DNA from: Acutalibacteraceae bacterium
GTDB taxonomy: Bacteria > Bacillota > Clostridia > Oscillospirales > Acutalibacteraceae
NCBI GenBank assembly: GCA_045544435.1
Contig: JAZPZA010000020.1
Coordinates: 16,698-80,697 of the forward strand
DNA: 64,000 bases
Reading direction: 5' to 3'
Below are positions 1 through 64,000 of this stretch, piece by piece; the first letter of the stretch is position 1, and every line of letters starts with the position of its first letter. The translations under genes were made by a program, and so were the position numbers. The notes below the pieces were generated by a model. That model was not told the DNA's origin. It searched no databases and worked only from the letters and a program-made list of their open reading frames with translations.

Positions 1-674
1 TCACACCTCAATTCATAACCGATACCACGCACCGCTTTGATCTCCGCCTTTGCGCCGACGAAACTCAGCTTTTTACGGGTAAAGGACATATATACTTCCA
101 CGTTATTGTATTCTGCTTCACTCTCAAAGCCCCAAATCTTAACCGCAAGCTGCTCACGGGTAAGGATCTGTCCCTGATTGGCAATGAGATATTCAAGGAT
201 GCGGTACTCCTTTTCACTCAGCCGCACACTTTGCCCATTAGTAGTACAGGATAGTGTGGATGTATTTGTATCAAGGCAAATGTCTCCGTAACAGAGTGTG
301 CCATCTGTTGTGTTTATATTACGCCTACCAAGGGCACGAAGGCGAGCCAGCAGTTCCTTGGTCATAAAAGGCTTTGTGAGGTAATCGTCCGCACCACTGT
401 CAAGACCGGTTACTTTGTCATCGAGTTCTGCCTTTGCCGTCAGCATTAGGATTGGTGTGCGTATTCCTTTCTGTCGTGCCTTCTTAGCAATCTCATATCC
501 ATTCATTCCAGGGAGCATAACATCAAGGATGATAATGTCGTATATATCGCTCTCGATGGCTGCTAAACCGTCAAGCCCGTTAGCGTAATGATCTACTTCA
601 TATTTTTCCTGACGCAGTATTTCGCACAAAGCCTGCGCCATTCTTTTTTCATCTTCCACAAGCAAAAGTCGCAT
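1..674 (-). CDS. OmpR/PhoB-family response regulator (3' end cut by the window edge)
   Basis: Absent from the ORF track because it is truncated. ATG at 674 with a GGAGG SD at 682-686. The translation reads MRLLLVEDEKRMAQAL...DIIILDVMLPGMNGYEI...LTAKAELDDKVTGLDSGADDYLTKPF (receiver domain), then ...LSEKEYRILEYL...AVRGIGYEL (winged helix). Confidence 0.85.
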   Translation of the reverse strand, partial: MRLLLVEDEKRMAQALCEILRQEKYEVDHYANGLDGLAAIESDIYDIIILDVMLPGMNGYEIAKKARQKGIRTPILMLTAKAELDDKVTGLDSGADDYLTKPFMTKELLARLRALGRRNINTTDGTLCYGDICLDTNTSTLSCTTNGQSVRLSEKEYRILEYLIANQGQILTREQLAVKIWGFESEAEYNNVEVYMSFTRKKLSFVGAKAEIKAVRGIGYELRC

Positions 675-740
675 ATCGACACCTCCACTTATATACCATT
701 ATACCATAAAAGATTGAAAAATGATTGAAGAAATTGAAAA

Positions 741-772
741 GGCGGCAGAGAGAAATTAATCTCCCTGCCGCC
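741..772 (-). terminator. Rho-independent terminator after the XRE gene
   Basis: Hairpin ggcggcagagag..ctccctgccgcc, followed on the minus strand by a T-rich tract. It lies 22 nt downstream of the stop at 794. Confidence 0.6.
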
Positions 773-793
773 ACTATCGTTTAAACATTATGA

Positions 794-1777
794 TTAATCT
801 TTTTCGTATTTATCCAAGCACAAATTACATACAAGTTCTACACCTGCAAACAAAACACCCGCAACCGGCCATACAACCCAAGTAATATGCCAATCGTTTG
901 TTATAAAGTTCCAACATAGATAAATGGCTGTTGCCAAAAGCCAGTAAACTGTACCAACAGTTTCGCTAATTTTGTTTTTTCGTTTTCCTTTATTGGAAAA
1001 TTCACCCTCTTTAAGTAGCTTTTGCATACTTGCCCATCGCACTCCCGCAACGATGAAAAACATCGCACCGATTCCAGCGATTAGCATTGTAACACAAAGC
1101 AAAATCACGGTAAGTAATTCATTCTCTGTAAATGCTCCACATAGGAGAGGAACGGGCGATAACACACAGGTGCAAGCACCAATGTAGTTGTATTTCACGT
1201 AAGTACTCCGATATGCTTTCTGTCTATCTCTTGCAAGTCCGGTAACACCATATTCTGTTTCAAACGGTTCTTTTTCAAGAAATTCGTAGGGTGCATTTTT
1301 GAATCCAACACGAATAAACATAATTACAGCAATCGCTACGATCGGAAAAATTGCGACAACACCAATTCCGACTGCCGCATTCTCAGATATAGGTAATGAG
1401 GTTAGTTCGCTTGCAGCACCCAAAAGCAAAAGAGGAATTACGGATAGAATGCATAAGAATGTCGCAACAGCTATCTTGACCGAAGCCTTCTTCCTTTGTT
1501 CTATATAGTTGTTAGCTTCTGCAAGAGTAACCTTTCTGACTGGTACTTCATCAATGCCTTCCGTAAATTCTTCATCTTCAATTTCATCCTTCAGCAAATA
1601 ATCCGTTGTCACTCCAAACAAGTTTCCGAGTTGCAGGATCTTCTCTAAATCTGGTGTGGTCTGTGCCGCCTCCCATTTGGATACTGCTTGACGGGACACA
1701 TTCATTTTCTCAGCAAGTTCCTCTTGCGACCATCCATTCTTTTTTCTAAGTCTGATTATTTTATCAGCTAAAATCAT
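794..1777 (-). CDS. XRE-family HTH regulator fused to a multi-pass membrane domain
   Basis: Start moved to ATG 1777 (GGAGG SD at 1783-1792). N-terminus MILADKIIRLRKKNGWSQEELAEKMNVSRQAVSKWEAAQTTPDLEKILQLGNLFGVTTDYLL is a classic XRE HTH. The rest contains several long hydrophobic segments. Confidence 0.75.
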   Translation of the reverse strand: MILADKIIRLRKKNGWSQEELAEKMNVSRQAVSKWEAAQTTPDLEKILQLGNLFGVTTDYLLKDEIEDEEFTEGIDEVPVRKVTLAEANNYIEQRKKASVKIAVATFLCILSVIPLLLLGAASELTSLPISENAAVGIGVVAIFPIVAIAVIMFIRVGFKNAPYEFLEKEPFETEYGVTGLARDRQKAYRSTYVKYNYIGACTCVLSPVPLLCGAFTENELLTVILLCVTMLIAGIGAMFFIVAGVRWASMQKLLKEGEFSNKGKRKNKISETVGTVYWLLATAIYLCWNFITNDWHITWVVWPVAGVLFAGVELVCNLCLDKYEKD

Positions 1778-1958
1778 CTTTCTATACCTCCACTTGATAA
1801 TACAGGTAGCGTATCGCCATCTGATGAACCAAGTATAACTTTTTTGTGAGTTGCATACCACCAAACGATGACTTGAATTTCGTCAACCGACGGTTGCATT
1901 GCGTAATTTTTATCTATTATATCATAAAAATACAACTTTTTCTACCAACATAGAAAAT

Positions 1959-1990
1959 GGCGGCAGAGAGAAGTTAATCTCCCTGCCGCC
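1959..1990 (-). terminator. Rho-independent terminator after tnpV; near-identical copy of 741-772
   Basis: Matches the 741-772 hairpin at 31 of 32 nt. It lies 9 nt downstream of the stop at 1999 and has a T-rich tail on the minus strand. Confidence 0.6.
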
Positions 1991-1998
1991 GTTTTCGG

Positions 1999-2382
1999 TT
2001 AGTTGTAAATTATGTCGTGATTTACGATTTCTGTGGCTCTGCTGCGGATGTTATTCATCCGAGCAACCCACTCCATTTGATTGTCTGCTTTGAGTTTTTC
2101 AGTTACACCCTCACGCTCTGCCATTTGTTTTACAAGCCGAGAAAACATATCCTCTGCCTGCTTGGCGATGTCTGCAAGGTATCCGTTTAGCTTGCCGCTT
2201 GTCAGCAGATTAAGATATAGCACCTTGCGGTGTTGCTTGATATATCGTAAGTGCCGCTGTCCCCATACACCGATAGGCTGTTGTTCTTCCTCCGGTAACT
2301 TTAAGCAGGGGATGTAATAATCACCTTGAAGTTCATACCAAAGACCATTCTTTTCATCATAAATAACCTTTTCCATAATCAC
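1999..2382 (-). CDS. tnpV: TnpV-like transposon-associated protein
   Basis: The sequence MEKVIYDEKNGLWYELQGDYYIPCLKLPEEE...GVWGQRHLRYIKQHRKVLYLNLLTSGKLNGYLADI matches my memory of the TnpV family of Tn4451-like clostridial elements. Confidence 0.7.
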   Translation of the reverse strand: MIMEKVIYDEKNGLWYELQGDYYIPCLKLPEEEQQPIGVWGQRHLRYIKQHRKVLYLNLLTSGKLNGYLADIAKQAEDMFSRLVKQMAEREGVTEKLKADNQMEWVARMNNIRSRATEIVNHDIIYN

Positions 2383-2573
2383 GCCTCCTTGTAAATCACT
2401 TTGAATTTCTTTTGCTTTGCATCAATGATTTTCAGCAGAACCTCATCCACCGCATCGGTGTACTTGCCTTTGGCAATAAGGTTGTTTCGCATTTCGTTCA
2501 GACAGTTTACAACCACTCTGCGCTCAAAATCATCCAGTGCTATGTAATACTTCTTATCACGCATATCGGTCAC
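2379..2573 (-). CDS. Small hypothetical protein of the mobile-element module
   Basis: 64-aa ORF whose ends overlap both neighbours by 4 nt, which suggests translational coupling. No motif recognised. Confidence 0.55.
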   Translation of the reverse strand: MTDMRDKKYYIALDDFERRVVVNCLNEMRNNLIAKGKYTDAVDEVLLKIIDAKQKKFKVIYKEA

Positions 2574-2869
2574 TCCTTCAGCAAGTCTTGAAATGGGGTG
2601 TCTGTGGCAACAAAGGTGTCATATGTAAAGTTTGCTCCTAACCGAAACCCCATCATAAAACTGTCGAGATTGGATTCGCCGTTTACCACGCTCCACGCAT
2701 TTACAAAGTCCAGAAATTTCTTCTTGTTCTCACCGGAAATTGCTTCGGTCAGAAATTCCTCGTTTAACATTAGCACTTCCATTTGCTTCTGCACTGCTTT
2801 GTTCTGCTTGGTGCTTCGTGCCTGCGGATCAATGTTGCCATAATAAAATTCTTCTATGAATTTACCCAT
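2570..2869 (-). CDS. Hypothetical protein of the mobile-element module
   Basis: 99-aa ORF with a GGAGG SD upstream (2873-2880 region). It is first in a three-gene overlapping set with 2379-2573 and tnpV. Confidence 0.6.
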   Translation of the reverse strand: MGKFIEEFYYGNIDPQARSTKQNKAVQKQMEVLMLNEEFLTEAISGENKKKFLDFVNAWSVVNGESNLDSFMMGFRLGANFTYDTFVATDTPFQDLLKE

Positions 2870-2941
2870 ATTGTTACCTCCTTTGATTTTCTACCATAAT
2901 TGTACTCAAAGGCGGTTTAATAGTCGAATGTACCGCATAAA

Positions 2942-2998
2942 ACAAAAAAAGGGCAAGAAAAAAGAGAGAAGCCGAAACTTCTCTCAATTCTCTTGCCC
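2942..2998 (-). terminator. Strong nested-hairpin terminator ending the Na/Pi-oadB-oadG unit
   Basis: gggcaagaaaaaagagagaagccgaaacttctctcaattctcttgccc, followed on the minus strand by a T run (plus-strand A run at 2942-2950). Confidence 0.65.
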
Positions 2999-3072
2999 TT
3001 CGCAATGCTCAGCGTTCCTATAAAACATAACTGTCCTTAGCAACCCTGCTCATTTATCTTCAGGATTTTATT

Positions 3073-3201
3073 TTATTTCTTTATAAACTTGGTAAAGAGG
3101 AAAACTATGATAGCAATTACTGCCATTACTATAAATATACCAAGCATTCCCTGCCACATTAATTTAATGGCAGAACTTAAGTTATACATATCTATATTCA
3201 T
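3073..3201 (-). CDS. OadG-like small membrane subunit (42 aa)
   Basis: Below the ORF-track length cut-off. Translation is MNIDMYNLSSAIKLMWQGMLGIFIVMAVIAIIVFLFTKFIKK. It has a single TM and starts 13 nt after the beta-subunit stop, with GGAGGAAAAG upstream. Confidence 0.5.
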   Translation of the reverse strand: MNIDMYNLSSAIKLMWQGMLGIFIVMAVIAIIVFLFTKFIKK

Positions 3202-3213
3202 CACTTTTCCTCC

Positions 3214-4353
3214 TTATTTCATCATTTGTGGGATAAGGTTTAATATCATACCGCCCGCAAGAACGGATGCTATCTGGCCTGAAACATTTGCGCCTACCGC
3301 GTGCATAAGAAGGTGGTTTTGATTATCAGCCTCAAGACCTAACTTCTGAATAACACGGGCGGACATTGGGAATGCAGAGATACCTGCCGCACCTACCATA
3401 GGATTTATCTTGTTCTTGCTGAAAATGTTTATAAGCTTAGCGAGCATTACTCCTGCAATAGAATCGAACACGAAAGCAACAAGACCTAAGAGCATAATAA
3501 TGAGTGTATCAAGTCTTACAAATTCCTCAGCTACCATACTAAATGAAATGGTGATACCCAAAAGCAGTGTTACAAGGTTTGCAAGAACATTTTGTGCAGT
3601 TTCTGAAAGCGAACCTAAAATACCGCATTCGCGAAGCAGATTGCCAAACATAAGGAAACCTACCAAAGCTACAGAGGTGGGGGCGATAAAGCCTGCGATT
3701 ACTGTAACGATTATTGGGAAGCAAATCTTTAAAAGCTTGGATACATTTTTGGGGTTATAGGGCATCCTTATCATTCGTTCCTTCTTGGTGGTTACTGCCT
3801 TAATTGCAAGTGGCTGAATGATAGGAACTAATGCCATATATGAATACGCTGCAACTGCGATAGCACCTACATATTTCGAATCAAGCACCTGAGACACAAG
3901 TATCGAGGTGGGGCCATCTGCCGCGCCGATTATACCGATAGATGCCGCATCCTTAAGGTCGAAGCCCAACAGCACCGCAAGAACTACAACAAAGAATATA
4001 CCAAACTGCGCACCTGCGCCAAACAAGAACATCTTGGGATTTGAGAGCAAGGGTCCAAAATCTATCATAGCGCCGATACCGATAAACAGAAGCAGCGGCA
4101 TCGCCTCAGACGCTTCAATACCAATTTCAAAAAGCCATTGGATAATACCCTTAACTTCACCTATTCCCTCTATTTCCTGATTAAGAACACCGGAAAAGGG
4201 CAGATTTACAAGTATTGCGCCAAAGCCCATAGGCAAAAGCAGAGCAGGCTCATACTTCTTAGCTATCGCAAGATAGATGAGCAACACACCCACAGCATAC
4301 ATTATAAGTTGTTTCCATGTTACGGCTAAAAAGCCTTCAAGTAAGAACTCCAT
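3214..4353 (-). CDS. Sodium-ion-translocating decarboxylase beta subunit (OadB/GcdB/MmdB family)
   Basis: 379-aa polytopic protein. The N-terminus ...YLAIAKKYEPALLLPMGFGAILVNLP... and ...IGIIGAADGPTS... are characteristic of the family. Confidence 0.85.
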   Translation of the reverse strand: MEFLLEGFLAVTWKQLIMYAVGVLLIYLAIAKKYEPALLLPMGFGAILVNLPFSGVLNQEIEGIGEVKGIIQWLFEIGIEASEAMPLLLFIGIGAMIDFGPLLSNPKMFLFGAGAQFGIFFVVVLAVLLGFDLKDAASIGIIGAADGPTSILVSQVLDSKYVGAIAVAAYSYMALVPIIQPLAIKAVTTKKERMIRMPYNPKNVSKLLKICFPIIVTVIAGFIAPTSVALVGFLMFGNLLRECGILGSLSETAQNVLANLVTLLLGITISFSMVAEEFVRLDTLIIMLLGLVAFVFDSIAGVMLAKLINIFSKNKINPMVGAAGISAFPMSARVIQKLGLEADNQNHLLMHAVGANVSGQIASVLAGGMILNLIPQMMK

Positions 4354-4363
4354 AACATACCTC

Positions 4364-6106
4364 TTAATTTAAATATTTTCTTTCAAAAACGGCGTATTGG
4401 CTTTCAAAGAAAGGATCGCCTTTTTTCATTGCGCGCAGAGCCTCATGACCATTCATATTGTTGTTTGCCGCATCAATAACTCCAACTGCTATGTTAGAGC
4501 AGTGGTCGGAGGTTCTTTCAAGGTCGGTGATAAGGTCTGCCCAGATAAAGCCTGACTCTATTGTGCATTCGCCCGATTTAAGCCTTTTTACATGACCGTT
4601 GCGCGCCTTGACAATAAGTGAGTCAATAACCTGCTCAAGCGGTTCTACACACTTAGCCGCCTCAAAATCGTTATTAACAAAAGAATCAAGTGTGAGGTTA
4701 ACTATTTCGCAAACAGCTTCTGAAAGACTCTTCATTTCTACAGCAGCCGAATCGGTAAAATCAATATTCTTTTCCTTTAATTCCTCTGCCGATTCAAGTA
4801 TATTTACGCTGTGGTCGGTAATTCTTTCAAAATCACCGATTGCCTTGAGTATCTTTGAAATTTCTGCGCTCTCGCTATCGCTTATATGCTGACCGCTCAG
4901 CTTTACAAGATAGGTTCCAAGACTATCTTCATATCGGTCTGCCCTCTCCTCAAGACTTCTTATTTGCTCAGCAAGGTCTGCACTATAGGAATTAAGAGCG
5001 AGTATGCTGTTTTTAATAGCTAACGCTGAATCCTGCGCCATTTCACAGGCTATTGCGCTTGCGCGGTCAAGAGCGACGGAGGGGGTTACAAGCAAACGCT
5101 CATCTAACTGCTCAAACTTCTCTTTCTTATCATCATCAGGAATAATCCTAACCACAAGTCTTTCAAGAAGACCTGACATAGGAAGAAGTAATATTGTGCA
5201 AAGAATATTAAATACCGAGTGCGCAACCGCTATACTCATATGATTTGCAGCCATATTAAGAATGGCGGGCTTAAATACAGCTGAAATAATACTAAATATT
5301 ACAAGGCATACAACTGTGCCGATAACATTAAAGGAAAGGTGCACTGCCGCCGCGCGCTTAGCGTTTTTGTTAGCACCTATAGAGGAAAGCATAGCGGTAA
5401 CACAGGTGCCTATATTCTGTCCCATAATAATCGGAATTGCAGCGCCCATTGACACAGCGCCCGTTGAAGAAAGCGCCTGCAAAATACCGACAGATGCCGA
5501 GCTTGACTGAATAATACCCGTGAGAACTGCACCCACAAGAACACCTAAAATCGGGTTTTTAAAAAGTAAAAACATTTGCTGGAAGGCAGGAACATCAGCA
5601 AGGCCTGAAACGGCATCAGACATTGTATCCATACCAAACATAAGCACAGCAAAGCCTAAAAGTATTGTGCCTGTATCCTTTTTCTTACTGCTTTTGCCGA
5701 ACATAGTCATTGCTATACCGATTAAAGCAAGAATAGGTGTAAAGGAGGTAGGCTTTAAAAGCTTAATGAAAATGTTATCGCCCGAAATGCCGCCAAGGCT
5801 TAAAATCCAAGCGGTAACCGTGGTGCCCACATTAGCACCCATAATAACATTGATTGCCTGACGGAGTGTCATTATACCCGAGTTTACAAAGCCCACCACC
5901 ATAACGGTAGTAGCAGAAGAGCTTTGAATTACCGAGGTAACACCGAGACCTGTTAAAAAGCCTGCCGCCTTGTTATTTGTAAGACGACCGAGCAAACTGC
6001 GAAGACCGCTGCCCGCGCGGCGCTCAAGCGATTCGCCCATTACATTCATACCGAACAAAAACAGACAAAGTCCACCGATAAGTGTTAATGCATCAAAAAT
6101 TGTCAT
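4364..6106 (-). CDS. Na/Pi cotransporter family protein with C-terminal PhoU-like domain
   Basis: 580 aa. Membrane half: LFLFGMNVMGESLERRAGSGLRSLL...SSSATTVMVVGFVNSG, with a duplicated ..QSSSASVGILQAL.. motif. The C-terminal half is a soluble helical PhoU-like repeat. Confidence 0.85.
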   Translation of the reverse strand: MTIFDALTLIGGLCLFLFGMNVMGESLERRAGSGLRSLLGRLTNNKAAGFLTGLGVTSVIQSSSATTVMVVGFVNSGIMTLRQAINVIMGANVGTTVTAWILSLGGISGDNIFIKLLKPTSFTPILALIGIAMTMFGKSSKKKDTGTILLGFAVLMFGMDTMSDAVSGLADVPAFQQMFLLFKNPILGVLVGAVLTGIIQSSSASVGILQALSSTGAVSMGAAIPIIMGQNIGTCVTAMLSSIGANKNAKRAAAVHLSFNVIGTVVCLVIFSIISAVFKPAILNMAANHMSIAVAHSVFNILCTILLLPMSGLLERLVVRIIPDDDKKEKFEQLDERLLVTPSVALDRASAIACEMAQDSALAIKNSILALNSYSADLAEQIRSLEERADRYEDSLGTYLVKLSGQHISDSESAEISKILKAIGDFERITDHSVNILESAEELKEKNIDFTDSAAVEMKSLSEAVCEIVNLTLDSFVNNDFEAAKCVEPLEQVIDSLIVKARNGHVKRLKSGECTIESGFIWADLITDLERTSDHCSNIAVGVIDAANNNMNGHEALRAMKKGDPFFESQYAVFERKYLN

Positions 6107-6241
6107 TCTTTCACCTCATATTTTTAAACTAACTTCTTTATATGTATTTTTTCACATTTCAGGGTTGCAAATTCAAATTTGCAACCACTATGTGTAACTT
6201 TAGCATAAATTTGGTAAAGAAACAGCAAAGATTAGCTAAGG

Positions 6242-6943
6242 CTATTCACCGTCATAATCCATTCGGTAGCCGACTCCCAGCTCATTGATGATATAGTTTT
6301 TCTCACCAGGTATAGCACCGAATTTTTTACGGATATTTGCCATATTAACCTGAAGCTTTTTAGTGCTTCCCTCATCTGGATAACCCCAAATTGCCTTTAT
6401 TATGGCAGAATAGGTCATAACCTTGCCGCAATGCTCGGATAGAAAGGCAACTATATTATACTCGGTTTGAGTGAGCTTTATTTCCTTGCCCTTAATAAAA
6501 ATTCTGCGAGCACCGTAATCTATAACCAACTGCTTTAGAGTGAATTTTCCGTTTAATGCGTTGTCGCCGCTTTGACGGTTATTTCTAAGCGCGGCACGCA
6601 CGCGAGCGAGCAGCTCTGCCGAGCCAAAGGGCTTTGTTATATAGTCGTTTGCGCCTATATCCAGCGCCGCAACCTTTTCACTTTCCTCACTGCGCGCCGA
6701 AAGAATTATTACAGGCACTGCTGAGCTTTCTCTTACAAAAGTAATCAACTGCGAGCCATCGGCATCGGGCAGACCTAAATCAAGTATTATAAGGTCGGGA
6801 ATATATGAGGAATACATCGTTTTAGCAGTTGCAAAATCCTCCGCCACAATCACCTTATAGCCTTCATTCTCCAAAAGCGCGCCAACAAGCATTCTTATGT
6901 TTTCTTCATCCTCAACTACAAGTACCTTATATTTATTGTTCAT
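6242..6943 (-). CDS. OmpR-family response regulator, KdpE-like
   Basis: Start moved to ATG 6943 (GAGGAG SD). Reads MNNKYKVLVVEDEENIRMLV...DLIILDLGLPDADG...ILSARSEESEKVAALDIGANDYITKPF, followed by a winged helix. Confidence 0.85.
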   Translation of the reverse strand: MNNKYKVLVVEDEENIRMLVGALLENEGYKVIVAEDFATAKTMYSSYIPDLIILDLGLPDADGSQLITFVRESSAVPVIILSARSEESEKVAALDIGANDYITKPFGSAELLARVRAALRNNRQSGDNALNGKFTLKQLVIDYGARRIFIKGKEIKLTQTEYNIVAFLSEHCGKVMTYSAIIKAIWGYPDEGSTKKLQVNMANIRKKFGAIPGEKNYIINELGVGYRMDYDGE

Positions 6944-7994
6944 TTTCAAGCTCCTCGGTTTCAAGAGTAAAACGGAAGATAGCGCCTCCCGATTTAATAT
7001 TTTCTGCCGTTATATCGCCGCCGTGCGCCTTTATTATGGAAGAGCATACGGAAAGGCCAATACCAGCGTTGCGCTTCTTGCTGTCGGCAAGGCGACCGCG
7101 CTGCTCATAAAGCCCGTTAAATATCGTTTTTAACCGCTCAGGCTTTATTCCGCAGCCGTTATCACTTATTTCAAATATCGCCTGTCTGCCAAGGGTAAAA
7201 ACACGCAGGCGAAGGCGTGTCATACCCAAAGCGTGCTGAACGGCATTTTCAAGCATATTCACTATAACCTGTTGGATAAGTATGGCATCTACAGGGATTA
7301 TTACAATATCATCCGGTATATCTATTTCAACCTTTTGGTTAGGATAGCGCTTTTTAAATCCAACTATTACCGAATCGATAAGCTCCTCTAAAACTGTAGG
7401 TGTTTTTATAAGCTTAACGCTTCCGCTGTCAATTCGTGTTACGGAAAGTAGATTCTCAACTATTCTTACAAGCCATTGCGAATCCTGACAAATGCCCTCA
7501 AGCATTTTCTGCTGCTGCTCTTGAGTTAATGTATCCCTGTTTTCAAGCAGCGCCGAGCTTGAGCCATAGATGGTAGTAAGCGGTGTGCGAAGGTCGTGTG
7601 ATACCGAGCGCAAAAGATTTGCGCGCATGCGCTCGTTTTCGCTCTCTGCTCTTATTATATCGTGCCTTCTTACTCTGGTTATGAGCGCACTTGTAAGCAC
7701 TGAAATAGCAATCATAACAACGGCTGAAATTATATTCGCAGGAAGTGATAGGCTGAACTGAAAAAACGGAAAGGTAAAAGCATAATTCACCGCAACACAA
7801 GAAATAACTGCGGAAATTATGCCGTAAAAATAACCTTCAGTTAAGATTGAAATTACAAATACCGCAAACACAAATAGTGTTGTTATGAGCTCGCTTATAT
7901 TGGCTTTGTGCATAACAAGACATAGTGCAAAGCTGATAGCCAGCATCATAGCGGTTATAATCGAATTTTTAATAATACCGTTAAGTTTTCTCAT
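6933..7994 (-). CDS. Sensor histidine kinase, KdpD C-terminal-core type (membrane domain + HisKA + HATPase)
   Basis: Four N-terminal TM segments, an H-box SVSHDLRTPLTTI, an N-box NMLENAVQH and a G-box GIGLSVC. It overlaps the regulator gene by 11 nt. Confidence 0.85.
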   Translation of the reverse strand: MRKLNGIIKNSIITAMMLAISFALCLVMHKANISELITTLFVFAVFVISILTEGYFYGIISAVISCVAVNYAFTFPFFQFSLSLPANIISAVVMIAISVLTSALITRVRRHDIIRAESENERMRANLLRSVSHDLRTPLTTIYGSSSALLENRDTLTQEQQQKMLEGICQDSQWLVRIVENLLSVTRIDSGSVKLIKTPTVLEELIDSVIVGFKKRYPNQKVEIDIPDDIVIIPVDAILIQQVIVNMLENAVQHALGMTRLRLRVFTLGRQAIFEISDNGCGIKPERLKTIFNGLYEQRGRLADSKKRNAGIGLSVCSSIIKAHGGDITAENIKSGGAIFRFTLETEELENEQ

Positions 7995-8066
7995 AAAAAC
8001 ACCTCGCTGTACCCCTATATATTAACATATACAAAGTTAAGATACAGTAAATTTTTTCAAAAAAAC

Positions 8067-8098
8067 ACACCGAACCGATTAAAAAATCGATTCGGTGT
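8067..8098 (-). terminator. Terminator after the AI-2E transporter gene
   Basis: Hairpin acaccgaaccgatt/aatcgattcggtgt with a T run on the minus strand. It lies just below the stop at 8104. Confidence 0.7.
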
Positions 8099-8103
8099 AA
8101 TTT

Positions 8104-9342
8104 TTAAATCTCTTGCGTTTGGTCGCTAAGCTCAGCTTCATCCAAATTGATTTTGGCCGAAAGCCTTTTTTCAATAAATTGCTTGAATACGACATACAGT
8201 ACAGAGCAAACGGGAACTGAGAAAAGCATACCTAAAATTCCAAAGAAGCCGCCGCCCACGGTAACAGCCACCAAAACCAGCATTCCAGGTATTCCTACCG
8301 ACTTGCCCACAACACGCGGATAAATGAGATTTCCCTCTAACTGCTGAAGAACAATTATAAAAACAATAAACCAAAAAGCCTTCATAGGACTTTCAAGCAG
8401 TATTAAAAATGCGCCGACAGCCGTTCCAAAGAAAGCGCCGAAAACAGGAATTAATGCGGTAAATCCCACAAGAACAGATATAACCGCAGCATAAGGCATT
8501 CTGAAAATAAGCATACCTATAAAGCAAAGTACCCCTATTATAACCGCCTCGGTAAGCTGACCTGTTACAAACCTTGTGAAAACATCATTTGTGAGTGTTG
8601 CAAGCTCCAGAGTTTTCTGCGCTCTACGCTCACTAAAAATTGCATTTACAGTATTTCGCGCAAAGCGGCCAAGCTTTTCCTTTTGCGCCAACACATAAAT
8701 AGAAAATGCAATGCCGAGCACTATATTAAAAATAACCGATACAATAGAAGCCGTTACATTAACGGTTGTGTTGAGCACATTGTTGCCATAGTTTTCCAAA
8801 AGCTCTTTGAAGAATACTCCGATTTTTTCGCTTTCGAGCGATACCGCAGGAAGCTCAAAATTATACTTACTGAGAAAATCAACAAGCCCGTTGTACCACG
8901 CTTCAACCGTCACAGCATACTGCGGTACGCGGTCAACAAAACCGACAATAGTGTTTTTAAGCTCAGGAATTATCATAAACACTATAGCGAATACAACGCC
9001 GAATACTAATAAGGAGCTAAGTGTCAAGCAAACGGGACGACGACACTTTTCCAAAAACTTCAATTTTGATTTACGCCAAATGAAGCTCCAAAGCCTTTCG
9101 GTGGGCCGCATCAAAAGATTTACAACATAGGCAATGCAAAGGCCAATTATAAATGGTGAAAAAACCGAAATAACCTTTGAAATCAGTCCAAATGCCTTTT
9201 GAGGGTCGGAAAAAAGCGAATAAACAATCGCTATAAACACAATTATTATAAAGGTATATTTTAAAAACCTTCTGTTAAACGGCAATACAAGCTGTAGCTT
9301 CTTTTCGTCTTGCTTTTTATCGTTCATTTTAATCCTTTTCAT
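8104..9342 (-). CDS. AI-2E family (PerM/YhhT-like) transporter
   Basis: 412-aa polytopic membrane protein with the family-typical C-terminal ...LQQLEGNLIYPRVVGKSVGIPG... Confidence 0.8.
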   Translation of the reverse strand: MKRIKMNDKKQDEKKLQLVLPFNRRFLKYTFIIIVFIAIVYSLFSDPQKAFGLISKVISVFSPFIIGLCIAYVVNLLMRPTERLWSFIWRKSKLKFLEKCRRPVCLTLSSLLVFGVVFAIVFMIIPELKNTIVGFVDRVPQYAVTVEAWYNGLVDFLSKYNFELPAVSLESEKIGVFFKELLENYGNNVLNTTVNVTASIVSVIFNIVLGIAFSIYVLAQKEKLGRFARNTVNAIFSERRAQKTLELATLTNDVFTRFVTGQLTEAVIIGVLCFIGMLIFRMPYAAVISVLVGFTALIPVFGAFFGTAVGAFLILLESPMKAFWFIVFIIVLQQLEGNLIYPRVVGKSVGIPGMLVLVAVTVGGGFFGILGMLFSVPVCSVLYVVFKQFIEKRLSAKINLDEAELSDQTQEI

Positions 9343-10591
9343 CTTCCTTTTCTTTTTCGAGTACTTCTACCTTAACCGAGGATACGCGGTGGGAATCAAT
9401 TTCGGTAACGGTGATAAGTAGGTTTTCAAACTCAAAGCTATCGCCCTCATCGGGGATATTGCCAATCTGCTCGGCTACCCAACCGCCAACCGATACGCTA
9501 TCCGATTCGGTTTCAATATCAAATTCCTCACAGAAATCATCTAAGTTCATATTACAGTCGATAACAAAGTTGTTTTCATCAAGCTCTTTAAACTCCTCAA
9601 CAACCTCATCGTGCTCATCCCATATTTCACCAACAAGCTCCTCGAGTATATCCTCCATAGTAACTATACCCAAGGTGCCGCCGTATTCATCAACAACAAC
9701 GGCTATATGAGATTTTTCCTTTTGCAGCTTTTTAAGCAGGTCATCTGCCATTTCAGACTGGTGCACAAACAAAACGGGTGATATTATATCCTTTATAGGC
9801 TCTGTTGTAACACCGTTGCCAACATAAAAGTCCTTTTGGTGGATTACACCTATAATATTATCAATGCTATCCTCATAAATCGGTATGCGCGAAAATCTTG
9901 TGCGGGTAAAGGTTTGGGCAATTTCCTTTTTAGCCGCATCAATGGGCAAAGCCTCAAGGTCAACGCGGTGGGTTAAAATATCCTCTGCCTTCAAATCGGA
10001 AAATTCAATAGCATTTCTAAGTAGGTCGCCCTCATCGGTATCAATGCCGCCCTCCTGCTCAGCCTCATCAACTATCATAAGAAGCTCCTCAGAGGACATT
10101 TTATCATCCTCTTCTATCTTGAATATTTTAGAAATAAGCTTCTTCCACATAGAAAAGATAAAGTTAAGCGGTAAAAGCAACCATATAAGCAAGCGAATAA
10201 GAGGTGCTGAGAACATTGCGAATTTTTCAGGGAAATCATTTGCTATACTTTTGGGGGTTATTTCGCCAAAAATAAGAACTGCCACAGTTACAACAAGCGT
10301 TGACAGCGCCGCGCCGTTTTCCGCTTTTATAACCTCAACAAAAAGCACCGTTCCCATAGAAGCCATAAGTATGTTCACAATATTATTGCCTATAAGTATT
10401 GTGGATATCAATCGGTCATAATTTTCAGCTAAGGATAACGCAAGCTGCGCTTTGCGGTTACCCTTTTCTGCAAAAGTTCTAAGTCTTGTTTTGTTAAGGG
10501 AAGAAAATGCGGTTTCGGTGGCGGAAAAATATGCCGACATTATAAGGCACACCACCATAACTATGATATATGTCAATATATCGCTTTCCAT
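9329..10591 (-). CDS. CNNM/HlyC-CorC family protein (DUF21 + CBS pair + CorC_HlyC)
   Basis: 420 aa. N-terminal TM domain (..SAYFSATETAFSSLNKTRL..), a CBS region and the C-terminal transporter-associated domain. Its stop overlaps the AI-2E start by 14 nt. Confidence 0.85.
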   Translation of the reverse strand: MESDILTYIIVMVVCLIMSAYFSATETAFSSLNKTRLRTFAEKGNRKAQLALSLAENYDRLISTILIGNNIVNILMASMGTVLFVEVIKAENGAALSTLVVTVAVLIFGEITPKSIANDFPEKFAMFSAPLIRLLIWLLLPLNFIFSMWKKLISKIFKIEEDDKMSSEELLMIVDEAEQEGGIDTDEGDLLRNAIEFSDLKAEDILTHRVDLEALPIDAAKKEIAQTFTRTRFSRIPIYEDSIDNIIGVIHQKDFYVGNGVTTEPIKDIISPVLFVHQSEMADDLLKKLQKEKSHIAVVVDEYGGTLGIVTMEDILEELVGEIWDEHDEVVEEFKELDENNFVIDCNMNLDDFCEEFDIETESDSVSVGGWVAEQIGNIPDEGDSFEFENLLITVTEIDSHRVSSVKVEVLEKEKEDEKD

Positions 10592-10640
10592 GATTTTTCA
10601 AAAAACTCCTTGTTTTATAATTTTTTTAATTTTTAGACGC

Positions 10641-10760
10641 AAAAAGGCATACCCGTATTCTCAACAGAATGCAGGTATGCCACTATATATACAAGCTAAA
10701 TTATTGCAACAGTTCCCGTCGCCTGTGTCACTGTCCATAAAGGCAGTAATCCTCCTCAAA
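10641..10760 (-). promoter_or_regulatory. Leader with 25-codon Cys-rich uORF ending inside an intrinsic terminator (putative attenuator)
   Basis: On the minus strand: GAGGAGG, then 12 nt, then ATG at 10738, encoding MDSDTGDGNCCNNLACIYSGIPAFC. The TGA at 10661-10663 lies in the loop of hairpin ggcatacc..ggtatgcc (10646-10681), which is followed by TTTTT. This is about 50 nt upstream of the CNNM start. Confidence 0.4.
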
Positions 10761-10813
10761 AATCAGAATTTACTAAATTATAACAAATAAGAGCATAATA
10801 GTCAAGTAGATTA

Positions 10814-10842
10814 TTGACAAACTGGGCAATTGGTGATATAAT
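10814..10842 (+). promoter_or_regulatory. Sigma-A-type promoter for the asnS leader
   Basis: TTGACA at 10814-10819, a 17-nt spacer with TG extension, and TATAAT at 10837-10842. Confidence 0.7.
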
Positions 10843-10848
10843 TTCACC

Positions 10849-11124
10849 ATAGTTTAAAAAGCGATGATGAAGAAAAGTAGCCTTATAAACGGTGTTAAGT
10901 GAGTGGCAGATAGTGCAAATGCCGCCATACGCATAGGGTGAAGAACACTTCGTAGTTGCAATCTGAAAGGCTGAAAGCTTAGTAGGTGCGTCGTGTCCGG
11001 CGCGTTAAAGCCGGTAAAGGTTTTTTAAGACCTTGAGTGACCGAACTTTCGGTAAATTAGGTGGCACCGCGGATATGCGTCTATTCGTCCTAAGTATAAG
11101 GGACTAATAGGCGCTTTTTATTTT
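10849..11124 (+). promoter_or_regulatory. T-box riboswitch leader, Asn specifier (AAC)
   Basis: Stem I start agcgatgatgaagaaaagtag. Specifier-loop context gaAACa at 10944-10946. Conserved T-box aaattaggtggcaccgcgg at 11054-11072. Terminator at 11077-11115 plus a T run. Confidence 0.85.
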
Positions 11125-11150
11125 GCATAAATTGTTTTGGAGTGATATTA

Positions 11151-12527
11151 ATGAAGCACATCGACATTATTGACATTATGAATTCAGCCGAGCTTATTGG
11201 TACAGATGTTACCGTTTGCGGCTGGGTGCGTACCTCACGCGATTCTAAGAACATGGCTTTTTTAGAGCTTAACGACGGCACAACACTAAAGCATCTGCAG
11301 ATAGTTATAGATAAATCCGTTTTAAGCGAGATTTCAGAGTTTATGAAGCTTGGCACCTCACTTAAGGTTGTGGGCACTGTGGTAAAATCGGTAGTAGCGG
11401 CTGATTCGGTTGAAATCAATGCTAAAGAGATTTCGGTTTTAGGAGAATGCCCACCCGAATACCCCTTGCAGAAAAAGCGCCACACACTCGAATATTTAAG
11501 AACAATACCCGCGCTTCGCGTGCGCACCAACACCTTTAACGCTGTGCTTCGCGTGCGCTCGGTGGTATCTGCTTGCATTCACGAATTTTTCCAAGACAGA
11601 CATTACACCTATATACACACCCCGCTGATAACCGCCAGCGACTGCGAGGGCGCAGGTGAAATGTTTAAGGTTACCACTATCGGTTATAGTAACGAATATA
11701 AATCTGAGGAAGAATACGATGCCGCCGATTTCTTTGGCAGACGCGCCGCTCTTTCGGTTTCTGGCCAGCTTGAGGGCGAGGTTGCGGCTATGGCGCTTGG
11801 TAAGATTTACACCTTTGGCCCATCCTTCCGCGCCGAAAAGAGCAACACCCCACGCCATGTTGCAGAGTTCTGGCATGTGGAGCCTGAGGTAGCTTTTGCA
11901 GAGCTTCCCGATATAATTGAAATCGCTGAGGACCTTATTAAGCACATTATAAACACTGTGCTTAATAAATGCCCTGAGGAGCTTAAGTTCTTTAACGCGC
12001 ATTTCGAAAAGGGACTTATCGAAAAGCTCCAGAATGTTGTTAGCCGTGACTTTGCGGTTATGACCTATACCGAGGCTATTGAAGTTTTAAAGCAAAGCGG
12101 TAAGGAGTTCCAGTACCCCGTGGAATGGGGCTGTGACCTTATGACCGAGCACGAGCGTTATATCGCTGAAGAGGTATGTAAGCGCCCTGTATTCCTAACA
12201 GACTATCCAAAAGAGATTAAATCATTCTATATGAAGCAGAATGCTGACGGCAAGACCGTTGCCGCTACCGATTTGCTTGTTCCCACAGTTGGTGAAATCA
12301 TCGGCTGCAGCGAGCGTGAGGCAGACCTTGATAAGCTTCTTGAGGCTATGAACACAAGAGGAATGAGACTTGAGGACTATGAGGATTATATCTCGCTTCG
12401 CCGTTTCGGCTCGGTTCCCCACAGCGGCTTTGGCTTGGGACTTGAAAGAATTATTATGTATGTTACAGGTGTTCAGAATATTCGTGATGTTATTCTTTAC
12501 CCCAGAACAGTTGGCAATATTTCTTAA
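11151..12527 (+). CDS. asnS: Asparagine--tRNA ligase
   Basis: Start set to ATG 11151 (GGAG SD) rather than GTG 11142. Class II motifs are present: ..FRAEKSNTPRHVAEFWHVEPE.. and ..GFGLGLERIIMY.. Confidence 0.95.
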   Translation: MKHIDIIDIMNSAELIGTDVTVCGWVRTSRDSKNMAFLELNDGTTLKHLQIVIDKSVLSEISEFMKLGTSLKVVGTVVKSVVAADSVEINAKEISVLGECPPEYPLQKKRHTLEYLRTIPALRVRTNTFNAVLRVRSVVSACIHEFFQDRHYTYIHTPLITASDCEGAGEMFKVTTIGYSNEYKSEEEYDAADFFGRRAALSVSGQLEGEVAAMALGKIYTFGPSFRAEKSNTPRHVAEFWHVEPEVAFAELPDIIEIAEDLIKHIINTVLNKCPEELKFFNAHFEKGLIEKLQNVVSRDFAVMTYTEAIEVLKQSGKEFQYPVEWGCDLMTEHERYIAEEVCKRPVFLTDYPKEIKSFYMKQNADGKTVAATDLLVPTVGEIIGCSEREADLDKLLEAMNTRGMRLEDYEDYISLRRFGSVPHSGFGLGLERIIMYVTGVQNIRDVILYPRTVGNIS

Positions 12528-12541
12528 TTAGGTGTGATTTT

Positions 12542-13525
12542 ATGTATAAATCTAAACTTGATGTTTTACAAACACAAAGCATTATCCGCTCGCTAAGGCA
12601 TAAGTTTGAGGAGCATCTTTGCGATGCGCTCAATTTAAGCCGCGTTTCAGCACCTCTGTTTGTTAAGCAAAACAGCGGTCTTAACGATAACCTAAGCGGC
12701 GTTGAACGCCCCGTTACATTTGATATACTGCAGTCGGGTGAAGTGGTTGAGGTTGTGCATTCGCTTGCAAAATGGAAGCGAATGGCGCTCGGTAAATACG
12801 GCTTTAAGCTGCACACAGGTCTTTACACCGATATGAATGCTATCCGCCGCGATGAAAGGTGCGATAATATTCATTCGCTCTATGTTGACCAGTGGGACTG
12901 GGAAAAGGTGATTTCGACTGAGGACAGAACTGTTGACTTTTTAAAGGACACTGTTCGCCGCATATACGCTGCTATTCTTGCAACTGCCGATTTTGTTGAG
13001 CGTAAATATGCTTGCCTTGAAAATTATCTGCCACGCAATATTAAATTTATAACAAGTGAGGAGCTTTTGCAAAAATATCCTCACCTTTCCTCAAAGGATA
13101 GAGAAAATGCGATTGCTAAAGAATACGGCGCGGTATTTTTAATGCAGATAGGCTCACGCCTTTCAAACGGCGAAAAGCACGATGGCAGGGCCCCCGATTA
13201 TGACGATTGGGCGCTCAACGGCGACCTGCTTATTTACAACAAGGTTTTAGACTCAGCGCTTGAAATTTCCTCAATGGGAATTCGCGTGGATAAGCAAAGT
13301 CTTTTAAGCCAGCTTGAAAGCGAAAACGCGCTCGACCGCTTGGAGCTTCCATTCCACAAGGCGCTTATGAACGATGAATTGCCGCTTACTATAGGCGGCG
13401 GTATCGGTCAGTCGAGACTTTGTATGCTACTGCTTCAAAAGGCGCATATCGGTGAAGTTCACGCCTCCGTATGGCCCGATGAGGAGATAAAGAGATGCAA
13501 AGAAATGGGAATCGAACTTTTATAA
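12542..13525 (+). CDS. asnA: Aspartate--ammonia ligase (AsnA)
   Basis: 327 aa. Begins ...TQSIIRSLRHKFEEHL...LSRVSAPLFV... and ends ...GGGIGQSRLCMLLLQKAHIGEV. Starts 15 nt after asnS with an AGGTG SD. Confidence 0.9.
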   Translation: MYKSKLDVLQTQSIIRSLRHKFEEHLCDALNLSRVSAPLFVKQNSGLNDNLSGVERPVTFDILQSGEVVEVVHSLAKWKRMALGKYGFKLHTGLYTDMNAIRRDERCDNIHSLYVDQWDWEKVISTEDRTVDFLKDTVRRIYAAILATADFVERKYACLENYLPRNIKFITSEELLQKYPHLSSKDRENAIAKEYGAVFLMQIGSRLSNGEKHDGRAPDYDDWALNGDLLIYNKVLDSALEISSMGIRVDKQSLLSQLESENALDRLELPFHKALMNDELPLTIGGGIGQSRLCMLLLQKAHIGEVHASVWPDEEIKRCKEMGIELL

Positions 13526-13545
13526 TGCTAAATTAATAAAACGAT

Positions 13546-13580
13546 AAAGACTCTGCTTTAATTACAAAGCAGAGTCTTTT
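13546..13580. terminator. Bidirectional terminator between asnA and the convergent ATPase gene
   Basis: aaagactctgcttt/aaagcagagtcttt hairpin flanked by A and T runs. Confidence 0.75.
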
Positions 13581-13584
13581 GATT

Positions 13585-14667
13585 TTAATTATTCTTTAAT
13601 ATATCTTCAGCGATTTTGGGGGCTAAGCGGGCGATGGCATCAAAGTCCATAGCATCTACATAGTATTTTTCAAGCTTATCGTGTACCGCCTTGGCTTTTT
13701 TGAGTGTTGCCGCGGCGCTAAGCAACAGCTCACGCGCGATGCGGCGGTTAAAAAGCATTCTGCCGCGATACTCGCGCATAATAGCCACATCAGCAAAGCG
13801 GCGAGCATGGATTCGGCGCTCACTGCCGCCAAAATTAATATATTCGTTTTCAGTGACAAACGCGAGGGATAGCTCAGGAATTAATATGTGGTCGATAAGC
13901 TGAGAGGGTAAAAACGGATTTCTGAGTGTTATTATCTCATAGCCCTTTTTAAGCGCCTCTTCCCTCACCTTTTCCATAATACAACTTGAAGCCGCGCCGA
14001 ATTTATCCTCGATTATAATCTTGTTTTTATAAAAATCATTTACGGTGTTTTTATAGCCAACCACCCCTTTAGGTGTGATACCGCCTATAAACCGAACCCA
14101 TTCGCGCGACTGCTTTTGCGAGCTTTGTGGGATAAGCTTTCGAGCAAGCCTTACGCCGAATGCGTAAGCCCTTGCTTGGTCTGTATATCTGCGGGCAAGC
14201 CTTAAATTATCATATAAAAGCTGACCTGCCGCGGCAAGATAGTTTTTTGTCGTTTTGTGGAGTGCTTTGTTTTCATCGGTAACGCATATTATTTCCTGCG
14301 CTTTCATAAAAAGCTTTTCTCGGTTCCAAAACTCACCGAGATTAAGTATTTCCTCGCAGGCGGCGGGGTATTTAGGCTCTACTATATGAGGTGCGGTGCC
14401 ATCAAGAATTACGGTTTTTATATCCCAGATTACCACCCCATCAAGAGAATCGGGGTCGGATGAGCAAACACAAAGGTCCACTCTATATCCTTTTTCGGCA
14501 GCACGAGCCACCATATATTTCATAAACGAGGATTTTCCTGTTCCGGGTCCCCCTTTTATGATAATGGCGCGCCAGCCCTCGCGCGGCACAAAGCTATCAC
14601 CAAAATGGGACACAAAGCCTTCACAGGAATTTGCGGCTAAAAAGTATTTCGGATACTGTTTTTCCAT
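13585..14667 (-). CDS. Uncharacterised P-loop NTPase
   Basis: 360 aa with Walker A GGPGTGKSSFMK and a conserved N-terminus YFLAANSCEGFVSHF. It resembles a conserved Firmicutes hypothetical ATPase family. Function unknown. Confidence 0.7.
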   Translation of the reverse strand: MEKQYPKYFLAANSCEGFVSHFGDSFVPREGWRAIIIKGGPGTGKSSFMKYMVARAAEKGYRVDLCVCSSDPDSLDGVVIWDIKTVILDGTAPHIVEPKYPAACEEILNLGEFWNREKLFMKAQEIICVTDENKALHKTTKNYLAAAGQLLYDNLRLARRYTDQARAYAFGVRLARKLIPQSSQKQSREWVRFIGGITPKGVVGYKNTVNDFYKNKIIIEDKFGAASSCIMEKVREEALKKGYEIITLRNPFLPSQLIDHILIPELSLAFVTENEYINFGGSERRIHARRFADVAIMREYRGRMLFNRRIARELLLSAAATLKKAKAVHDKLEKYYVDAMDFDAIARLAPKIAEDILKNN

Positions 14668-14725
14668 ATATAAGCCTCCGATTTTAATTTATTTTTCATA
14701 TTATACTATTCTAAAGACAGAGGCT

Positions 14726-14754
14726 TTGACACAGGCATAAATTTGTGGTATTAT
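14726..14754 (+). promoter_or_regulatory. Promoter for rnpB
   Basis: TTGACA at 14726-14731, a 17-nt spacer with TG extension, and TATTAT at 14749-14754. The predicted start coincides with the P1 5' strand. Confidence 0.6.
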
Positions 14755-14760
14755 ATTTTT

Positions 14761-15108
14761 GTGAGTTGGTTTCACGGTTGCGTATACTTTGTATATGAGG
14801 AAAGTCCGAGCCCCACAGGGCAGAATAGCAGCTAACGGCTGCCGAGGGTGACCTTAGGGAAAGTGCAACAGAGATATACCGCCGCTAAGGCTGTAAAGTC
14901 TTAGTTGGTAAGGGTGGAAAGGCGAGGTAAGAGCTCACCGGCTTTTTTGGAGACATTAAAGCCCTGTAAACCCTATTCGGAGCAACGCTGAGTGTGGCTA
15001 TACATTTGCCCGATGTGCCACGAAAAGCGGCTGGAGCGCGCAGGCGACTGCGCGTCGAGATAGATAACCGTGCAAGACAGAACTCGGCTTACAGACCAAC
15101 TCACGCTA
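14761..15108 (+). ncRNA. rnpB: RNase P RNA, bacterial type A
   Basis: P1 pairing of gtgagttggt (14761-14770) with accaactcac (15096-15105). CR-I gaggaaagtccgagc. ggtaagggtggaaaggcgaggtaagagctcaccgg. CR-V acagaactcggcttacag. Confidence 0.9.
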
Positions 15109-15140
15109 TTTCAAGGCAATCAGCCCAAAGGAGCAATATT

Positions 15141-17183
15141 ATGAAAAAGATAAATGATAACAAGTTCCGTCCCTTTGAAATTGTACATGATTTTAAATTT
15201 ATTCCTTGCAGTCTGCCGCAAGACACTAAGCTGCCTACACCAAAAGAGCGTATTTTGAAGCTTAAGGAGCTCGGCTACGGCGGATTGGCTTTGAATCCAT
15301 CCTTTAGTGATTATTTATCCGAAGAAAGCATAAAAGAAGCCGCCCAGCTTATAAAGTTCGCAAATGAGCAGGGCCTTTCTGTGTGGATATATGACGAAAA
15401 ATACTACCCCAGCGGAAGTGCGGGCGGCACCGTTGTGCATAAATACCCCGAACACCAGGCTAAATCATTGGCAGTTGAAACCACCGATGCTGCCGCAGGC
15501 GAGCTTGCTTGCATCAATAGCCCCCACGGATATAGTAACGCCCTTGCGGCATTTGTTTGCGAGCTTGATGAGTCGGGCGAGCCGAAATTTGACACACTCC
15601 GCGATATTTCTGATAGCCGCAGCTTTAACGGCGGCATTCTTTACAACAATAAAGCCGACAGCTGTGTGCGCATTTTCGCATTTTTCGGCAAGGCGGCGTT
15701 TGAATTCTGCACAACCTCTTACAACACAAGAGGTGTTCGCAGATATATTGACACTCTAAGCCGCGATGCCGTTACAGCGTTTTTAGATACCACCTATGGC
15801 GGCTATAAGAAATATTTAGATAATATTGATGAGCTTGTTGAGGGCGCTTTCACCGACGAAGCGCAGATTCCTGCCCTTTGCAGAGATACATATTGCGAGG
15901 ATTTTTGCCAATTGGTATATTCAAGGCAGAATGATGTTTTCAAGGTGATTGATATTCCCGATTCAAAGGTTGCTTTCACGCCTTATATTCCTTGGAGTGA
16001 TAAGATTGAGGCTAAGTTTGCTTCGCAGCACGGTTACGAGCTTATGAGCGCACTTCCCCGCCTGTTCTTTGATATGGGCGATGAAGGTCGCCGCATCAGA
16101 GCAAACTTCTGGGAAACAGCATCGGATATGTTTTATCACAGCTACAGTGAAAACTATCGCGAGTATTGTGACGAGCATAAAATTCTTTACGGCGGTCATT
16201 TCTTGCATGAAGAAGATTTCTGGATGCATCCTTATACACACGGTGACCTTCTTAAACAGTTAGGTATAATGCATTACCCCGGCTGCGATTTGCTGTTCGC
16301 TTCACCTGAGCAGATACTAAATTACTCTACCGCTCCTAAATTTGCGGCTTCTGCAACGGCTCTTTATGACCGTGACGAATGTATGGCAGAGGTTTCTAAC
16401 ATTATGCGCGACATTCCTGTTATGTCCGCTGCTACCTATAAAACCGCAACCGCTCTTGAATGGGCGCTTGGTATTACAAGATTCTTCTCATATTACACCG
16501 AGTTCTGTATGAGTGAAGATGAGATGAAGGAGTCTTGCGAATTTTGTGCAAATATAGGCAAGGCGCTTGATGACACAAAACCCGTTAGAAACTGTTATGT
16601 ATATATTCCAAACAACACCTTCAGAGCGCAGACTTATGCTACATGGAGTGTTGATAAGCGCAAGGATTTCTCCGATGATATAAAGGAAACCGAAGCCTTT
16701 ATGAAGGGTGTGGCGCAGGAGATAATGCGCTCTGGAGCAGATTTTAATTTTATCAACGATGACATTCTTGAAAAAATAGCATCCGGTAATGCGCCCGAAT
16801 GCTTTAACTCTGATGAAGCTGTGCTTATTCTGCCGCCTCACACCGCGCTTTGCGATGATTTTACAAAGAGCTTTAGCAAGGTGATTTCGGCAAGCGGTCT
16901 TGACGGACTGGGCGACTTGCTTCGCGAATGCGGTGTTAACAATATTGCTTCACCCGAAAGCCGCAACATTATTGCACTTCACAAGAGCAATAATGAAAGG
17001 GATGCTTATCTTATCGTAAACATCGACCAAAATGACATTGATAACATAACCGTTAACTACCAAGGCGATATTAGCGGTAAGTCAATAACCGTTTACAACC
17101 CGCACACCAACACCACTGCCAAGAGCGATACTCTTAGTGTAGGTATCCCCTCTATGGAGTGCCGCATTATCTTTATAGATTAA
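15141..17183 (+). CDS. Hypothetical 680-aa cytoplasmic protein, possibly glycoside-hydrolase-like
   Basis: Start trimmed to ATG 15141 (AGGAG SD), because the upstream 147 nt of the ORF is rnpB. No signal peptide. The N-terminal ..ELGYGGLALNPSF..GLSVWIYDEKYYPSG.. only faintly resembles TIM-barrel hydrolases. Confidence 0.6.
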   Translation: MKKINDNKFRPFEIVHDFKFIPCSLPQDTKLPTPKERILKLKELGYGGLALNPSFSDYLSEESIKEAAQLIKFANEQGLSVWIYDEKYYPSGSAGGTVVHKYPEHQAKSLAVETTDAAAGELACINSPHGYSNALAAFVCELDESGEPKFDTLRDISDSRSFNGGILYNNKADSCVRIFAFFGKAAFEFCTTSYNTRGVRRYIDTLSRDAVTAFLDTTYGGYKKYLDNIDELVEGAFTDEAQIPALCRDTYCEDFCQLVYSRQNDVFKVIDIPDSKVAFTPYIPWSDKIEAKFASQHGYELMSALPRLFFDMGDEGRRIRANFWETASDMFYHSYSENYREYCDEHKILYGGHFLHEEDFWMHPYTHGDLLKQLGIMHYPGCDLLFASPEQILNYSTAPKFAASATALYDRDECMAEVSNIMRDIPVMSAATYKTATALEWALGITRFFSYYTEFCMSEDEMKESCEFCANIGKALDDTKPVRNCYVYIPNNTFRAQTYATWSVDKRKDFSDDIKETEAFMKGVAQEIMRSGADFNFINDDILEKIASGNAPECFNSDEAVLILPPHTALCDDFTKSFSKVISASGLDGLGDLLRECGVNNIASPESRNIIALHKSNNERDAYLIVNIDQNDIDNITVNYQGDISGKSITVYNPHTNTTAKSDTLSVGIPSMECRIIFID

Positions 17184-17188
17184 GTTTT

Positions 17189-17395
17189 TTAATCCCTATC
17201 AACGATTTTTCTTTTATCGGCACTTGGCAGACCTTGTGCGATTTTTGGGAAATCGTTATCGCTGTCGCATGTCGGTTGGATTTCATAGGTGCCATATTTG
17301 TTTATCATTTCCATTGAGTCGAGTGGTTGCCCCGAAACACAATTTGCCGCCACCTCAAAGGTGTCCTTAGCTTTTTTATAATTTCTCTTTTTCAT
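17189..17395 (-). CDS. Small hypothetical protein (68 aa)
   Basis: Only a reasonable-length ORF in an otherwise empty gap. No motif recognised. Confidence 0.4.
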   Translation of the reverse strand: MKKRNYKKAKDTFEVAANCVSGQPLDSMEMINKYGTYEIQPTCDSDNDFPKIAQGLPSADKRKIVDRD

Positions 17396-17441
17396 TTTAT
17401 CACCTTTAATATTTTCGGCACAAAAAACCGTTATATACCCT

Positions 17442-17470
17442 TTGACAGTTATTACTATTTATGATATACT
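17442..17470 (+). promoter_or_regulatory. Promoter for serS
   Basis: TTGACA at 17442-17447, a 17-nt spacer with TG extension, and TATACT at 17465-17470. The leader is only about 35 nt, so there is no room for a T-box. Confidence 0.6.
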
Positions 17471-17509
17471 TTTACATTATACTTAACCGTTTAAACGGAG
17501 GAACAAAAA

Positions 17510-18820
17510 ATGCTGGATATAAAATTTATTTGTGAAAATCCTGATATTGTAAAGGAAAACATAAAGAAAAAATTTAAGGATTCTAAGCTTGCGCTCGTTG
17601 ACGAAGCAATTGCGCTTTATAACGAGAAAAAGGACGCTAATCAGCGTGCAAACGATCTTCGCGCAAACCGCAATAAAATCAGCAAACAAATTGGTATGCT
17701 TATGGCACAAGGCAAGCGCGAAGAGGCTGAGGAAACCAAGAAGCTCGTTACTCAGCAGGCTGAGGAACTAAAAGCGCTTGAAGCACGCGAGGTTGAGCTT
17801 GAGGCTCAGCTTAAAGAAGTGCAAATGAAGATACCAAATATCGTTGACGATAGCGTGCCCGTTGGTCGCGACGATAGCGAGAATGTTGAAGTTTGCCAGT
17901 ATGGCGAGCAGACCAAGGTTGACTTTGAAGTTCCCTACCACACCGATATTATGGCGCTTTTTAATGGTATTGATAAGGAAGCCGCAGGCCGCGTTGCAGG
18001 CGAAGGCTTTTATTACCTTATGGGCGATATTGCGCGTCTTCACTCTGCAGTTACTGCCTATGCGCGTGATTTTATGATAGATAAGGGCTTTACCTATTGC
18101 ATTCCACCCTTTATGATAAGAAGCCGCGTTGTATCAGGCGTTATGAGCTTTGAAGAAATGGACGCTATGATGTATAAAATTGAGGGTGAGGACCTTTATC
18201 TTATAGGTACCTCCGAGCACTCGATGATAGGTAAGTTCATTGATACAATTACTCCCGAAGCCGAGCTGCCGATGACTCTTACAAGCTATTCCCCCTGCTT
18301 CAGAAAGGAAAAGGGCGCTCACGGAATTGAGGAGCGCGGTATTTACAGAATACATCAGTTCGAAAAACAGGAAATGATAGTTATCTGCAAGCCCGAGGAG
18401 AGCATGGAATGGTTTAATAAAATGTGGAGCTACTCAGTTGAGCTTTTCCGCAGTATGGATATTCCTGTTCGCACACTTGAATGCTGCACGGGCGACCTTG
18501 CCGACTTAAAGGTTAAATCCTATGATGTTGAGGCGTGGTCTCCTAAGCAGGGCAAATATTTTGAGGTGTGCTCCTGCTCGAACCTTGGTGACGCGCAGGC
18601 AAGAAGACTTGGCATTCGCATAAAGGCTGAGGACGGCAAAAAATATCTTGCACACACACTCAACAACACTGTTGTGGCACCTCCCAGAATGCTTATCGCA
18701 TTTCTTGAAAACAATCTTTGCTTTGACGGTGAATATTACAGCATAAAGATTCCCGAGGCTCTAAGGCCTTATATGGGTGGCAAGACCGAAATCAAGGCAA
18801 GCAAAAAATATAACGGTTAG
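17510..18820 (+). CDS. serS: Serine--tRNA ligase
   Basis: N-terminal MLDIKFI..NPD.VKENI coiled-coil arm, then the class II core ..CFRKEKGAHG..GIYRIHQFEKQE.. and ..LNNTVVAPPRMLIAFLEN.. Confidence 0.95.
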   Translation: MLDIKFICENPDIVKENIKKKFKDSKLALVDEAIALYNEKKDANQRANDLRANRNKISKQIGMLMAQGKREEAEETKKLVTQQAEELKALEAREVELEAQLKEVQMKIPNIVDDSVPVGRDDSENVEVCQYGEQTKVDFEVPYHTDIMALFNGIDKEAAGRVAGEGFYYLMGDIARLHSAVTAYARDFMIDKGFTYCIPPFMIRSRVVSGVMSFEEMDAMMYKIEGEDLYLIGTSEHSMIGKFIDTITPEAELPMTLTSYSPCFRKEKGAHGIEERGIYRIHQFEKQEMIVICKPEESMEWFNKMWSYSVELFRSMDIPVRTLECCTGDLADLKVKSYDVEAWSPKQGKYFEVCSCSNLGDAQARRLGIRIKAEDGKKYLAHTLNNTVVAPPRMLIAFLENNLCFDGEYYSIKIPEALRPYMGGKTEIKASKKYNG

Positions 18821-18831
18821 GCTGTGACTTT

Positions 18832-19629
18832 ATGGAAGAAAATTTCAATCAAGAGCTTGAGCTTATAACTCCGCAAAACGCAAATAAAAAAAGCATCACA
18901 TGGCTTATTGTTTTTGCGCTTTCCGCTATATTATGCACTGTGGCAATAATAGTGCTTATAACTCATTTGGTTCCCGTGAAAGAAGATTTTGGTGATTTTA
19001 AAAATCCGATTTCCTCCACAGTTACCACCGAAGCACCCGTAAACCCCATAAACTTTGATGCGCTTCAGGTGGAAAATCCTGAGGTTTGCGCATGGATTCA
19101 GGTGGACGGCACCATTATTGACTACCCTGTTTTGCGAAGCGGAATCACCACGGATGAGGATTTCTACCTCGACCATGATATGAACGGCGCACAAAAGAGA
19201 ACTGGAGCTATTTATATTCAGCAGTTGAACGATAAGGATTTTTCAGACCCCAACACCGTAATTTACGGACATAATATGCTCAACGGCACTATGTTTGGAA
19301 CATTGAAGCGCTTCCGCGGTGCAGACTTCTTTGAGCAGAATCGCTATATTTATGTTTATACCCCCGGTCACATTCTCAAATATGAAATCGCTTCGGCGTT
19401 TGTTTATGATGACCGCCATCTTCTGAATTCGTTCCAATTTGAAAACACCGTTGATTATCAAGCTTTTATCGACCAATGCCTTAATCCAACATCGGTTGCG
19501 AAGCGTGTGAGAGAGGGAGTTTCGATTGAAACAACCGACAAGATAATCACCCTTTCAACCTGCACATCTGTTGACACCGAGCGTTATCTCGTTGTGGGTA
19601 AGCTAATAGAAGACACTGTTACAAAGTAA
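18832..19629 (+). CDS. srtB: Class B sortase
   Basis: N-terminal TM anchor. ..IDYPVLRS..DFYLDHD.., ..VIYGHNM.. and the catalytic TLSTC motif are present. Confidence 0.8.
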   Translation: MEENFNQELELITPQNANKKSITWLIVFALSAILCTVAIIVLITHLVPVKEDFGDFKNPISSTVTTEAPVNPINFDALQVENPEVCAWIQVDGTIIDYPVLRSGITTDEDFYLDHDMNGAQKRTGAIYIQQLNDKDFSDPNTVIYGHNMLNGTMFGTLKRFRGADFFEQNRYIYVYTPGHILKYEIASAFVYDDRHLLNSFQFENTVDYQAFIDQCLNPTSVAKRVREGVSIETTDKIITLSTCTSVDTERYLVVGKLIEDTVTK

Positions 19630-19642
19630 AATCCCAAAAAAC

Positions 19643-19680
19643 AAAAAAGGAATGATGGCTAAGCCATCATTCCTTTTTTT
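19643..19680. terminator. Bidirectional terminator between srtB and metA
   Basis: aaaaaaggaatgatggc/gccatcattccttttttt. The metA stop codon lies inside the stem. Confidence 0.75.
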
Positions 19681-20596
19681 CTTTGATTTCATTAATATCA
19701 TAGGGTGTGGTCTGGTAAACAAAATAGTTAAGCCAGTTTGAATACAAAAGATTTGCGTGCGAGCGCCAAGTGACCTGTGGGGGCAGCTCCGGATTATCAT
19801 CAGGGAAATAATTTTCAGGCACCTTTATGGGAAGTCCTGCATTCAGGTCACGAAGGTACTCATTTTTTAAAGTATCTGCATCGTATTCGCTATGCCCTGT
19901 GATAAATATCTGCTTTCCGCCCTCTGTAGCTATGGCATAAATTCCGCACTTTTCCGAAGAAGCTAAAATTTTAAGCTCTTTAACTGCCTCAACATCCTCT
20001 GTTTTAACGGTTGTGTGGCGCGACTGCGGCACCATAAACACATCATCGAAACCGCGGAAGAGTATCGATTTTTTATAATCTGCCTTGTGTGGGAATATAC
20101 CGAAAAGCTTTTCCTTGAGCGGCTGCTTATTTATACCATAGTGATAATAAAGTCCTGCCTGAGCGCCCCAGCAGATATGGAATGTGCTGTGAACATGGGT
20201 TTTGGTCCACTCCATTATCTCGCACAGCTCATCCCAATATTCAACCTCCTCAAAGGGCATCATCTCAACGGGCGCGCCCGTGATAATCATACCGTCAAAG
20301 GTTTTATCCTTAATATCATCAAAGGTCTTATAGAAGGTAAAAAGATGCTCTGCTGAGGTGTTTTTAGACTGATGACTCTTGGTGTGAATAAACTCGAAAT
20401 CCACCTGCAAGGGTGAGTTGCCGAGAAGTCGGGATAACTGGGTTTCGGTTTCTATTTTTTTAGGCATTAAATTGAGCAATAAAATCTTGAGCGGACGGAT
20501 ATCCTGTGTAATGGCACGGGTTTCGGTCATCACAAAAATGTTTTCATCCGCGAGAGTTTTCACTGCGGGAAGGTCGTTAGGTATTTTTATAGGCAT
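19667..20596 (-). CDS. metA: Homoserine O-acyltransferase (MetA family)
   Basis: Starts [23 protein letters not shown]...[14 protein letters not shown] and contains ..[16 protein letters not shown].. Confidence 0.9.
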
Positions 20597-20620
20597 ATTA
20601 GGCCTCCCTTTTTAAAATAA

Positions 20621-21904
20621 TCAGATATTATCAAGTGCTTGCTTAATATCTGCGATAAGGTCATCGGCATTCTCGATTCCGCAAGAGAAGCGGATAAGGT
20701 CGGGTGAAATTCCTGCCGCCGCCAATTCTTCATCATTCATCTGGCGGTGTGTTGCGTTTGCAGGATGCAAACAACAGCTTCGCGCATCTGCAACATGTGT
20801 TTCAATTGCGGCAAGCTTTAAATTTTTCATAAAGCTTTCAGCAGCCTTTCTACCGCCCTTAACGCCGAAGCTTACAACTCCGCAGCCGCCGTTTGGCAAA
20901 TATTTTTGAGCAAGGTCATAATATTTATCGCCCTCAAGGTTAGGATAGGTTACCCAAGCGATGCGGTCGTCGGCTTTAAGGAATTTTGCAACTGCCAGAC
21001 CGTTTTCGCAGTGCTTTTTCATTCTAAGGTGCAGGCTTTCAAGACCTAAATTTAAAAGAAATGCATTCTGCGGCGACTGAATTGAGCCGAAATCTCTCAT
21101 CAACTGAGCTGTAGCCTTGGTTATATATGCGCCCGCAAGGCCAAAACGCTCGGTATAGGTAACGCCGTGATAGCTTTCATCAGGTGTGCATAGTCCTGGG
21201 AATTTATCGGGATATTTTGTCCAGTCAAATTTACCGCTATCAACTATGCAGCCGCCAACGCCTGCGCCATGACCGTCCATATACTTGGTTGTGGAATGTG
21301 TAACTATATCTGCTCCCCACTCAAACGGACGGCAGTTTACAGGGGTGGCAAAGGTGTTATCAATTATAAGCGGAACACCGTGCGCGTGAGCTGCATTTGC
21401 GAAGCGCTCAATATCAAGCACACTAAGCGCAGGGTTTGCGATGGTCTCGCCGAAAACTGCCTTGGTGTTTTCGCGGAAAGCCGCCTCTAATTCCTCATCT
21501 GAGCAGTCGGGAGAAACAAATGTAAAGTCGATGCCCATACGCTTCATCGTAACGGCGAAAAGATTATATGTGCCGCCATATATAGCAGAGGAGCATACTA
21601 TATGGTCACCGCAGGAAGCGATGTTAAAAACGGAATAAAAGGATGCCGCCTGACCTGAAGAGGTAAGCATTGCGGCGGTACCGCCCTCCATTTCACAAAT
21701 CTTTGCAGCCACACTATCGTTGGTGGGATTCTGAAGTCGGGTATAGAAATATCCCGAAGCCTCTAAATCAAAAAGCTTACCCATATCCTCGCTTGTAGCA
21801 TACTTAAAGGTAGTGCTCTGCACTATCGGTATCTGACGCGGCTCACCGTTTCCTGGGGTATAACCGCCCTGAACACATTTAGTTTCTATGTTAAAATCAC
21901 TCAT
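20621..21904 (-). CDS. metY: O-acetylhomoserine aminocarboxypropyltransferase/sulfhydrylase
   Basis: Start set to ATG 21904 (GGGAGG SD). A Cys/Met-metabolism PLP enzyme, with ..HSTTKYMDGHG.. as the PLP-Lys motif. Confidence 0.9.
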   Translation of the reverse strand: MSDFNIETKCVQGGYTPGNGEPRQIPIVQSTTFKYATSEDMGKLFDLEASGYFYTRLQNPTNDSVAAKICEMEGGTAAMLTSSGQAASFYSVFNIASCGDHIVCSSAIYGGTYNLFAVTMKRMGIDFTFVSPDCSDEELEAAFRENTKAVFGETIANPALSVLDIERFANAAHAHGVPLIIDNTFATPVNCRPFEWGADIVTHSTTKYMDGHGAGVGGCIVDSGKFDWTKYPDKFPGLCTPDESYHGVTYTERFGLAGAYITKATAQLMRDFGSIQSPQNAFLLNLGLESLHLRMKKHCENGLAVAKFLKADDRIAWVTYPNLEGDKYYDLAQKYLPNGGCGVVSFGVKGGRKAAESFMKNLKLAAIETHVADARSCCLHPANATHRQMNDEELAAAGISPDLIRFSCGIENADDLIADIKQALDNI

Positions 21905-21930
21905 ATTAAAACCTCCCATTTTAGAGTTTG

Positions 21931-23316
21931 TTATTTTTTGTTTAAATATTCATCTATTGCGTCTGCAGCGGTTTTACCAGCGCCCATCGCAAGAATAACC
22001 GTTGCGGCGCCTGTTACGGCATCACCGCCTGCATAAACGCCCTGTTTTGTGGTCTTCATATTCTCATCCACAACAAGGCAGCCCCATCGGTTGGCTTCAA
22101 TGCCATGAGTGGTGCTTCGAATTAGCGGATTTGGCGAGGTGCCAAGCGCCATAATAACTGCATCCACATTGATTATAAACTCAGAGCCCTCTATAGCAAC
22201 AGGTCTTCTCCTGCCCGATGCATCGGGCTCGCCAAGCTGCATTCTCACGCACTCAACGCCTGTTACACGGCTGTTTTCATCGGTAACAATGCGAACAGGG
22301 TTGCAAAGGAGTTTAAACTCGATTTCTTCCTCTTTAGCGTGATGAATCTCCTCGCGGCGGGCGGGCATTTCCTCCTCGCCACGGCGGTAGATTATATAAA
22401 CATGCTCAGCGCCCAATCTTTTTGCGCTGCGAGCCGCGTCCATAGCAACATTGCCGCCGCCTACAACCGCCACCGATTTTGAGTGCTTAATCGGTGTATC
22501 ATATTCGGGCAAATATGCCTTCATAAGGTTTATTCGAGTTAAGAACTCGTTAGCAGAATAAACGCCAACGGCTCCCTCGCCCTCAATTCCCATAAACATA
22601 GGAAGACCAGCGCCTGATCCTATGAACACAGCCTCAAAGCCCATTTCCATTATCTCGTCTACCGAGAGCACCTTGCCGATTACCATATCGGTCATAATTT
22701 TTACACCCAAAGCCTCTAAGCCTTTTATCTCGCTCTTAACGATTTCCTTGGGCAGACGGAATTCAGGTATACCATAGATAAGAACACCGCCTGGTGTGTG
22801 GAAGGCTTCAAATATGGTCACATCATAACCTTTTTTAGCAAGGTCGCCAGCGCAGGTAAGACCCGAAGGACCCGCGCCTATAACGGCAACCTTTTTGCCG
22901 TTTTTAGTAATCTCTGGCACTGTCGGCTCACAATTTTCTCTGTAATAATCGGCGGCAAAGCGCTCAAGGCGACCTATTCCTACGCTCTCACCCTTGATGC
23001 CACGAACGCACTTTCCCTCGCACTGACTTTCCTGCGGGCAAACTCTGCCGCAAACCGCGGGCAGAGCGTTTGTTTCGTTTATAGTTTCATAAGCGCCCTT
23101 GAAATCGCCCTCGGCAATTTTTCCTATAAACTCGGGTATTTTAACATTAACGGGACAGCCTGCAACACACGGGCGTGTTTTGCAGTTAAGGCATCTTTTT
23201 GCCTCGGCAATTGCCATTTCGGGGGTATAACCTAATGCTACCTCATCGAAATTTTTGTTTCTTACAGTAGGACACTGAACAGGCATCTCTACCTTTTTGG
23301 GTGACATATCAGCCAT
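21931..23316 (-). CDS. nfnB: GltD-like NADPH-dependent FAD/Fe-S oxidoreductase, NfnB/SudA-type large subunit
   Basis: 461 aa. Cys clusters CLNCKTRPCVAGCP and CGRVCPQESQCEGKC. Dinucleotide folds VAVIGAGPSGL and VAVVGGGNVAMD. Confidence 0.85.
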   Translation of the reverse strand: MADMSPKKVEMPVQCPTVRNKNFDEVALGYTPEMAIAEAKRCLNCKTRPCVAGCPVNVKIPEFIGKIAEGDFKGAYETINETNALPAVCGRVCPQESQCEGKCVRGIKGESVGIGRLERFAADYYRENCEPTVPEITKNGKKVAVIGAGPSGLTCAGDLAKKGYDVTIFEAFHTPGGVLIYGIPEFRLPKEIVKSEIKGLEALGVKIMTDMVIGKVLSVDEIMEMGFEAVFIGSGAGLPMFMGIEGEGAVGVYSANEFLTRINLMKAYLPEYDTPIKHSKSVAVVGGGNVAMDAARSAKRLGAEHVYIIYRRGEEEMPARREEIHHAKEEEIEFKLLCNPVRIVTDENSRVTGVECVRMQLGEPDASGRRRPVAIEGSEFIINVDAVIMALGTSPNPLIRSTTHGIEANRWGCLVVDENMKTTKQGVYAGGDAVTGAATVILAMGAGKTAADAIDEYLNKK

Positions 23317-24136
23317 TATTCTCTACCCCCATTCTGCAAGCGTGTGCTTCCTCTTCACGATAAAAGCTGTTGCGGCGCATAAGCTCATCAAAATCAACGA
23401 GATGACCGTCAAAATCGGGGCCGTCAACACAAGCGAACTTAACCTCGCCGCCAACGCTAACCCTGCAGCCACCGCACATACCCGTTCCGTCTATCATAAC
23501 GGGGTTAAGGCTCACGATTGTTTTAATTCCCTTTTCCTTAGTGGCAAGGGACACAAACTTCATCATAGGTACGGGGCCTATTGCGATAACCAAGTCATAG
23601 GTATCGTTATCGGTAATGCGATTTAAAACATCGGTTACAAAGCCTTTTTCGCCATAAGAGCCATCATCGGTTGTGATATAAAGCTTATGGCTTACTTTTT
23701 TCATTTCCTCCTCAAGGATAACTATGTCCTTTGAACGAAAGCCTGCGATAATTGTGGTATCCACACCCATATTATAAAGCGCCTTTGCCTGCGGATATGC
23801 TATTGCGCAGCCAACGCCACCTCCTATGACTATCGCCTTTTTAGGGGAGCCGAAATGTGTGGGAACACCTAAAGGTCCCACAACATCCTGCACGCTATCC
23901 CCCGCATTTAAAGCGGTGAGACGCTTAGTGGAATAGCCTATTGCTTGCACCACTATTGTAACGGTGCCGGCCTCTCTATCAAAATCGGAAACGGTAAGCG
24001 GTATGCGCTCGCCCATTTCATCTATTCTTACTATAACAAACTGACCTGGCTCAACCTTGCGCGCGATAAACGGCGCTTCCAAGGTGATGCTGGTAACTGC
24101 ATCATTCAATTTTTTCTTTTCCAATATTTTAAACAT
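23309..24136 (-). CDS. nfnA: PyrK-like FAD/[2Fe-2S] small subunit, NfnA/SudB-type
   Basis: Start set to ATG 24136 (AGGTGA SD), 1 nt after the metK stop. MFKILEKKKLND..., C-terminal GTGMCGGCRV...FACVDGP cluster motif. It overlaps the nfnB start by 8 nt. Confidence 0.8.
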   Translation of the reverse strand: MFKILEKKKLNDAVTSITLEAPFIARKVEPGQFVIVRIDEMGERIPLTVSDFDREAGTVTIVVQAIGYSTKRLTALNAGDSVQDVVGPLGVPTHFGSPKKAIVIGGGVGCAIAYPQAKALYNMGVDTTIIAGFRSKDIVILEEEMKKVSHKLYITTDDGSYGEKGFVTDVLNRITDNDTYDLVIAIGPVPMMKFVSLATKEKGIKTIVSLNPVMIDGTGMCGGCRVSVGGEVKFACVDGPDFDGHLVDFDELMRRNSFYREEEAHACRMGVENNG

Positions 24137-24137
24137 A

Positions 24138-25325
24138 TTAATCACCTAAAACCAATTTCTTTAATTCCTCGGCTTTATCGGTTTTCTCCCAGGTAAAGTC
24201 GCTATCCTCTCTGCCCATATGACCGTAATTTGAGGTCTTGCGGTATATCGGGCGACGAAGCTCCAGCTTATCGATTATTGCAGCAGGGCGCAGGTCAAAT
24301 ACCTTTGTTACCGCATTTGCTATAATTTCATCATCCTTAACACCTGTGCCAAAGGTTTCCACCATAACAGATACGGGGCTTGCAACACCGATAGCATACG
24401 CAAGCTGTACCTCGCACTTGCGCGCGAGTCCCGCCGCTACAACATTTTTTGCAACATAGCGTGCAGCATATGCGGCGCTACGGTCAACCTTTGTGGGGTC
24501 CTTTCCTGAAAAGGCGCCGCCGCCGTGGCGAGCCATGCCGCCATAGGTATCAACGATTATCTTTCTGCCTGTAAGTCCCGTATCACCCTGAGGACCGCCG
24601 ATAACAAAGCGACCTGTGGGGTTTATGTATATCTTAGTGTTTTCATCCATAAGATTTTCAGGGATAATCGGCTTTATAACCTTTTCGAGAATGTCTTTTC
24701 TTAAAACTTCAAGGTCTACACTTGCACTGTGCTGACTGGATACAACCACCGCATCAACTCTGGTCGGTACACCGTTATTATATTCAACCGTTACCTGAGT
24801 TTTGCCGTCGGGCTGTAAGTAACTTAGCTCGCCCGATTTTCTAACGCTTGTAAGCTTATAGGACATCTTGTGCGCCAAGGAAATGCTAAGTGGCATAAGC
24901 TCAGGTGTTTCATCGCAAGCGAAGCCAAACATCATACCCTGATCTCCCGCGCCATGGAGATTATACTTATCCTCATCGCCACCTTTAAATTCGAGCGAAT
25001 TATCAACGCCCAAAGCAATATCGGGTGACTGCTTATCAAGGGCTGTTACTATTTCGCAGGTGTTGCCGTCGAAGCAGGAATCCCCGCCAGTATAACCAAT
25101 ATCCCTTAGCACACCGCGAATGATATCGGGTATATCCACCTGAGCAGTAGTGGTAATCTCACCCATAACATTAACTATACCCGTGGTGCAAAAGGTCTCG
25201 CAAGCAACGCGGGAATACTTGTCCGCTTTAAGCATTGCATCGAGTATCGCATCGGAAATCTGGTCACAAACCTTATCGGGATGCCCCTCTGTTACAGATT
25301 CGGATGTAAATAACATTTTAGACAT
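24138..25325 (-). CDS. metK: S-adenosylmethionine synthase
   Basis: [25 protein letters not shown].., ..[12 protein letters not shown].., ..[19 protein letters not shown].. Confidence 0.95.
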
Positions 25326-25349
25326 TTTAAAAATCCCCCATAAAAATTA

Positions 25350-25482
25350 AAGCCCCTTACCAAAAGATAAGCGGCTTTTAAAAACCTCATCTTTCGGATT
25401 ATCCGCAGGATTTAGCACCTTGAAAAAATCAGGTTGCCGGGTTTCATCGGGCCTGTACCCTCCGCCACTCTTGATAAGGACT
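25350..25482 (-). promoter_or_regulatory. SAM-I (S-box) riboswitch with terminator
   Basis: The minus strand reads cttatcaagagtggcggagggtacaggcccgatgaaacccggcaacc...ggtgctaaatcctgcgg...gaaagatgagg. The terminator aagccgcttatc/gtaaggggctt follows, with T's after it. Confidence 0.85.
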
Positions 25483-25503
25483 GATATTTAATTCACTTGA
25501 TTT

Positions 25504-25532
25504 ATTTTAATACTTTGCTATGTATTTGTCAA
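25504..25532 (-). promoter_or_regulatory. Promoter of the SAM-riboswitch operon
   Basis: On the minus strand: TTGACA (25527-25532), a 17-nt spacer, and TAAAAT (25504-25509). Confidence 0.6.
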
Positions 25533-25535
25533 TAT

Positions 25536-26141
25536 TTAATTTTTCCCTTTTTTACCGTTTTTAAGCAGTGGAGAGAGCCTTTTATAAACCGCAAAGCAAA
25601 TGGCGGCGTCGATAATGCCCTTTGCAAGGTTAAAGGGTAGATTAAAGATAACGAGAGCTTTTATAAGATTATCTACAGCGGGAAGCAGTGCCGAGTACAT
25701 ACCAACTATCACCTTCATCGGCATACCGTAAAACACCTCATAAAAAGGATACACCACAAAATAATTTGTTGCAATGCTCACAACAGCCATTAAAGCAGCG
25801 CCCAAAACGGCGCCCAGTAAAGCGCCCTTTCTTGAACGGTTAAAGCGGTAAACCATGCCGCTTGTTCCCACAAAAACAGCACCAAGCAGAAAATTTGAAA
25901 GCTCCCCTACACCCGCGGTGGAGGTAATAAAAAGATGCAATAGATTTTTAATAAGACACACCACAACTCCCCACACAGGACCTAAGGCATAGGCGGTTAT
26001 AAGTGCGGGTATTTCGGAAAAATCAAACTTTATAAATGACGGTATTATAAACGGCAGTGGAAACTCAAGCAGCATAAGCACAAAGCCCACCGCACCCATC
26101 ACCGCAGTGACCGAAATTTTTCTTATGTTTTCTTTTTTCAT
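25536..26141 (-). CDS. ribU: ECF-transporter S component, riboflavin type (RibU-like)
   Basis: Start set to ATG 26141 (GGAGG SD). Six-TM protein with ..LEFPLPFIIPSFIKFDFSEIPALI.. It lies directly behind an FMN riboswitch. Confidence 0.8.
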   Translation of the reverse strand: MKKENIRKISVTAVMGAVGFVLMLLEFPLPFIIPSFIKFDFSEIPALITAYALGPVWGVVVCLIKNLLHLFITSTAGVGELSNFLLGAVFVGTSGMVYRFNRSRKGALLGAVLGAALMAVVSIATNYFVVYPFYEVFYGMPMKVIVGMYSALLPAVDNLIKALVIFNLPFNLAKGIIDAAICFAVYKRLSPLLKNGKKGKN

Positions 26142-26163
26142 AATTGCCTCCAAAATCAAAAAA

Positions 26164-26320
26164 CGCCCTTGGTATCTCCAAGGGCGAAAACATTAAAAAA
26201 TCAAATTTATCCTCTTTCATCCGGACTATACCGTCGGCTTTGGAATTTCACCAAATCAACCCTTTGGGGGCTCGCAGGCTTTACTGCCGGTGGGGAATTT
26301 CACCCCGCCCTGAAGATTAT
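26164..26320 (-). promoter_or_regulatory. FMN riboswitch (RFN element) with terminator
   Basis: The minus strand reads cttcagggcggggtgaaattccccaccggcagtaaagcctgcgagc...ggtgaaattccaaagccgacggtatagtccggatgaaagagg. The terminator cgcccttgg/ccaagggcg (26164-26186) plus T's follows. Confidence 0.85.
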
Positions 26321-26345
26321 ATTTTGTTAATACTATTATACATTT

Positions 26346-26657
26346 CTATATTATTCTTGTCAAGAACAGAAAGAACAATACTTGCAATATAATTATAATA
26401 GGCAGACCTATCATAAAGCGTTTATGAAGCGTTTTATGGTGGATAATACGCATTGCAATATACATACCCAATGCGCCGCCTATAAGGCTTACTGTAAAGA
26501 GAAGCTTTTCACTGATGCGCCAGGCATTAACCCGCGCTAGATGCTTATCTAAACAACATATAAAAAAGGCGATTATATTTATAAAAGCTAAGTATACCAA
26601 TATGTATTCCAAAAATATCACCAACGATATTTTACAACAATTAAACTGCTTTTTCAA
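26346..26657 (-). CDS. DUF1294-like small membrane protein
   Basis: 103 aa. [42 protein letters not shown] fits that family. It overlaps the sigE stop by 17 nt. Confidence 0.65.
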
Positions 26658-27333
26658 TCTGTTTTTTTAATTTCCCGATTATTCGCTTTTCAAGGCGGGA
26701 TATGTAGGACTGCGATATACCTAAGGTATCTGCTACCTGCTTTTGGGTGTACTCACAGTAGCCGTTCATACCAAAGCGCATCTCCATTATCTGCCTTTCC
26801 CTTGGTGGCAGGGATGCCACAAAACCCTTTAGCTGATGGCGCTCATCCTCCTGCTCTATCCCTCGACTCACCTCATCACCATCACTGCCGAGTATATCTG
26901 AAAGCAGCAGCTCGTTGCCATCCCAGTCGGTATTAAGAGGCTCATCAATAGATATTTCGTGCCGCTTTGAGGATACCTTTCTAAGATGCATTAGTATTTC
27001 GTTTTCTATACAACGCGAGGCATAGGTAGCAAGCTTTATATTTCTATCGGGGCAGAAGGTGTTCACTGCCTTAATAAGACCTATTGTACCGATAGATATT
27101 AAGTCCTCAATACCTGTGGGGGTGCTATCGAACTTGCGCGCGATATAAACAACAAGCCTTAGATTATGAACTATAAGTTCATTTTTTGCGCTCTCGCTTT
27201 GCTCGTTTAATAGCTGTTGCTCGCGCTCGGCTGTAAGCGGCGGGGGTAGTGTTTCGGGGCCGTTTATATAATAAATCGGCTCTATAAGATTAAGCCTTAT
27301 AAGTATTTTTTGAAGAAGTTTCTTTACATTCAT
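26641..27333 (-). CDS. sigE: Sporulation sigma factor SigE (pro-sigma-E)
   Basis: Near-colinear with B. subtilis SigE: ..[88 protein letters not shown]. It directly follows spoIIGA. Confidence 0.9.
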
Positions 27334-27357
27334 ATAAACACCCCATATTTATCGGTT

Positions 27358-28176
27358 TTAAATTGACTCAGGATTAATTATCGCCTGAGCGCCTGAAAGC
27401 GGCGCGCGCGATATTGCAATTATCACATTTTTTAAAAAATGATTTCTGTTATTATATATTATCCGCGCGTGGTCTATGCGGTAGCCATCAAGAATTTCAG
27501 TGCCGCCCACTGTGGTGCAGGGTATGGCGCGGTAGCGGCAAGAAAGCTCATCTGTGCGCGCGTTAGTACCTAAAAGCCTATCGGCGGTATCTTTACTTAC
27601 AATGATTATTTCTGCAATACCAAAGGTGTCCTTTAGGGAATTGCCTGTATCAATAATTCCTGAAAGATTAATACTTCTTTCATTTATAAATAGCATTACC
27701 TCGCACTGTGCGCTTTGAGGGAATTTTTTAGCAAGCAGCCGCCGCAAAAGCGAGGTTAAAAAATAGCCTGAAACTGAAAATATTATCAGAAAAATAGGGG
27801 ATATATTGAAATACACCACCGAATTATTTATAACCATTCCGTAGGGCTTAAAAATAAACCAAAGTGCTATCATAGCCCCGCTATAAGCAAAGTTTACGCA
27901 AAAAAGAACGGCTGATGCACGAAAAAAGGCTACTAATGATTTAAAGCCGAATGTAACAACCGATAATATTGCGCACATTATAATATGGATTATTATTTCA
28001 AAAACAGGGTGCGACTGCGGTAAAAATATGTAAAGAGAAAAAGCGCCGCCTGCAACTGCCCCCAAGAGTAGCCGCCAAAGACGCGGCTTTAGTCGTAACA
28101 TCGCCGCTGTCAAGCGCAGCAGAAAATAATCAACTATTAGGTTTATAAGGAAAAGTATATCAGCATAGACTGTCAT
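27358..28176 (-). CDS. spoIIGA: Sigma-E processing peptidase SpoIIGA
   Basis: Start set to ATG 28176. Begins MTVYADILFLINLIVDYFLL. It has five or more TM segments, a GIIDTGNSL aspartyl-protease motif, and synteny with sigE. Confidence 0.85.
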   Translation of the reverse strand: MTVYADILFLINLIVDYFLLRLTAAMLRLKPRLWRLLLGAVAGGAFSLYIFLPQSHPVFEIIIHIIMCAILSVVTFGFKSLVAFFRASAVLFCVNFAYSGAMIALWFIFKPYGMVINNSVVYFNISPIFLIIFSVSGYFLTSLLRRLLAKKFPQSAQCEVMLFINERSINLSGIIDTGNSLKDTFGIAEIIIVSKDTADRLLGTNARTDELSCRYRAIPCTTVGGTEILDGYRIDHARIIYNNRNHFLKNVIIAISRAPLSGAQAIINPESI

Positions 28177-28244
28177 CACCGTCACCGAATATAATTATAC
28201 TGCACAAATGGTAAAAATAATGTCGCAAAAAAGAGGCGATAAAA

Positions 28245-28427
28245 AATTAGCAATTTTCAATTAGCAATCGGCAATTAATGAGTTTCGCAAGACGGAACGA
28301 AATTTAAATAACGGACGGTCAATGACCGCCCCTACGATGTGGTTATATATCTCCTGCGTAGGGGCGAGCACTGCTCGCCCGTTTTATTCCGTGACGCACA
28401 AGCAGCAGATCGAAATTATTCATTTTT
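28245..28427. repeat. Composite intergenic repeat A (heptad array + inverted REP-like palindromes + shared 17-mer)
   Basis: Heptads AATTAGC/AATTTTC/AATTAGC/AATCGGC/AATTAAT at 28245-28279. acggacggtcaatgaccgcccctacg (28311-28336) is mirrored by cgtaggggcgagcactgctcgcccgt (28357-28382). cgaaattattcattttt (28411-28427) is identical to 31550-31566. Confidence 0.7.
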
Positions 28428-28443
28428 GATTTTTGATAAAAAG

Positions 28444-28471
28444 AAAAAGCGGTGTGCATAATGCACACCGC
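28444..28471 (-). terminator. Terminator ending the 601-aa-protein / 33-aa-ORF transcript
   Basis: gcggtgtg-cataatg-cacaccgc, followed on the minus strand by TTTTT. It lies 15 nt below the double stop of the small ORF. Confidence 0.7.
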
Positions 28472-28485
28472 TTTGGGGCTTGTTA

Positions 28486-28587
28486 TTAAAGTCCTTCGGT
28501 TTCTTCGTCCTCTAATGTGGGAAGACTTGTAACGATTACATCGTCTAAATCTAAGTTATAAATATCGATTTCTGCTTTTTTAAACAT
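28486..28587 (-). CDS. 33-aa highly acidic peptide of unknown function
   Basis: Below the ORF-track cut-off. GGAGGAG SD (28596-28602), 8-nt spacer, ATG at 28587. Translation is MFKKAEIDIYNLDLDDVIVTSLPTLEDEETEGL, ending in TAATAA. It sits between the 601-aa gene stop and the terminator. Confidence 0.5.
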   Translation of the reverse strand: MFKKAEIDIYNLDLDDVIVTSLPTLEDEETEGL

Positions 28588-28619
28588 TTCAATTTCTCCT
28601 CCTATTTAGTGATGTATCA

Positions 28620-30425
28620 TTACTGCTCTACTGGGAAGCGTTTTAGAAGCATATCGTTATAGTAAACCAAAGCCTTGGCAACATTTGAAAGCTTTGTGTA
28701 CTTCGCTATATTGTTTTCGGTTGTTGCCTCATCAAGCTTCGCTTGCGCCTTAATTGCATAGCCTTCAACGCTATAAGTGCCTACGAACATTTCGGTACCA
28801 TCATATGTTATAGTAACTGTTATCGGTGTTCTCATTTGTCTTGAGCCGATATCAAGTGTGTAAGCGTGATACCTACCTGATTTTTCATCATACTGCATTT
28901 GAGTTGCATTTACGGTGGCAAGAGTTTCTTCACCATTTTTAAAGGTTACTTCCACTTTCTCATTCTGCTTATATTCACCATTGAAAGCGAATTGGAATTT
29001 AAGGGAAGCATTGGTGCGAAGAATTAAAGAGGTTGTGTGCACCTTGCAGTCTGCTAACTCGGCAATATTTTCTGGTTCCGTATTCGTTTGGGAAAGTGTA
29101 ACAGCATTATAGGCATTCTTTAATTCTTCTGCAAGCTCTGCATTTGCCGTAGCAGTTTCACCTGCATAGGTTTGTGCAGCTGCGCCGTAATCAAGCAAGG
29201 AAGCAAAGAGCGCTTTATCGGCAGCGGTAGGAGTGCTTCCATCACTATAAACAGCTGTGCCATTAACTACTTCATAGCAGTAATCAGCAATGCTATAAGC
29301 CTTTGTGGGACCGCAACTAAAGGAGGTTCCATTATCTGCCAAAACTGTAAACAATAAGTCATCGCCTATATGCCTTGCTGGAGCTCCTGTGAAGGTGAAT
29401 TTTATATATCCACCTTCCTCCTCACCTTCTATTACCGAAATATTCTCTCTGCTTTGAGCGCCTTCAACTTCGCTGTTTCCGCCGAATTGATGATACTTAT
29501 AACCATCACTCGGGCAAACTATCAATTTGAAATTGTAACCATCGCGCTTATTGGTTAGAATGTTAATATCAAGTGTGTCTGTAGATTCGTTATAATAAGT
29601 ATTAATACCACGAACGGCATATCTTGACTCCATAGTTCTAGTTGCATCATCAGGCCTTACCTGTTTAATTGGTGTAGAACAAAGTCTACATGTTGTATCA
29701 TAAAATTCATAGTATTCTTCTTTATTTACAGCACCAATTGAACGACTATAAGTGTGAACATGGATATAATCTTCAAATGCAGACTCTGTAGAAGTTGTAA
29801 CACTATCTGAGTTTGTAACATTAAAATAGGTTTTACTATTTTCACCCGACATATTAATATCGTCAATCTTTACAACATATCTATTCCAAGTACCCAAGCC
29901 GCTAACGCCAGTACCATTGTCCGGACCATCTATTTGCTCAAACTTAAGTCTCAAGGTGAGTGAGTTATAAAATCTACGAGTGTCATCCTGCACATTGTTG
30001 TCCTTCGCGCCATCGCCGACAGCAAGAACAGCATAAGGATCATCAGGGAACTCTTCGGTGGGGCCTGAAACCCCTATTTCAGGCACAAAAGCGACGCCGC
30101 CATCGGACATTTCAGCACTAACAAATTCAGCACCAACCAAAGCTATAGGATCAGCAGTGGATGCAGAGCACGAACCATTAGTAGCAACTGCTAAAACTTC
30201 ACTTGAATCAACTATGAAATCAACTGCAGAAAATGGTTCATTTTGAGCTGCGGTAAAGGTTACCAGAGCATAAGCCTCAGTATCGCCCTGAAGCTCAACC
30301 GAGCATTTGATATCATATGTTGCTTCGACGGTTTCCGCACTTACGGTGCCCCCGAGGAACATTGATGTAATTATTGCCATCATAAGTATGGCTGCGACAG
30401 CTCTGCTTAAGAATTTCTTAGACAT
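28620..30425 (-). CDS. Secreted 601-aa protein of unknown function
   Basis: Sec-type signal peptide MSKKFLSRAVAAILMMAIITSMFLGGTVSA/ET. No LPXTG, SLH or TM anchor and no recognised catalytic motif. Confidence 0.75.
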   Translation of the reverse strand: MSKKFLSRAVAAILMMAIITSMFLGGTVSAETVEATYDIKCSVELQGDTEAYALVTFTAAQNEPFSAVDFIVDSSEVLAVATNGSCSASTADPIALVGAEFVSAEMSDGGVAFVPEIGVSGPTEEFPDDPYAVLAVGDGAKDNNVQDDTRRFYNSLTLRLKFEQIDGPDNGTGVSGLGTWNRYVVKIDDINMSGENSKTYFNVTNSDSVTTSTESAFEDYIHVHTYSRSIGAVNKEEYYEFYDTTCRLCSTPIKQVRPDDATRTMESRYAVRGINTYYNESTDTLDINILTNKRDGYNFKLIVCPSDGYKYHQFGGNSEVEGAQSRENISVIEGEEEGGYIKFTFTGAPARHIGDDLLFTVLADNGTSFSCGPTKAYSIADYCYEVVNGTAVYSDGSTPTAADKALFASLLDYGAAAQTYAGETATANAELAEELKNAYNAVTLSQTNTEPENIAELADCKVHTTSLILRTNASLKFQFAFNGEYKQNEKVEVTFKNGEETLATVNATQMQYDEKSGRYHAYTLDIGSRQMRTPITVTITYDGTEMFVGTYSVEGYAIKAQAKLDEATTENNIAKYTKLSNVAKALVYYNDMLLKRFPVEQ

Positions 30426-30529
30426 GTCGATTTTCTCCTAACCGGCAATAAGCCAAATAAATTATGTGCCCTAAGGGCATCGAAAAAATAGGTACGCAAA
30501 CAAGACCGTACTTCTACGGCTACTGTAAC

Positions 30530-30558
30530 ATTATAGCACCGTCAATTGCAAATTGCAA
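30530..30558 (-). promoter_or_regulatory. Promoter of the 601-aa-protein operon
   Basis: On the minus strand: TTGCAA (30553-30558), a 17-nt spacer, and TATAAT (30530-35). The -35 lies inside the AATTGCA heptad pair. Confidence 0.6.
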
Positions 30559-30632
30559 GCAGAAAAATGATATTATTTAATAAAAATTATAAAAAATTTT
30601 AATCAATTTTGAAAATGTATACAAAAAGCGCA

Positions 30633-30661
30633 TTGACAATTGTTTTTTATTATCGTATCAT
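30633..30661 (+). promoter_or_regulatory. Promoter of the pqqD-like/S26 peptidase pair
   Basis: TTGACA at 30633-30638, a 17-nt spacer, and TATCAT at 30656-30661. Confidence 0.55.
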
Positions 30662-30682
30662 TCTAATAAAGGCGGTGTTTTT

Positions 30683-30949
30683 TTGAAGCTCAAGTATGAT
30701 TTTGTGGTAAATAATGTTGCGGGTGACACGGTGGCTGTATCGGTTGGTGATACGGGCGGCCGCTTCAACGGCTATATAAAGCTTAATGAAACGGGCGCAT
30801 TTATATTTGATATGCTAAAAAGTGATGTTACGCGCGATGAAATAATCGACGCTGTTTTAAAAAAATATAGTGATGCCACGCTATCTGACGCCGAAGAGAC
30901 GGTTGATGAATTCATCGCAAAGCTTGAAAAGGCGGAGCTTTTAATATGA
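30683..30949 (+). CDS. PqqD-family (RRE-like) small protein
   Basis: TTG start. The sequence ..GYIKLNETGAFIFDMLKSDVTRDEIIDAVLKKYSDATLSDAEETVDEFIAKLEKAELLI follows the PqqD/PF05402 pattern. Confidence 0.75.
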   Translation: MKLKYDFVVNNVAGDTVAVSVGDTGGRFNGYIKLNETGAFIFDMLKSDVTRDEIIDAVLKKYSDATLSDAEETVDEFIAKLEKAELLI

Positions 30950-31410
30950 ATGATGCGGTAAATCTTAATTCTGTGGAGGAAAAGCTTAAAACTCAACCAC
31001 AGGTATCCTGCCTTACCTCGGGGGCGAGTATGAAACCTCTTTTTAAAACGCATCGGGATATTGCGGTGATAAACAGAGTGGTAAATCCGCTTAAGGTAAA
31101 CGATGTTGTGCTTTATAGGTACAGAGAGGGCGACAAGCTTATACTTCACAGGATAATTAAAATTCTGCCTGACGGCACATATATAATAAGGGGCGACAGC
31201 ACATATACAAATGAATATGTGAAACGCAATATGATAATTGGCGTGCTTGACAGCCTTTACCGCAGGGGTAAATATATAAACTGCCAAGCCTCAAAGGGTT
31301 ATCGCGCTTACGTTATATATATAAGGCTAAGCTATCCTGTAAGATTTATATTGCGCAGGGTGCGCAGTATGCTTGGACGGATAAAAAGGAAATTAGTAAT
31401 TAACAATTAG
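30946..31410 (+). CDS. S26-family peptidase, SipW/ER-type (Ser-His), without TM anchor
   Basis: ATGA overlap with the pqqD-like gene. Motifs SGASMKPLF (Ser box), GDKLILHRII (His box as in SipW ..THRIV..) and IRGDSTYTNE. No hydrophobic anchor, only a basic amphipathic C-terminus. Confidence 0.7.
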   Translation: MNDAVNLNSVEEKLKTQPQVSCLTSGASMKPLFKTHRDIAVINRVVNPLKVNDVVLYRYREGDKLILHRIIKILPDGTYIIRGDSTYTNEYVKRNMIIGVLDSLYRRGKYINCQASKGYRAYVIYIRLSYPVRFILRRVRSMLGRIKRKLVINN

Positions 31411-31699
31411 CAATTAGCAATTATTGCGAAAGACAAGGTACGGTTCCCTGTCTTTCGTGTTGCGTAATAGTTTTACTATCTTCCCACCGCAAGCGGTCCC
31501 CCCTCCTTTAGGCAAGGAGGGCCTTTTATATTCTTGCCGTAAGGCACACCGAAATTATTCATTTTTCATTATTCATCATTCATTATTCATTAATTTTTGG
31601 CGGACAGTCGAGGACGCCTGTCCCTACGGTACATATATAAAAACCACATTATAAGGAAAGCTTCCTTGCAATGTGGTTTTTAATTGCTAATTGCTAATT
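31405..31699. repeat. Composite intergenic repeat B, 295 bp with perfect 19-bp terminal inverted repeats
   Basis: aattagcaattagcaatta at 31405-31423 is the exact reverse complement of 31681-31699. Internal hairpins lie at 31427-31457, 31501-31521 and 31599-31629. An ATTATTC heptad array spans 31550-31597. A bidirectional terminator lies at 31640-31681. Confidence 0.75.
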
Positions 31700-34295
31700 A
31701 TTTTAAAAGGTCGGTATCGATTTTAAATCCGCCTTCGAGGCTTGTCTCTTGCGAATTATCATCGGGTAGTATATCGTCATCGAGAATGCTTTTGCGCTCG
31801 GATATCACCGACTTATAAATTGCGGCTGTTTCGGCAATATCATCCTTTTGCCATTGCTCGATAAGCATGTCGCCCTCGGGGTATTCGGTATCGGTGGGAT
31901 GCTTTTTTATATAAAGCGAAGCGGCTGCAAAGTATATAAGGAACACGGCTACTGATATTACAGTAATTATCACACCCGCTGTGAGCCCCGGTGTTTTATA
32001 ATCAAAGCGAATAGCGCTAACCCCTGCCTCAACAGGAACCGCCATAAATCCGACATTAACCTTTTCTATCTCCACCGCCTCGCCGTTTACTGTGGCGGAC
32101 CAACCTTTATCATAGGGAATAGAGAAAAACACTAAGGATTTGCTATCGCGGGTAACGGTGGCGGTAAAGCCGCCGTTATCGGTGCTGAAATTATCTGCCG
32201 CAGTGGCGCGAAGAGCAGCGCAATCCTCAGCCATAGCATCATCCGATAAACTAAGCGTGGTACCAAGCGTGTCGGAATAATTGCCTGCGGAATTGAGTGT
32301 TTCAATATCTGTCATATAGCCGGCATATTTTTCTATCTGCTCATCTGAAAGCAATATAGCCTTAAGCATAAGGCGGGAACGGCTTTCCACATTATAGCTG
32401 CCGCAAAAGTCATGGCTCATATAATAATCGTATGAAAAACCGTAGGGTATATAATTCTTATTTTCATAAACATAATATCCGCCACTGGTTTTTACATATT
32501 CGTAATCGGGCATAAGTGTTTCGCCATCCTCGACAAAGCTATCACCGCCGTTACGATTAAGCAGATACCTCACCGAAAGCAGAGGTCTTATAGCGGGGAT
32601 ATCGGTGTCGGGGCGACTGGCAACAGAACGGTCAACACCTATATACTCATAAAAATCAACAATGGACGCAGGCACTACAGAATGAAACGCATTAATTGTG
32701 GGAAGCCCCAGATACATACCCGTGTTATCAACACCGTCATAAACATCAACACGGAAATCCTCACTTTCACCCTCGAGCACCACCTCGCCCTCGATAAGCT
32801 GGTCTATCATAACTTCCTTTATTTCATAAGAATGCGTTCTGCCAAGTGCCACAAACACATTAGCGTATATAACCGATATTACACATACATAGGCTATAGC
32901 GCTTTTATAAAATGCGGTTCTATCGTCTTTCAGTATTTTAAGCAGCATTTTTAAAATAAACAGCGAAATTATTGCTATTAGGCAGGTCACAAAGAAGCGC
33001 ACCATATAGGTGCCGTCCTCACTTGGCGTGTAAAGACCAAAGACAAGCTCACCTTCACTGTTTTTCTGCGGGAAAAAGCCAATTACGGCGGTAAAGGCAA
33101 GTGTGATACCGCTAACCCAGCTAAAGCCTGAGGACCAGTCTACCGAGTTGTCCTCGGTGAGCATAACGGTGGCAAGACACATCATAAGAATGGGCATATA
33201 AAACCAACGCGCATAGTATGACGAATTGAAAGCATAAAAGGCGCTGTTTAAAATAGGCACCATTGCCATAAAGGCGCATATTGCGATAATTCGTTTAAGC
33301 CAACTACCCTTTTTATGAATAAACCAAGTGAAAACGCCCACCATACTAAACACAGGCAGCCAGCCCCCCAAGGAGGACCATTTCACATTGGCGTGTGGGA
33401 AAAAGACAGGGCGTGCAGGAAGGTCGGGCGGGAAAAAGAAGCACTGGATAACATTTAGGTATATCTGCTCCTTGCCATAGGTGATACCGTTCCAGCCGAG
33501 GAGTATATTAGAAACGCGGGAATTATCGGTTATAGCAGAAAGTGCGGGAACGAGCAGAGCCGCCGCCATCAAAAGGCCTATTACCGCTTCAAACGCAAGC
33601 ACTGCAAAGCGGGAAATCTTAACCTTTATAGCGCCCGAAAGCAGACGGACAAAGAAGTAAATTATGCTGAATACCACCATACCGAAAAAGAAAAAGTAAT
33701 TCGTAATCGCGCTAAGGGTAACACAAAGCGCGAACACGCCGCGGCGGTTTTCGGTTATGAGCAGCTCAAGGCTCAAAAGCAGAAGCGGAAAAACGATTAT
33801 AGCCTCGTGAAAGTGGTTAAAGAAAATATTATAGATAGAAAAGCCCGAAAATGCATACAAAAGACCGCCAAGGCTTGCCGCCTGCGCAGTTTTAGTGAAA
33901 CGGCGGATATACATATATGCTGTTAGCGCGGCGCAGCCGAATTTTAATATAAACAGCGGGCCCATAAGATAAGGCACAAAGGAATTAGGAAAAATAAGTG
34001 TTATCCAGAAAAACGGACTGCCAAGCAGATAAAATGCATAAGAGCCCACAAAATTAGAGCCAAGGTCGGTAGTAAAGCTCCAGTTAACATTACCTTCGCG
34101 GATTGCCTGATGGCACATCTGATAAAATGGGATTTGCTGAACATTGAAATCACCGAAAAAGGTGAAATATCCCTCACTTAAAATCATATAGGGCACAAAA
34201 AAGCAAGCGGCAACCGCCATAGCTATTAAAAATGTAAAAAGCCTCTTTTCCTTTTGGGGGCGAAGCGAGGTAAGCTTATTATATGAAAAGGTCAT
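31698..34295 (-). CDS. YfhO-family membrane protein (putative glycosyl-transfer to cell-envelope polymer)
   Basis: 865 aa and polytopic. The N-terminal region ..FFVPYMILSEGYFTFFGDFNVQQIPFY..GSPFFW.. is typical of YfhO. Confidence 0.8.
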   Translation of the reverse strand: MTFSYNKLTSLRPQKEKRLFTFLIAMAVAACFFVPYMILSEGYFTFFGDFNVQQIPFYQMCHQAIREGNVNWSFTTDLGSNFVGSYAFYLLGSPFFWITLIFPNSFVPYLMGPLFILKFGCAALTAYMYIRRFTKTAQAASLGGLLYAFSGFSIYNIFFNHFHEAIIVFPLLLLSLELLITENRRGVFALCVTLSAITNYFFFFGMVVFSIIYFFVRLLSGAIKVKISRFAVLAFEAVIGLLMAAALLVPALSAITDNSRVSNILLGWNGITYGKEQIYLNVIQCFFFPPDLPARPVFFPHANVKWSSLGGWLPVFSMVGVFTWFIHKKGSWLKRIIAICAFMAMVPILNSAFYAFNSSYYARWFYMPILMMCLATVMLTEDNSVDWSSGFSWVSGITLAFTAVIGFFPQKNSEGELVFGLYTPSEDGTYMVRFFVTCLIAIISLFILKMLLKILKDDRTAFYKSAIAYVCVISVIYANVFVALGRTHSYEIKEVMIDQLIEGEVVLEGESEDFRVDVYDGVDNTGMYLGLPTINAFHSVVPASIVDFYEYIGVDRSVASRPDTDIPAIRPLLSVRYLLNRNGGDSFVEDGETLMPDYEYVKTSGGYYVYENKNYIPYGFSYDYYMSHDFCGSYNVESRSRLMLKAILLSDEQIEKYAGYMTDIETLNSAGNYSDTLGTTLSLSDDAMAEDCAALRATAADNFSTDNGGFTATVTRDSKSLVFFSIPYDKGWSATVNGEAVEIEKVNVGFMAVPVEAGVSAIRFDYKTPGLTAGVIITVISVAVFLIYFAAASLYIKKHPTDTEYPEGDMLIEQWQKDDIAETAAIYKSVISERKSILDDDILPDDNSQETSLEGGFKIDTDLLK

Positions 34296-34367
34296 TCTAT
34301 CCCCTACCTTAATAAAAATTATATATTGATATTATAACAAGTTTTGGTATAATATTCAATAAAGGAA

Positions 34368-34949
34368 GTGATAATTTTGGCAAGCCATTTTTATGCGATG
34401 CTATCCAGAATGAAAAATATATACCGTTGGGGTCTTATGCGAAACACAAGGCAGGAAAACTTAAGCGAGCACAGCCTTGAGGTCGCCTTTATAGCCCACG
34501 CGCTTGCAATAATCAAAAACAAGCGTTTTGGCGGCAAGGTTGATGCAAATGCAGTTGCGGTTGCCGCAATGTTTCACGATACAAGCGAGATAATAACAGG
34601 TGATATGCCAACACCTATTAAATACTATAACGCGAACATTAAAAGTGTTTATAAGGAAATAGAGGATATTGCCGAAGAAAAACTTATAAATATGCTGCCT
34701 ACCGATATAAGAGAGGATTTCTCCCCTATTTATAATGTAGATGAACAGTCCGCACGCATCATAAAAGCGGCAGATAAAATTTCAGCGCTTATCAAATGCA
34801 TCGAGGAAAGAAATTCGGGAAACCGCGAGTTTTCCTCTGCTGAAAAATCAACCCTTGAAGCAATAAAGGCATTAAATCTACCCGAAGCCGATGCTTTTCT
34901 TGAAGAATTTATTGAAAGCTTTACACTCACTCTTGATGAATTGCAATAA
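34368..34949 (+). CDS. HD-domain 5'-deoxynucleotidase, YfbR-like
   Basis: SHFYAMLSRMKNIYRWGLMRNTRQENLSEHSLEVAFIAHALA parallels E. coli YfbR. HD motif at MFHDTSE. The true start may be TTG at 34377. Confidence 0.8.
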   Translation: MIILASHFYAMLSRMKNIYRWGLMRNTRQENLSEHSLEVAFIAHALAIIKNKRFGGKVDANAVAVAAMFHDTSEIITGDMPTPIKYYNANIKSVYKEIEDIAEEKLINMLPTDIREDFSPIYNVDEQSARIIKAADKISALIKCIEERNSGNREFSSAEKSTLEAIKALNLPEADAFLEEFIESFTLTLDELQ

Positions 34950-34986
34950 AAAAATTGACTGCTGAACTTCAGCAGTCAATTTTTTA

Positions 34987-36207
34987 TTATCTTATGCCGT
35001 ATTTCTCAATCACATAGTCCATATCCTTATCGCCTCTGCCTGAAAGGTTGATAAGAATTGAGCCGTGGTCCATAGTTTTTGCAAGCTTCATACCGTATGC
35101 TACAGCATGTGAGCTTTCAATTGCAGGGATTATACCCTCAAGGCGGGAAAGCTTATAGAAAGCATCTATAGTTTCTTCATCATCTATAACATCATATTTT
35201 ACTCTGCCGATGCCCTGCAAAAATGCGTGCTCAGGACCTGAGGAGGGGTAATCAAGACCGCTTGCTACCGAGTAAACGGGCGCGGGCTCACCGTTTTCAT
35301 CCTTAAGCATAATGCTGTTAAAGCCGTGCATTATACCCTCGGTGCCGTATTTAAGGCTTGCCGCGTGGTCGCCAAGCTTTGGTCCGCGACCAAGAGGCTC
35401 GATACCATATATATCGACGGGGTCATTAAGGAAGCCTGCAAAAAGTCCCGCAGCATTTGAGCCGCCGCCCACACAGGCAACAATAGATGTGGGGAGATGT
35501 CCTGTCATATCGATAAACTGCTCACGCGCTTCAATTCCAACAACGCTCTGGAAATCGCGCACCATCATTGGGAATGGGTGGGGACCTAATACCGAACCTA
35601 TGCAGTAAATGGAATCCTTATATTCCTTGCTATACGCATCAAAAGCCGCGTCAACTGCCTCTTTAAGCGTGGCAAGACCGTGGGTAACCTCAACAACATT
35701 GGCGCCGAGTATCTTCATTCGCGCCACATTGGGAGCCTGCTTCTTTATATCAACAGAGCCCATATAAATATCGCATTCAAGACCGAAATATGCGGCGGCA
35801 GTAGCAAGCGCTACACCGTGTTGACCGGCCCCCGTTTCGGCGATAACCTTTTTCTTACCCATATATTTTGCCAAAAGCGCTTCGCCCATACAATGGTTAA
35901 GCTTATGCGCACCCGAATGATTAAGATCCTCACGCTTAGCATATAATTGCACCTTGCCGCCAAGAGCATCGGAAAGTCTTTCAAGATGGGTAACAGGGGT
36001 GGGTCTGCCCTGAAATTCCTTTCTTATTCTGCGAAGCTCTGCAATAAACTTTCTGGACTGACAAATTGAATAATACGCCTCTGTGATTTCAGCCATAGCC
36101 GCTTTAAGGTTATCCTCTATGTAGCAGCCGCCGTATTTACCAAAAAAGCCTTCCTTATCGGGATAATTATTAAAATAGGTATCAAAATCAACGCCATTGA
36201 ATTTCAT
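34987..36207 (-). CDS. trpB: Tryptophan synthase beta chain (stand-alone)
   Basis: ..FGKYGGCYI.., ..[14 protein letters not shown].. (PLP Lys), ..[13 protein letters not shown].., ..[10 protein letters not shown].. Confidence 0.9.
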
Positions 36208-36294
36208 TTCTATTTCCTCCGTAAATTTATATTAAGTTGATTAATTCAAATTTCAGCAGGCTTGCGCCATCGTTTAGTTAGTATAATCATAAAA

Positions 36295-36572
36295 ACAAAA
36301 AATCCTATCCCTGAAAATACAGGGACAAGACTTTAAAACTCAAATCCTGCGGTACCACCCTTGTTGATGAAATATCATCCGCCTCACACTTATACCAACA
36401 TATAAGCCGCACTATAACGGGTGCACCCCGTCGACTGCTACTAAAGCTCACGCTCGTTCGGTCGCCCTCATAAGTCCATTCACCAAAACATTCGCTACGG
36501 CATTCCCACCATCAGCCGCTCTCTAAAAGCTTCAAATTAAGGTTACTATTCTTAATCATCGGTTTAACTGTT
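36295..36572 (-). promoter_or_regulatory. T-box riboswitch leader, Trp specifier (UGG)
   Basis: The minus strand has agagagcggctgatggtgggaatgcc (stem I) and specifier context gaaUGGa (plus-strand cca at 36476-36478). The T-box caagggtggtaccgcagg lies at about 36345-36362. The terminator gtccctgtattttcagggat plus T run lies at 36295-36326. Confidence 0.85.
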
Positions 36573-36578
36573 AGTAAA

Positions 36579-36607
36579 ATATTAACATTCGAATTATTAA
36601 AAGTCAA
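36579..36607 (-). promoter_or_regulatory. Promoter of the trpB leader
   Basis: On the minus strand: TTGACT (36602-36607), a 17-nt spacer, and TAATAT (36579-36584). Confidence 0.55.
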
Positions 36608-36713
36608 GTGTTTTTTGTTAAACGGGGCACTTGAAAAAAACATTAAAATGTATTATATTATATAATTGGTATAATATTAATATTATTTACACTACCCTGT
36701 TGGAGGTTTTTAT

Positions 36714-37994
36714 ATGTCTGATTATTTAAAAATGAGTGAGGAGCAGCTTAGGGCCGAATACCGCGAGGCTAAGGCAGAATATGAGCAGCTGCGTTCACTA
36801 CATCTCACACTCGATATGTCACGCGGCAAACCTGGTGGAGATAATATGGATTTAAGCGAAAAAATGTTTGACCTTGTTGGTAACGACACAGGCTTTAAGA
36901 ATATTGACGGTATTGACTGCCGCAACTATGGCGGACTTGACGGTCTTTGTGAGCTTAAAAATCTTTTTGCAGAAATTTTAGGTCTTAAGCCCGACCAGAT
37001 TATCGTTGGAGGAAATTCCTCACTTAATATGATGTTTGATACCATCGCTCAGGCTATGACACACGGTCTCGGAGGTGAGCCTTGGGGCAAGCAAGAGGGA
37101 ATAAAGTTTTTGTGCCCCGCCCCGGGATATGACCGTCATTTTGCCATTACTGAATATTTTGGTTTCGAGCTTATACCTGTTGAGCTTCATAAGGACGGCC
37201 CCGATATGGATGCTGTTGAGGAGCTTATTAAGGACGAAAAGGTAAAGGGTATATGGTGTGTTCCTAAATACTCAAACCCCGAGGGTGTTACCTATAGTGA
37301 TGAAGTGGTTCGCCGCTTTGCCGCGCTCAAGCCCGCGGCGCGCGACTTCAAAATTTTCTGGGATAATGCCTATGCAGTTCACGACCTTTATGATGAGGGT
37401 GACAGTCTGCTCAACATTTATGATGAATGTGTTAAAGCGGGAAATCCCGACCTTCCCATTATATTCGCATCCACATCAAAAATCACCTTCCCAGGCGCAG
37501 GTGTTGCAGTTATGGCGGGAAGTCCTAACAATGTGGCTATACTCAAGGGCAGAATGAAGTTTCAAACAATAGGCCCTGATAAGCTTAATCAGCTCAGACA
37601 TGCAAGAATGTTTAAATCGGCAAAAGAATTATATCAGCATATGAAAAAACACGCCGAAATTATTCGTCCGAAATTCGAAAGTGTTCTCACAGAGCTCGAA
37701 AACCGCATTAAAGACACAGGTATCGCGCACTGGACCAACCCAAAGGGCGGCTATTTTATAAGCCTTTATGTGCTTGAGGGTTGCGCCAAGCGTGTTGAAG
37801 CGCTTTGCGCTAACGCGGGTCTTATTCTAACCCCTGCGGGTGCGGCGTATCCTTACGGTATTGACCCTAAGGATTCAAACCTTAGAATTGCTCCCACATA
37901 TCCAAGTGCTGAGGAGATGAAAACCGCAGCGGTTATTCTTTGCGCAGCAGTAAAGGTTGCGGCACTCGAAAAGCTAATATCTGACAAAGCTTAA
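36714..37994 (+). CDS. Class I/II-fold PLP-dependent aminotransferase
   Basis: 426 aa. ..SRGKPGGDNMDLS.., ..FWDNAYAVHDL.. and ..ASTSKITFPGAGVA.. (PLP Lys). Substrate not determinable. Confidence 0.8.
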   Translation: MSDYLKMSEEQLRAEYREAKAEYEQLRSLHLTLDMSRGKPGGDNMDLSEKMFDLVGNDTGFKNIDGIDCRNYGGLDGLCELKNLFAEILGLKPDQIIVGGNSSLNMMFDTIAQAMTHGLGGEPWGKQEGIKFLCPAPGYDRHFAITEYFGFELIPVELHKDGPDMDAVEELIKDEKVKGIWCVPKYSNPEGVTYSDEVVRRFAALKPAARDFKIFWDNAYAVHDLYDEGDSLLNIYDECVKAGNPDLPIIFASTSKITFPGAGVAVMAGSPNNVAILKGRMKFQTIGPDKLNQLRHARMFKSAKELYQHMKKHAEIIRPKFESVLTELENRIKDTGIAHWTNPKGGYFISLYVLEGCAKRVEALCANAGLILTPAGAAYPYGIDPKDSNLRIAPTYPSAEEMKTAAVILCAAVKVAALEKLISDKA

Positions 37995-38060
37995 TTTGTT
38001 TGACTTTGCTATACTGCTTTAGTATAATATATAATAATAAATTATTGGAGGATTTGGAAA

Positions 38061-39437
38061 ATGAAGTCCAAAAGATCACGCAAGTCAACCTTCTTTGTGA
38101 TTTTCGCTCTGATTTTAGCCCTAACCTATCTGGCTTTCTTTGGAATTGAAAATTACTACGGTGACACAAGACAGGTTTACATCAAAGGCGCTAATGACAT
38201 TCGCTGGGGTATTGATATCAGCGGCGGTGTTGAGGCGGTATTCTCCCCCGATAAGGAGGGTATTGAAATCACAGATGAGGATATGGCTGCTGCAAAGTCG
38301 GTTATTGAAACTCGTCTTGTAAACAACAATATCACCGATTACGAGGTTTATACCGATAGCTTTAACCATCAGATAATAGTTCGCTTCCCTTGGGCGGCTG
38401 ATGAGAGTGATTTTGACGCTCAGGCGGCAGTTCAGGAATTGGGTGAGACCGCAATGCTCACCTTCTGCGGCGGTGAGGATAAAAACAATGTTATCCTTAA
38501 AGGCTCTGAGGATATTAAGCAAGCTCAGGCAGGACTTGACGAAAATAATAACTACATAGTTTACCTTGAGCTTACCGATGCTGGCACTTCTAAATTTGCT
38601 ACCGCGACTGCTCAGTATGTTGGACAGACCATTTCCATATGGATGGATGATAATATGATCTCAGCTCCAACAGTAAAGCAGACCATTACAGGCGGTGTTG
38701 CTACTATTGACGGTATGGCAAATGCTGAGGAGGCAACCGACCTTGCTAACAAGATTAACGCAGGCTCTCTCCCCTTCGCACTCACCGTTGATGAAAGCAA
38801 GCTGCAGATAATCTCTCCCTCGTTGGGCTCTGATGCTCTTGAGGTTATGCTTATCGCAGGCGCTGTGGCATTCGCTATAGTTTGCGTTATTATGATAGCT
38901 CGTTACAGAGTAAACGGCGTTGTGGCTGCTATCGCTCTATTAGGTCAGCTTGCGGGCTCTATCGCCTGCATTTCTGGCTTCTTCCCCTCGGCCTCCAGCT
39001 TCACACTCACCATCCCCGGTATTGCGGGTATTATTCTTTCTACCGGTGTGGGTGTTGACTGTAATGTTATCGCATCCGAGCGTATTCGTGATGAGTTTGC
39101 AAAGGGCAAGAGCATTGATGCGGCGATCCAGTCAGGCTTCAAAAACAGTCTTAGCGCTATTATAGACGGTAATGTTACCATCGTTATCGTATCGATAGTT
39201 CTTATGGGTGCTTTTGGTTCACCCGATAGCCTGCTTGCAAAGCTGTTCTCACCCATTATGTCGCTGTTTGGAACTTCGATAACAGGCTCCATTTATTCCT
39301 TTGGTTACACACTTCTTATCGGCGTTATATTCAACCTTATTATGGGCGTTCTTGCTTCCAAGTATATGCTTAAGAGTATTTCTCAGCTTAAATTTATGAG
39401 AAAGCCCGCTTTTTACGGAGGTAAGAAAAATGGCTAA
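38061..39437 (+). CDS. secD: Protein translocase subunit SecD
   Basis: N-terminal TM, periplasmic-type domain ..IRWGIDISGGVE.., and a C-terminal six-TM bundle. It overlaps secF by 8 nt. Confidence 0.9.
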   Translation: MKSKRSRKSTFFVIFALILALTYLAFFGIENYYGDTRQVYIKGANDIRWGIDISGGVEAVFSPDKEGIEITDEDMAAAKSVIETRLVNNNITDYEVYTDSFNHQIIVRFPWAADESDFDAQAAVQELGETAMLTFCGGEDKNNVILKGSEDIKQAQAGLDENNNYIVYLELTDAGTSKFATATAQYVGQTISIWMDDNMISAPTVKQTITGGVATIDGMANAEEATDLANKINAGSLPFALTVDESKLQIISPSLGSDALEVMLIAGAVAFAIVCVIMIARYRVNGVVAAIALLGQLAGSIACISGFFPSASSFTLTIPGIAGIILSTGVGVDCNVIASERIRDEFAKGKSIDAAIQSGFKNSLSAIIDGNVTIVIVSIVLMGAFGSPDSLLAKLFSPIMSLFGTSITGSIYSFGYTLLIGVIFNLIMGVLASKYMLKSISQLKFMRKPAFYGGKKNG

Positions 39438-40350
39438 TAATAAAACAATAAATACTAAAAAGGCTTTCAAAATTTCAATTATTGCTTATGCATTAGTAAT
39501 AATTGCAGGCATTATAGTAACTCTTATCGCAGGTCCTAAGCTTGATATCAACTTCTCAGGCGGTACAAAGATTTCCTATTCATATACAGGCGACCTTGCT
39601 GAAGATGATTTCAAATCAGCGGTTGACGGTGTTTTAGAGCAGGACTTTTCTGTTAGTGCTAACACCTCTCTTGCGGGTGATGTTAAAACCTATGTTATCA
39701 CACTGGCTGGCAAGCAGTCGATTTCGGCTCAAATTCAGGAGGATATAACAACCACACTTCAGGAGAGCTTTAAAGAAAACGAAATCGAGCTTTATGACTC
39801 CACCTCTGTTAGCGCCACTGTTGCAGGCAGCTTCTTTATAAAGAGCCTTGTGGCAGTTGTTATAACCGCCGCGCTTGTTGTGATTTATGTGGGCATCCGT
39901 TTCAGAAAAATCGGTGGCGTTTCCGCAGCACTTACTGCGCTTGCAGCGCTTGTGCTTGACCTACTGGTAAGCTTCTTTGCTTGCGTTATCTTCCGCTTGC
40001 CGATAGATTCCAACTATATGGCGGTAGTTCTCACAATTCTTGGTTACTCGCTTAACGACACCATCGTTATCTACGACAGGGTTAGAGAAAACAAGCGTCT
40101 CTTCCCCGAAATCTCTGTTGGTGAGAATATGGATATGAGTATCGGCGGTGTAATCACTCGAAACATCGTAACCACAACAACCACCGTTTGTGCGGTTATG
40201 ACGATAGTTGTTGTATCCGAGCTTTGCGGACTCACAACACTTCGCTCATTTGCAATACCAATGGCATTCGGTCTTTTATCGGGCTGTGTTTCATCACTGT
40301 TCGTTTCGGGCCCGCTGTGGGTTATGTATAAAGAAAGAAAAGCAAAATAA
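39430..40350 (+). CDS. secF: Protein translocase subunit SecF
   Basis: ..LDINFSGGT.., ..GYSLNDTIVIYDRVREN.., and synteny with secD. Confidence 0.9.
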   Translation: MANNKTINTKKAFKISIIAYALVIIAGIIVTLIAGPKLDINFSGGTKISYSYTGDLAEDDFKSAVDGVLEQDFSVSANTSLAGDVKTYVITLAGKQSISAQIQEDITTTLQESFKENEIELYDSTSVSATVAGSFFIKSLVAVVITAALVVIYVGIRFRKIGGVSAALTALAALVLDLLVSFFACVIFRLPIDSNYMAVVLTILGYSLNDTIVIYDRVRENKRLFPEISVGENMDMSIGGVITRNIVTTTTTVCAVMTIVVVSELCGLTTLRSFAIPMAFGLLSGCVSSLFVSGPLWVMYKERKAK

Positions 40351-40549
40351 ATTCACAATTCACAATGCACAATGCATAATTAACTAAAAACAAGCCTCTG
40401 CTTTAAATTTGAAGCAGAGGCTTGTTTTTTTAGATTCTTCGCTTACGCTCAGAATGACATATTTAAAGATTGAATTAATTTTTTGTCATTCTGAACAGCT
40501 GCGCTGTGAAGAATCTTAATTGTGAATTATGCATTGTGAATTGTGAATT
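40350..40549. repeat. Composite intergenic repeat C, 200 bp with perfect 20-bp terminal inverted repeats
   Basis: aattcacaattcacaatgca at 40350-40369 is the exact reverse complement of 40530-40549. Inside lie the secF terminator (40386-40431) and the long inverted repeat agattcttcgcttacgctcagaatgaca (40432-40459) / tgtcattctgaacagctgcgctgtgaagaatct (40484-40516). Confidence 0.75.
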
Positions 40550-40730
40550 ACTTGAATATTGTCTGCACGCCGTCAACAATTTCGCCGACTGCCTTTACAA
40601 CCTTAGCAGAGCCTTTAGAAACATTGTGCTTATCGGTCATCACCATTTTGCCCACCATAACTGCGGCGGCTCCTGCCACCATGCCTGCGCCTATCCCTTT
40701 TACAAAAGACATTGTTGATCCTTTTTGCAT
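40548..40730 (-). CDS. Small Gly/Ala-rich membrane-associated protein (60 aa)
   Basis: Start set to ATG 40730 (GGGAGG SD). Translation begins MQKGSTMSFVKGIGAGMVAGAAAVMVGKMV... No confident family assignment. Confidence 0.55.
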   Translation of the reverse strand: MQKGSTMSFVKGIGAGMVAGAAAVMVGKMVMTDKHNVSKGSAKVVKAVGEIVDGVQTIFK

Positions 40731-40787
40731 AATAAAACCTCCCTTTGGGATTATCATACCCTAAAGAGAGGCTTTTATTATTTGAAA

Positions 40788-41339
40788 TTATTTTTTATAC
40801 TCTGAAAACGCAGGATGCAGCTTATCCTTATCAGAAAGCTTGATTTCCATATCGGCAGGGATAGGCCACTCTATGCCTATATCAGGGTCATTCCACATAA
40901 GGCCGCCCTCATCATTGGGGTGATAGTAATCATCCACCTTATAGCAGAACTCTGCCTCGTCAGAGAGCACCACAAAGCCGTGTGCAAAGCCCTTTGGCAC
41001 CAAGAACTGACGCTTATTTTCTGCCGAGAGGATAACGCCCTCCCACTTACCGAATGTGGGTGAGCCCTCACGCAGGTCAACACAAACATCGAAAACCTCA
41101 CCGCGAACGCAACGCACAAGCTTGGTCTGCGGATAATTTATCTGAAAATGAAGTCCGCGGAGCACGCCCTTGGTGGACATAGACTGATTATCCTGAACGA
41201 AATCAATATCAATGCCGCCTGCCTTGAAATCCTCCTTCTGGTAGGTTTCCATAAAGTAGCCGCGGCTGTCGCCGAAGGCTGTTGGCTCAACGATTATTAC
41301 GCCATCAATAGAAGTTTTAATAAAGTTAAACTTACCCAT
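40788..41339 (-). CDS. rfbC: dTDP-4-dehydrorhamnose 3,5-epimerase
   Basis: ..GVIIVEPTAFGDSRGYFMETY.., ..VLRGLHFQ.., ..KLVRCVRGEVFDV.VDLR.. Confidence 0.9.
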   Translation of the reverse strand: MGKFNFIKTSIDGVIIVEPTAFGDSRGYFMETYQKEDFKAGGIDIDFVQDNQSMSTKGVLRGLHFQINYPQTKLVRCVRGEVFDVCVDLREGSPTFGKWEGVILSAENKRQFLVPKGFAHGFVVLSDEAEFCYKVDDYYHPNDEGGLMWNDPDIGIEWPIPADMEIKLSDKDKLHPAFSEYKK

Positions 41340-41342
41340 TAA

Positions 41343-42410
41343 TTAAAGCTCCTTCTTTGCGCTGTACATATTCTCATAGTAGTTCTGATAAGCACCGCTG
41401 GTTACATTATCGAACCATTCCTTATTATCAAGGTACCACTTGAGTGTCTTCTTAATACCAACCTCGAAGCAGGTTTCGGGATACCAGCCGAGCTCGTCCT
41501 TAATCTTCTGTGGGTCGATGCCATAACGGCGGTCGTGGCCCTTGCGGTCGGTAACATGCTTAATCATATGTTCGCCAACGGTTTCATCAACATTTTCTTT
41601 AATATATTCGATGATAGACTTAACAATGAATATGTTAGGACGCTCGTTATGGCCGCCAACATTATAAACTTCGCCAAGTCTGCCGCCGCGGATAACCATA
41701 TCAATAGCCTTGCAGTGGTCCTCAACATAAAGCCAGTCACGAATCTGCATGCCGTCACCATAAACAGGCAAATCCTTGTGCTGGAGTGTGTTGTTCATAA
41801 TAAGCGGGATAAGCTTTTCCGGGAACTGGTAGGGGCCATAGTTATTAGAGCAGCGTGTTATGTTAACGGGGAATTTATAGGTATCGCCGAATGCCTTAAC
41901 AAAGAAATCGGCAGCAGCCTTTGAGGAGGAATAAGGTGAGTGGGGGTCAAGCGGAGTGGTCTCCATAAAGTAGCCAGTTTCACCTAAAGAACCATAAACC
42001 TCATCAGTGGAAACCTGAAGGTATTTAACACCCTCTTTATATTGGTCGTCACCAACAGTCCAAGCAACCTTAGCGCACTGGAGCATATTAACGGTGCCCT
42101 CAACATTTGTCTTAACAAATATTTCAGGGTTAGTGATAGAGCGGTCAACATGGCTTTCAGCCGCAAAGTTTACAACATAATCGATTTCATTTTCTTCGAA
42201 AATCTTGGTGATAGCCTCGCGGTCACAGATATCTGCCTGAACAAAGCTATAACGAGGATTGTTTTCAACGCTCTTAAGATTTTCGAGGTTGCCGGCATAG
42301 GTGAGCTTATCAACATTTATAATTTTAACATCATCATACTTATTAAGCATATAGATGACAAAGTTTGAGCCGATAAAGCCTGCGCCGCCTGTTACTAAAT
42401 AGGTTTTCAT
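41343..42410 (-). CDS. rfbB: dTDP-glucose 4,6-dehydratase
   Basis: MKTYLVTGGAGFIGSNF.., ..STDEVYG.., ..PYSSSKAAAD.. Confidence 0.9.
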   Translation of the reverse strand: MKTYLVTGGAGFIGSNFVIYMLNKYDDVKIINVDKLTYAGNLENLKSVENNPRYSFVQADICDREAITKIFEENEIDYVVNFAAESHVDRSITNPEIFVKTNVEGTVNMLQCAKVAWTVGDDQYKEGVKYLQVSTDEVYGSLGETGYFMETTPLDPHSPYSSSKAAADFFVKAFGDTYKFPVNITRCSNNYGPYQFPEKLIPLIMNNTLQHKDLPVYGDGMQIRDWLYVEDHCKAIDMVIRGGRLGEVYNVGGHNERPNIFIVKSIIEYIKENVDETVGEHMIKHVTDRKGHDRRYGIDPQKIKDELGWYPETCFEVGIKKTLKWYLDNKEWFDNVTSGAYQNYYENMYSAKKEL

Positions 42411-42413
42411 TTT

Positions 42414-43295
42414 TTAGTCCTCCAATTTAGAAATGTATTCTTTTAAAGCGATTTCCCAATCGCGCATTTGGTTACCTACTGTGCATTCAAGCGCCAAGTT
42501 GCGAAGTGAAGAATAAGCCGGGCGCTTGGTGGGGGTGGGGAATTCTTCGGAAGTGCAGGGCTTAACTGTGTCACCAAGTCCTGAATATTCCGCAATTTTA
42601 ACCGCGAAATCATACCATGTGCATTCGCCCTCACCTGTGCAATGATAAATGCCATATTCCTGCGTAAGAGCAAGCTTTAGCAGATGATGCGCTAAATCAT
42701 TTGCATTGGTGGGGTTGCCGCGTTGGTCGTTTACTACTGTAATTCCACCGCGCTCACGAATAACACGGCGAACGGTTTTAACAAAGTTTTTGCCAATGTA
42801 TCCATAAAGCCAAGAGGTGCGAACAACAAAGGTTTTATCACAAAACTCAAGCGCATATTTTTCGCCCAACGCTTTTGATGCGCCGTATGCACTCTGCGGA
42901 TTTACAAGGTCCCACTCAACATAAGGTCTTGTTCCATCTCCTGCGAAAACATAGTCGGTTGAAACATGAACAAACTTAGCATTGTTTTCTTTTGCCGCCT
43001 GAGCCAAGTTTCTAACACCCATCGCATTTACCTTGAAGGCGGTCTCATAATCACTCTCGCAGCCGTCAACATTAGTCATAGCAGCGCAGTTAATTATAAC
43101 ATCGGGGCGGCACTGTTTAACAAATGCCATTACTGCCTGATTATCAACAATATCAAGCTCGTCAATATCGGCAGGGATTATCTCGGCGCCGCAAAGTGCC
43201 TCGGGCATAGTGCCGATTTCACTTCTGCCTGATTTCAAAATCGACTGCAGCTCGTTACCAAGCTGACCGCGTGAGCCTGTAATCATAATTTTCAT
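42414..43295 (-). CDS. rfbD: dTDP-4-dehydrorhamnose reductase
   Basis: MKIMITGSRGQLG.., ..INCAAMTNVDGCE.., ..STDYVF.G.., ..YGASKALGE.. Confidence 0.9.
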   Translation of the reverse strand: MKIMITGSRGQLGNELQSILKSGRSEIGTMPEALCGAEIIPADIDELDIVDNQAVMAFVKQCRPDVIINCAAMTNVDGCESDYETAFKVNAMGVRNLAQAAKENNAKFVHVSTDYVFAGDGTRPYVEWDLVNPQSAYGASKALGEKYALEFCDKTFVVRTSWLYGYIGKNFVKTVRRVIRERGGITVVNDQRGNPTNANDLAHHLLKLALTQEYGIYHCTGEGECTWYDFAVKIAEYSGLGDTVKPCTSEEFPTPTKRPAYSSLRNLALECTVGNQMRDWEIALKEYISKLED

Positions 43296-44047
43296 TTAAT
43301 GCTACCCCTCCACTTAAACAAGAATTTAAAGCAAGAAATTATATGAATAAATAAATATTTTAAGCTTTTAGAGCTCTCCCTTTCCCAAGCGTGTGTAACG
43401 CTAATTTGAGGAAGTATCTGCACGCTGCCGTACTTCTTAGCCTCCAAGCATAAATCAGCATCCTCAAGGTACATAAAATACCGCTTATCAAAGCCGCCGA
43501 TTTTTTTAAATATATCGCTTCTTATACAGAAAAAACAGCCTGAGCAGAAGTTTATATCGGTGGGGACTTCCAACTGCTTGTCCGCCCAGACATAATCACT
43601 TCTGATTTTATCCGAAAGTCTTCCCAAAAAAAGTCTTTTAAAGGTGGGCCGCTCTTTTGGAAGCTTTTGCTCAGTGCCATCGGTATTAAGAATCCTCGGC
43701 ATTGCCATAACCACCTGAGGGTTAGCTTCAAAATAATCCACCATATCGGCAATAACATCTGAGCCTAATGTGATATCGGGATTTACCACAAAGTGATATT
43801 TACCCAATTCTTTTGATAACACCTTATTATGAGCCGCACCAAAGCCTTCGTTTTTAGTGTTTTTCAAAACCTCAAAGCCCATTTCACTGAGCTTTTTATC
43901 GGTGCCATCACAAGAGGCGTTATCTATAACATAAAGCTTTAAAGGGTATTTTTTTGTATGGTCGCGAATACTTTCACAGGTTTCGGGGGCGCGGGCAATA
44001 TCGTTATATGTTACAACCGATGCTGTAACGCTAATCCCGTTGCTCAT
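43292..44047 (-). CDS. Family 2 glycosyltransferase (likely rhamnosyltransferase)
   Basis: ..ASVVTYND.., ..YVIDNASCDGT.., a ..YLEDADLC.. DXD-type motif, and a 4-nt overlap with rfbD. Confidence 0.75.
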   Translation of the reverse strand: MSNGISVTASVVTYNDIARAPETCESIRDHTKKYPLKLYVIDNASCDGTDKKLSEMGFEVLKNTKNEGFGAAHNKVLSKELGKYHFVVNPDITLGSDVIADMVDYFEANPQVVMAMPRILNTDGTEQKLPKERPTFKRLFLGRLSDKIRSDYVWADKQLEVPTDINFCSGCFFCIRSDIFKKIGGFDKRYFMYLEDADLCLEAKKYGSVQILPQISVTHAWERESSKSLKYLFIHIISCFKFLFKWRGSIK

Positions 44048-44105
44048 TGCATCCCCTCCTATGAAATATATAATACCATTTTTTTACAAAATAATCAATA
44101 ATTAA

Positions 44106-45026
44106 TTATTTTAGAAATCCGTTTACTATCTCTTCCTCTGCCTGCTTTTCGGTAAGGCCCAAGGTCATAAGCTTTATAAGCTGCTCGCCCGCAATTTTGC
44201 CGATAGCTGCCTCATGGATGAGCGACGCATCGATATGATTTGCATTGATTTCTGGTATAGCGCTTACCTTTGCATCTCCCATAATAATGGCATCGCATTC
44301 GGTGTGCCCTGTGCAAAGGTTATTGCCGTTTATATTAGATTTATAAATCTGTGTTGAGCTATCGCAGGCTACCGAACGAGAAACCACATTAGCGCTCGAA
44401 TTTTCGCCGTTTAGGTCAACTGTGAAATCTGTGTCGGCATGCTGGGTGCCGTGAGTCATAAGCTTTTCGCGGATAATAAGGGTGCCGCCATCGGCGACCA
44501 CCGCCTTGGTTACGCGGGCTGTGTTGTCAATACCCTTAATCTGGCTGGTTTCCATTTCCATATAACCGCCCTCGGCTATATTGATAACGGTTACGGGATT
44601 CATATTTCTGCCGCCTGTGCCGTCACCCGCGCCATAGTGGCGCTCAATATACTTAACACGCGCATTTTTACCCACAAAAAAGGTGTGGATACCGTCGTGA
44701 CGAGACTCTTCATCTCCGCAGTTATGAATGCCGCAGCCGGCCATAATGGTAACATCGGCATCATCGCCGATTATAAAATCATTGTAAACTAAGTCGTTAA
44801 GTCCGCTCGCATCAATTATAACAGGGATGTGCACCGTCTCACCCTTGGTGTTCGGTCGGATAATTATATCTATACCAGGCTTGTCCTCTTTATTACGGAT
44901 ATCAACATTCTCGGTAACATGTCTTTCAGCCAAGGCACCGTTTGCACGGATATTATAGGCTCCCTCGGGAGTGCCATCCATATCAGCAATTATTTTAAGC
45001 AGTTGCTTTTCGGTATCGTTCATCAC
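44106..45026 (-). CDS. SufB/SufD-family Fe-S scaffold protein, short form
   Basis: 306-aa beta-helix-type sequence ending ..HEAAIGKIAGEQLIKLMTLGLTEKQAEEEIVNGFL, which is the typical Suf B/D C-terminus. It overlaps the sufC-like gene by 4 nt. Confidence 0.75.
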   Translation of the reverse strand: MMNDTEKQLLKIIADMDGTPEGAYNIRANGALAERHVTENVDIRNKEDKPGIDIIIRPNTKGETVHIPVIIDASGLNDLVYNDFIIGDDADVTIMAGCGIHNCGDEESRHDGIHTFFVGKNARVKYIERHYGAGDGTGGRNMNPVTVINIAEGGYMEMETSQIKGIDNTARVTKAVVADGGTLIIREKLMTHGTQHADTDFTVDLNGENSSANVVSRSVACDSSTQIYKSNINGNNLCTGHTECDAIIMGDAKVSAIPEINANHIDASLIHEAAIGKIAGEQLIKLMTLGLTEKQAEEEIVNGFLK

Positions 45027-45760
45027 TGCGCCCCCTTCATTTTATCGGTAAGCACAGGGCAAACCGAGCTTGAAGCCTCAAGCAATTCGGGAAGTATATC
45101 ACCCTTAGCACCGTATGCCGAAAGATTGCCCGCTGTTAGCACTGCCACCTTATCGGCAATATTAAGAATGCGCTCTTGGTGGGATATTATAATTATCGAG
45201 CCGCCCAATGTGCTGTGCATTTTTTCGAAAACATTTATAAGGTTGTTAAAGCTCCAAAGGTCGATGCCTGCCTCAGGCTCATCAAAGAGCGATACCTTTG
45301 TGCCACGCGCTAAAACGGTTGCTATCTCAATTCTTTTTAATTCGCCGCCCGAAAGGGATGCATTTACCTCACGGTTTATATAGTCGCGCGCGCAAAGTCC
45401 CACCTGAGAAAGATAATCGCAGGCTTCTGATATGCTTATTTCCTTGCCCGAAGCTAAGCGGATAAGGTCGTGCACGGTGATTCCTTTAAAGCGCACAGGT
45501 TGCTGAAAAGCAAAGCTGATACCCTTTTTTGCGCGCTCGGTAATAGAAAGCTCGGTTATATCCTCACCATCAAGCAGGATTTGACCTGAGGTTGGCTTTA
45601 TTATTCCCGCAATAACCTTTGCAAGGGTTGACTTACCGCCGCCGTTAGGGCCTGTGATAGCGATAAAGCCATTATCTATGGTCATTGATATATTCTTTAA
45701 AATTTGCTTTTCACCGTTTTCGCTTTCAGCAGAAAAGCAAATGTTTTTAAGTTCTAACAT
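45023..45760 (-). CDS. sufC: SufC-like ABC ATPase
   Basis: Start set to ATG 45760 (GGAGG SD). Walker A GPNGGGKST, signature LSGGELKR and Walker B SLFDEPEAGID. Confidence 0.8.
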   Translation of the reverse strand: MLELKNICFSAESENGEKQILKNISMTIDNGFIAITGPNGGGKSTLAKVIAGIIKPTSGQILLDGEDITELSITERAKKGISFAFQQPVRFKGITVHDLIRLASGKEISISEACDYLSQVGLCARDYINREVNASLSGGELKRIEIATVLARGTKVSLFDEPEAGIDLWSFNNLINVFEKMHSTLGGSIIIISHQERILNIADKVAVLTAGNLSAYGAKGDILPELLEASSSVCPVLTDKMKGAQ

Positions 45761-45910
45761 CAAAGTCCTCCAAAATATTTTATACATTGTATAATTATAT
45801 TCATTATACCTTTTTTACAGACAAAAAGCAACAATAAAAGCTTAAATATTATTATTTACTTAATATAAGTATTTATGGTATAATTTCCATATATTTTTTA
45901 AAAAGTGAGA

Positions 45911-48085
45911 ATGGATATGACAATACTTGAAAAACTAACCGCTGAATTTAAACTAAAGCCTTGGCAGGTTGAAAACACAGTTAAATTGCTGGACGATGGC
46001 AACACCGTACCCTTTATTGCGCGTTACCGCAAGGAGGCAACGGGCAGCCTTGATGACCAGCTGCTTCGAGAGCTTACCGATAGGCTTAACTATCTTAAAA
46101 ATTTGCAAGAAACCGCTGAAAAGATAAAGGCGGCAATTAAAGAGGCGGGTGCGCTCACCGATGAGCTCGCTGCCGCTATTGATGCCGCTGCTACGCTCAC
46201 CGAGCTTGATGACCTATATAGGCCCTATAAAAAGAAGAAAAAGACCAGAGCCTCACTCGCCAAAGAAAAAGGGCTTCAACCGCTTGCCGAGCTTATTTAT
46301 TCGCAAAGCCCCGATAGCGCTGAGCCAATAACCCTCGCGGCAGATTTTATTAACGAGGAGCTGGGCGTTGAAAGCGCAGAGGCTGCGCTACAAGGTGCTT
46401 TAGATATTATTGCCGAGCTTATAAGCGATGATGCCGATATAAGAAAAAGAATGCGCTTTGTTTGTATGGCGCATGGCGTTCTCGCAGTTAAAGCGGCTAA
46501 GGAAGAGTTGGATGTTTATGAAATGTACGCCGATTACCGCAAGCCGCTTTCCAAGATAGCAAACCACCGTGTGCTTGCTATAAACCGCGGCGAGAAAGAG
46601 GGCTTTTTAAAGGTTTCGGTGGAATTTGACAAGGCTAAGGCTATGTTTATCATTTCCCGCGACCATATTAAGGTGGGCTCAGCCTGCACGGCTGCTGTAA
46701 CCACCGCGGCAGAGGATGCATTTTCCCGCCTTATATTCCCATCTGTTGAGCGTGAAATGCGCTCTATACTCACAGAAAAAGCAAGCTGTGATGCCATAAA
46801 GGTGTTCTCGCAAAATCTCAAACAGCTGCTTATGCAGCCGCCTGTTAAAAACACGGTTACAATAGGTCTTGACCCAGGTTACAGAACAGGCTGTAAGGTA
46901 GCGGTTGTTGACGGCACAGGCAAAGTGCTCGATACCGGTGTTATCTACCCCGCTCCCCCACACAGTAAAATAGATGAGGCAAAGGCTAAAATCAAGGCGC
47001 TGGTTAAAAAGCATAGCGTTCGCACCTTTGCAATAGGCAACGGCACCGCAAGCCACGAAACAGAGGTCTTTGCCGCCGAAGTTATAAAAGAGCTTGATGA
47101 TGGTCTTTCCTATATGGTGGTAAGCGAAGCGGGCGCGAGTGTTTACTCGGCATCAAAGCTTGCAGCAGAGGAATTTCCCGATTATGATGTGTCGCTTCGA
47201 AGCGCAGTATCAATAGCGCGCCGTATGCAAGATCCACTCGCTGAGCTTGTTAAAATAGACCCTAAGGCTATTGGTGTTGGGCAGTATCAGCACGATATGC
47301 CCGCAGCGGCGCTTTCCTCCTCGCTTGACGGAGTTGTAGAAGACTGCGTAAACTCGGTGGGTGTTGACCTTAACACCGCATCGGTGCCACTTCTTGCACG
47401 CGTTTCGGGTATAAACCAAGCTGTTGCTAAAAACATAGTCACCTACCGCGAGGAAAACGGCGCATTTACAAGCCGCACCCAGCTTAAAAAGGTTTCAAAG
47501 CTCGGTCCCAAGGCATATGAGCAGTGCGCAGGCTTTTTGCGCATTATAGATGGCAAAAATGCGCTTGATGGCACCGCAGTTCACCCCGAAAGCTATGCGG
47601 CTGCCGAGAAGCTATTAAAGCTTTGCGGTTACACTGATAATGATGTTAAATCAGGTGATGTTAAGGGTATTTCCGAGCAGATAGATGCCCGCGGAGCCGA
47701 AGCACTTGCAAGCGAGCTTCAAATAGGTGTGCCCACACTCAAGGATATTGCATCTGAGCTTGAAAAGCCGGGCCGTGACCCGCGTGATGAACTGCCCGCG
47801 CCGATGCTTCGTCAGGATATTATGTCTATGGAGGACCTGAAAACGGGTATGGAGCTTACGGGCACCGTTAGAAATGTTATTGACTTTGGCGCATTTGTGG
47901 ACATCGGCGTTCATCAGGATGGGCTTGTTCACATATCACATATCACAAACCGCTTTATCAAGCATCCAAGTGAGGTGCTTAAGGTAGGTGATATAGTTAC
48001 TGTTTGGGTGCTGGGTGTGGATACCCAGAAAAATCGGATTTCCCTTACTATGAGAAAGGATAAGATACAAGGTGCAGAAAAATAA
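45911..48085 (+). CDS. tex: Tex-like RNA-binding transcription accessory protein
   Basis: ..VENTVKLLDDGNTVPFIARYRKEATG.., a YqgF/RuvX-like core, HhH repeats and a C-terminal S1 domain ..GTVRNVIDFGAFVDIG..DGLVHISH.. The exact start (45905, 45911 or 45917) is uncertain. Confidence 0.9.
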   Translation: MDMTILEKLTAEFKLKPWQVENTVKLLDDGNTVPFIARYRKEATGSLDDQLLRELTDRLNYLKNLQETAEKIKAAIKEAGALTDELAAAIDAAATLTELDDLYRPYKKKKKTRASLAKEKGLQPLAELIYSQSPDSAEPITLAADFINEELGVESAEAALQGALDIIAELISDDADIRKRMRFVCMAHGVLAVKAAKEELDVYEMYADYRKPLSKIANHRVLAINRGEKEGFLKVSVEFDKAKAMFIISRDHIKVGSACTAAVTTAAEDAFSRLIFPSVEREMRSILTEKASCDAIKVFSQNLKQLLMQPPVKNTVTIGLDPGYRTGCKVAVVDGTGKVLDTGVIYPAPPHSKIDEAKAKIKALVKKHSVRTFAIGNGTASHETEVFAAEVIKELDDGLSYMVVSEAGASVYSASKLAAEEFPDYDVSLRSAVSIARRMQDPLAELVKIDPKAIGVGQYQHDMPAAALSSSLDGVVEDCVNSVGVDLNTASVPLLARVSGINQAVAKNIVTYREENGAFTSRTQLKKVSKLGPKAYEQCAGFLRIIDGKNALDGTAVHPESYAAAEKLLKLCGYTDNDVKSGDVKGISEQIDARGAEALASELQIGVPTLKDIASELEKPGRDPRDELPAPMLRQDIMSMEDLKTGMELTGTVRNVIDFGAFVDIGVHQDGLVHISHITNRFIKHPSEVLKVGDIVTVWVLGVDTQKNRISLTMRKDKIQGAEK

Positions 48086-48995
48086 TATAAAGGGTAGCGG
48101 TATACTTATACTTGCGGCACTACTGTGGGGACTTGCCTTTGTTGTTCAGAACGATGCTGCAGATAAAATTCCAACCTTCACTTTTAATTCAATGCGTTCG
48201 TTTATAGGCGCAGCGTTCCTGTTTACCTTTATGGGAATTAAGTCTATTAAAAATAAGGATTTCGCTATAATCCCCAAGGAATTAAACAAGAAAACACTGC
48301 TGATAGGAAGTCTTGCCTGCGGTGTGGCGCTTGCGGTTTCAACAAACTTTCAGCAGTTTGGCATAGCCGCCTATCCTGACGGCGTGCCCGTTGAGGCACG
48401 TTCGGGCTTTATAACGGCGCTTTATGTTGTTTTAGTGCCGTTACTTTCTATATTCGCAAGAAAAAAGGTGCCCGCCATAGTGTGGGGTGCAGTTTTGGTG
48501 GCAATAGCAGGCTTTTATATGCTCTGCCTTTTTGAGGGTGTTAGCGGCTTTTATATTGCTGACCTGCTTGTTTTGGGTTGCACCTTCACCTTTTCCTTAC
48601 ATATCATCGTTATTGATAAATACTGTAATATCATAGGCGGCGTGCGCCTTTCGGCGTTTCAGTTCGTTGTGAGCGCCATAATTTCGGGAATTCTCGCGCT
48701 TCTTTTCGATCTGGATGCTATAAATCTTTCAAGCATCATATCGGTAATACCCCAGATTCTTTATATGGGAATAGTATCAAGCGGTATCGCATACACATTG
48801 CAAATCGTGGGGCAACGCTATGCCGAGCCTGCAATAGCCTCGCTTTCTATGAGCCTTGAAAGCGTGTTTGCGGCGCTTGGCGGCTGGATTATCACAGGCA
48901 ACGCTCTAAAGGGTAACGAAATTATAGGCTGCCTACTTGTGTTCGACGCGATAGTTTTAGCGCAGATACCCGAGTTCAAAAAAATTAAAAATTAG
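48072..48995 (+). CDS. DMT-superfamily (EamA-type) transporter
   Basis: 307 aa with ten predicted TM segments in two EamA-like halves. Confidence 0.75.
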   Translation: MQKNNIKGSGILILAALLWGLAFVVQNDAADKIPTFTFNSMRSFIGAAFLFTFMGIKSIKNKDFAIIPKELNKKTLLIGSLACGVALAVSTNFQQFGIAAYPDGVPVEARSGFITALYVVLVPLLSIFARKKVPAIVWGAVLVAIAGFYMLCLFEGVSGFYIADLLVLGCTFTFSLHIIVIDKYCNIIGGVRLSAFQFVVSAIISGILALLFDLDAINLSSIISVIPQILYMGIVSSGIAYTLQIVGQRYAEPAIASLSMSLESVFAALGGWIITGNALKGNEIIGCLLVFDAIVLAQIPEFKKIKN

Positions 48996-49001
48996 CAATT
49001 T

Positions 49002-49033
49002 AAAAGCCTCTGCTAAAACGCAGAGGCTTTTTT
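49002..49033. terminator. Bidirectional terminator between the DMT gene and nif3-like gene
   Basis: aaaagcctctgc/gcagaggctttttt. Confidence 0.75.
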
Positions 49034-49036
49034 GTG

Positions 49037-49783
49037 TTATACATATTTAATTTTATCGGCGCTGTGAGGAATAAATTTTATACTTTTAAATTCCTCGCTT
49101 AAAAGGTGCGTTAATGGGGCAACTATCATATTTTCGCTTGCATAGTGCCCTGCATCAAACAGCGATATTTCGTTGTTTACAGCATCTATAAACACATTAT
49201 GCTTAACATCAGCGGTGATAAGCGCGTCAAAGCCAGCATCCACCGCATCCTCTAAGAAATCGCCGCCCGAGCCTGAGCAAACAAGCACGCGGTTTACAGG
49301 TGTTTTGCCCGCAACGAAACGCACACCGCCGCCAAGGCTTTCTTTTATATGCAAAGCAAGCTCCTTGGCATCGGTTATGGGGCATTTCGCCTCGCGGATA
49401 ACAAATCCATCGTGGGCGGTAAAGGATTTAATCTCAGTAAGCCCTATAGCCTCACACAGCCGTTCAGTAACACCGCCTACGGCGATATCGAGGTTTGTGT
49501 GCATACTTATAACAGAAATACCGCTTTTTATAAGCTCATAAACCACACTTCCCGCGGTAACGCTTTTTAGACCGTCAAAAATAACGGGGTGATGGGTAAC
49601 GATAAGCTGTGCGCCCATTTTACGAGCAAGCTCAACAGCGGTGATATCACAGTCAAGCGCGACTAAGGCGGTATTCACTTCCCGCTCGCCGTCGCCCACA
49701 AGCAAGCCCACATTATCAAAATCGCAAGCAGTGGACACAGGAAAGCAGCTATCAAGGAAATTAAATATATCTATTACTTTCAT
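49037..49783 (-). CDS. Nif3-like dinuclear metal centre protein
   Basis: ..DNVGLLVGD.., ..LIVTHHPVIF.., ..ISMHTNLD.., ..GHYASE.. Confidence 0.85.
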   Translation of the reverse strand: MKVIDIFNFLDSCFPVSTACDFDNVGLLVGDGEREVNTALVALDCDITAVELARKMGAQLIVTHHPVIFDGLKSVTAGSVVYELIKSGISVISMHTNLDIAVGGVTERLCEAIGLTEIKSFTAHDGFVIREAKCPITDAKELALHIKESLGGGVRFVAGKTPVNRVLVCSGSGGDFLEDAVDAGFDALITADVKHNVFIDAVNNEISLFDAGHYASENMIVAPLTHLLSEEFKSIKFIPHSADKIKYV

Positions 49784-51480
49784 TACTTTTTCTTCGCAAA
49801 CGAGTCTTTTAAAGCAACCGTGCGGTTAAAGACTATGTTTTCCTTTGTGGAATCCTTATCAACGCAGAAATATCCTTGGCGCATAAACTGGAAGGTATCG
49901 CCCACCTGAGCATTGGCAAGCGAAGCGTCTATCTTGCAATTTTCCAGCACTGTGAGAGATTCGGGGTTAAGGTTATCCGCAAAGGAGGAAACACCCTCTT
50001 CATCACTTGGATTTTCAACATTGAAAAGTCGGTCATAAAGGCGAACTGTGGCGGTTGCGCAGTGGTCTGCGCTCACCCAGTGCAGTGTGCCCTTAACCTT
50101 TCTGCCATCAGGCGTCTCGCCACCGCGGCTTTCGGGGTCATAGGTGCAATGAACTGTGGTTATATTGCCCTGCTCATCAGTTTCGTGGGAAGCATACTTA
50201 ATATAGTAAGCGCCCTTAAGACGCACCTCTTTAGTGGGGCAAAGGCGGAAATACTTACCTGGAGGGTCTAACATAAAGTCATCCTGCTCGATATATATTT
50301 CGCGTGAGAATGTAACTGTTTTCGTTCCCTTTTCAGGCTTGTTGGGGTTAACCTCAACAGCAATTTCCTCAGTCTGTCCCTCAGGATAATTATCGATAAC
50401 TATTTTAAGCGGACGAAGCACCGCCATAGCGCGGTCGGCATTTTCATTTAGATAGTCGCGAACGCAAGACTCTAAAAGAGCGTAATCAATAACGCTATAT
50501 GCCTTGGAAACGCCGATTTTATCAACGAATGCACGAACAGCCTCGGCAGGGTAGCCTCTGCGGCGCATACCGCAGATGGTTGCCATTCGAGGGTCATCCC
50601 AACCAGAAACCAAGCCATCATTTACAAGCTTTAAGCACTTGCGCTTGCTGGTGAGGGTGTAGTTTACATTCATTCTTGCAAACTCTATCTGACGGGGAGG
50701 CTGGTCGGTTATATCTGCAGCCTGTAACACCCAATTATAAAGCGGGCGGTGGTTTTCAAATTCGAGTGAGCAAAGGGAATGGGTAACACCCTCCTTAGCG
50801 TCACTAAGCGGATGCGCAAAGTCATACATAGGATAAACGCACCACTTATCCCCTGTTCTGTGGTGGTGAGCCTTTAAAATGCGGTAGATAATGGGGTCGC
50901 GCATATTGATGTTTGACGAAGCCATATCAATTTTTGCGCGAAGCACCATTGCGCCCTCGCTAAACTCACCCGCTGTCATACGGGCAAACATCTCACGAGA
51001 TTCCTCTATGGGACGGTTGCGGTAGGGGCTTTCAACACCTGCCTCGGTAAGGGTGCCGCGCATTTCGCGAATCTGCTCAGGTGTAGACTCATCAACATAG
51101 GCGAGTCCCTTATCAATAAGGCGAAGCGCGCACTCATAGATAAAATCGAAATAATCGGAGGCATAGTAAACATTATCCCAATTAAAGCCGAGCCAACTTA
51201 TATCCTCCTTAATAGCGTCCACATACTCCACATCCTCCTTGGTGGGGTTTGTGTCGTCAAGGCGGAGGTTGCATTTGCCGCCATACTTTTCGGCAGTGCC
51301 GAAATCTATACATATAGCCTTGGCATGGCCTATATGCAGATATCCGTTAGGCTCGGGCGGGAAACGGGTTTGCACCCTATTGTATACTCCCTCAGCCAAA
51401 TCCTCATCAATAAAATCATAGATAAAGTTAGAGGGCTTCGCCTCTACAACTCCATCATTTAAAGCTTTGTTTTCTTCCAT
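49783..51480 (-). CDS. glnS: Glutamine--tRNA ligase
   Basis: ..RFPPEPNGYLHIGHAKA.. (HIGH), ..LTSKRK.. (KMSKS-like), and the C-terminal anticodon-binding beta-barrels of GlnRS. TAATG overlap with gltX. Confidence 0.9.
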   Translation of the reverse strand: MEENKALNDGVVEAKPSNFIYDFIDEDLAEGVYNRVQTRFPPEPNGYLHIGHAKAICIDFGTAEKYGGKCNLRLDDTNPTKEDVEYVDAIKEDISWLGFNWDNVYYASDYFDFIYECALRLIDKGLAYVDESTPEQIREMRGTLTEAGVESPYRNRPIEESREMFARMTAGEFSEGAMVLRAKIDMASSNINMRDPIIYRILKAHHHRTGDKWCVYPMYDFAHPLSDAKEGVTHSLCSLEFENHRPLYNWVLQAADITDQPPRQIEFARMNVNYTLTSKRKCLKLVNDGLVSGWDDPRMATICGMRRRGYPAEAVRAFVDKIGVSKAYSVIDYALLESCVRDYLNENADRAMAVLRPLKIVIDNYPEGQTEEIAVEVNPNKPEKGTKTVTFSREIYIEQDDFMLDPPGKYFRLCPTKEVRLKGAYYIKYASHETDEQGNITTVHCTYDPESRGGETPDGRKVKGTLHWVSADHCATATVRLYDRLFNVENPSDEEGVSSFADNLNPESLTVLENCKIDASLANAQVGDTFQFMRQGYFCVDKDSTKENIVFNRTVALKDSFAKKK

Positions 51481-53135
51481 TATAAAACCTCAATCATTTT
51501 GTCTATGCGCCCTATGCACTCTTCTTTGCCCAAAACTGCCATAATGCTGCAAAGGTCGGGCGTATTGGTGCGACCTGTTATCGCAATTCTAAGCACGGTG
51601 CTAAGGTCACCCGCACTTCCCTTGAAGGCATCGGGATTTTGCTTATATTCCTTGGTTTCTGCCGCAAAGCCGAGAGCAGGACAAATTGATTTTATTTTAT
51701 CAAACCAACCCTGCCTATCATCAGCCGCGTTATAAACCTTTTTATATTCTGCCAAAAACGCCTTTGCATCCTCAGCCTTTATATGCTCAGGAAGTGTGTG
51801 GCATGGTGTATAAAGAGATTCAAAGAAGTATGCAAAATACTCTTTAGCCTCATTCCAGCGTGCTAAATCCTTTCGAGGCTTTTTAGCGCCATCGCGGTCT
51901 ATGGAAAGCATTCTCACTGAAAATTCAGGATTTGCAGTTAAAAGCTTATAGAACTCACCGTCAAACTCACGCGCCCAAGCGGTAAGCTTCTCATAAACCT
52001 CACGGCTATTCATCATAGCCACCTTTGTTTTGCTTACATCGTTTAGCTTATTCTCATCAAAAAGTGCGCCTGAAACGCTCATCTTTTTAAGGTTGAACTT
52101 GAACTTGCGGTAATCCTCGGTGGGGTTAGCTCTTCGCCAATCCTCAAAATCAGAGGCGGCAATGGTCATAAGATACTCAATAACGCTGGCAGACTCATAT
52201 CCTTGCTCGGCAAAGAAATGGACTGCGGCCTCGGGGTCCTTGCGCTTTGAAATCTTGCGCTTGGCGCCGCCATCAAGCTTCATTATAGGTGAAACATGAC
52301 CGTATTTAGGTATCTTGAAACCTAAAATTTTGAAAAGTTCGATATGCTTAGGTGTGGAGGAAATCCATTCGTCCCCTCGAAGCACATGTGTGGTGCGCAT
52401 TAGATGGTCATCAATAGCGTGCGCAAAGTGGTAGGTGGGTATGCCATCTGATTTAAGAAGAACGAAATCCTCATCATTCTCAGGCATTTCAATTCTGCCC
52501 TTAATAGTATCATCAAACGCGATGCGATTTTGCTCACTGCCACTTGAACGCAGTCTTATAACAAAGGGCTTGCCCTCATCAATGAGCGCCTTCGCCTCAT
52601 CATAGCTTATATCGCGGTGGCGCGCATACTCGCCGTGATAGCCTGTGCGAATCTTATTTTTCTCCTGCACTTGCCTTACAGCTTCTAAATCCTCAGCGGT
52701 GCAAAAGCACGGATACGCCAGTCCTTTTCTGATTAAATCCTTAACATAGGTCTGATAAATTTCGGCGCGGCGACTCTGCTGATATGGGCCATATTCACCA
52801 CTCTCTTTTGCGCCGCTTATAAAGCCCTCATCAATGGTGATGCCAAAGCGGTTAAGACCATCGATTATATCCTCTATGCCGCCCGCAACCTCACGCTTTT
52901 TATCGGTATCCTCTATTCTTGTGTAGAATATACCGCCTGTTGATGTGGCTGTGATGCGGTTTACAAGTGAAGTGAAGAGCACGCCTAAATGCAGATAACC
53001 CGTGGGGCTTGGCGCAATTCGCGTAACTCGCGCACCCTCAGGTAAATTTCTGGCAGGATATAAATTTTCATAATATTCGGGAGTTTTATCAATGTGCGGC
53101 AGCAGAAGCTCCGCCATCATTTCATTGTGGTTCAT
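51480..53135 (-). CDS. gltX: Glutamate--tRNA ligase
   Basis: ..RIAPSPTGYLHLGVLF.. (HIGH variant) and ..KISKRK.. (KMSKS). Confidence 0.85.
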   Translation of the reverse strand: MNHNEMMAELLLPHIDKTPEYYENLYPARNLPEGARVTRIAPSPTGYLHLGVLFTSLVNRITATSTGGIFYTRIEDTDKKREVAGGIEDIIDGLNRFGITIDEGFISGAKESGEYGPYQQSRRAEIYQTYVKDLIRKGLAYPCFCTAEDLEAVRQVQEKNKIRTGYHGEYARHRDISYDEAKALIDEGKPFVIRLRSSGSEQNRIAFDDTIKGRIEMPENDEDFVLLKSDGIPTYHFAHAIDDHLMRTTHVLRGDEWISSTPKHIELFKILGFKIPKYGHVSPIMKLDGGAKRKISKRKDPEAAVHFFAEQGYESASVIEYLMTIAASDFEDWRRANPTEDYRKFKFNLKKMSVSGALFDENKLNDVSKTKVAMMNSREVYEKLTAWAREFDGEFYKLLTANPEFSVRMLSIDRDGAKKPRKDLARWNEAKEYFAYFFESLYTPCHTLPEHIKAEDAKAFLAEYKKVYNAADDRQGWFDKIKSICPALGFAAETKEYKQNPDAFKGSAGDLSTVLRIAITGRTNTPDLCSIMAVLGKEECIGRIDKMIEVL

Positions 53136-53146
53136 CTATATTTCTC

Positions 53147-53599
53147 CTATTTGCTGAGAAGTTTATTAAGCTCTGTCATAAAGGTGTTTATATCCTTGAA
53201 TTGACGGTAAACAGAGGCAAAACGAACATAGGCTACCTCATCGATATCCTTAAGCTTTTCCATAACAAGCTCGCCTATCTTATCACTTTGTACCTCACGG
53301 TCAAGAGAATTTTGTATTACAGCCTCAATATCGTTGATAGCGCGGTCGAGCGTTTCAAGCGATACAGGACGCTTTTCGCACGCGCGAAGCATACCAGTAA
53401 GCAGCTTCTGACGGTCGAAAGTCTCGCGGGAGCCATCCTTTTTAATTACAACTATGGGAAGATTTTCAATCATCTCATAGGTTGTGAAGCGCTTAGCGCA
53501 TTTTAAGCACTCGCGGCGGCGGCGGATGCGCTCGCCCTCATCCGTTGGACGGGAATCAATAACCTTACTTTCTTCATAACCGCAATAAGGACATTTCAT
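53147..53599 (-). CDS. nrdR: Transcriptional repressor NrdR
   Basis: Start set to ATG 53599 (AGGTGG SD). [30 protein letters not shown] zinc ribbon plus an ATP-cone. Confidence 0.9.
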
Positions 53600-53746
53600 A
53601 ACTAAAACCACCTATACATATAATTATTTCCAATTATACCACAGAAATATAGTAATTACAAGGGAAAGATATACTATATATGCCATTGCAAATAATTTAT
53701 AAGTATGATATTATATATAAATAAAGAATGGGGGAGTATTTACCTT

Positions 53747-54295
53747 ATGGGAATAATTTTAGCCTCAAAATCGCCCCGCAGAAAAGAATTGCTTTCTCTT
53801 ATGGGATTAGATTTTAAAATAATTACTGAGGATATTGACGAAACTATTAACAGCAAGCTTCCTATAGAGGATGAGGTGGCAAGACTAAGCCGCCAAAAGG
53901 CAGAGGCTGTTCGTGTTAGTGAAGATGATACTGTGATTTCGGCAGATACTGTGGTGGTTTTCGGTGACAGCGTGATGGGAAAACCAAAAAACGCTGAGGA
54001 TGCCCGCAGAATGCTTAAAAGCCTTTCGGGTAACACGCATAAAGTACTCACGGGTGTTACGGTTAAAAAGGCGCAAAGCGCAATCACAAAGGTAGTTACC
54101 ACTTATGTCGCATTTCGCGAGCTTGACAATGAGGAAATAGAAGCATATATAAAATCGGGCGAGCCGATGGACAAAGCGGGCGCTTACGGCATTCAGGGCG
54201 CCGCCGCAGTTTTTGTTTCTCGAATAGAGGGTGACTATTTTAACATAGTAGGTCTTCCTGTTTGCACGCTTTATGAAATGCTAAAGCAGTTTTGA
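53747..54295 (+). CDS. maf: Maf-family nucleoside triphosphate pyrophosphatase
   Basis: Start set to ATG 53747. ..ILASKSPRRKELL.., ..ADTVVV.., ..KAGAYGIQG.. Confidence 0.85.
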   Translation: MGIILASKSPRRKELLSLMGLDFKIITEDIDETINSKLPIEDEVARLSRQKAEAVRVSEDDTVISADTVVVFGDSVMGKPKNAEDARRMLKSLSGNTHKVLTGVTVKKAQSAITKVVTTYVAFRELDNEEIEAYIKSGEPMDKAGAYGIQGAAAVFVSRIEGDYFNIVGLPVCTLYEMLKQF

Positions 54296-54315
54296 GTATT
54301 TTTTGGAGGGATAAA

Positions 54316-55596
54316 ATGTCCGCAACTATTACTAAGCTTTCAAACGGTGCTGAGGGTGTTTTTATAAAAAATTCCCGCTTTAACACCACGCTGATTTCAT
54401 TCAATTTTTATATGCCGCTCGCTCGCGAAACGGCGGCAGAATATGCACTGCTGCCCTTCGTGCTTACAAACTGCAGTAAAAAATATCCTGATTTTTCCCG
54501 CCTTAATTTCAAGCTTTCAAAGCTTTACGGGGCAGACCTTACTGCAAGCGCGGAAAAGGTTGGAGATTATCAGCTGCTTAAAATTTGCATATCGGTTATT
54601 GAGGACCGCTTCACATTAGATAACGAATCACTTTGTGACCAGGCGATAGAGCTGCTAACAAGCCTTGTTTTCGAGCCAAAAACAGAAAACGGCTCTTTTT
54701 TCACAGAGGATTTAGAGCGTGAAAAGCGCAAGGCAATAGAGCATATACGCGGCGAAATTGCCGAAAAGAGACTTTATGCTAAAAAAAGAATGCTTGAGGA
54801 AATGTATAAAGACGATGCCTATGGCACGCCTAAGTGCGGCACCGAGGAGGATATAAACAAAATAACAGGCGAAAGCCTTTTTAAGGCTTGGGCTAATGTT
54901 TTATCCCACGCCAAAATTCGCGTGAATGTTATATCCCGCAATATGCCTTCAGGACTTTTTGACGGTATTGCCGAAAAACTTTCACAGGTAAACCGCGAAG
55001 ATATTTGCGACTGCCGTGCCACAGTTCCCACAAAGGCGGCAGACAAAGTGAACACCGTTACCGAAAGAATGGATGTGGCCCAAGGCAAGCTTTGTATGGG
55101 CTTTTCAAGCGAGCTTTGCGGTGACGATTCCAAAGCCGCGCCGCTCACAGTTATGTGCGATATTTTGGGCGGTGGACCTTATTCCAAGCTATTTAATAAT
55201 GTTCGTGAAAAAATGAGCCTTTGCTATTATTGCTCAGCCTCCTGCGTTAAGGTTAAGGGACTGCTTTCGGTAGACAGCGGTGTTGAGGCTCAAAATGCCG
55301 ATAAGGCGCAGACCGAAATATTAAATCAGCTTGAAGCAATAAAGCGCGGTGAAATTTCAGACTTTGAGTTTGAATCCTCGATTAAGAGCATTATCGACTC
55401 TCTTAACACTTATAACGATTCTCAAGGGCTTTTAGATGTTTGGTATTCAATAAAAATTGCAAACGACACACTTACCTCCCCTGAGGAAATGGCGCAAATG
55501 ATTAGCGCGGTTACTTTAAAGCAGGTGATTGAAGCCGCGAACGGCATTAACCTTCACACGGTTTATCGCCTTATGCCCAAGGAGGGTGAAATATAA
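54316..55596 (+). CDS. M16-family peptidase-like protein lacking the HxxEH motif
   Basis: Start set to ATG 54316 (GGAGGG SD). Insulinase fold by length and pairing with the next gene. I see no HxxEH in it. Confidence 0.7.
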   Translation: MSATITKLSNGAEGVFIKNSRFNTTLISFNFYMPLARETAAEYALLPFVLTNCSKKYPDFSRLNFKLSKLYGADLTASAEKVGDYQLLKICISVIEDRFTLDNESLCDQAIELLTSLVFEPKTENGSFFTEDLEREKRKAIEHIRGEIAEKRLYAKKRMLEEMYKDDAYGTPKCGTEEDINKITGESLFKAWANVLSHAKIRVNVISRNMPSGLFDGIAEKLSQVNREDICDCRATVPTKAADKVNTVTERMDVAQGKLCMGFSSELCGDDSKAAPLTVMCDILGGGPYSKLFNNVREKMSLCYYCSASCVKVKGLLSVDSGVEAQNADKAQTEILNQLEAIKRGEISDFEFESSIKSIIDSLNTYNDSQGLLDVWYSIKIANDTLTSPEEMAQMISAVTLKQVIEAANGINLHTVYRLMPKEGEI

Positions 55597-56870
55597 TGAA
55601 AAAGCAACTCTTTGAAAGCTCTATCGAGCAAAGCTATATAAAGGCTGTTCACCCTTCGGGGCTCGAAATTTACATTATGGAAAAGGCGGAGTATTCCTCT
55701 TCCTATGCGATTTTTGGAACTAAGTATGGCTCAATAGATACAAAATTTTCCAAAAACGGCGGCGAGGAAATCTCAGTGCCTGAGGGTATTGCCCACTATC
55801 TTGAGCACAAGCTTTTTGAAAGCGAGGATGGCGATGCCTTTTCAAAGTACGCTAAAACAGGCGCATCGGCAAACGCGTTTACCTCGTTTGACAGAACCTG
55901 CTATCTGTTTTCCTGCAGTGACAGATTTTATGAGAATTTAGATATACTGCTTGGCTTTGTGCAGTCTCCTTATTTCACAGAGGAAACGGTAAAAAAGGAG
56001 CAGGGTATTATCGGACAAGAGATAAGAATGTATGACGATAGTCCCTCTTGGCGAGTTATGTTTAATCTACTTATGAATATGTATCACTGCCATCCTGTGA
56101 GAATTGATATTGCGGGAACGGTGGAATCAATCTCTAAGATAGATGCCGATTTGCTTTATAAGTGCTATGAAACCTTTTATAACCCCGCTAATATGTTTAT
56201 CTGCATTGCGGGTAATGTTGATGCAGATAAGGTTTTGGAAAGAATCGAAAAGGGCATTAATAACCACGCGCCCGTGGAGATTTCAAGAGGTGAATTCTGC
56301 GAGCCCCAAACTGTGGTTTCAAACTTTGTTGAGCAAAAGCTCGCGGTGCAGATGCCTATGTTTTGCTTAGGATATAAACAAAAAATCACCACATCCTACC
56401 GCCGACTTAAAAGCAAGGTGTGCGTGAATTTACTACTTGAGATAATCTGTGGTGACGCCTCTGACCTTTACGCGCGTCTTATGAACGAGGGGCTTATAAA
56501 TGATGAGTTCGACTGCGAATACTTCACAGGCAACGGCTATGCCGCTGTGATTTTTGAGGGCGAATCAAAAGACCCTCAGCGCGTGGCCCAGGAAATAAAA
56601 AAGGAAATTGCTCGTCTTCGCATTGAGGGCATTGATAAAAAGCTCTTTTCGGCGGTAAAGTGCGGTATGTACGGCGCGGCCATCAGGAGATTTAACAGTG
56701 TTGAAAGCGTGGCGATGCAGTTTGCCGAGTGCGCAATGTTCAATTATAATCTCTTTGACGAGATAAAGCTTTTAAAAACCGTTTCTTATGACGATGTTTT
56801 AAAACGCCTTGATGTTTTTAGTGATGAAAACGCAGTTTTATCGGTTATAAATCCTTTGGAGGAAGTATAA
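55596..56870 (+). CDS. M16-family zinc peptidase (active-type subunit)
   Basis: HYLEHKLFE zinc-binding HxxEH motif. ATGA-type overlap with the preceding M16 gene. Confidence 0.8.
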   Translation: MKKQLFESSIEQSYIKAVHPSGLEIYIMEKAEYSSSYAIFGTKYGSIDTKFSKNGGEEISVPEGIAHYLEHKLFESEDGDAFSKYAKTGASANAFTSFDRTCYLFSCSDRFYENLDILLGFVQSPYFTEETVKKEQGIIGQEIRMYDDSPSWRVMFNLLMNMYHCHPVRIDIAGTVESISKIDADLLYKCYETFYNPANMFICIAGNVDADKVLERIEKGINNHAPVEISRGEFCEPQTVVSNFVEQKLAVQMPMFCLGYKQKITTSYRRLKSKVCVNLLLEIICGDASDLYARLMNEGLINDEFDCEYFTGNGYAAVIFEGESKDPQRVAQEIKKEIARLRIEGIDKKLFSAVKCGMYGAAIRRFNSVESVAMQFAECAMFNYNLFDEIKLLKTVSYDDVLKRLDVFSDENAVLSVINPLEEV

Positions 56871-57746
56871 ATGACATATAATGTTACACTTTTCGGTATT
56901 AATATGACGCTTAATCCAATCGCCTTTTCCATACCCATAGGCGGCGGCTGGGATATTTATTGGTATGGAATAATAATCGCCTTAGGCTTTACGCTGGCGG
57001 TTATTTACGGACTTAAAAACGCCGAGCGCTACTCAATTGATGTGGACCGTATGCTTGATGTTGTAATAGTCACAACGCCCGTTGCCATTCTTTGCGCGAG
57101 AATTTACTATGTTCTGTTTGACGGAGTTAAAATAAACAGCATTGGTGATTTCTTTGGCTTTGGAAGCTCATCAGGCTTTTCGGGAATCGCCATTTACGGC
57201 GGTGTTATAGGGGCATTTGGTTGCGGCGCTTTGATGTGCAAAATCAAAAAGTTAAAATTTTTTGATATGACCGACCTTGCCGCCACCGCATTTCTTATAG
57301 GACAAGGTATAGGTCGCTGGGGCAACTTTATGAATCAGGAGGCTTACGGCGGCTTCACAGGAAGCTCTTGGTGGGGAATGCAAAGCAACCGCACTATAGC
57401 CGAAATGGGCGAGGGACTTGTTCACCCGTGCTTCCTTTATGAATCAATATGGTGCATAGCAGGCTTTTTCGTACTTAACCACTTCTCTAAAAAGCGCCGT
57501 TTCAGCGGTGAAATTTCGCTTATGTACTGCGCGTGGTACGGCTTTGGCAGAGCAATAATTGAGCTAATGAGAACAGATAGTCTTATGATAGGAAGCATAA
57601 AGGTTTCCTGCCTGTTATCTATTATTATCTGCCTTGGCGCTATTGCCGCGATTATAATTATAGGTCGCAATCAAAAGACAACAGAAAGCGAAAAGACATA
57701 TACTTCAATGTTTGAAGAAAACGAGGAGAAAAGCGATAATGAGTAA
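56871..57746 (+). CDS. lgt: Prolipoprotein diacylglyceryl transferase
   Basis: ..[12 protein letters not shown].., ..[14 protein letters not shown].., ..[11 protein letters not shown].. Confidence 0.9.
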
Positions 57747-58590
57747 TATAATAGATGGCAAGGCAGTATCGGCGGCTGTAAAGCAGGCGGTGGCTGAGGA
57801 AGTAAAACAGCTTAACGCAAATGGCATTACAGTGGGCCTTGCTGTGATTCTTGTGGGTGAGGACCCCGCTTCAAAAATTTATGTTGCCAACAAAGAAAAG
57901 GCTTGCGAGGCGTTAGGCATTCTTTCCAAGAAGTTTGTGCTTCCCGCAGATACCACACAAGAAAGGCTTTTAGCGCTTATTGATGAGCTTAATAAAGATA
58001 AGACTGTGAACGGCATCTTATGCCAGCTACCGCTACCAAAAGGCCTTGACGAAAAGGCGGTTATAAATGCCATATCCCCTGAAAAGGATGTGGATGCCTT
58101 CCACCCTGTTAATGTGGGCAAGATTATGATAGGCGACTATGACTTTGTGCCCTGCACACCCGCAGGTGTTATGGAAATGCTCGCTTATTATAACATTGAT
58201 GTTGCGGGCAAAAGCTGTGTTGTTATCGGCCGCTCTAACATAGTTGGAAAGCCTATGGGAATGCTGCTGCTTCATAAAAACGGAACGGTTACCATCTGCC
58301 ACTCGCGCACTAAGGATTTGAGCGAGGTAACATCTAAAGCGGATATACTTGTAGCCGCAGTTGGCAGAGCAAATTTCGTAACCGCAGATATGGTGAAATC
58401 GGGCGCCGTTGTTATTGATGTTGGAATGAACAGAAGCGAAGGTAAGCTTTGCGGAGATGTGGATTTTGAAGCGGTATCCAAAAAGGCTTCTTATATCACA
58501 CCCGTTCCAGGCGGCGTTGGTCCGATGACCATAGCAATGCTTATGAAGAACACCCTTACCGCTGCAAAGCGACAGAATAATATTATATAA
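57739..58590 (+). CDS. folD: Bifunctional methylenetetrahydrofolate dehydrogenase/cyclohydrolase
   Basis: Start set to ATG 57739 (GAGGAG SD). ..IIDGKAV.., ..[16 protein letters not shown].., ..[11 protein letters not shown].., ..[15 protein letters not shown].. Confidence 0.9.
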
Positions 58591-58600
58591 AGGTGATTTT

Positions 58601-59275
58601 TTGAAAATCAGAATATTTGCGGTAGTTGCCGTTATAATGATGCTGCTGAGCTTTCAGGTTTCAGCCGTGGTTTATGAATATGAGATAAACGCGGGTGATG
58701 ATTTCACTTCCGCTCGCGCGGGTGACGACCTGACCGCTTTATCGCAAAAGCTTAATATGCAAATTGGTGAACTTAAAATCTTTTTTAACACAAATGGAAT
58801 TTTATATCTTGCAGTATCGGATGATACCACGACTCAGATAAGACTTTCCGCGTTTACAGATAATTTTTCATCATCTGTGGGTGATATAGAATATCTTAAT
58901 GATGAGAAATTGAATGAGTTTATGGTTTCTGTTTGTGGCGAAAACAGTGGTGAGATAACCACTATTTCCGATAGAAAATTCATAGTCACAAAGAATACGC
59001 TGACCGATAGCGGCGGAATTTACACCGTTACACAATACATAACCGTTTGCGGTGGCAACAGTTATTACCTATCTTGCTATAATTCAGGTGAGGATACATC
59101 TGATACAGTTAAAAACATCGTTTCAAGTTTTAGGATTCACGAGCTCGAAGCGCAAGACGGCAATGTTTTTGCAGGCTTCAATATACTGATAATCGCAGGA
59201 ATAATTTTATTTTTGGTAATCGCTGTTATTATGATTATGGGAATTATAAAAAATTCGAAAAAATCAGAAGCATAA
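58601..59275 (+). CDS. Hypothetical exported protein with C-terminal TM anchor
   Basis: TTG start. Signal peptide MKIRIFAVVAVIMMLLSFQVSA and a C-terminal hydrophobic helix followed by KNSKKSEA. Confidence 0.6.
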   Translation: MKIRIFAVVAVIMMLLSFQVSAVVYEYEINAGDDFTSARAGDDLTALSQKLNMQIGELKIFFNTNGILYLAVSDDTTTQIRLSAFTDNFSSSVGDIEYLNDEKLNEFMVSVCGENSGEITTISDRKFIVTKNTLTDSGGIYTVTQYITVCGGNSYYLSCYNSGEDTSDTVKNIVSSFRIHELEAQDGNVFAGFNILIIAGIILFLVIAVIMIMGIIKNSKKSEA

Positions 59276-59280
59276 AACCA

Positions 59281-59312
59281 AACGCTCTGCTTTATAAAAG
59301 CAGAGCGTTTTA
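59281..59312. terminator. Bidirectional terminator
   Basis: aacgctctgc/gcagagcgtt with a T run. Confidence 0.7.
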
Positions 59313-59330
59313 TTTATATATTGCGCATTT

Positions 59331-61454
59331 TTAAAAAATATCATTTAAGAAGATATTATATAAAATCTGTGCAACTTCACAGCGTTCGGCGTTGCCTTGC
59401 GGCACTATTGTGGTCTTGGTTTTACCCTTGATTACACCTTTTTCAAGAGCCCACAGCACAGAATCAACAGCCCATTCAGATACATCTGTATAGTCGGAAT
59501 AGGTTCTTGATGCATTTTCTTTGGTTTCATTTTTATAGTCTACGCCTTTATTTTTATAATCGGCATATCTGCAAAGGAATACCACCAACTGTTCGCGGGT
59601 GATTTTATCACCTACGCCAAACTTACCGTTTTGATAGCCCGTTACTATTTTGTTTTCATAGCCCCAGTTTACGGCAGCTTCATAGTAACTGTTTTTGGCA
59701 ACATCAGAGAATTTACTGCGGCTGTTCTCATATTGTGATAGGTCTACCCCGTCTAACCTCGCCAACATTACCAGAAAGTCCTGACGCTGTATGCTGTCAC
59801 TTGTTCCAAAATTACCATTTCCGTAGCCACCGATTATTCCGCGTCCTACCGAATATATTACCGCTTCGTTGTACCAACCGTTTGCATCGGTGTCGGGGAA
59901 TATGGTGTCAGTTACTTTTGTAAGCTGCCAGGTTATATTTGAAATTATGTCTTCGTTATAATAACTATTAAGATATATGTTGTAATTCTGATTTTTTACC
60001 AGCGGCCAGCCTTTTTTGTTTTCGTTATATAAAATACGATTGTTTTGCTTGTCATATATCATCAAATCCTGAGAGCTAATACTACCCTGCCAATCTGAAT
60101 TTGGTATAATTTTATATACGCCTGTATCAGATGGTGTTATTTGCCAAAAATATGGCTTTTGATATGCCGCCGATGGCATATCCTCATAAACCGGAATTGA
60201 AAAGGTTGCGGTTGATTCGTTATTTGTGATAAAGCCTTTTTTAAGATATGATGCTTTAGTCCACGCATCATAAAGAGCAGACGCGTACTGATTACCCCAA
60301 TACTCTTTTAATACATTAAAATCTTTGTAATAATATGTATCCTGACCTACGCTTATATATCCGTCAGCATATTTTTTTGCGCCGCCTATAATAGCTGCAG
60401 AGCGGCTGTTCCAGCCGTTATTTTTAGCATACTTAAGACCGTTTTCTACTATTTCTTTTTCTGTAGAGCCTGTGGCGTTGAAGTTAAAAAAATTGTAATA
60501 GCCCACATAACCGGAATACACACCTGAAATAAGACTCGATGTGCCACCTACACCCTGCTCAACTATTATTGCAGCCGCAAGCACATAAGGACTTACCTTG
60601 CTTTCCTTTGCGGCGGCAATTAAATCCTCGATATAGGCATCCTTTTCAGCTACACCATCGCCATTTTTATCGTATCCGTTCTCTAAAAATGTTCCCTTTA
60701 TAACGGTGCGCAGGCTATCCTTCATATTTGCTTCCTCTTGATAGGACTGTTGCATAAATGCAAAAATCATATCCTCATTAAGTGAGTTTCGAGGGTCCAT
60801 AAAATACTCAATTGCCGCACGCGAGGCATATGTCCAACGCTTTTCTAGCGTTATCCATTTATCCGTGGCACTATCATAAGCACGCATATCACGCCACTCG
60901 TTACCACCGTATGTAAACTCAACCCATTTGCGCGTATTTTTTACATTTGATACACCATACTGTTTCTCAACAGCCTCTTTAAATGTTAAGTCAAGGTCGT
61001 TTGCAACAAACTTCCAGTTAGGATACTTTATATGTAACTGCCGCAATGCCTTGTGATAACTTTCGGGGAAATTTTTAAGATTTTCTTCAAAATCCTCATC
61101 AAATGAAAACTCATAATTCACTAACACTCGGTTCACAAAGGCATATCCTGTATTGGCAAAATTTTCGCCGTAATTAATTTTATACCATGGATCGCCATCT
61201 CCGTCTTTTTCTATGCCAAGGGCCTTTATTTGTGTGCCATTTGTAAGATCACACAGCCACTTTGATTTGTTTTTATTTTCTGCTGTTTCGTGACCATAAG
61301 TACCTGGTAATGAATATATAGCCGCCTTGCCACTGTTGCTTGATATTTCTCCCATAGCAGGATATGTAAGAGCACTTACAGGTATTGCCGCAAAGCAACA
61401 AACAATAATCACAAGGCACAGTATTGTACTTAAAAGCTTATTTATTTTTTTCAT
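59331..61454 (-). CDS. Cell-wall hydrolase: SH3-like N-terminus, GH73-type glucosaminidase domain, three C-terminal SLH repeats
   Basis: Signal peptide. ..AAAIIVEQGVGGTS..YNFFNFNATG.. (glucosaminidase). SLH repeats: FPDTDANGWYNEAV.., FSDVAKNSYYEAAV.., YSDYTDVSEWAVDSV.. Confidence 0.8.
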   Translation of the reverse strand: MKKINKLLSTILCLVIIVCCFAAIPVSALTYPAMGEISSNSGKAAIYSLPGTYGHETAENKNKSKWLCDLTNGTQIKALGIEKDGDGDPWYKINYGENFANTGYAFVNRVLVNYEFSFDEDFEENLKNFPESYHKALRQLHIKYPNWKFVANDLDLTFKEAVEKQYGVSNVKNTRKWVEFTYGGNEWRDMRAYDSATDKWITLEKRWTYASRAAIEYFMDPRNSLNEDMIFAFMQQSYQEEANMKDSLRTVIKGTFLENGYDKNGDGVAEKDAYIEDLIAAAKESKVSPYVLAAAIIVEQGVGGTSSLISGVYSGYVGYYNFFNFNATGSTEKEIVENGLKYAKNNGWNSRSAAIIGGAKKYADGYISVGQDTYYYKDFNVLKEYWGNQYASALYDAWTKASYLKKGFITNNESTATFSIPVYEDMPSAAYQKPYFWQITPSDTGVYKIIPNSDWQGSISSQDLMIYDKQNNRILYNENKKGWPLVKNQNYNIYLNSYYNEDIISNITWQLTKVTDTIFPDTDANGWYNEAVIYSVGRGIIGGYGNGNFGTSDSIQRQDFLVMLARLDGVDLSQYENSRSKFSDVAKNSYYEAAVNWGYENKIVTGYQNGKFGVGDKITREQLVVFLCRYADYKNKGVDYKNETKENASRTYSDYTDVSEWAVDSVLWALEKGVIKGKTKTTIVPQGNAERCEVAQILYNIFLNDIF

Positions 61455-61473
61455 TTTATCCTCCTATAGAAAT

Positions 61474-61510
61474 AAAAAATGCAGTAAAATAATTTTACCG
61501 CATTTTTTAT
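61474..61510 (-). terminator. Terminator after the amidase gene
   Basis: aaaaaatgcggtaaaat/attttactgcatttttt, read on the minus strand. Confidence 0.65.
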
Positions 61511-61542
61511 TAAAAAGCAATATATAAACCTTTAAGATTATA

Positions 61543-62088
61543 TTAAGTTGTAGGCACAACAAACGGTATACCAAAATAATCGGTGAGTGATACCACCACA
61601 TTTGCAGCAATAGCTTCGATATTATCCCTTATCCACACTGCATCCTCATAATTATCGTGGTAGGCAAATTCAATGAGCACCGCAGGCGCTTTTGTTCTGC
61701 GCACCTCACCGAGTGAGGTTGTGGGTACAGTTCGGACTAAATCAGGCAGAGGGTATATAAGTTTTAGATTATTGGCTAATATCTCAGCCGCTCGCCTGCC
61801 GTTCACGCTTGTTGGATAATAGTAAACCTCACTCCCCCGACGCGCACCATCACCACTACCCGTTGCATTAGAATGAAGCGCCAAATGCAGGTCATAATTC
61901 CCCATATTAGATTCCCTTATCGATGAGGCGGCGGTCATATCAGGTGTGTTGCGTGTGAAAGAAATTCCGCTTGCGTATAAATATGGCTCCATCGCATCGG
62001 CTATAAGATTCATATAATATTCTTCATTACCGCCGATGATATAAGGATTAAACTCCTGAGTGGACGGACTTAAATAAATACTTGGCAT
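61543..62088 (-). CDS. N-acetylmuramoyl-L-alanine amidase (Amidase_3 type), no signal peptide
   Basis: ..IYLSPSTQEFN.., ..DLHLALHSNA.., ..PAVLIEFAYHDN.. Confidence 0.75.
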   Translation of the reverse strand: MPSIYLSPSTQEFNPYIIGGNEEYYMNLIADAMEPYLYASGISFTRNTPDMTAASSIRESNMGNYDLHLALHSNATGSGDGARRGSEVYYYPTSVNGRRAAEILANNLKLIYPLPDLVRTVPTTSLGEVRRTKAPAVLIEFAYHDNYEDAVWIRDNIEAIAANVVVSLTDYFGIPFVVPTT

Positions 62089-62092
62089 ATTA

Positions 62093-62131
62093 AAAACCTC
62101 CCTTTAAGACTATGCTTTAAAGGGAGGTTTT
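62093..62131 (-). terminator. Hairpin after the 62135-62677 gene that also contains the amidase SD
   Basis: aaaacctcccttta...tttaaagggaggtttt. The 3' arm on the minus strand carries AAGGGAGG, 8 nt upstream of the amidase ATG (62088). Confidence 0.55.
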
Positions 62132-62134
62132 ATG

Positions 62135-62677
62135 TTACTTGATATGCTCCTTAACGGCTTTGCGCACCACCGAGGAAAACCAGCAGTAAAGCGCTTCGCC
62201 AAGCTCTTGGAATATGGGGTCGCCATCGTGGAGGCAAAGCATCGCAAAGGTCTGTCCCATGCGGCGGTCTACCTCACCGCCTCTGCGAAATGCTAAATAA
62301 TAAAACGAAAAAGCGCCCGTATCGGATGAGGAATTGTAAAGCTCCTCACTGTGCTTCTTTAGTGTGTCAAGAAAGCTTTTCTGCGCAATGCCTGAAAGTG
62401 TGTCATCATTAATATACTGCTCAAAGCCCGCGGTAGCCGTGAAGGAAAGGAGCAATCTTCTTTGCAACAGCATATCACTTTCCCGAGCACCATCATAATC
62501 TGTGTTTTCGGCATCGGCGATAAATTTAAGCGCAACGGCTTCGCCCGCCGATTTTGCGCCGCTTATCTTCTGGCGGTCGGCAGATGTGTTTTGCTGCGAG
62601 CCCAGTTTATTTCGGCGAACATCCTCCGAAGGCTTATCCCCGACTATTTTAATATCGTCATCAATATCAACGAACAT
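62135..62677 (-). CDS. Hypothetical cytoplasmic protein
   Basis: Start set to ATG 62677 (GGTGGGTG SD). No motif recognised. Confidence 0.6.
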   Translation of the reverse strand: MFVDIDDDIKIVGDKPSEDVRRNKLGSQQNTSADRQKISGAKSAGEAVALKFIADAENTDYDGARESDMLLQRRLLLSFTATAGFEQYINDDTLSGIAQKSFLDTLKKHSEELYNSSSDTGAFSFYYLAFRRGGEVDRRMGQTFAMLCLHDGDPIFQELGEALYCWFSSVVRKAVKEHIK

Positions 62678-62772
62678 TTTTATCACCCACCAATTCTTTT
62701 AACTTCTACTATTTTATATGTGAAGTTTATACGCTATATTACTTTTAAAGGCTTTTATGTAGAAAAAAGCCT

Positions 62773-63843
62773 TTATCTATCCTTAAATTTATTGCTTCTT
62801 ACAGGATGGCGAAGCTTTCTGAGTGCCTTAGCCTCTATCTGGCGGATGCGCTCACGGGTTACATTAAATTCTGTGCCAACCTCCTCAAGGGTGTGACAAC
62901 GGCCATCCTTAAGGCCAAAGCGCAGACGGATAACTGCCTCCTCACGGGGAGTGAGGGTGTGAAGAACACTATCAATATCCTCATTGGTTATGGTCTTTAA
63001 TGCGGCGTCATCGGGAGCAAGAGCATCCTCATCGCGGATAAAGTCCATAAGGCGGGAATCCTCCTCAGGGCCTATGGGTGTTTCCATAGAAACAGGCTCC
63101 TGAGCCACACGCATTATCTCGCGAACGCGCTCAACGGGCAGCTCCATCTTTTCGGCTATAAGCTCCTCACTGGGCTCATATCCGTTTTCGTGAAGAAGCT
63201 GGCTTTGAATCTTCTTAAGACGATTAATAGTCTCCACCATATGAACGGGGATTCTTATGGTTCTTGCCTGGTCAGCGATTGCGCGGGTTATAGCCTGACG
63301 AATCCACCAAGTAGCATAGGTTGAAAACTTAAAGCCCTTGGTGTGGTCGAACTTGTCAACCGCCTTTATAAGTCCTACATTACCCTCTTGAATGAGGTCG
63401 AGGAAGTACATACCGCGGCCCACATACTTTTTCGCAATACTTACAACAAGACGAAGGTTTGCTTCGGTTAGACGCTGCTTTGCATATTCATCACCCTCGG
63501 TAATCCTGATAGCAAGAGCGATTTCCTCCTCAGAGGTGAGAAGCGGAACACGACCTATCTCGCGAAGATAAACCTTAACGGGATCATCGAGCGACATATT
63601 CTCAACCGAAATATCATCCTCAAGATTATCAACATCAACCTCTTCAAGCTTAAGCTCATCCTCGGTTGGCTCCTCATCAAAATCAAGCTCCAGCACAGAG
63701 GGGTCGGTCATAAGCTCCTCAAGGTCATCCGGAGCGTTTTCTATATCGTCAAGAGCATCCTTTTTTGCAGCCTCCTCAGCTGCAAGGATATTCTCTTGCT
63801 CGTTCATTTCTTGTGTTTTTTGCTCATTCTTAGTGTTTGCCAT
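62773..63843 (-). CDS. rpoD: Primary sigma factor (sigma-70/SigA)
   Basis: Acidic N-terminus, then ..[18 protein letters not shown].., ..[50 protein letters not shown].., and ..[25 protein letters not shown].. Confidence 0.95.
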
Positions 63844-63848
63844 TGCTT

Positions 63849-63998
63849 TTAGTTCCCCTTTTGTTTTGATTCTATTATCTTTTTAAGACTTTCTGCCCAA
63901 TCATCGTTAGACATATTCTTAACATCTGACGATTTTTTCCTTATTCCCTCATCTAATATTACCTTAATACTGTCTTTTAATACAATCAAGGCGTTTTT
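63849..63998 (-). CDS. dnaG: C-terminal end of DNA primase (5' part outside the window)
   Basis: Open frame to the window edge, ending ..[18 protein letters not shown] with TAA 5 nt before the rpoD ATG. The call rests on dnaG-rpoD synteny only. Confidence 0.5.
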
Positions 63999-64000
63999 AT

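Follow-up and report, generated by a model that had tools for sequence, protein, structure and literature searches.

A PqqD-like recognition element and a soluble S26-type peptidase beside a candidate precursor peptide in a member of the Acutalibacteraceae

The Locus and Its Transcription Signals

The window, by which is meant the whole 64-kb stretch of Acutalibacteraceae DNA that was analysed, harbors two divergent gene pairs (Table 1). One encodes a 601-residue protein, p601, with a canonical Sec signal peptide and a VSA/E site, together with the acidic peptide p33; the other encodes a PqqD-like protein and an S26-like peptidase. The features that an earlier note, made from the letters alone, had listed were all recovered where it had placed them. 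The two divergent promoters lie close to the consensus, the peptidase gene is coupled to its upstream neighbor by an ATGA overlap (30946-30949), and the succession of signal-peptide protein, 32-nt gap, 33-codon frame and terminator is borne out by the open reading frames and by the hairpin that closes the transcript.

Table 1. Features of the locus, with positions counted from the first letter of the window
Feature	Position	Strand	Remarks
Intrinsic terminator closing the p601-p33 transcript	28446-28474	-	13-bp stem, 7 GC pairs, then T-run
p33	28486-28587	-	33-codon ORF; AGGAGG ribosome-binding site
p33 acidic core, residues 22-33	28489-28524	-	LPTLEDEETEGL
p33 leader, residues 1-21	28525-28587	-	MFKKAEIDIYNLDLDDVIVTS
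p601	28620-30425	-	32 nt upstream of p33, co-transcribed
5' untranslated leader of the p601-p33 mRNA	30426-30529	-	conserved, hairpins predicted
Promoter of p601-p33, sigma-70-type	30530-30558	-	TTGCAA-17-TATAAT, TG extension, 10/12 matches; kept in L001 and L088
Promoter of the PqqD-S26 operon, sigma-70-type	30633-30661	+	TTGACA-17-TATCAT, 11/12 matches; invariant in three genomes
PqqD-like protein	30683-30949	+	TTG start
S26-like peptidase	30946-31410	+	overlaps PqqD stop by 4 nt (ATGA)
Terminator-like hairpin 3' of the peptidase gene	31501-31521	+	8-bp stem, 5 GC pairs, T-rich tail
YfhO-family GT-C glycosyltransferase	31698-34295	-	PF09586, E 1.5e-83; convergent with the peptidase gene

The four-gene unit of secreted protein, peptide, PqqD-like protein and peptidase is retained in three genomes, across which the intergenic region with both promoters is 93% identical. 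In one of these (L088) the PqqD-S26 pair diverges from a p610-p33 pair among different flanking genes, beside engB/lon and without YfhO. All three genomes retain p33 together with its ribosome-binding site and leader, in contrast to p601, for which identity is just 42-48%, a pattern beyond what chance would give; among 5.8 billion proteins only two homologues of p601 were found, 48% and 40% identical by BLASTP, and neither Pfam nor NCBIfam holds a family for it. For the 5' leader of the p601-p33 mRNA, RNAalifold proposes 32 pairs, one of them compensatory, a weak signal from 3 sequences only, and its 3' hairpin is predicted to overlap the ribosome-binding site.

The Recognition Element and the Peptidase

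The PqqD-like protein matches PF05402 of Pfam (E 5e-15), so that the family assignment of the earlier note stands, and it reaches the lasso-type PqqD models of NCBIfam at E 1e-7 to 2e-8, below their cut-offs. Its homologues start MKLKY with ATG; the window gene has a TTG start. A PqqD homologue is found within 10 kb of the peptidase in 70 of 80 related loci, mostly immediately upstream.

For the peptidase, a Pfam search returned no family. NCBIfam provides two matches below cut-off, to TIGR02228 (archaeal-type signal peptidase I; E 3e-10) and, weakly, to the SipW model (E 2.6e-5). The AlphaFold2 (AF2) model of the protein (pLDDT 88.8) has an N-terminal helix at residues 7-16, and its best Foldseek matches in the PDB are SipA, SpsB and SEC11A/C, followed by LexA/UmuD. 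The S26 fold is present with its Ser nucleophile in GxSMxP and its His base in xHRx, also in the alignment with SEC11A. The catalytic residues, the loss of which would have spoken against a working enzyme, are intact: Ser28 of GxSMxP, His68 of LHRI and Asp84 of the GD box (residues 83-84) are invariant in 21 homologues, and an acidic residue 6 positions past the GD (E90 in the window) occurs in 21 of 21, as E in 20 and D in 1. No transmembrane segment or membrane anchor is found in the peptidase, the highest 19-residue Kyte-Doolittle mean being 0.96, and its C-terminus is modeled as a single long basic helix (residues 117-153, net charge +11).

Natural fusions occur among the homologues, namely PqqD-S26, S26-ABC exporter with the S26 domain N-terminal (P0113) and S26-NTP_transf_5, and these suggest that the homologues are cytoplasmic. 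The earlier description of an anchorless SipW-type S26 peptidase is hence sustained; by fold and motifs, the protein is a soluble archaeal-type (S26B, SipW/Sec11-like) serine peptidase.

Relationship to the LPP Pathway

The earlier note knew of no characterised example of such a pair, a statement that has been out of date since May 2026 with the description of the linear polyphosphorylated peptides (LPPs), RiPPs encoded by lppA-K-B-S-D-N in Paenibacillus alginolyticus (Popov et al., Nat Commun 2026, PMC13381572). In this pathway the kinase LppK polyphosphorylates a Ser of the core, which is the modification that primarily defines the class. Recognition falls to LppB, and LppS is a SipW-like leader peptidase that acts on a cytoplasmic leader peptide; RRE-dependent leader cleavage has been demonstrated experimentally for LppB/LppS (PMC13381572). 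The catalytic residues S29/H68/D93 of LppS were established by mutation, its N-terminal alpha1 helix touches the RRE-leader sheet in an AlphaFold3 model that has mutational support, and the Tyr hydroxyl of the leader motif is a key contact in LppB (PMC13381572). The precursors measure 35-200 aa and combine a conserved leader, YxxPxVLxHQxIxFETxxS, with a variable C-terminus; LppA itself is cleaved after T-1, with the phospho-Ser at core position 3, and in its unphosphorylated form is cleaved inefficiently in cells (PMC13381572). LPP clusters are located in capsular polysaccharide loci and undergo frequent gain and loss, and what LPP-type peptides do in the cell's biology is still unknown (PMC13381572). 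Literature searches on PqqD with S26/signal peptidase, on PF14907 and on ScmC/SynChlorMet gave nothing relevant.

The window resembles the LPP pathway in that a PqqD-type RRE adjoins an anchorless homologue of archaeal-type signal peptidase I of about 150 aa. Aligned by hhalign against LppS (WP_029196374.1, from Supplementary Data 1 of PMC13381572), the peptidase family scores a probability of 98% and E 1.8e-13; the low identity to LppS, 24%, counts against the reading as a reduced LPP system. The Ser, His and acidic catalytic positions match, S29/H68/D93 falling on S28, H68 and E90 with the same spacing from the GD, but with Glu for Asp. Compared directly with LppB, the PqqD-like protein matches it weakly (E 6e-5 over 30 residues). 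By homology, then, the two proteins of the window are a discrete, LppB-like RiPP recognition element and an LppS-like peptidase, which upholds the proposal of the earlier note that an RRE presents a leader to a soluble SipW-type peptidase.

The Peptide p33 and Its Family

Pfam holds no family for p33, and NCBIfam none for ten precursor peptides that include it. It nevertheless belongs to a family of its own, scoring E 3.7e-12 against the peptide-family HMM. Members share a conserved leader, [F/Y]xxPELEI..F..DIIxTS, followed by a hypervariable acidic core; the leader closes with an invariant Ser (25 of 25), after which the information content drops from 4.3 to about 1 bit. Of the 21 residues of the p33 leader, 20 recur in L001 and all recur in L089, and the cores differ. 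In 11 loci, and in the window as well, a member lies no more than 6 kb from the peptidase, and a search starting from the peptides found the cassette in all 6 contigs with sufficient flanks (L081, L082, L083, L086, L087, L090). The family accompanies this cassette in many Clostridia. This co-localization favors the acidic 33-mer among the substrates that the earlier note had considered, and p33 is likely an LppA-like precursor and the substrate of the peptidase.

A partial likeness to LPP precursors may be seen in the conserved N-terminal leader, [Y/F]xxP.[VL]..., and the hypervariable C-terminus, the p33 family consensus sharing [F/Y]xxPE[LV] with the LPP leader. There are also differences. 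The leader of the family ends ...D[IV]IxTS as against ...FET|xxS in LPP, and p33 itself, at 33 aa, has FKKA (FxxA) for YxxP and a junction DVIVTS for FETxxS, its core counts 12 residues against 45 in LppA, and it is co-transcribed with a secreted protein. The host, moreover, is an Oscillospirales-type Clostridium, with Ruminococcus and Acutalibacteraceae MAGs nearest, whereas the LPP host is of the Bacillus class. That p33 carries F and A at the Y and P positions of the characterised RRE-binding motif counts against reading the unit as a reduced LPP system.

p601 as a Possible Alternative Substrate

The earlier note had also allowed that the 601-residue protein might be the substrate, and a peptidase dedicated to p601, as SipW is to TasA/TapA, would fit the divergent, apparently co-regulated promoters, the joint presence of p601 and the pair in three genomes and the weak match to the SipW model. 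We consider this arrangement very unlikely. The peptidase has neither a transmembrane anchor nor a signal peptide, fusions join its homologues to PqqD domains, which are cytoplasmic, or place them N-terminally on an ABC exporter, and its homologue LppS works on a cytoplasmic leader peptide (PMC13381572); the signal peptide of p601 is an ordinary one with a site cleavable by housekeeping SPase, and p601 is missing from 77 of the 80 related loci. On these grounds p601 is unlikely to be a substrate of the peptidase. Its own AF2 model, built from 3 sequences, had a pLDDT of 49.5, and for this reason was neither used nor submitted to a fold search.

Genomic Neighborhood of Related Loci

Across the 80 related loci, the partners of the pair are an HprK-like kinase (46), an ABC exporter (25), NTP_transf_5 (22) and YfhO (16). 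Related Clostridial loci display the full order kinase-PqqD-S26-ABC-NTP_transf_5, as in lppKBSDN. The earlier note had held that its proposal would fall if the pair travelled with other genes and never with p601 and p33. On that point the outcome is mixed: the pair mostly keeps company with the kinase, exporter, NTP_transf_5 and YfhO genes and also with some capsule genes, and p601 itself recurs in the three closest genomes only. Capsule-type genes, LCP and Wzz, account for 6 and 4 of 144 neighbouring genes, numbers on which a pure polysaccharide-locus accessory was rejected as a general explanation.

The window differs from the canonical LPP cluster in being without LppK, LppD and LppN. No HprK-like kinase was found in the 64 kb with a jackhmmer profile built from the 46 related-locus kinases, nor was there a match to an NTP transferase of the PF14907 (LppN) type or an MsbA-like exporter (LppD); the sole ABC match in the window, at 45023-45787 and about 14 kb away, is 254 aa long and therefore too short to be a fused exporter. 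Lasso cyclase (Asn-synthetase-like) and transglutaminase-like B2 are likewise absent among the open reading frames of window positions 24000-36000, and lie outside the 25 most frequent Pfam families of the 144 neighbouring genes.

The missing kinase, exporter and NTP transferase could mean that a full LPP-like cluster has been decaying here and that its product is no longer made, in keeping with the promotion of cleavage by phosphorylation in the characterised system and the frequent gain and loss of LPP clusters (PMC13381572). Such decay is improbable given that the catalytic residues are all intact, that the frames are intact between the window and L001 at 88.6% (PqqD) and 77.3% (S26) identity, and that the promoters, ribosome-binding site and p33 leader are near-invariant in three genomes. 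About 30 of the 80 loci, moreover, have no kinase (by domain combination, 13 with PqqD only, 15 with PqqD and YfhO, 2 with neither), a number that speaks for a stable subfamily without the kinase.

The pair might instead serve the neighbouring YfhO-type GT-C glycosyltransferase, or unlinked precursors, with the adjacency of p601-p33 a meaningless local rearrangement. YfhO is adjacent in 16 of the 80 loci, and in a sister clade it heads a YfhO>PqqD>S26 operon in which its stop overlaps the PqqD ATG by 11 nt in 9 of the 12 loci examined, L010 having an in-frame YfhO-PqqD ORF. In none of the 12 closest YfhO-linked relatives does a p33-like peptide occur within 10 kb, which also counts against a reduced LPP system, and the position of LPP clusters in capsular polysaccharide loci (PMC13381572) would suit such a role. 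Against this, all YfhO-linked loci belong to one clade and one chromosomal site beside trpB, so that shared descent can explain the linkage. The L088 locus has PqqD-S26 and p610-p33 and no YfhO, the p33 leader family sits by the cassette in unrelated Clostridia, and the yfhO gene of the window, being convergent with the pair, is not co-transcribed with it. We regard a YfhO-centered role as unlikely.

Proposed Mechanism

The reading that we favor, with a probability of about 0.6, is that the unit is a reduced, kinase-less relative of an LPP-type RiPP cluster, in which p33 would be matured by the RRE and the peptidase. The LPP mechanism is already known, and it is the kinase-less version that is new. 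Since kinase, exporter and NTP transferase are lacking from the window, the unit would act like the LppB/LppS step and not like a canonical LPP cluster, and the lack of LppK implies that there would be no polyphosphorylation.

Translation of p33 would give a precursor whose leader takes up 21 residues and whose acidic core takes up 12. The PqqD-like RRE may bind the leader, with FKKAEIDI in the place of the family motif [F/Y]xxPELEI, and, as the example of LppB/LppS suggests, would offer the point where leader and core meet (...DDVIVTS / LPT...) to the S26B-type peptidase in the cytoplasm. The Ser28/His68/Glu90 triad would then cut at, or up to 3 residues N-terminal of, the invariant Ser21 to yield a short acidic peptide. 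The invariant Ser was considered as P1 under the -3/-1 rule; in view of LppA, which is cleaved after T-1 and carries its phospho-Ser at core position 3, a range of bonds is given here. With no kinase, exporter or NTP transferase nearby, either the peptide would be released unmodified or these functions would come from elsewhere in the genome. The inefficient cleavage of unphosphorylated LppA (PMC13381572) implies that a kinase-less unit might cleave poorly. The co-transcribed p601 probably works together with the mature peptide and is probably not a substrate.

Several other systems share elements of this scheme. In split-B lasso pathways (paeninodin-type, with a B1 RRE and a B2 cysteine peptidase) a stand-alone PqqD-like RRE also binds a [Y/W]xxP leader and hands it to a separate peptidase, and an HprK-like kinase and a PF14907 nucleotidyltransferase are accessories in relatives. 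The peptidase of the window, however, is of the serine S26B type and not a transglutaminase-like cysteine protease, and the product would stay linear, as there is no Asn-synthetase-like cyclase in the top 25 Pfam families of the 144 neighbours. SipW of Bacillus subtilis, Sec11 and archaeal signal peptidase I (S26B) have the same fold and Ser-His(-acid) chemistry, whereas the window peptidase is without a membrane anchor, is probably cytoplasmic to judge from the fusions, and by homology with LppS would depend on an RRE and on a RiPP-type leader instead of a Sec signal peptide. Finally, the S26-like domain at the exporter N-terminus of some homologues (P0113) recalls the C39 peptidase-containing ABC transporters and suggests cleavage coupled to export, although C39 belongs to another protease clan and the window has no such exporter.

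Precursor Partners and Distribution of the Module

Precursors of the p33 family repeatedly adjoin fast-evolving secreted proteins. The notion that these large neighbors form one family was rejected, for they fall into at least three unrelated groups: p601-like proteins, proteins whose C-terminal domain contains Flg_new, and lipoproteins that carry CBM26/Big_2. A speculative and unlikely extension is that the kinase-independent RRE/SpI pair matures an unmodified short acidic peptide, which acts with the rapidly diversifying secreted protein that is co-transcribed with it. The two might, for instance, be an extracellular ligand and its cognate protein, or partners in conflict or recognition. If this were true, the way in which LPP-like precursors repeatedly pair, one to one, with unrelated Sec-secreted proteins and lipoproteins across Clostridia would point toward the role of LPP-type peptides, and the YfhO-coupled operons would suggest glycosylation at the cell surface. 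The recurrent pairing offers a testable lead to function, and the three-gene core a simple system for RRE-guided leader removal by a serine peptidase.

The module of RRE and SipW-like peptidase can occur without the class-defining kinase and recombines with radical SAM maturases, YfhO glycosyltransferases and ABC exporters. It is widespread in gut and rumen Clostridia, and at E <= 1e-30 the peptidase profile retrieves 301 representative clusters, a number that rises to 3,741 at E <= 1e-10.

The locus as a variant of the LPP kind

The locus is a variant of a recently described kind of RiPP cluster, the linear polyphosphorylated peptide (LPP) pathway, and is kinase-less, exporter-less, found in Clostridia and linked to a secreted protein. 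LPP clusters were described in Bacillota (Popov et al., Nat Commun 2026, PMC13381572), where lppA encodes a precursor with the leader consensus YxxPxVLxHQxIxFETxxS and a variable C-terminus, lppK an HprK-like kinase, lppB a discrete RiPP recognition element (RRE), lppS an archaeal-type signal peptidase homologous to SipW, lppD an MsbA-like exporter and lppN an NTP transferase. Cleavage of LppA by LppS, after T-1, requires LppB and is abolished by S29A, H68A and D93A. LppK polyphosphorylates Ser3 of the core, and precursor without phosphorylation is poorly processed in cells (PMC13381572).

ORF reading recovered all four genes proposed in the earlier note, which are those for an acidic 33-codon peptide (p33), a 601-aa signal-peptide protein (p601), a PqqD-like RRE and an S26-type peptidase, and it confirmed their positions; the two divergent promoter-like sites likewise lie where the note put them, at 30530-30558 and 30633-30661. 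The 64-kb window encodes neither a kinase nor an NTP transferase nor a full-length exporter and therefore lacks the features that define the LPP class; the unit would, by analogy, work like the LppB/LppS step, yet without those features.

Features of the window
Feature	Position	Strand	Remarks
p33	28486-28587	-	AGGAGG ribosome-binding site; 13-bp-stem terminator after gene
p601	28620-30425	-	32 nt upstream of p33
Promoter region and p601 5' leader	30426-30682		compared with L001 3800-4055 and L088 7747-8000
PqqD-family protein, 88 aa	30683-30949	opposite to p601-p33	TTG start
Peptidase, 154 aa	30946-31410	opposite to p601-p33	overlaps PqqD gene by ATGA
Peptidase C-terminal helix	31294-31404		conserved YP motif
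275-aa and 230-aa ORFs	26641-28185	-	directly 3' of p33 terminator
SAM riboswitch	25384-25480	-	upstream of metK; region 24138-26321
FMN riboswitch	26205-26321	-	upstream of 207-aa membrane protein gene; same region
T-box	36318-36568	-	upstream of trpB-like gene; region 34987-36568
Second T-box	10855-11095	+	
RNase P RNA	14762-15107	+	

The recognition protein and the peptidase

The PqqD-like protein matches PF05402 (E 5e-15). The peptidase gave no match in a Pfam search and scores under the model cut-offs of both TIGR02228, the archaeal-type signal peptidase I (E 3e-10), and SipW (E 2.6e-5). A profile search of the PDB ranks human SEC11A first, with the Ser, His and GDN boxes aligned, and the AF2 model (pLDDT 88.8) best matches SipA, SpsB and SEC11A/C, followed by LexA/UmuD. 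When the peptidase family is compared by hhalign with LppS (sequence from Supplementary Data 1 of Popov et al.), the probability is 98% (E 1.8e-13), and a Ruminococcus homologue from the Popov et al. dataset (SCH01704.1, SSN cluster 9) aligns with the window peptidase at E 9e-13. LppS S29 and H68 correspond to Ser28 and His68, and D93 to E90 by equal spacing from the GD motif, the hhalign gaps placing D93 one column off. Gly26, Ser28, Pro31, His68, Arg69 and Gly83-Asp84 are invariant among 21 homologues, all of which carry an acidic residue six positions past GD (Glu in 20, Asp in one). At E <= 1e-30 the family comprises 301 representative clusters, and at E <= 1e-10 it grows to 3,741.

No hydrophobic segment was found in the whole peptidase sequence. 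Its C-terminus is modelled by AF2 as a single long basic helix (residues 117-153, 37 residues, net charge +11), which may serve for attachment to the membrane surface or for binding of the acidic precursor or the RRE. The RRE has a net charge of -7. The counterpart of this helix in LppS is more hydrophobic, and LppS is reported as poorly soluble (Popov et al., PMC13381572).

The precursor and its proposed processing

Clustering of small ORFs near the cassette yielded a peptide family that p33 matches. An HMM of this family finds members in 11 loci besides the window, each within 6 kb of the peptidase, and manual inspection added others. The logo of 25 members gives the leader [F/Y]xKPELEI[VI]xFxx[ED]D[IV]I[ATV]TS, in which the final Ser is invariant; beyond it the information content falls from 4.3 to about 1 bit, in hypervariable cores that are mostly acidic. 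In the reverse approach, a database search with the peptides returned more members, and the cassette lies beside the peptide in all six contigs with enough flank to be read (L081, L082, L083, L086, L087 and L090). These encode a ScmC-like protein, PqqD and a protein of ~155 aa without a Pfam family, usually with an ABC exporter and NTP_transf_5. On this evidence, p33 is a real precursor-type peptide.

The most likely reading, by homology, is that the PqqD protein would bind the p33 leader and present the leader-core junction to the soluble peptidase, which would then release a short acidic peptide. Relative to the cut, the invariant Ser may occupy P1 or P1'; alternatively it may match the phospho-acceptor of LppA, which is the third core residue. 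The RRE-plus-peptidase mechanism put forward in the earlier note gains support from homology to an experimentally characterised pair, LppB/LppS; its statement that no characterised example exists has been outdated since Popov et al. 2026 (PMC13381572), and p601, its other suggested substrate, is an unlikely one.

Conservation of the four-gene unit

Two other genomes hold the unit. Between the window and L001, the p33 leader is identical at 20 of 21 residues and the core has diverged; identity is 88.6% for PqqD, 77.3% for the peptidase and 41.6% for p601. The unit recurs in a third genome (L088/L089) with an unchanged 32-nt spacer and ribosome-binding site; there the p33 leader differs from that of the window only by N11D, a change also present in L001, and the core starts differently. 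In L088 the unit adjoins engB/lon, without YfhO, and it is therefore portable and maintained as a unit.

The 257-nt intergenic region between p601 and PqqD is 93% identical in the three genomes, with both promoters kept. It takes in the p601 5' leader of ~105 nt, and its identity compares with only 42-48% for the p601 protein. Hairpins are predicted in this leader, with one compensatory pair and one stem over the p601 ribosome-binding site in the three genomes. This suggests conserved regulation.

The 275-aa and 230-aa ORFs resemble, from translations read by eye, a spoIIGA-sigE pair, and such a pair also flanks the unit in L001. Since L088 has the engB/lon flank instead, the adjacency looks incidental. 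The RNA elements elsewhere in the window are ordinary.

Secreted partners and radical SAM cassettes

Outside clusters of the radical-SAM type, precursors nearly always adjoin a Sec-secreted protein or lipoprotein. Such pairs were read in the window (28486-30425) and in L001, L023, L025, L031, L051, L076, L081, L082, L084, L090 and L092; the gap is 13-135 nt, the proteins have 420-925 aa, and peptide-plus-protein modules are often duplicated. The secreted neighbours belong to at least three unrelated, fast-evolving families, and for p601 itself a search of 5.8 billion proteins yielded two homologues only.

In some loci (L023, L050, L054, L061, L064, L086 and L087) the cassette is extended by one or two radical SAM/SPASM maturases, and the precursors there have the same leader with Cys-rich cores, such as ...DIIFAS/GESCAETSNLGDGC. 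This suggests hybrids of LPP-type processing and thioether-type modification. The parts of the supplementary material of Popov et al. (PMC13381572) that were consulted contain no mention of radical SAM.

Partners of the pair in related loci

A scan of species-representative genomes gave 80 loci, mainly in MAGs of Clostridia from the rumen and gut. In 70 of the 80, the peptidase gene has a PqqD homologue within 10 kb, which in most is directly upstream and usually overlaps by 4 nt. Within this sample p601 and p33 occur in L001 only, the closest relative. The more frequent partners are a P-loop protein of ~245 aa (46/80), a fused ABC exporter (25/80), a PF14907 nucleotidyltransferase (22/80) and YfhO (16/80). 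The P-loop protein weakly matches an HprK-related kinase and ScmC, and is annotated as PF27840 ScmC in the collection. The order kinase-PqqD-S26-ABC-NTP_transf_5 in L076 and L081 is that of lppKBSDN. The remaining neighbours are varied, the commonest among 144 genes being radical SAM/SPASM (8), LCP (6) and Wzz (4).

By domain combination, the kinase is absent from ~30 of the 80 loci (13 with PqqD only, 15 with PqqD and YfhO, two with neither), which points to kinase-less pairs as a stable subgroup. The S26-like domain is also fused to PqqD, to an ABC exporter (where it is N-terminal), to NTP_transf_5 and to a methyltransferase (P0065, P0079, P0169, P0113, P0160 and P0109). Three proteins of ~370-400 aa (P0090, P0117 and P0156) have an additional N-terminal domain whose family was not recognised.

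In a sister clade, YfhO, PqqD and S26 are encoded in a single operon with translational coupling, and these loci show no p33-like peptide within 10 kb. The stop codon of YfhO falls 11 nt into the PqqD gene in nine of the 12 loci examined (L002, L005-L009, L011, L012 and L017). In L010 (7125-9992) an in-frame YfhO-PqqD ORF of 955 aa may reflect either a genuine fusion or a misassembly.
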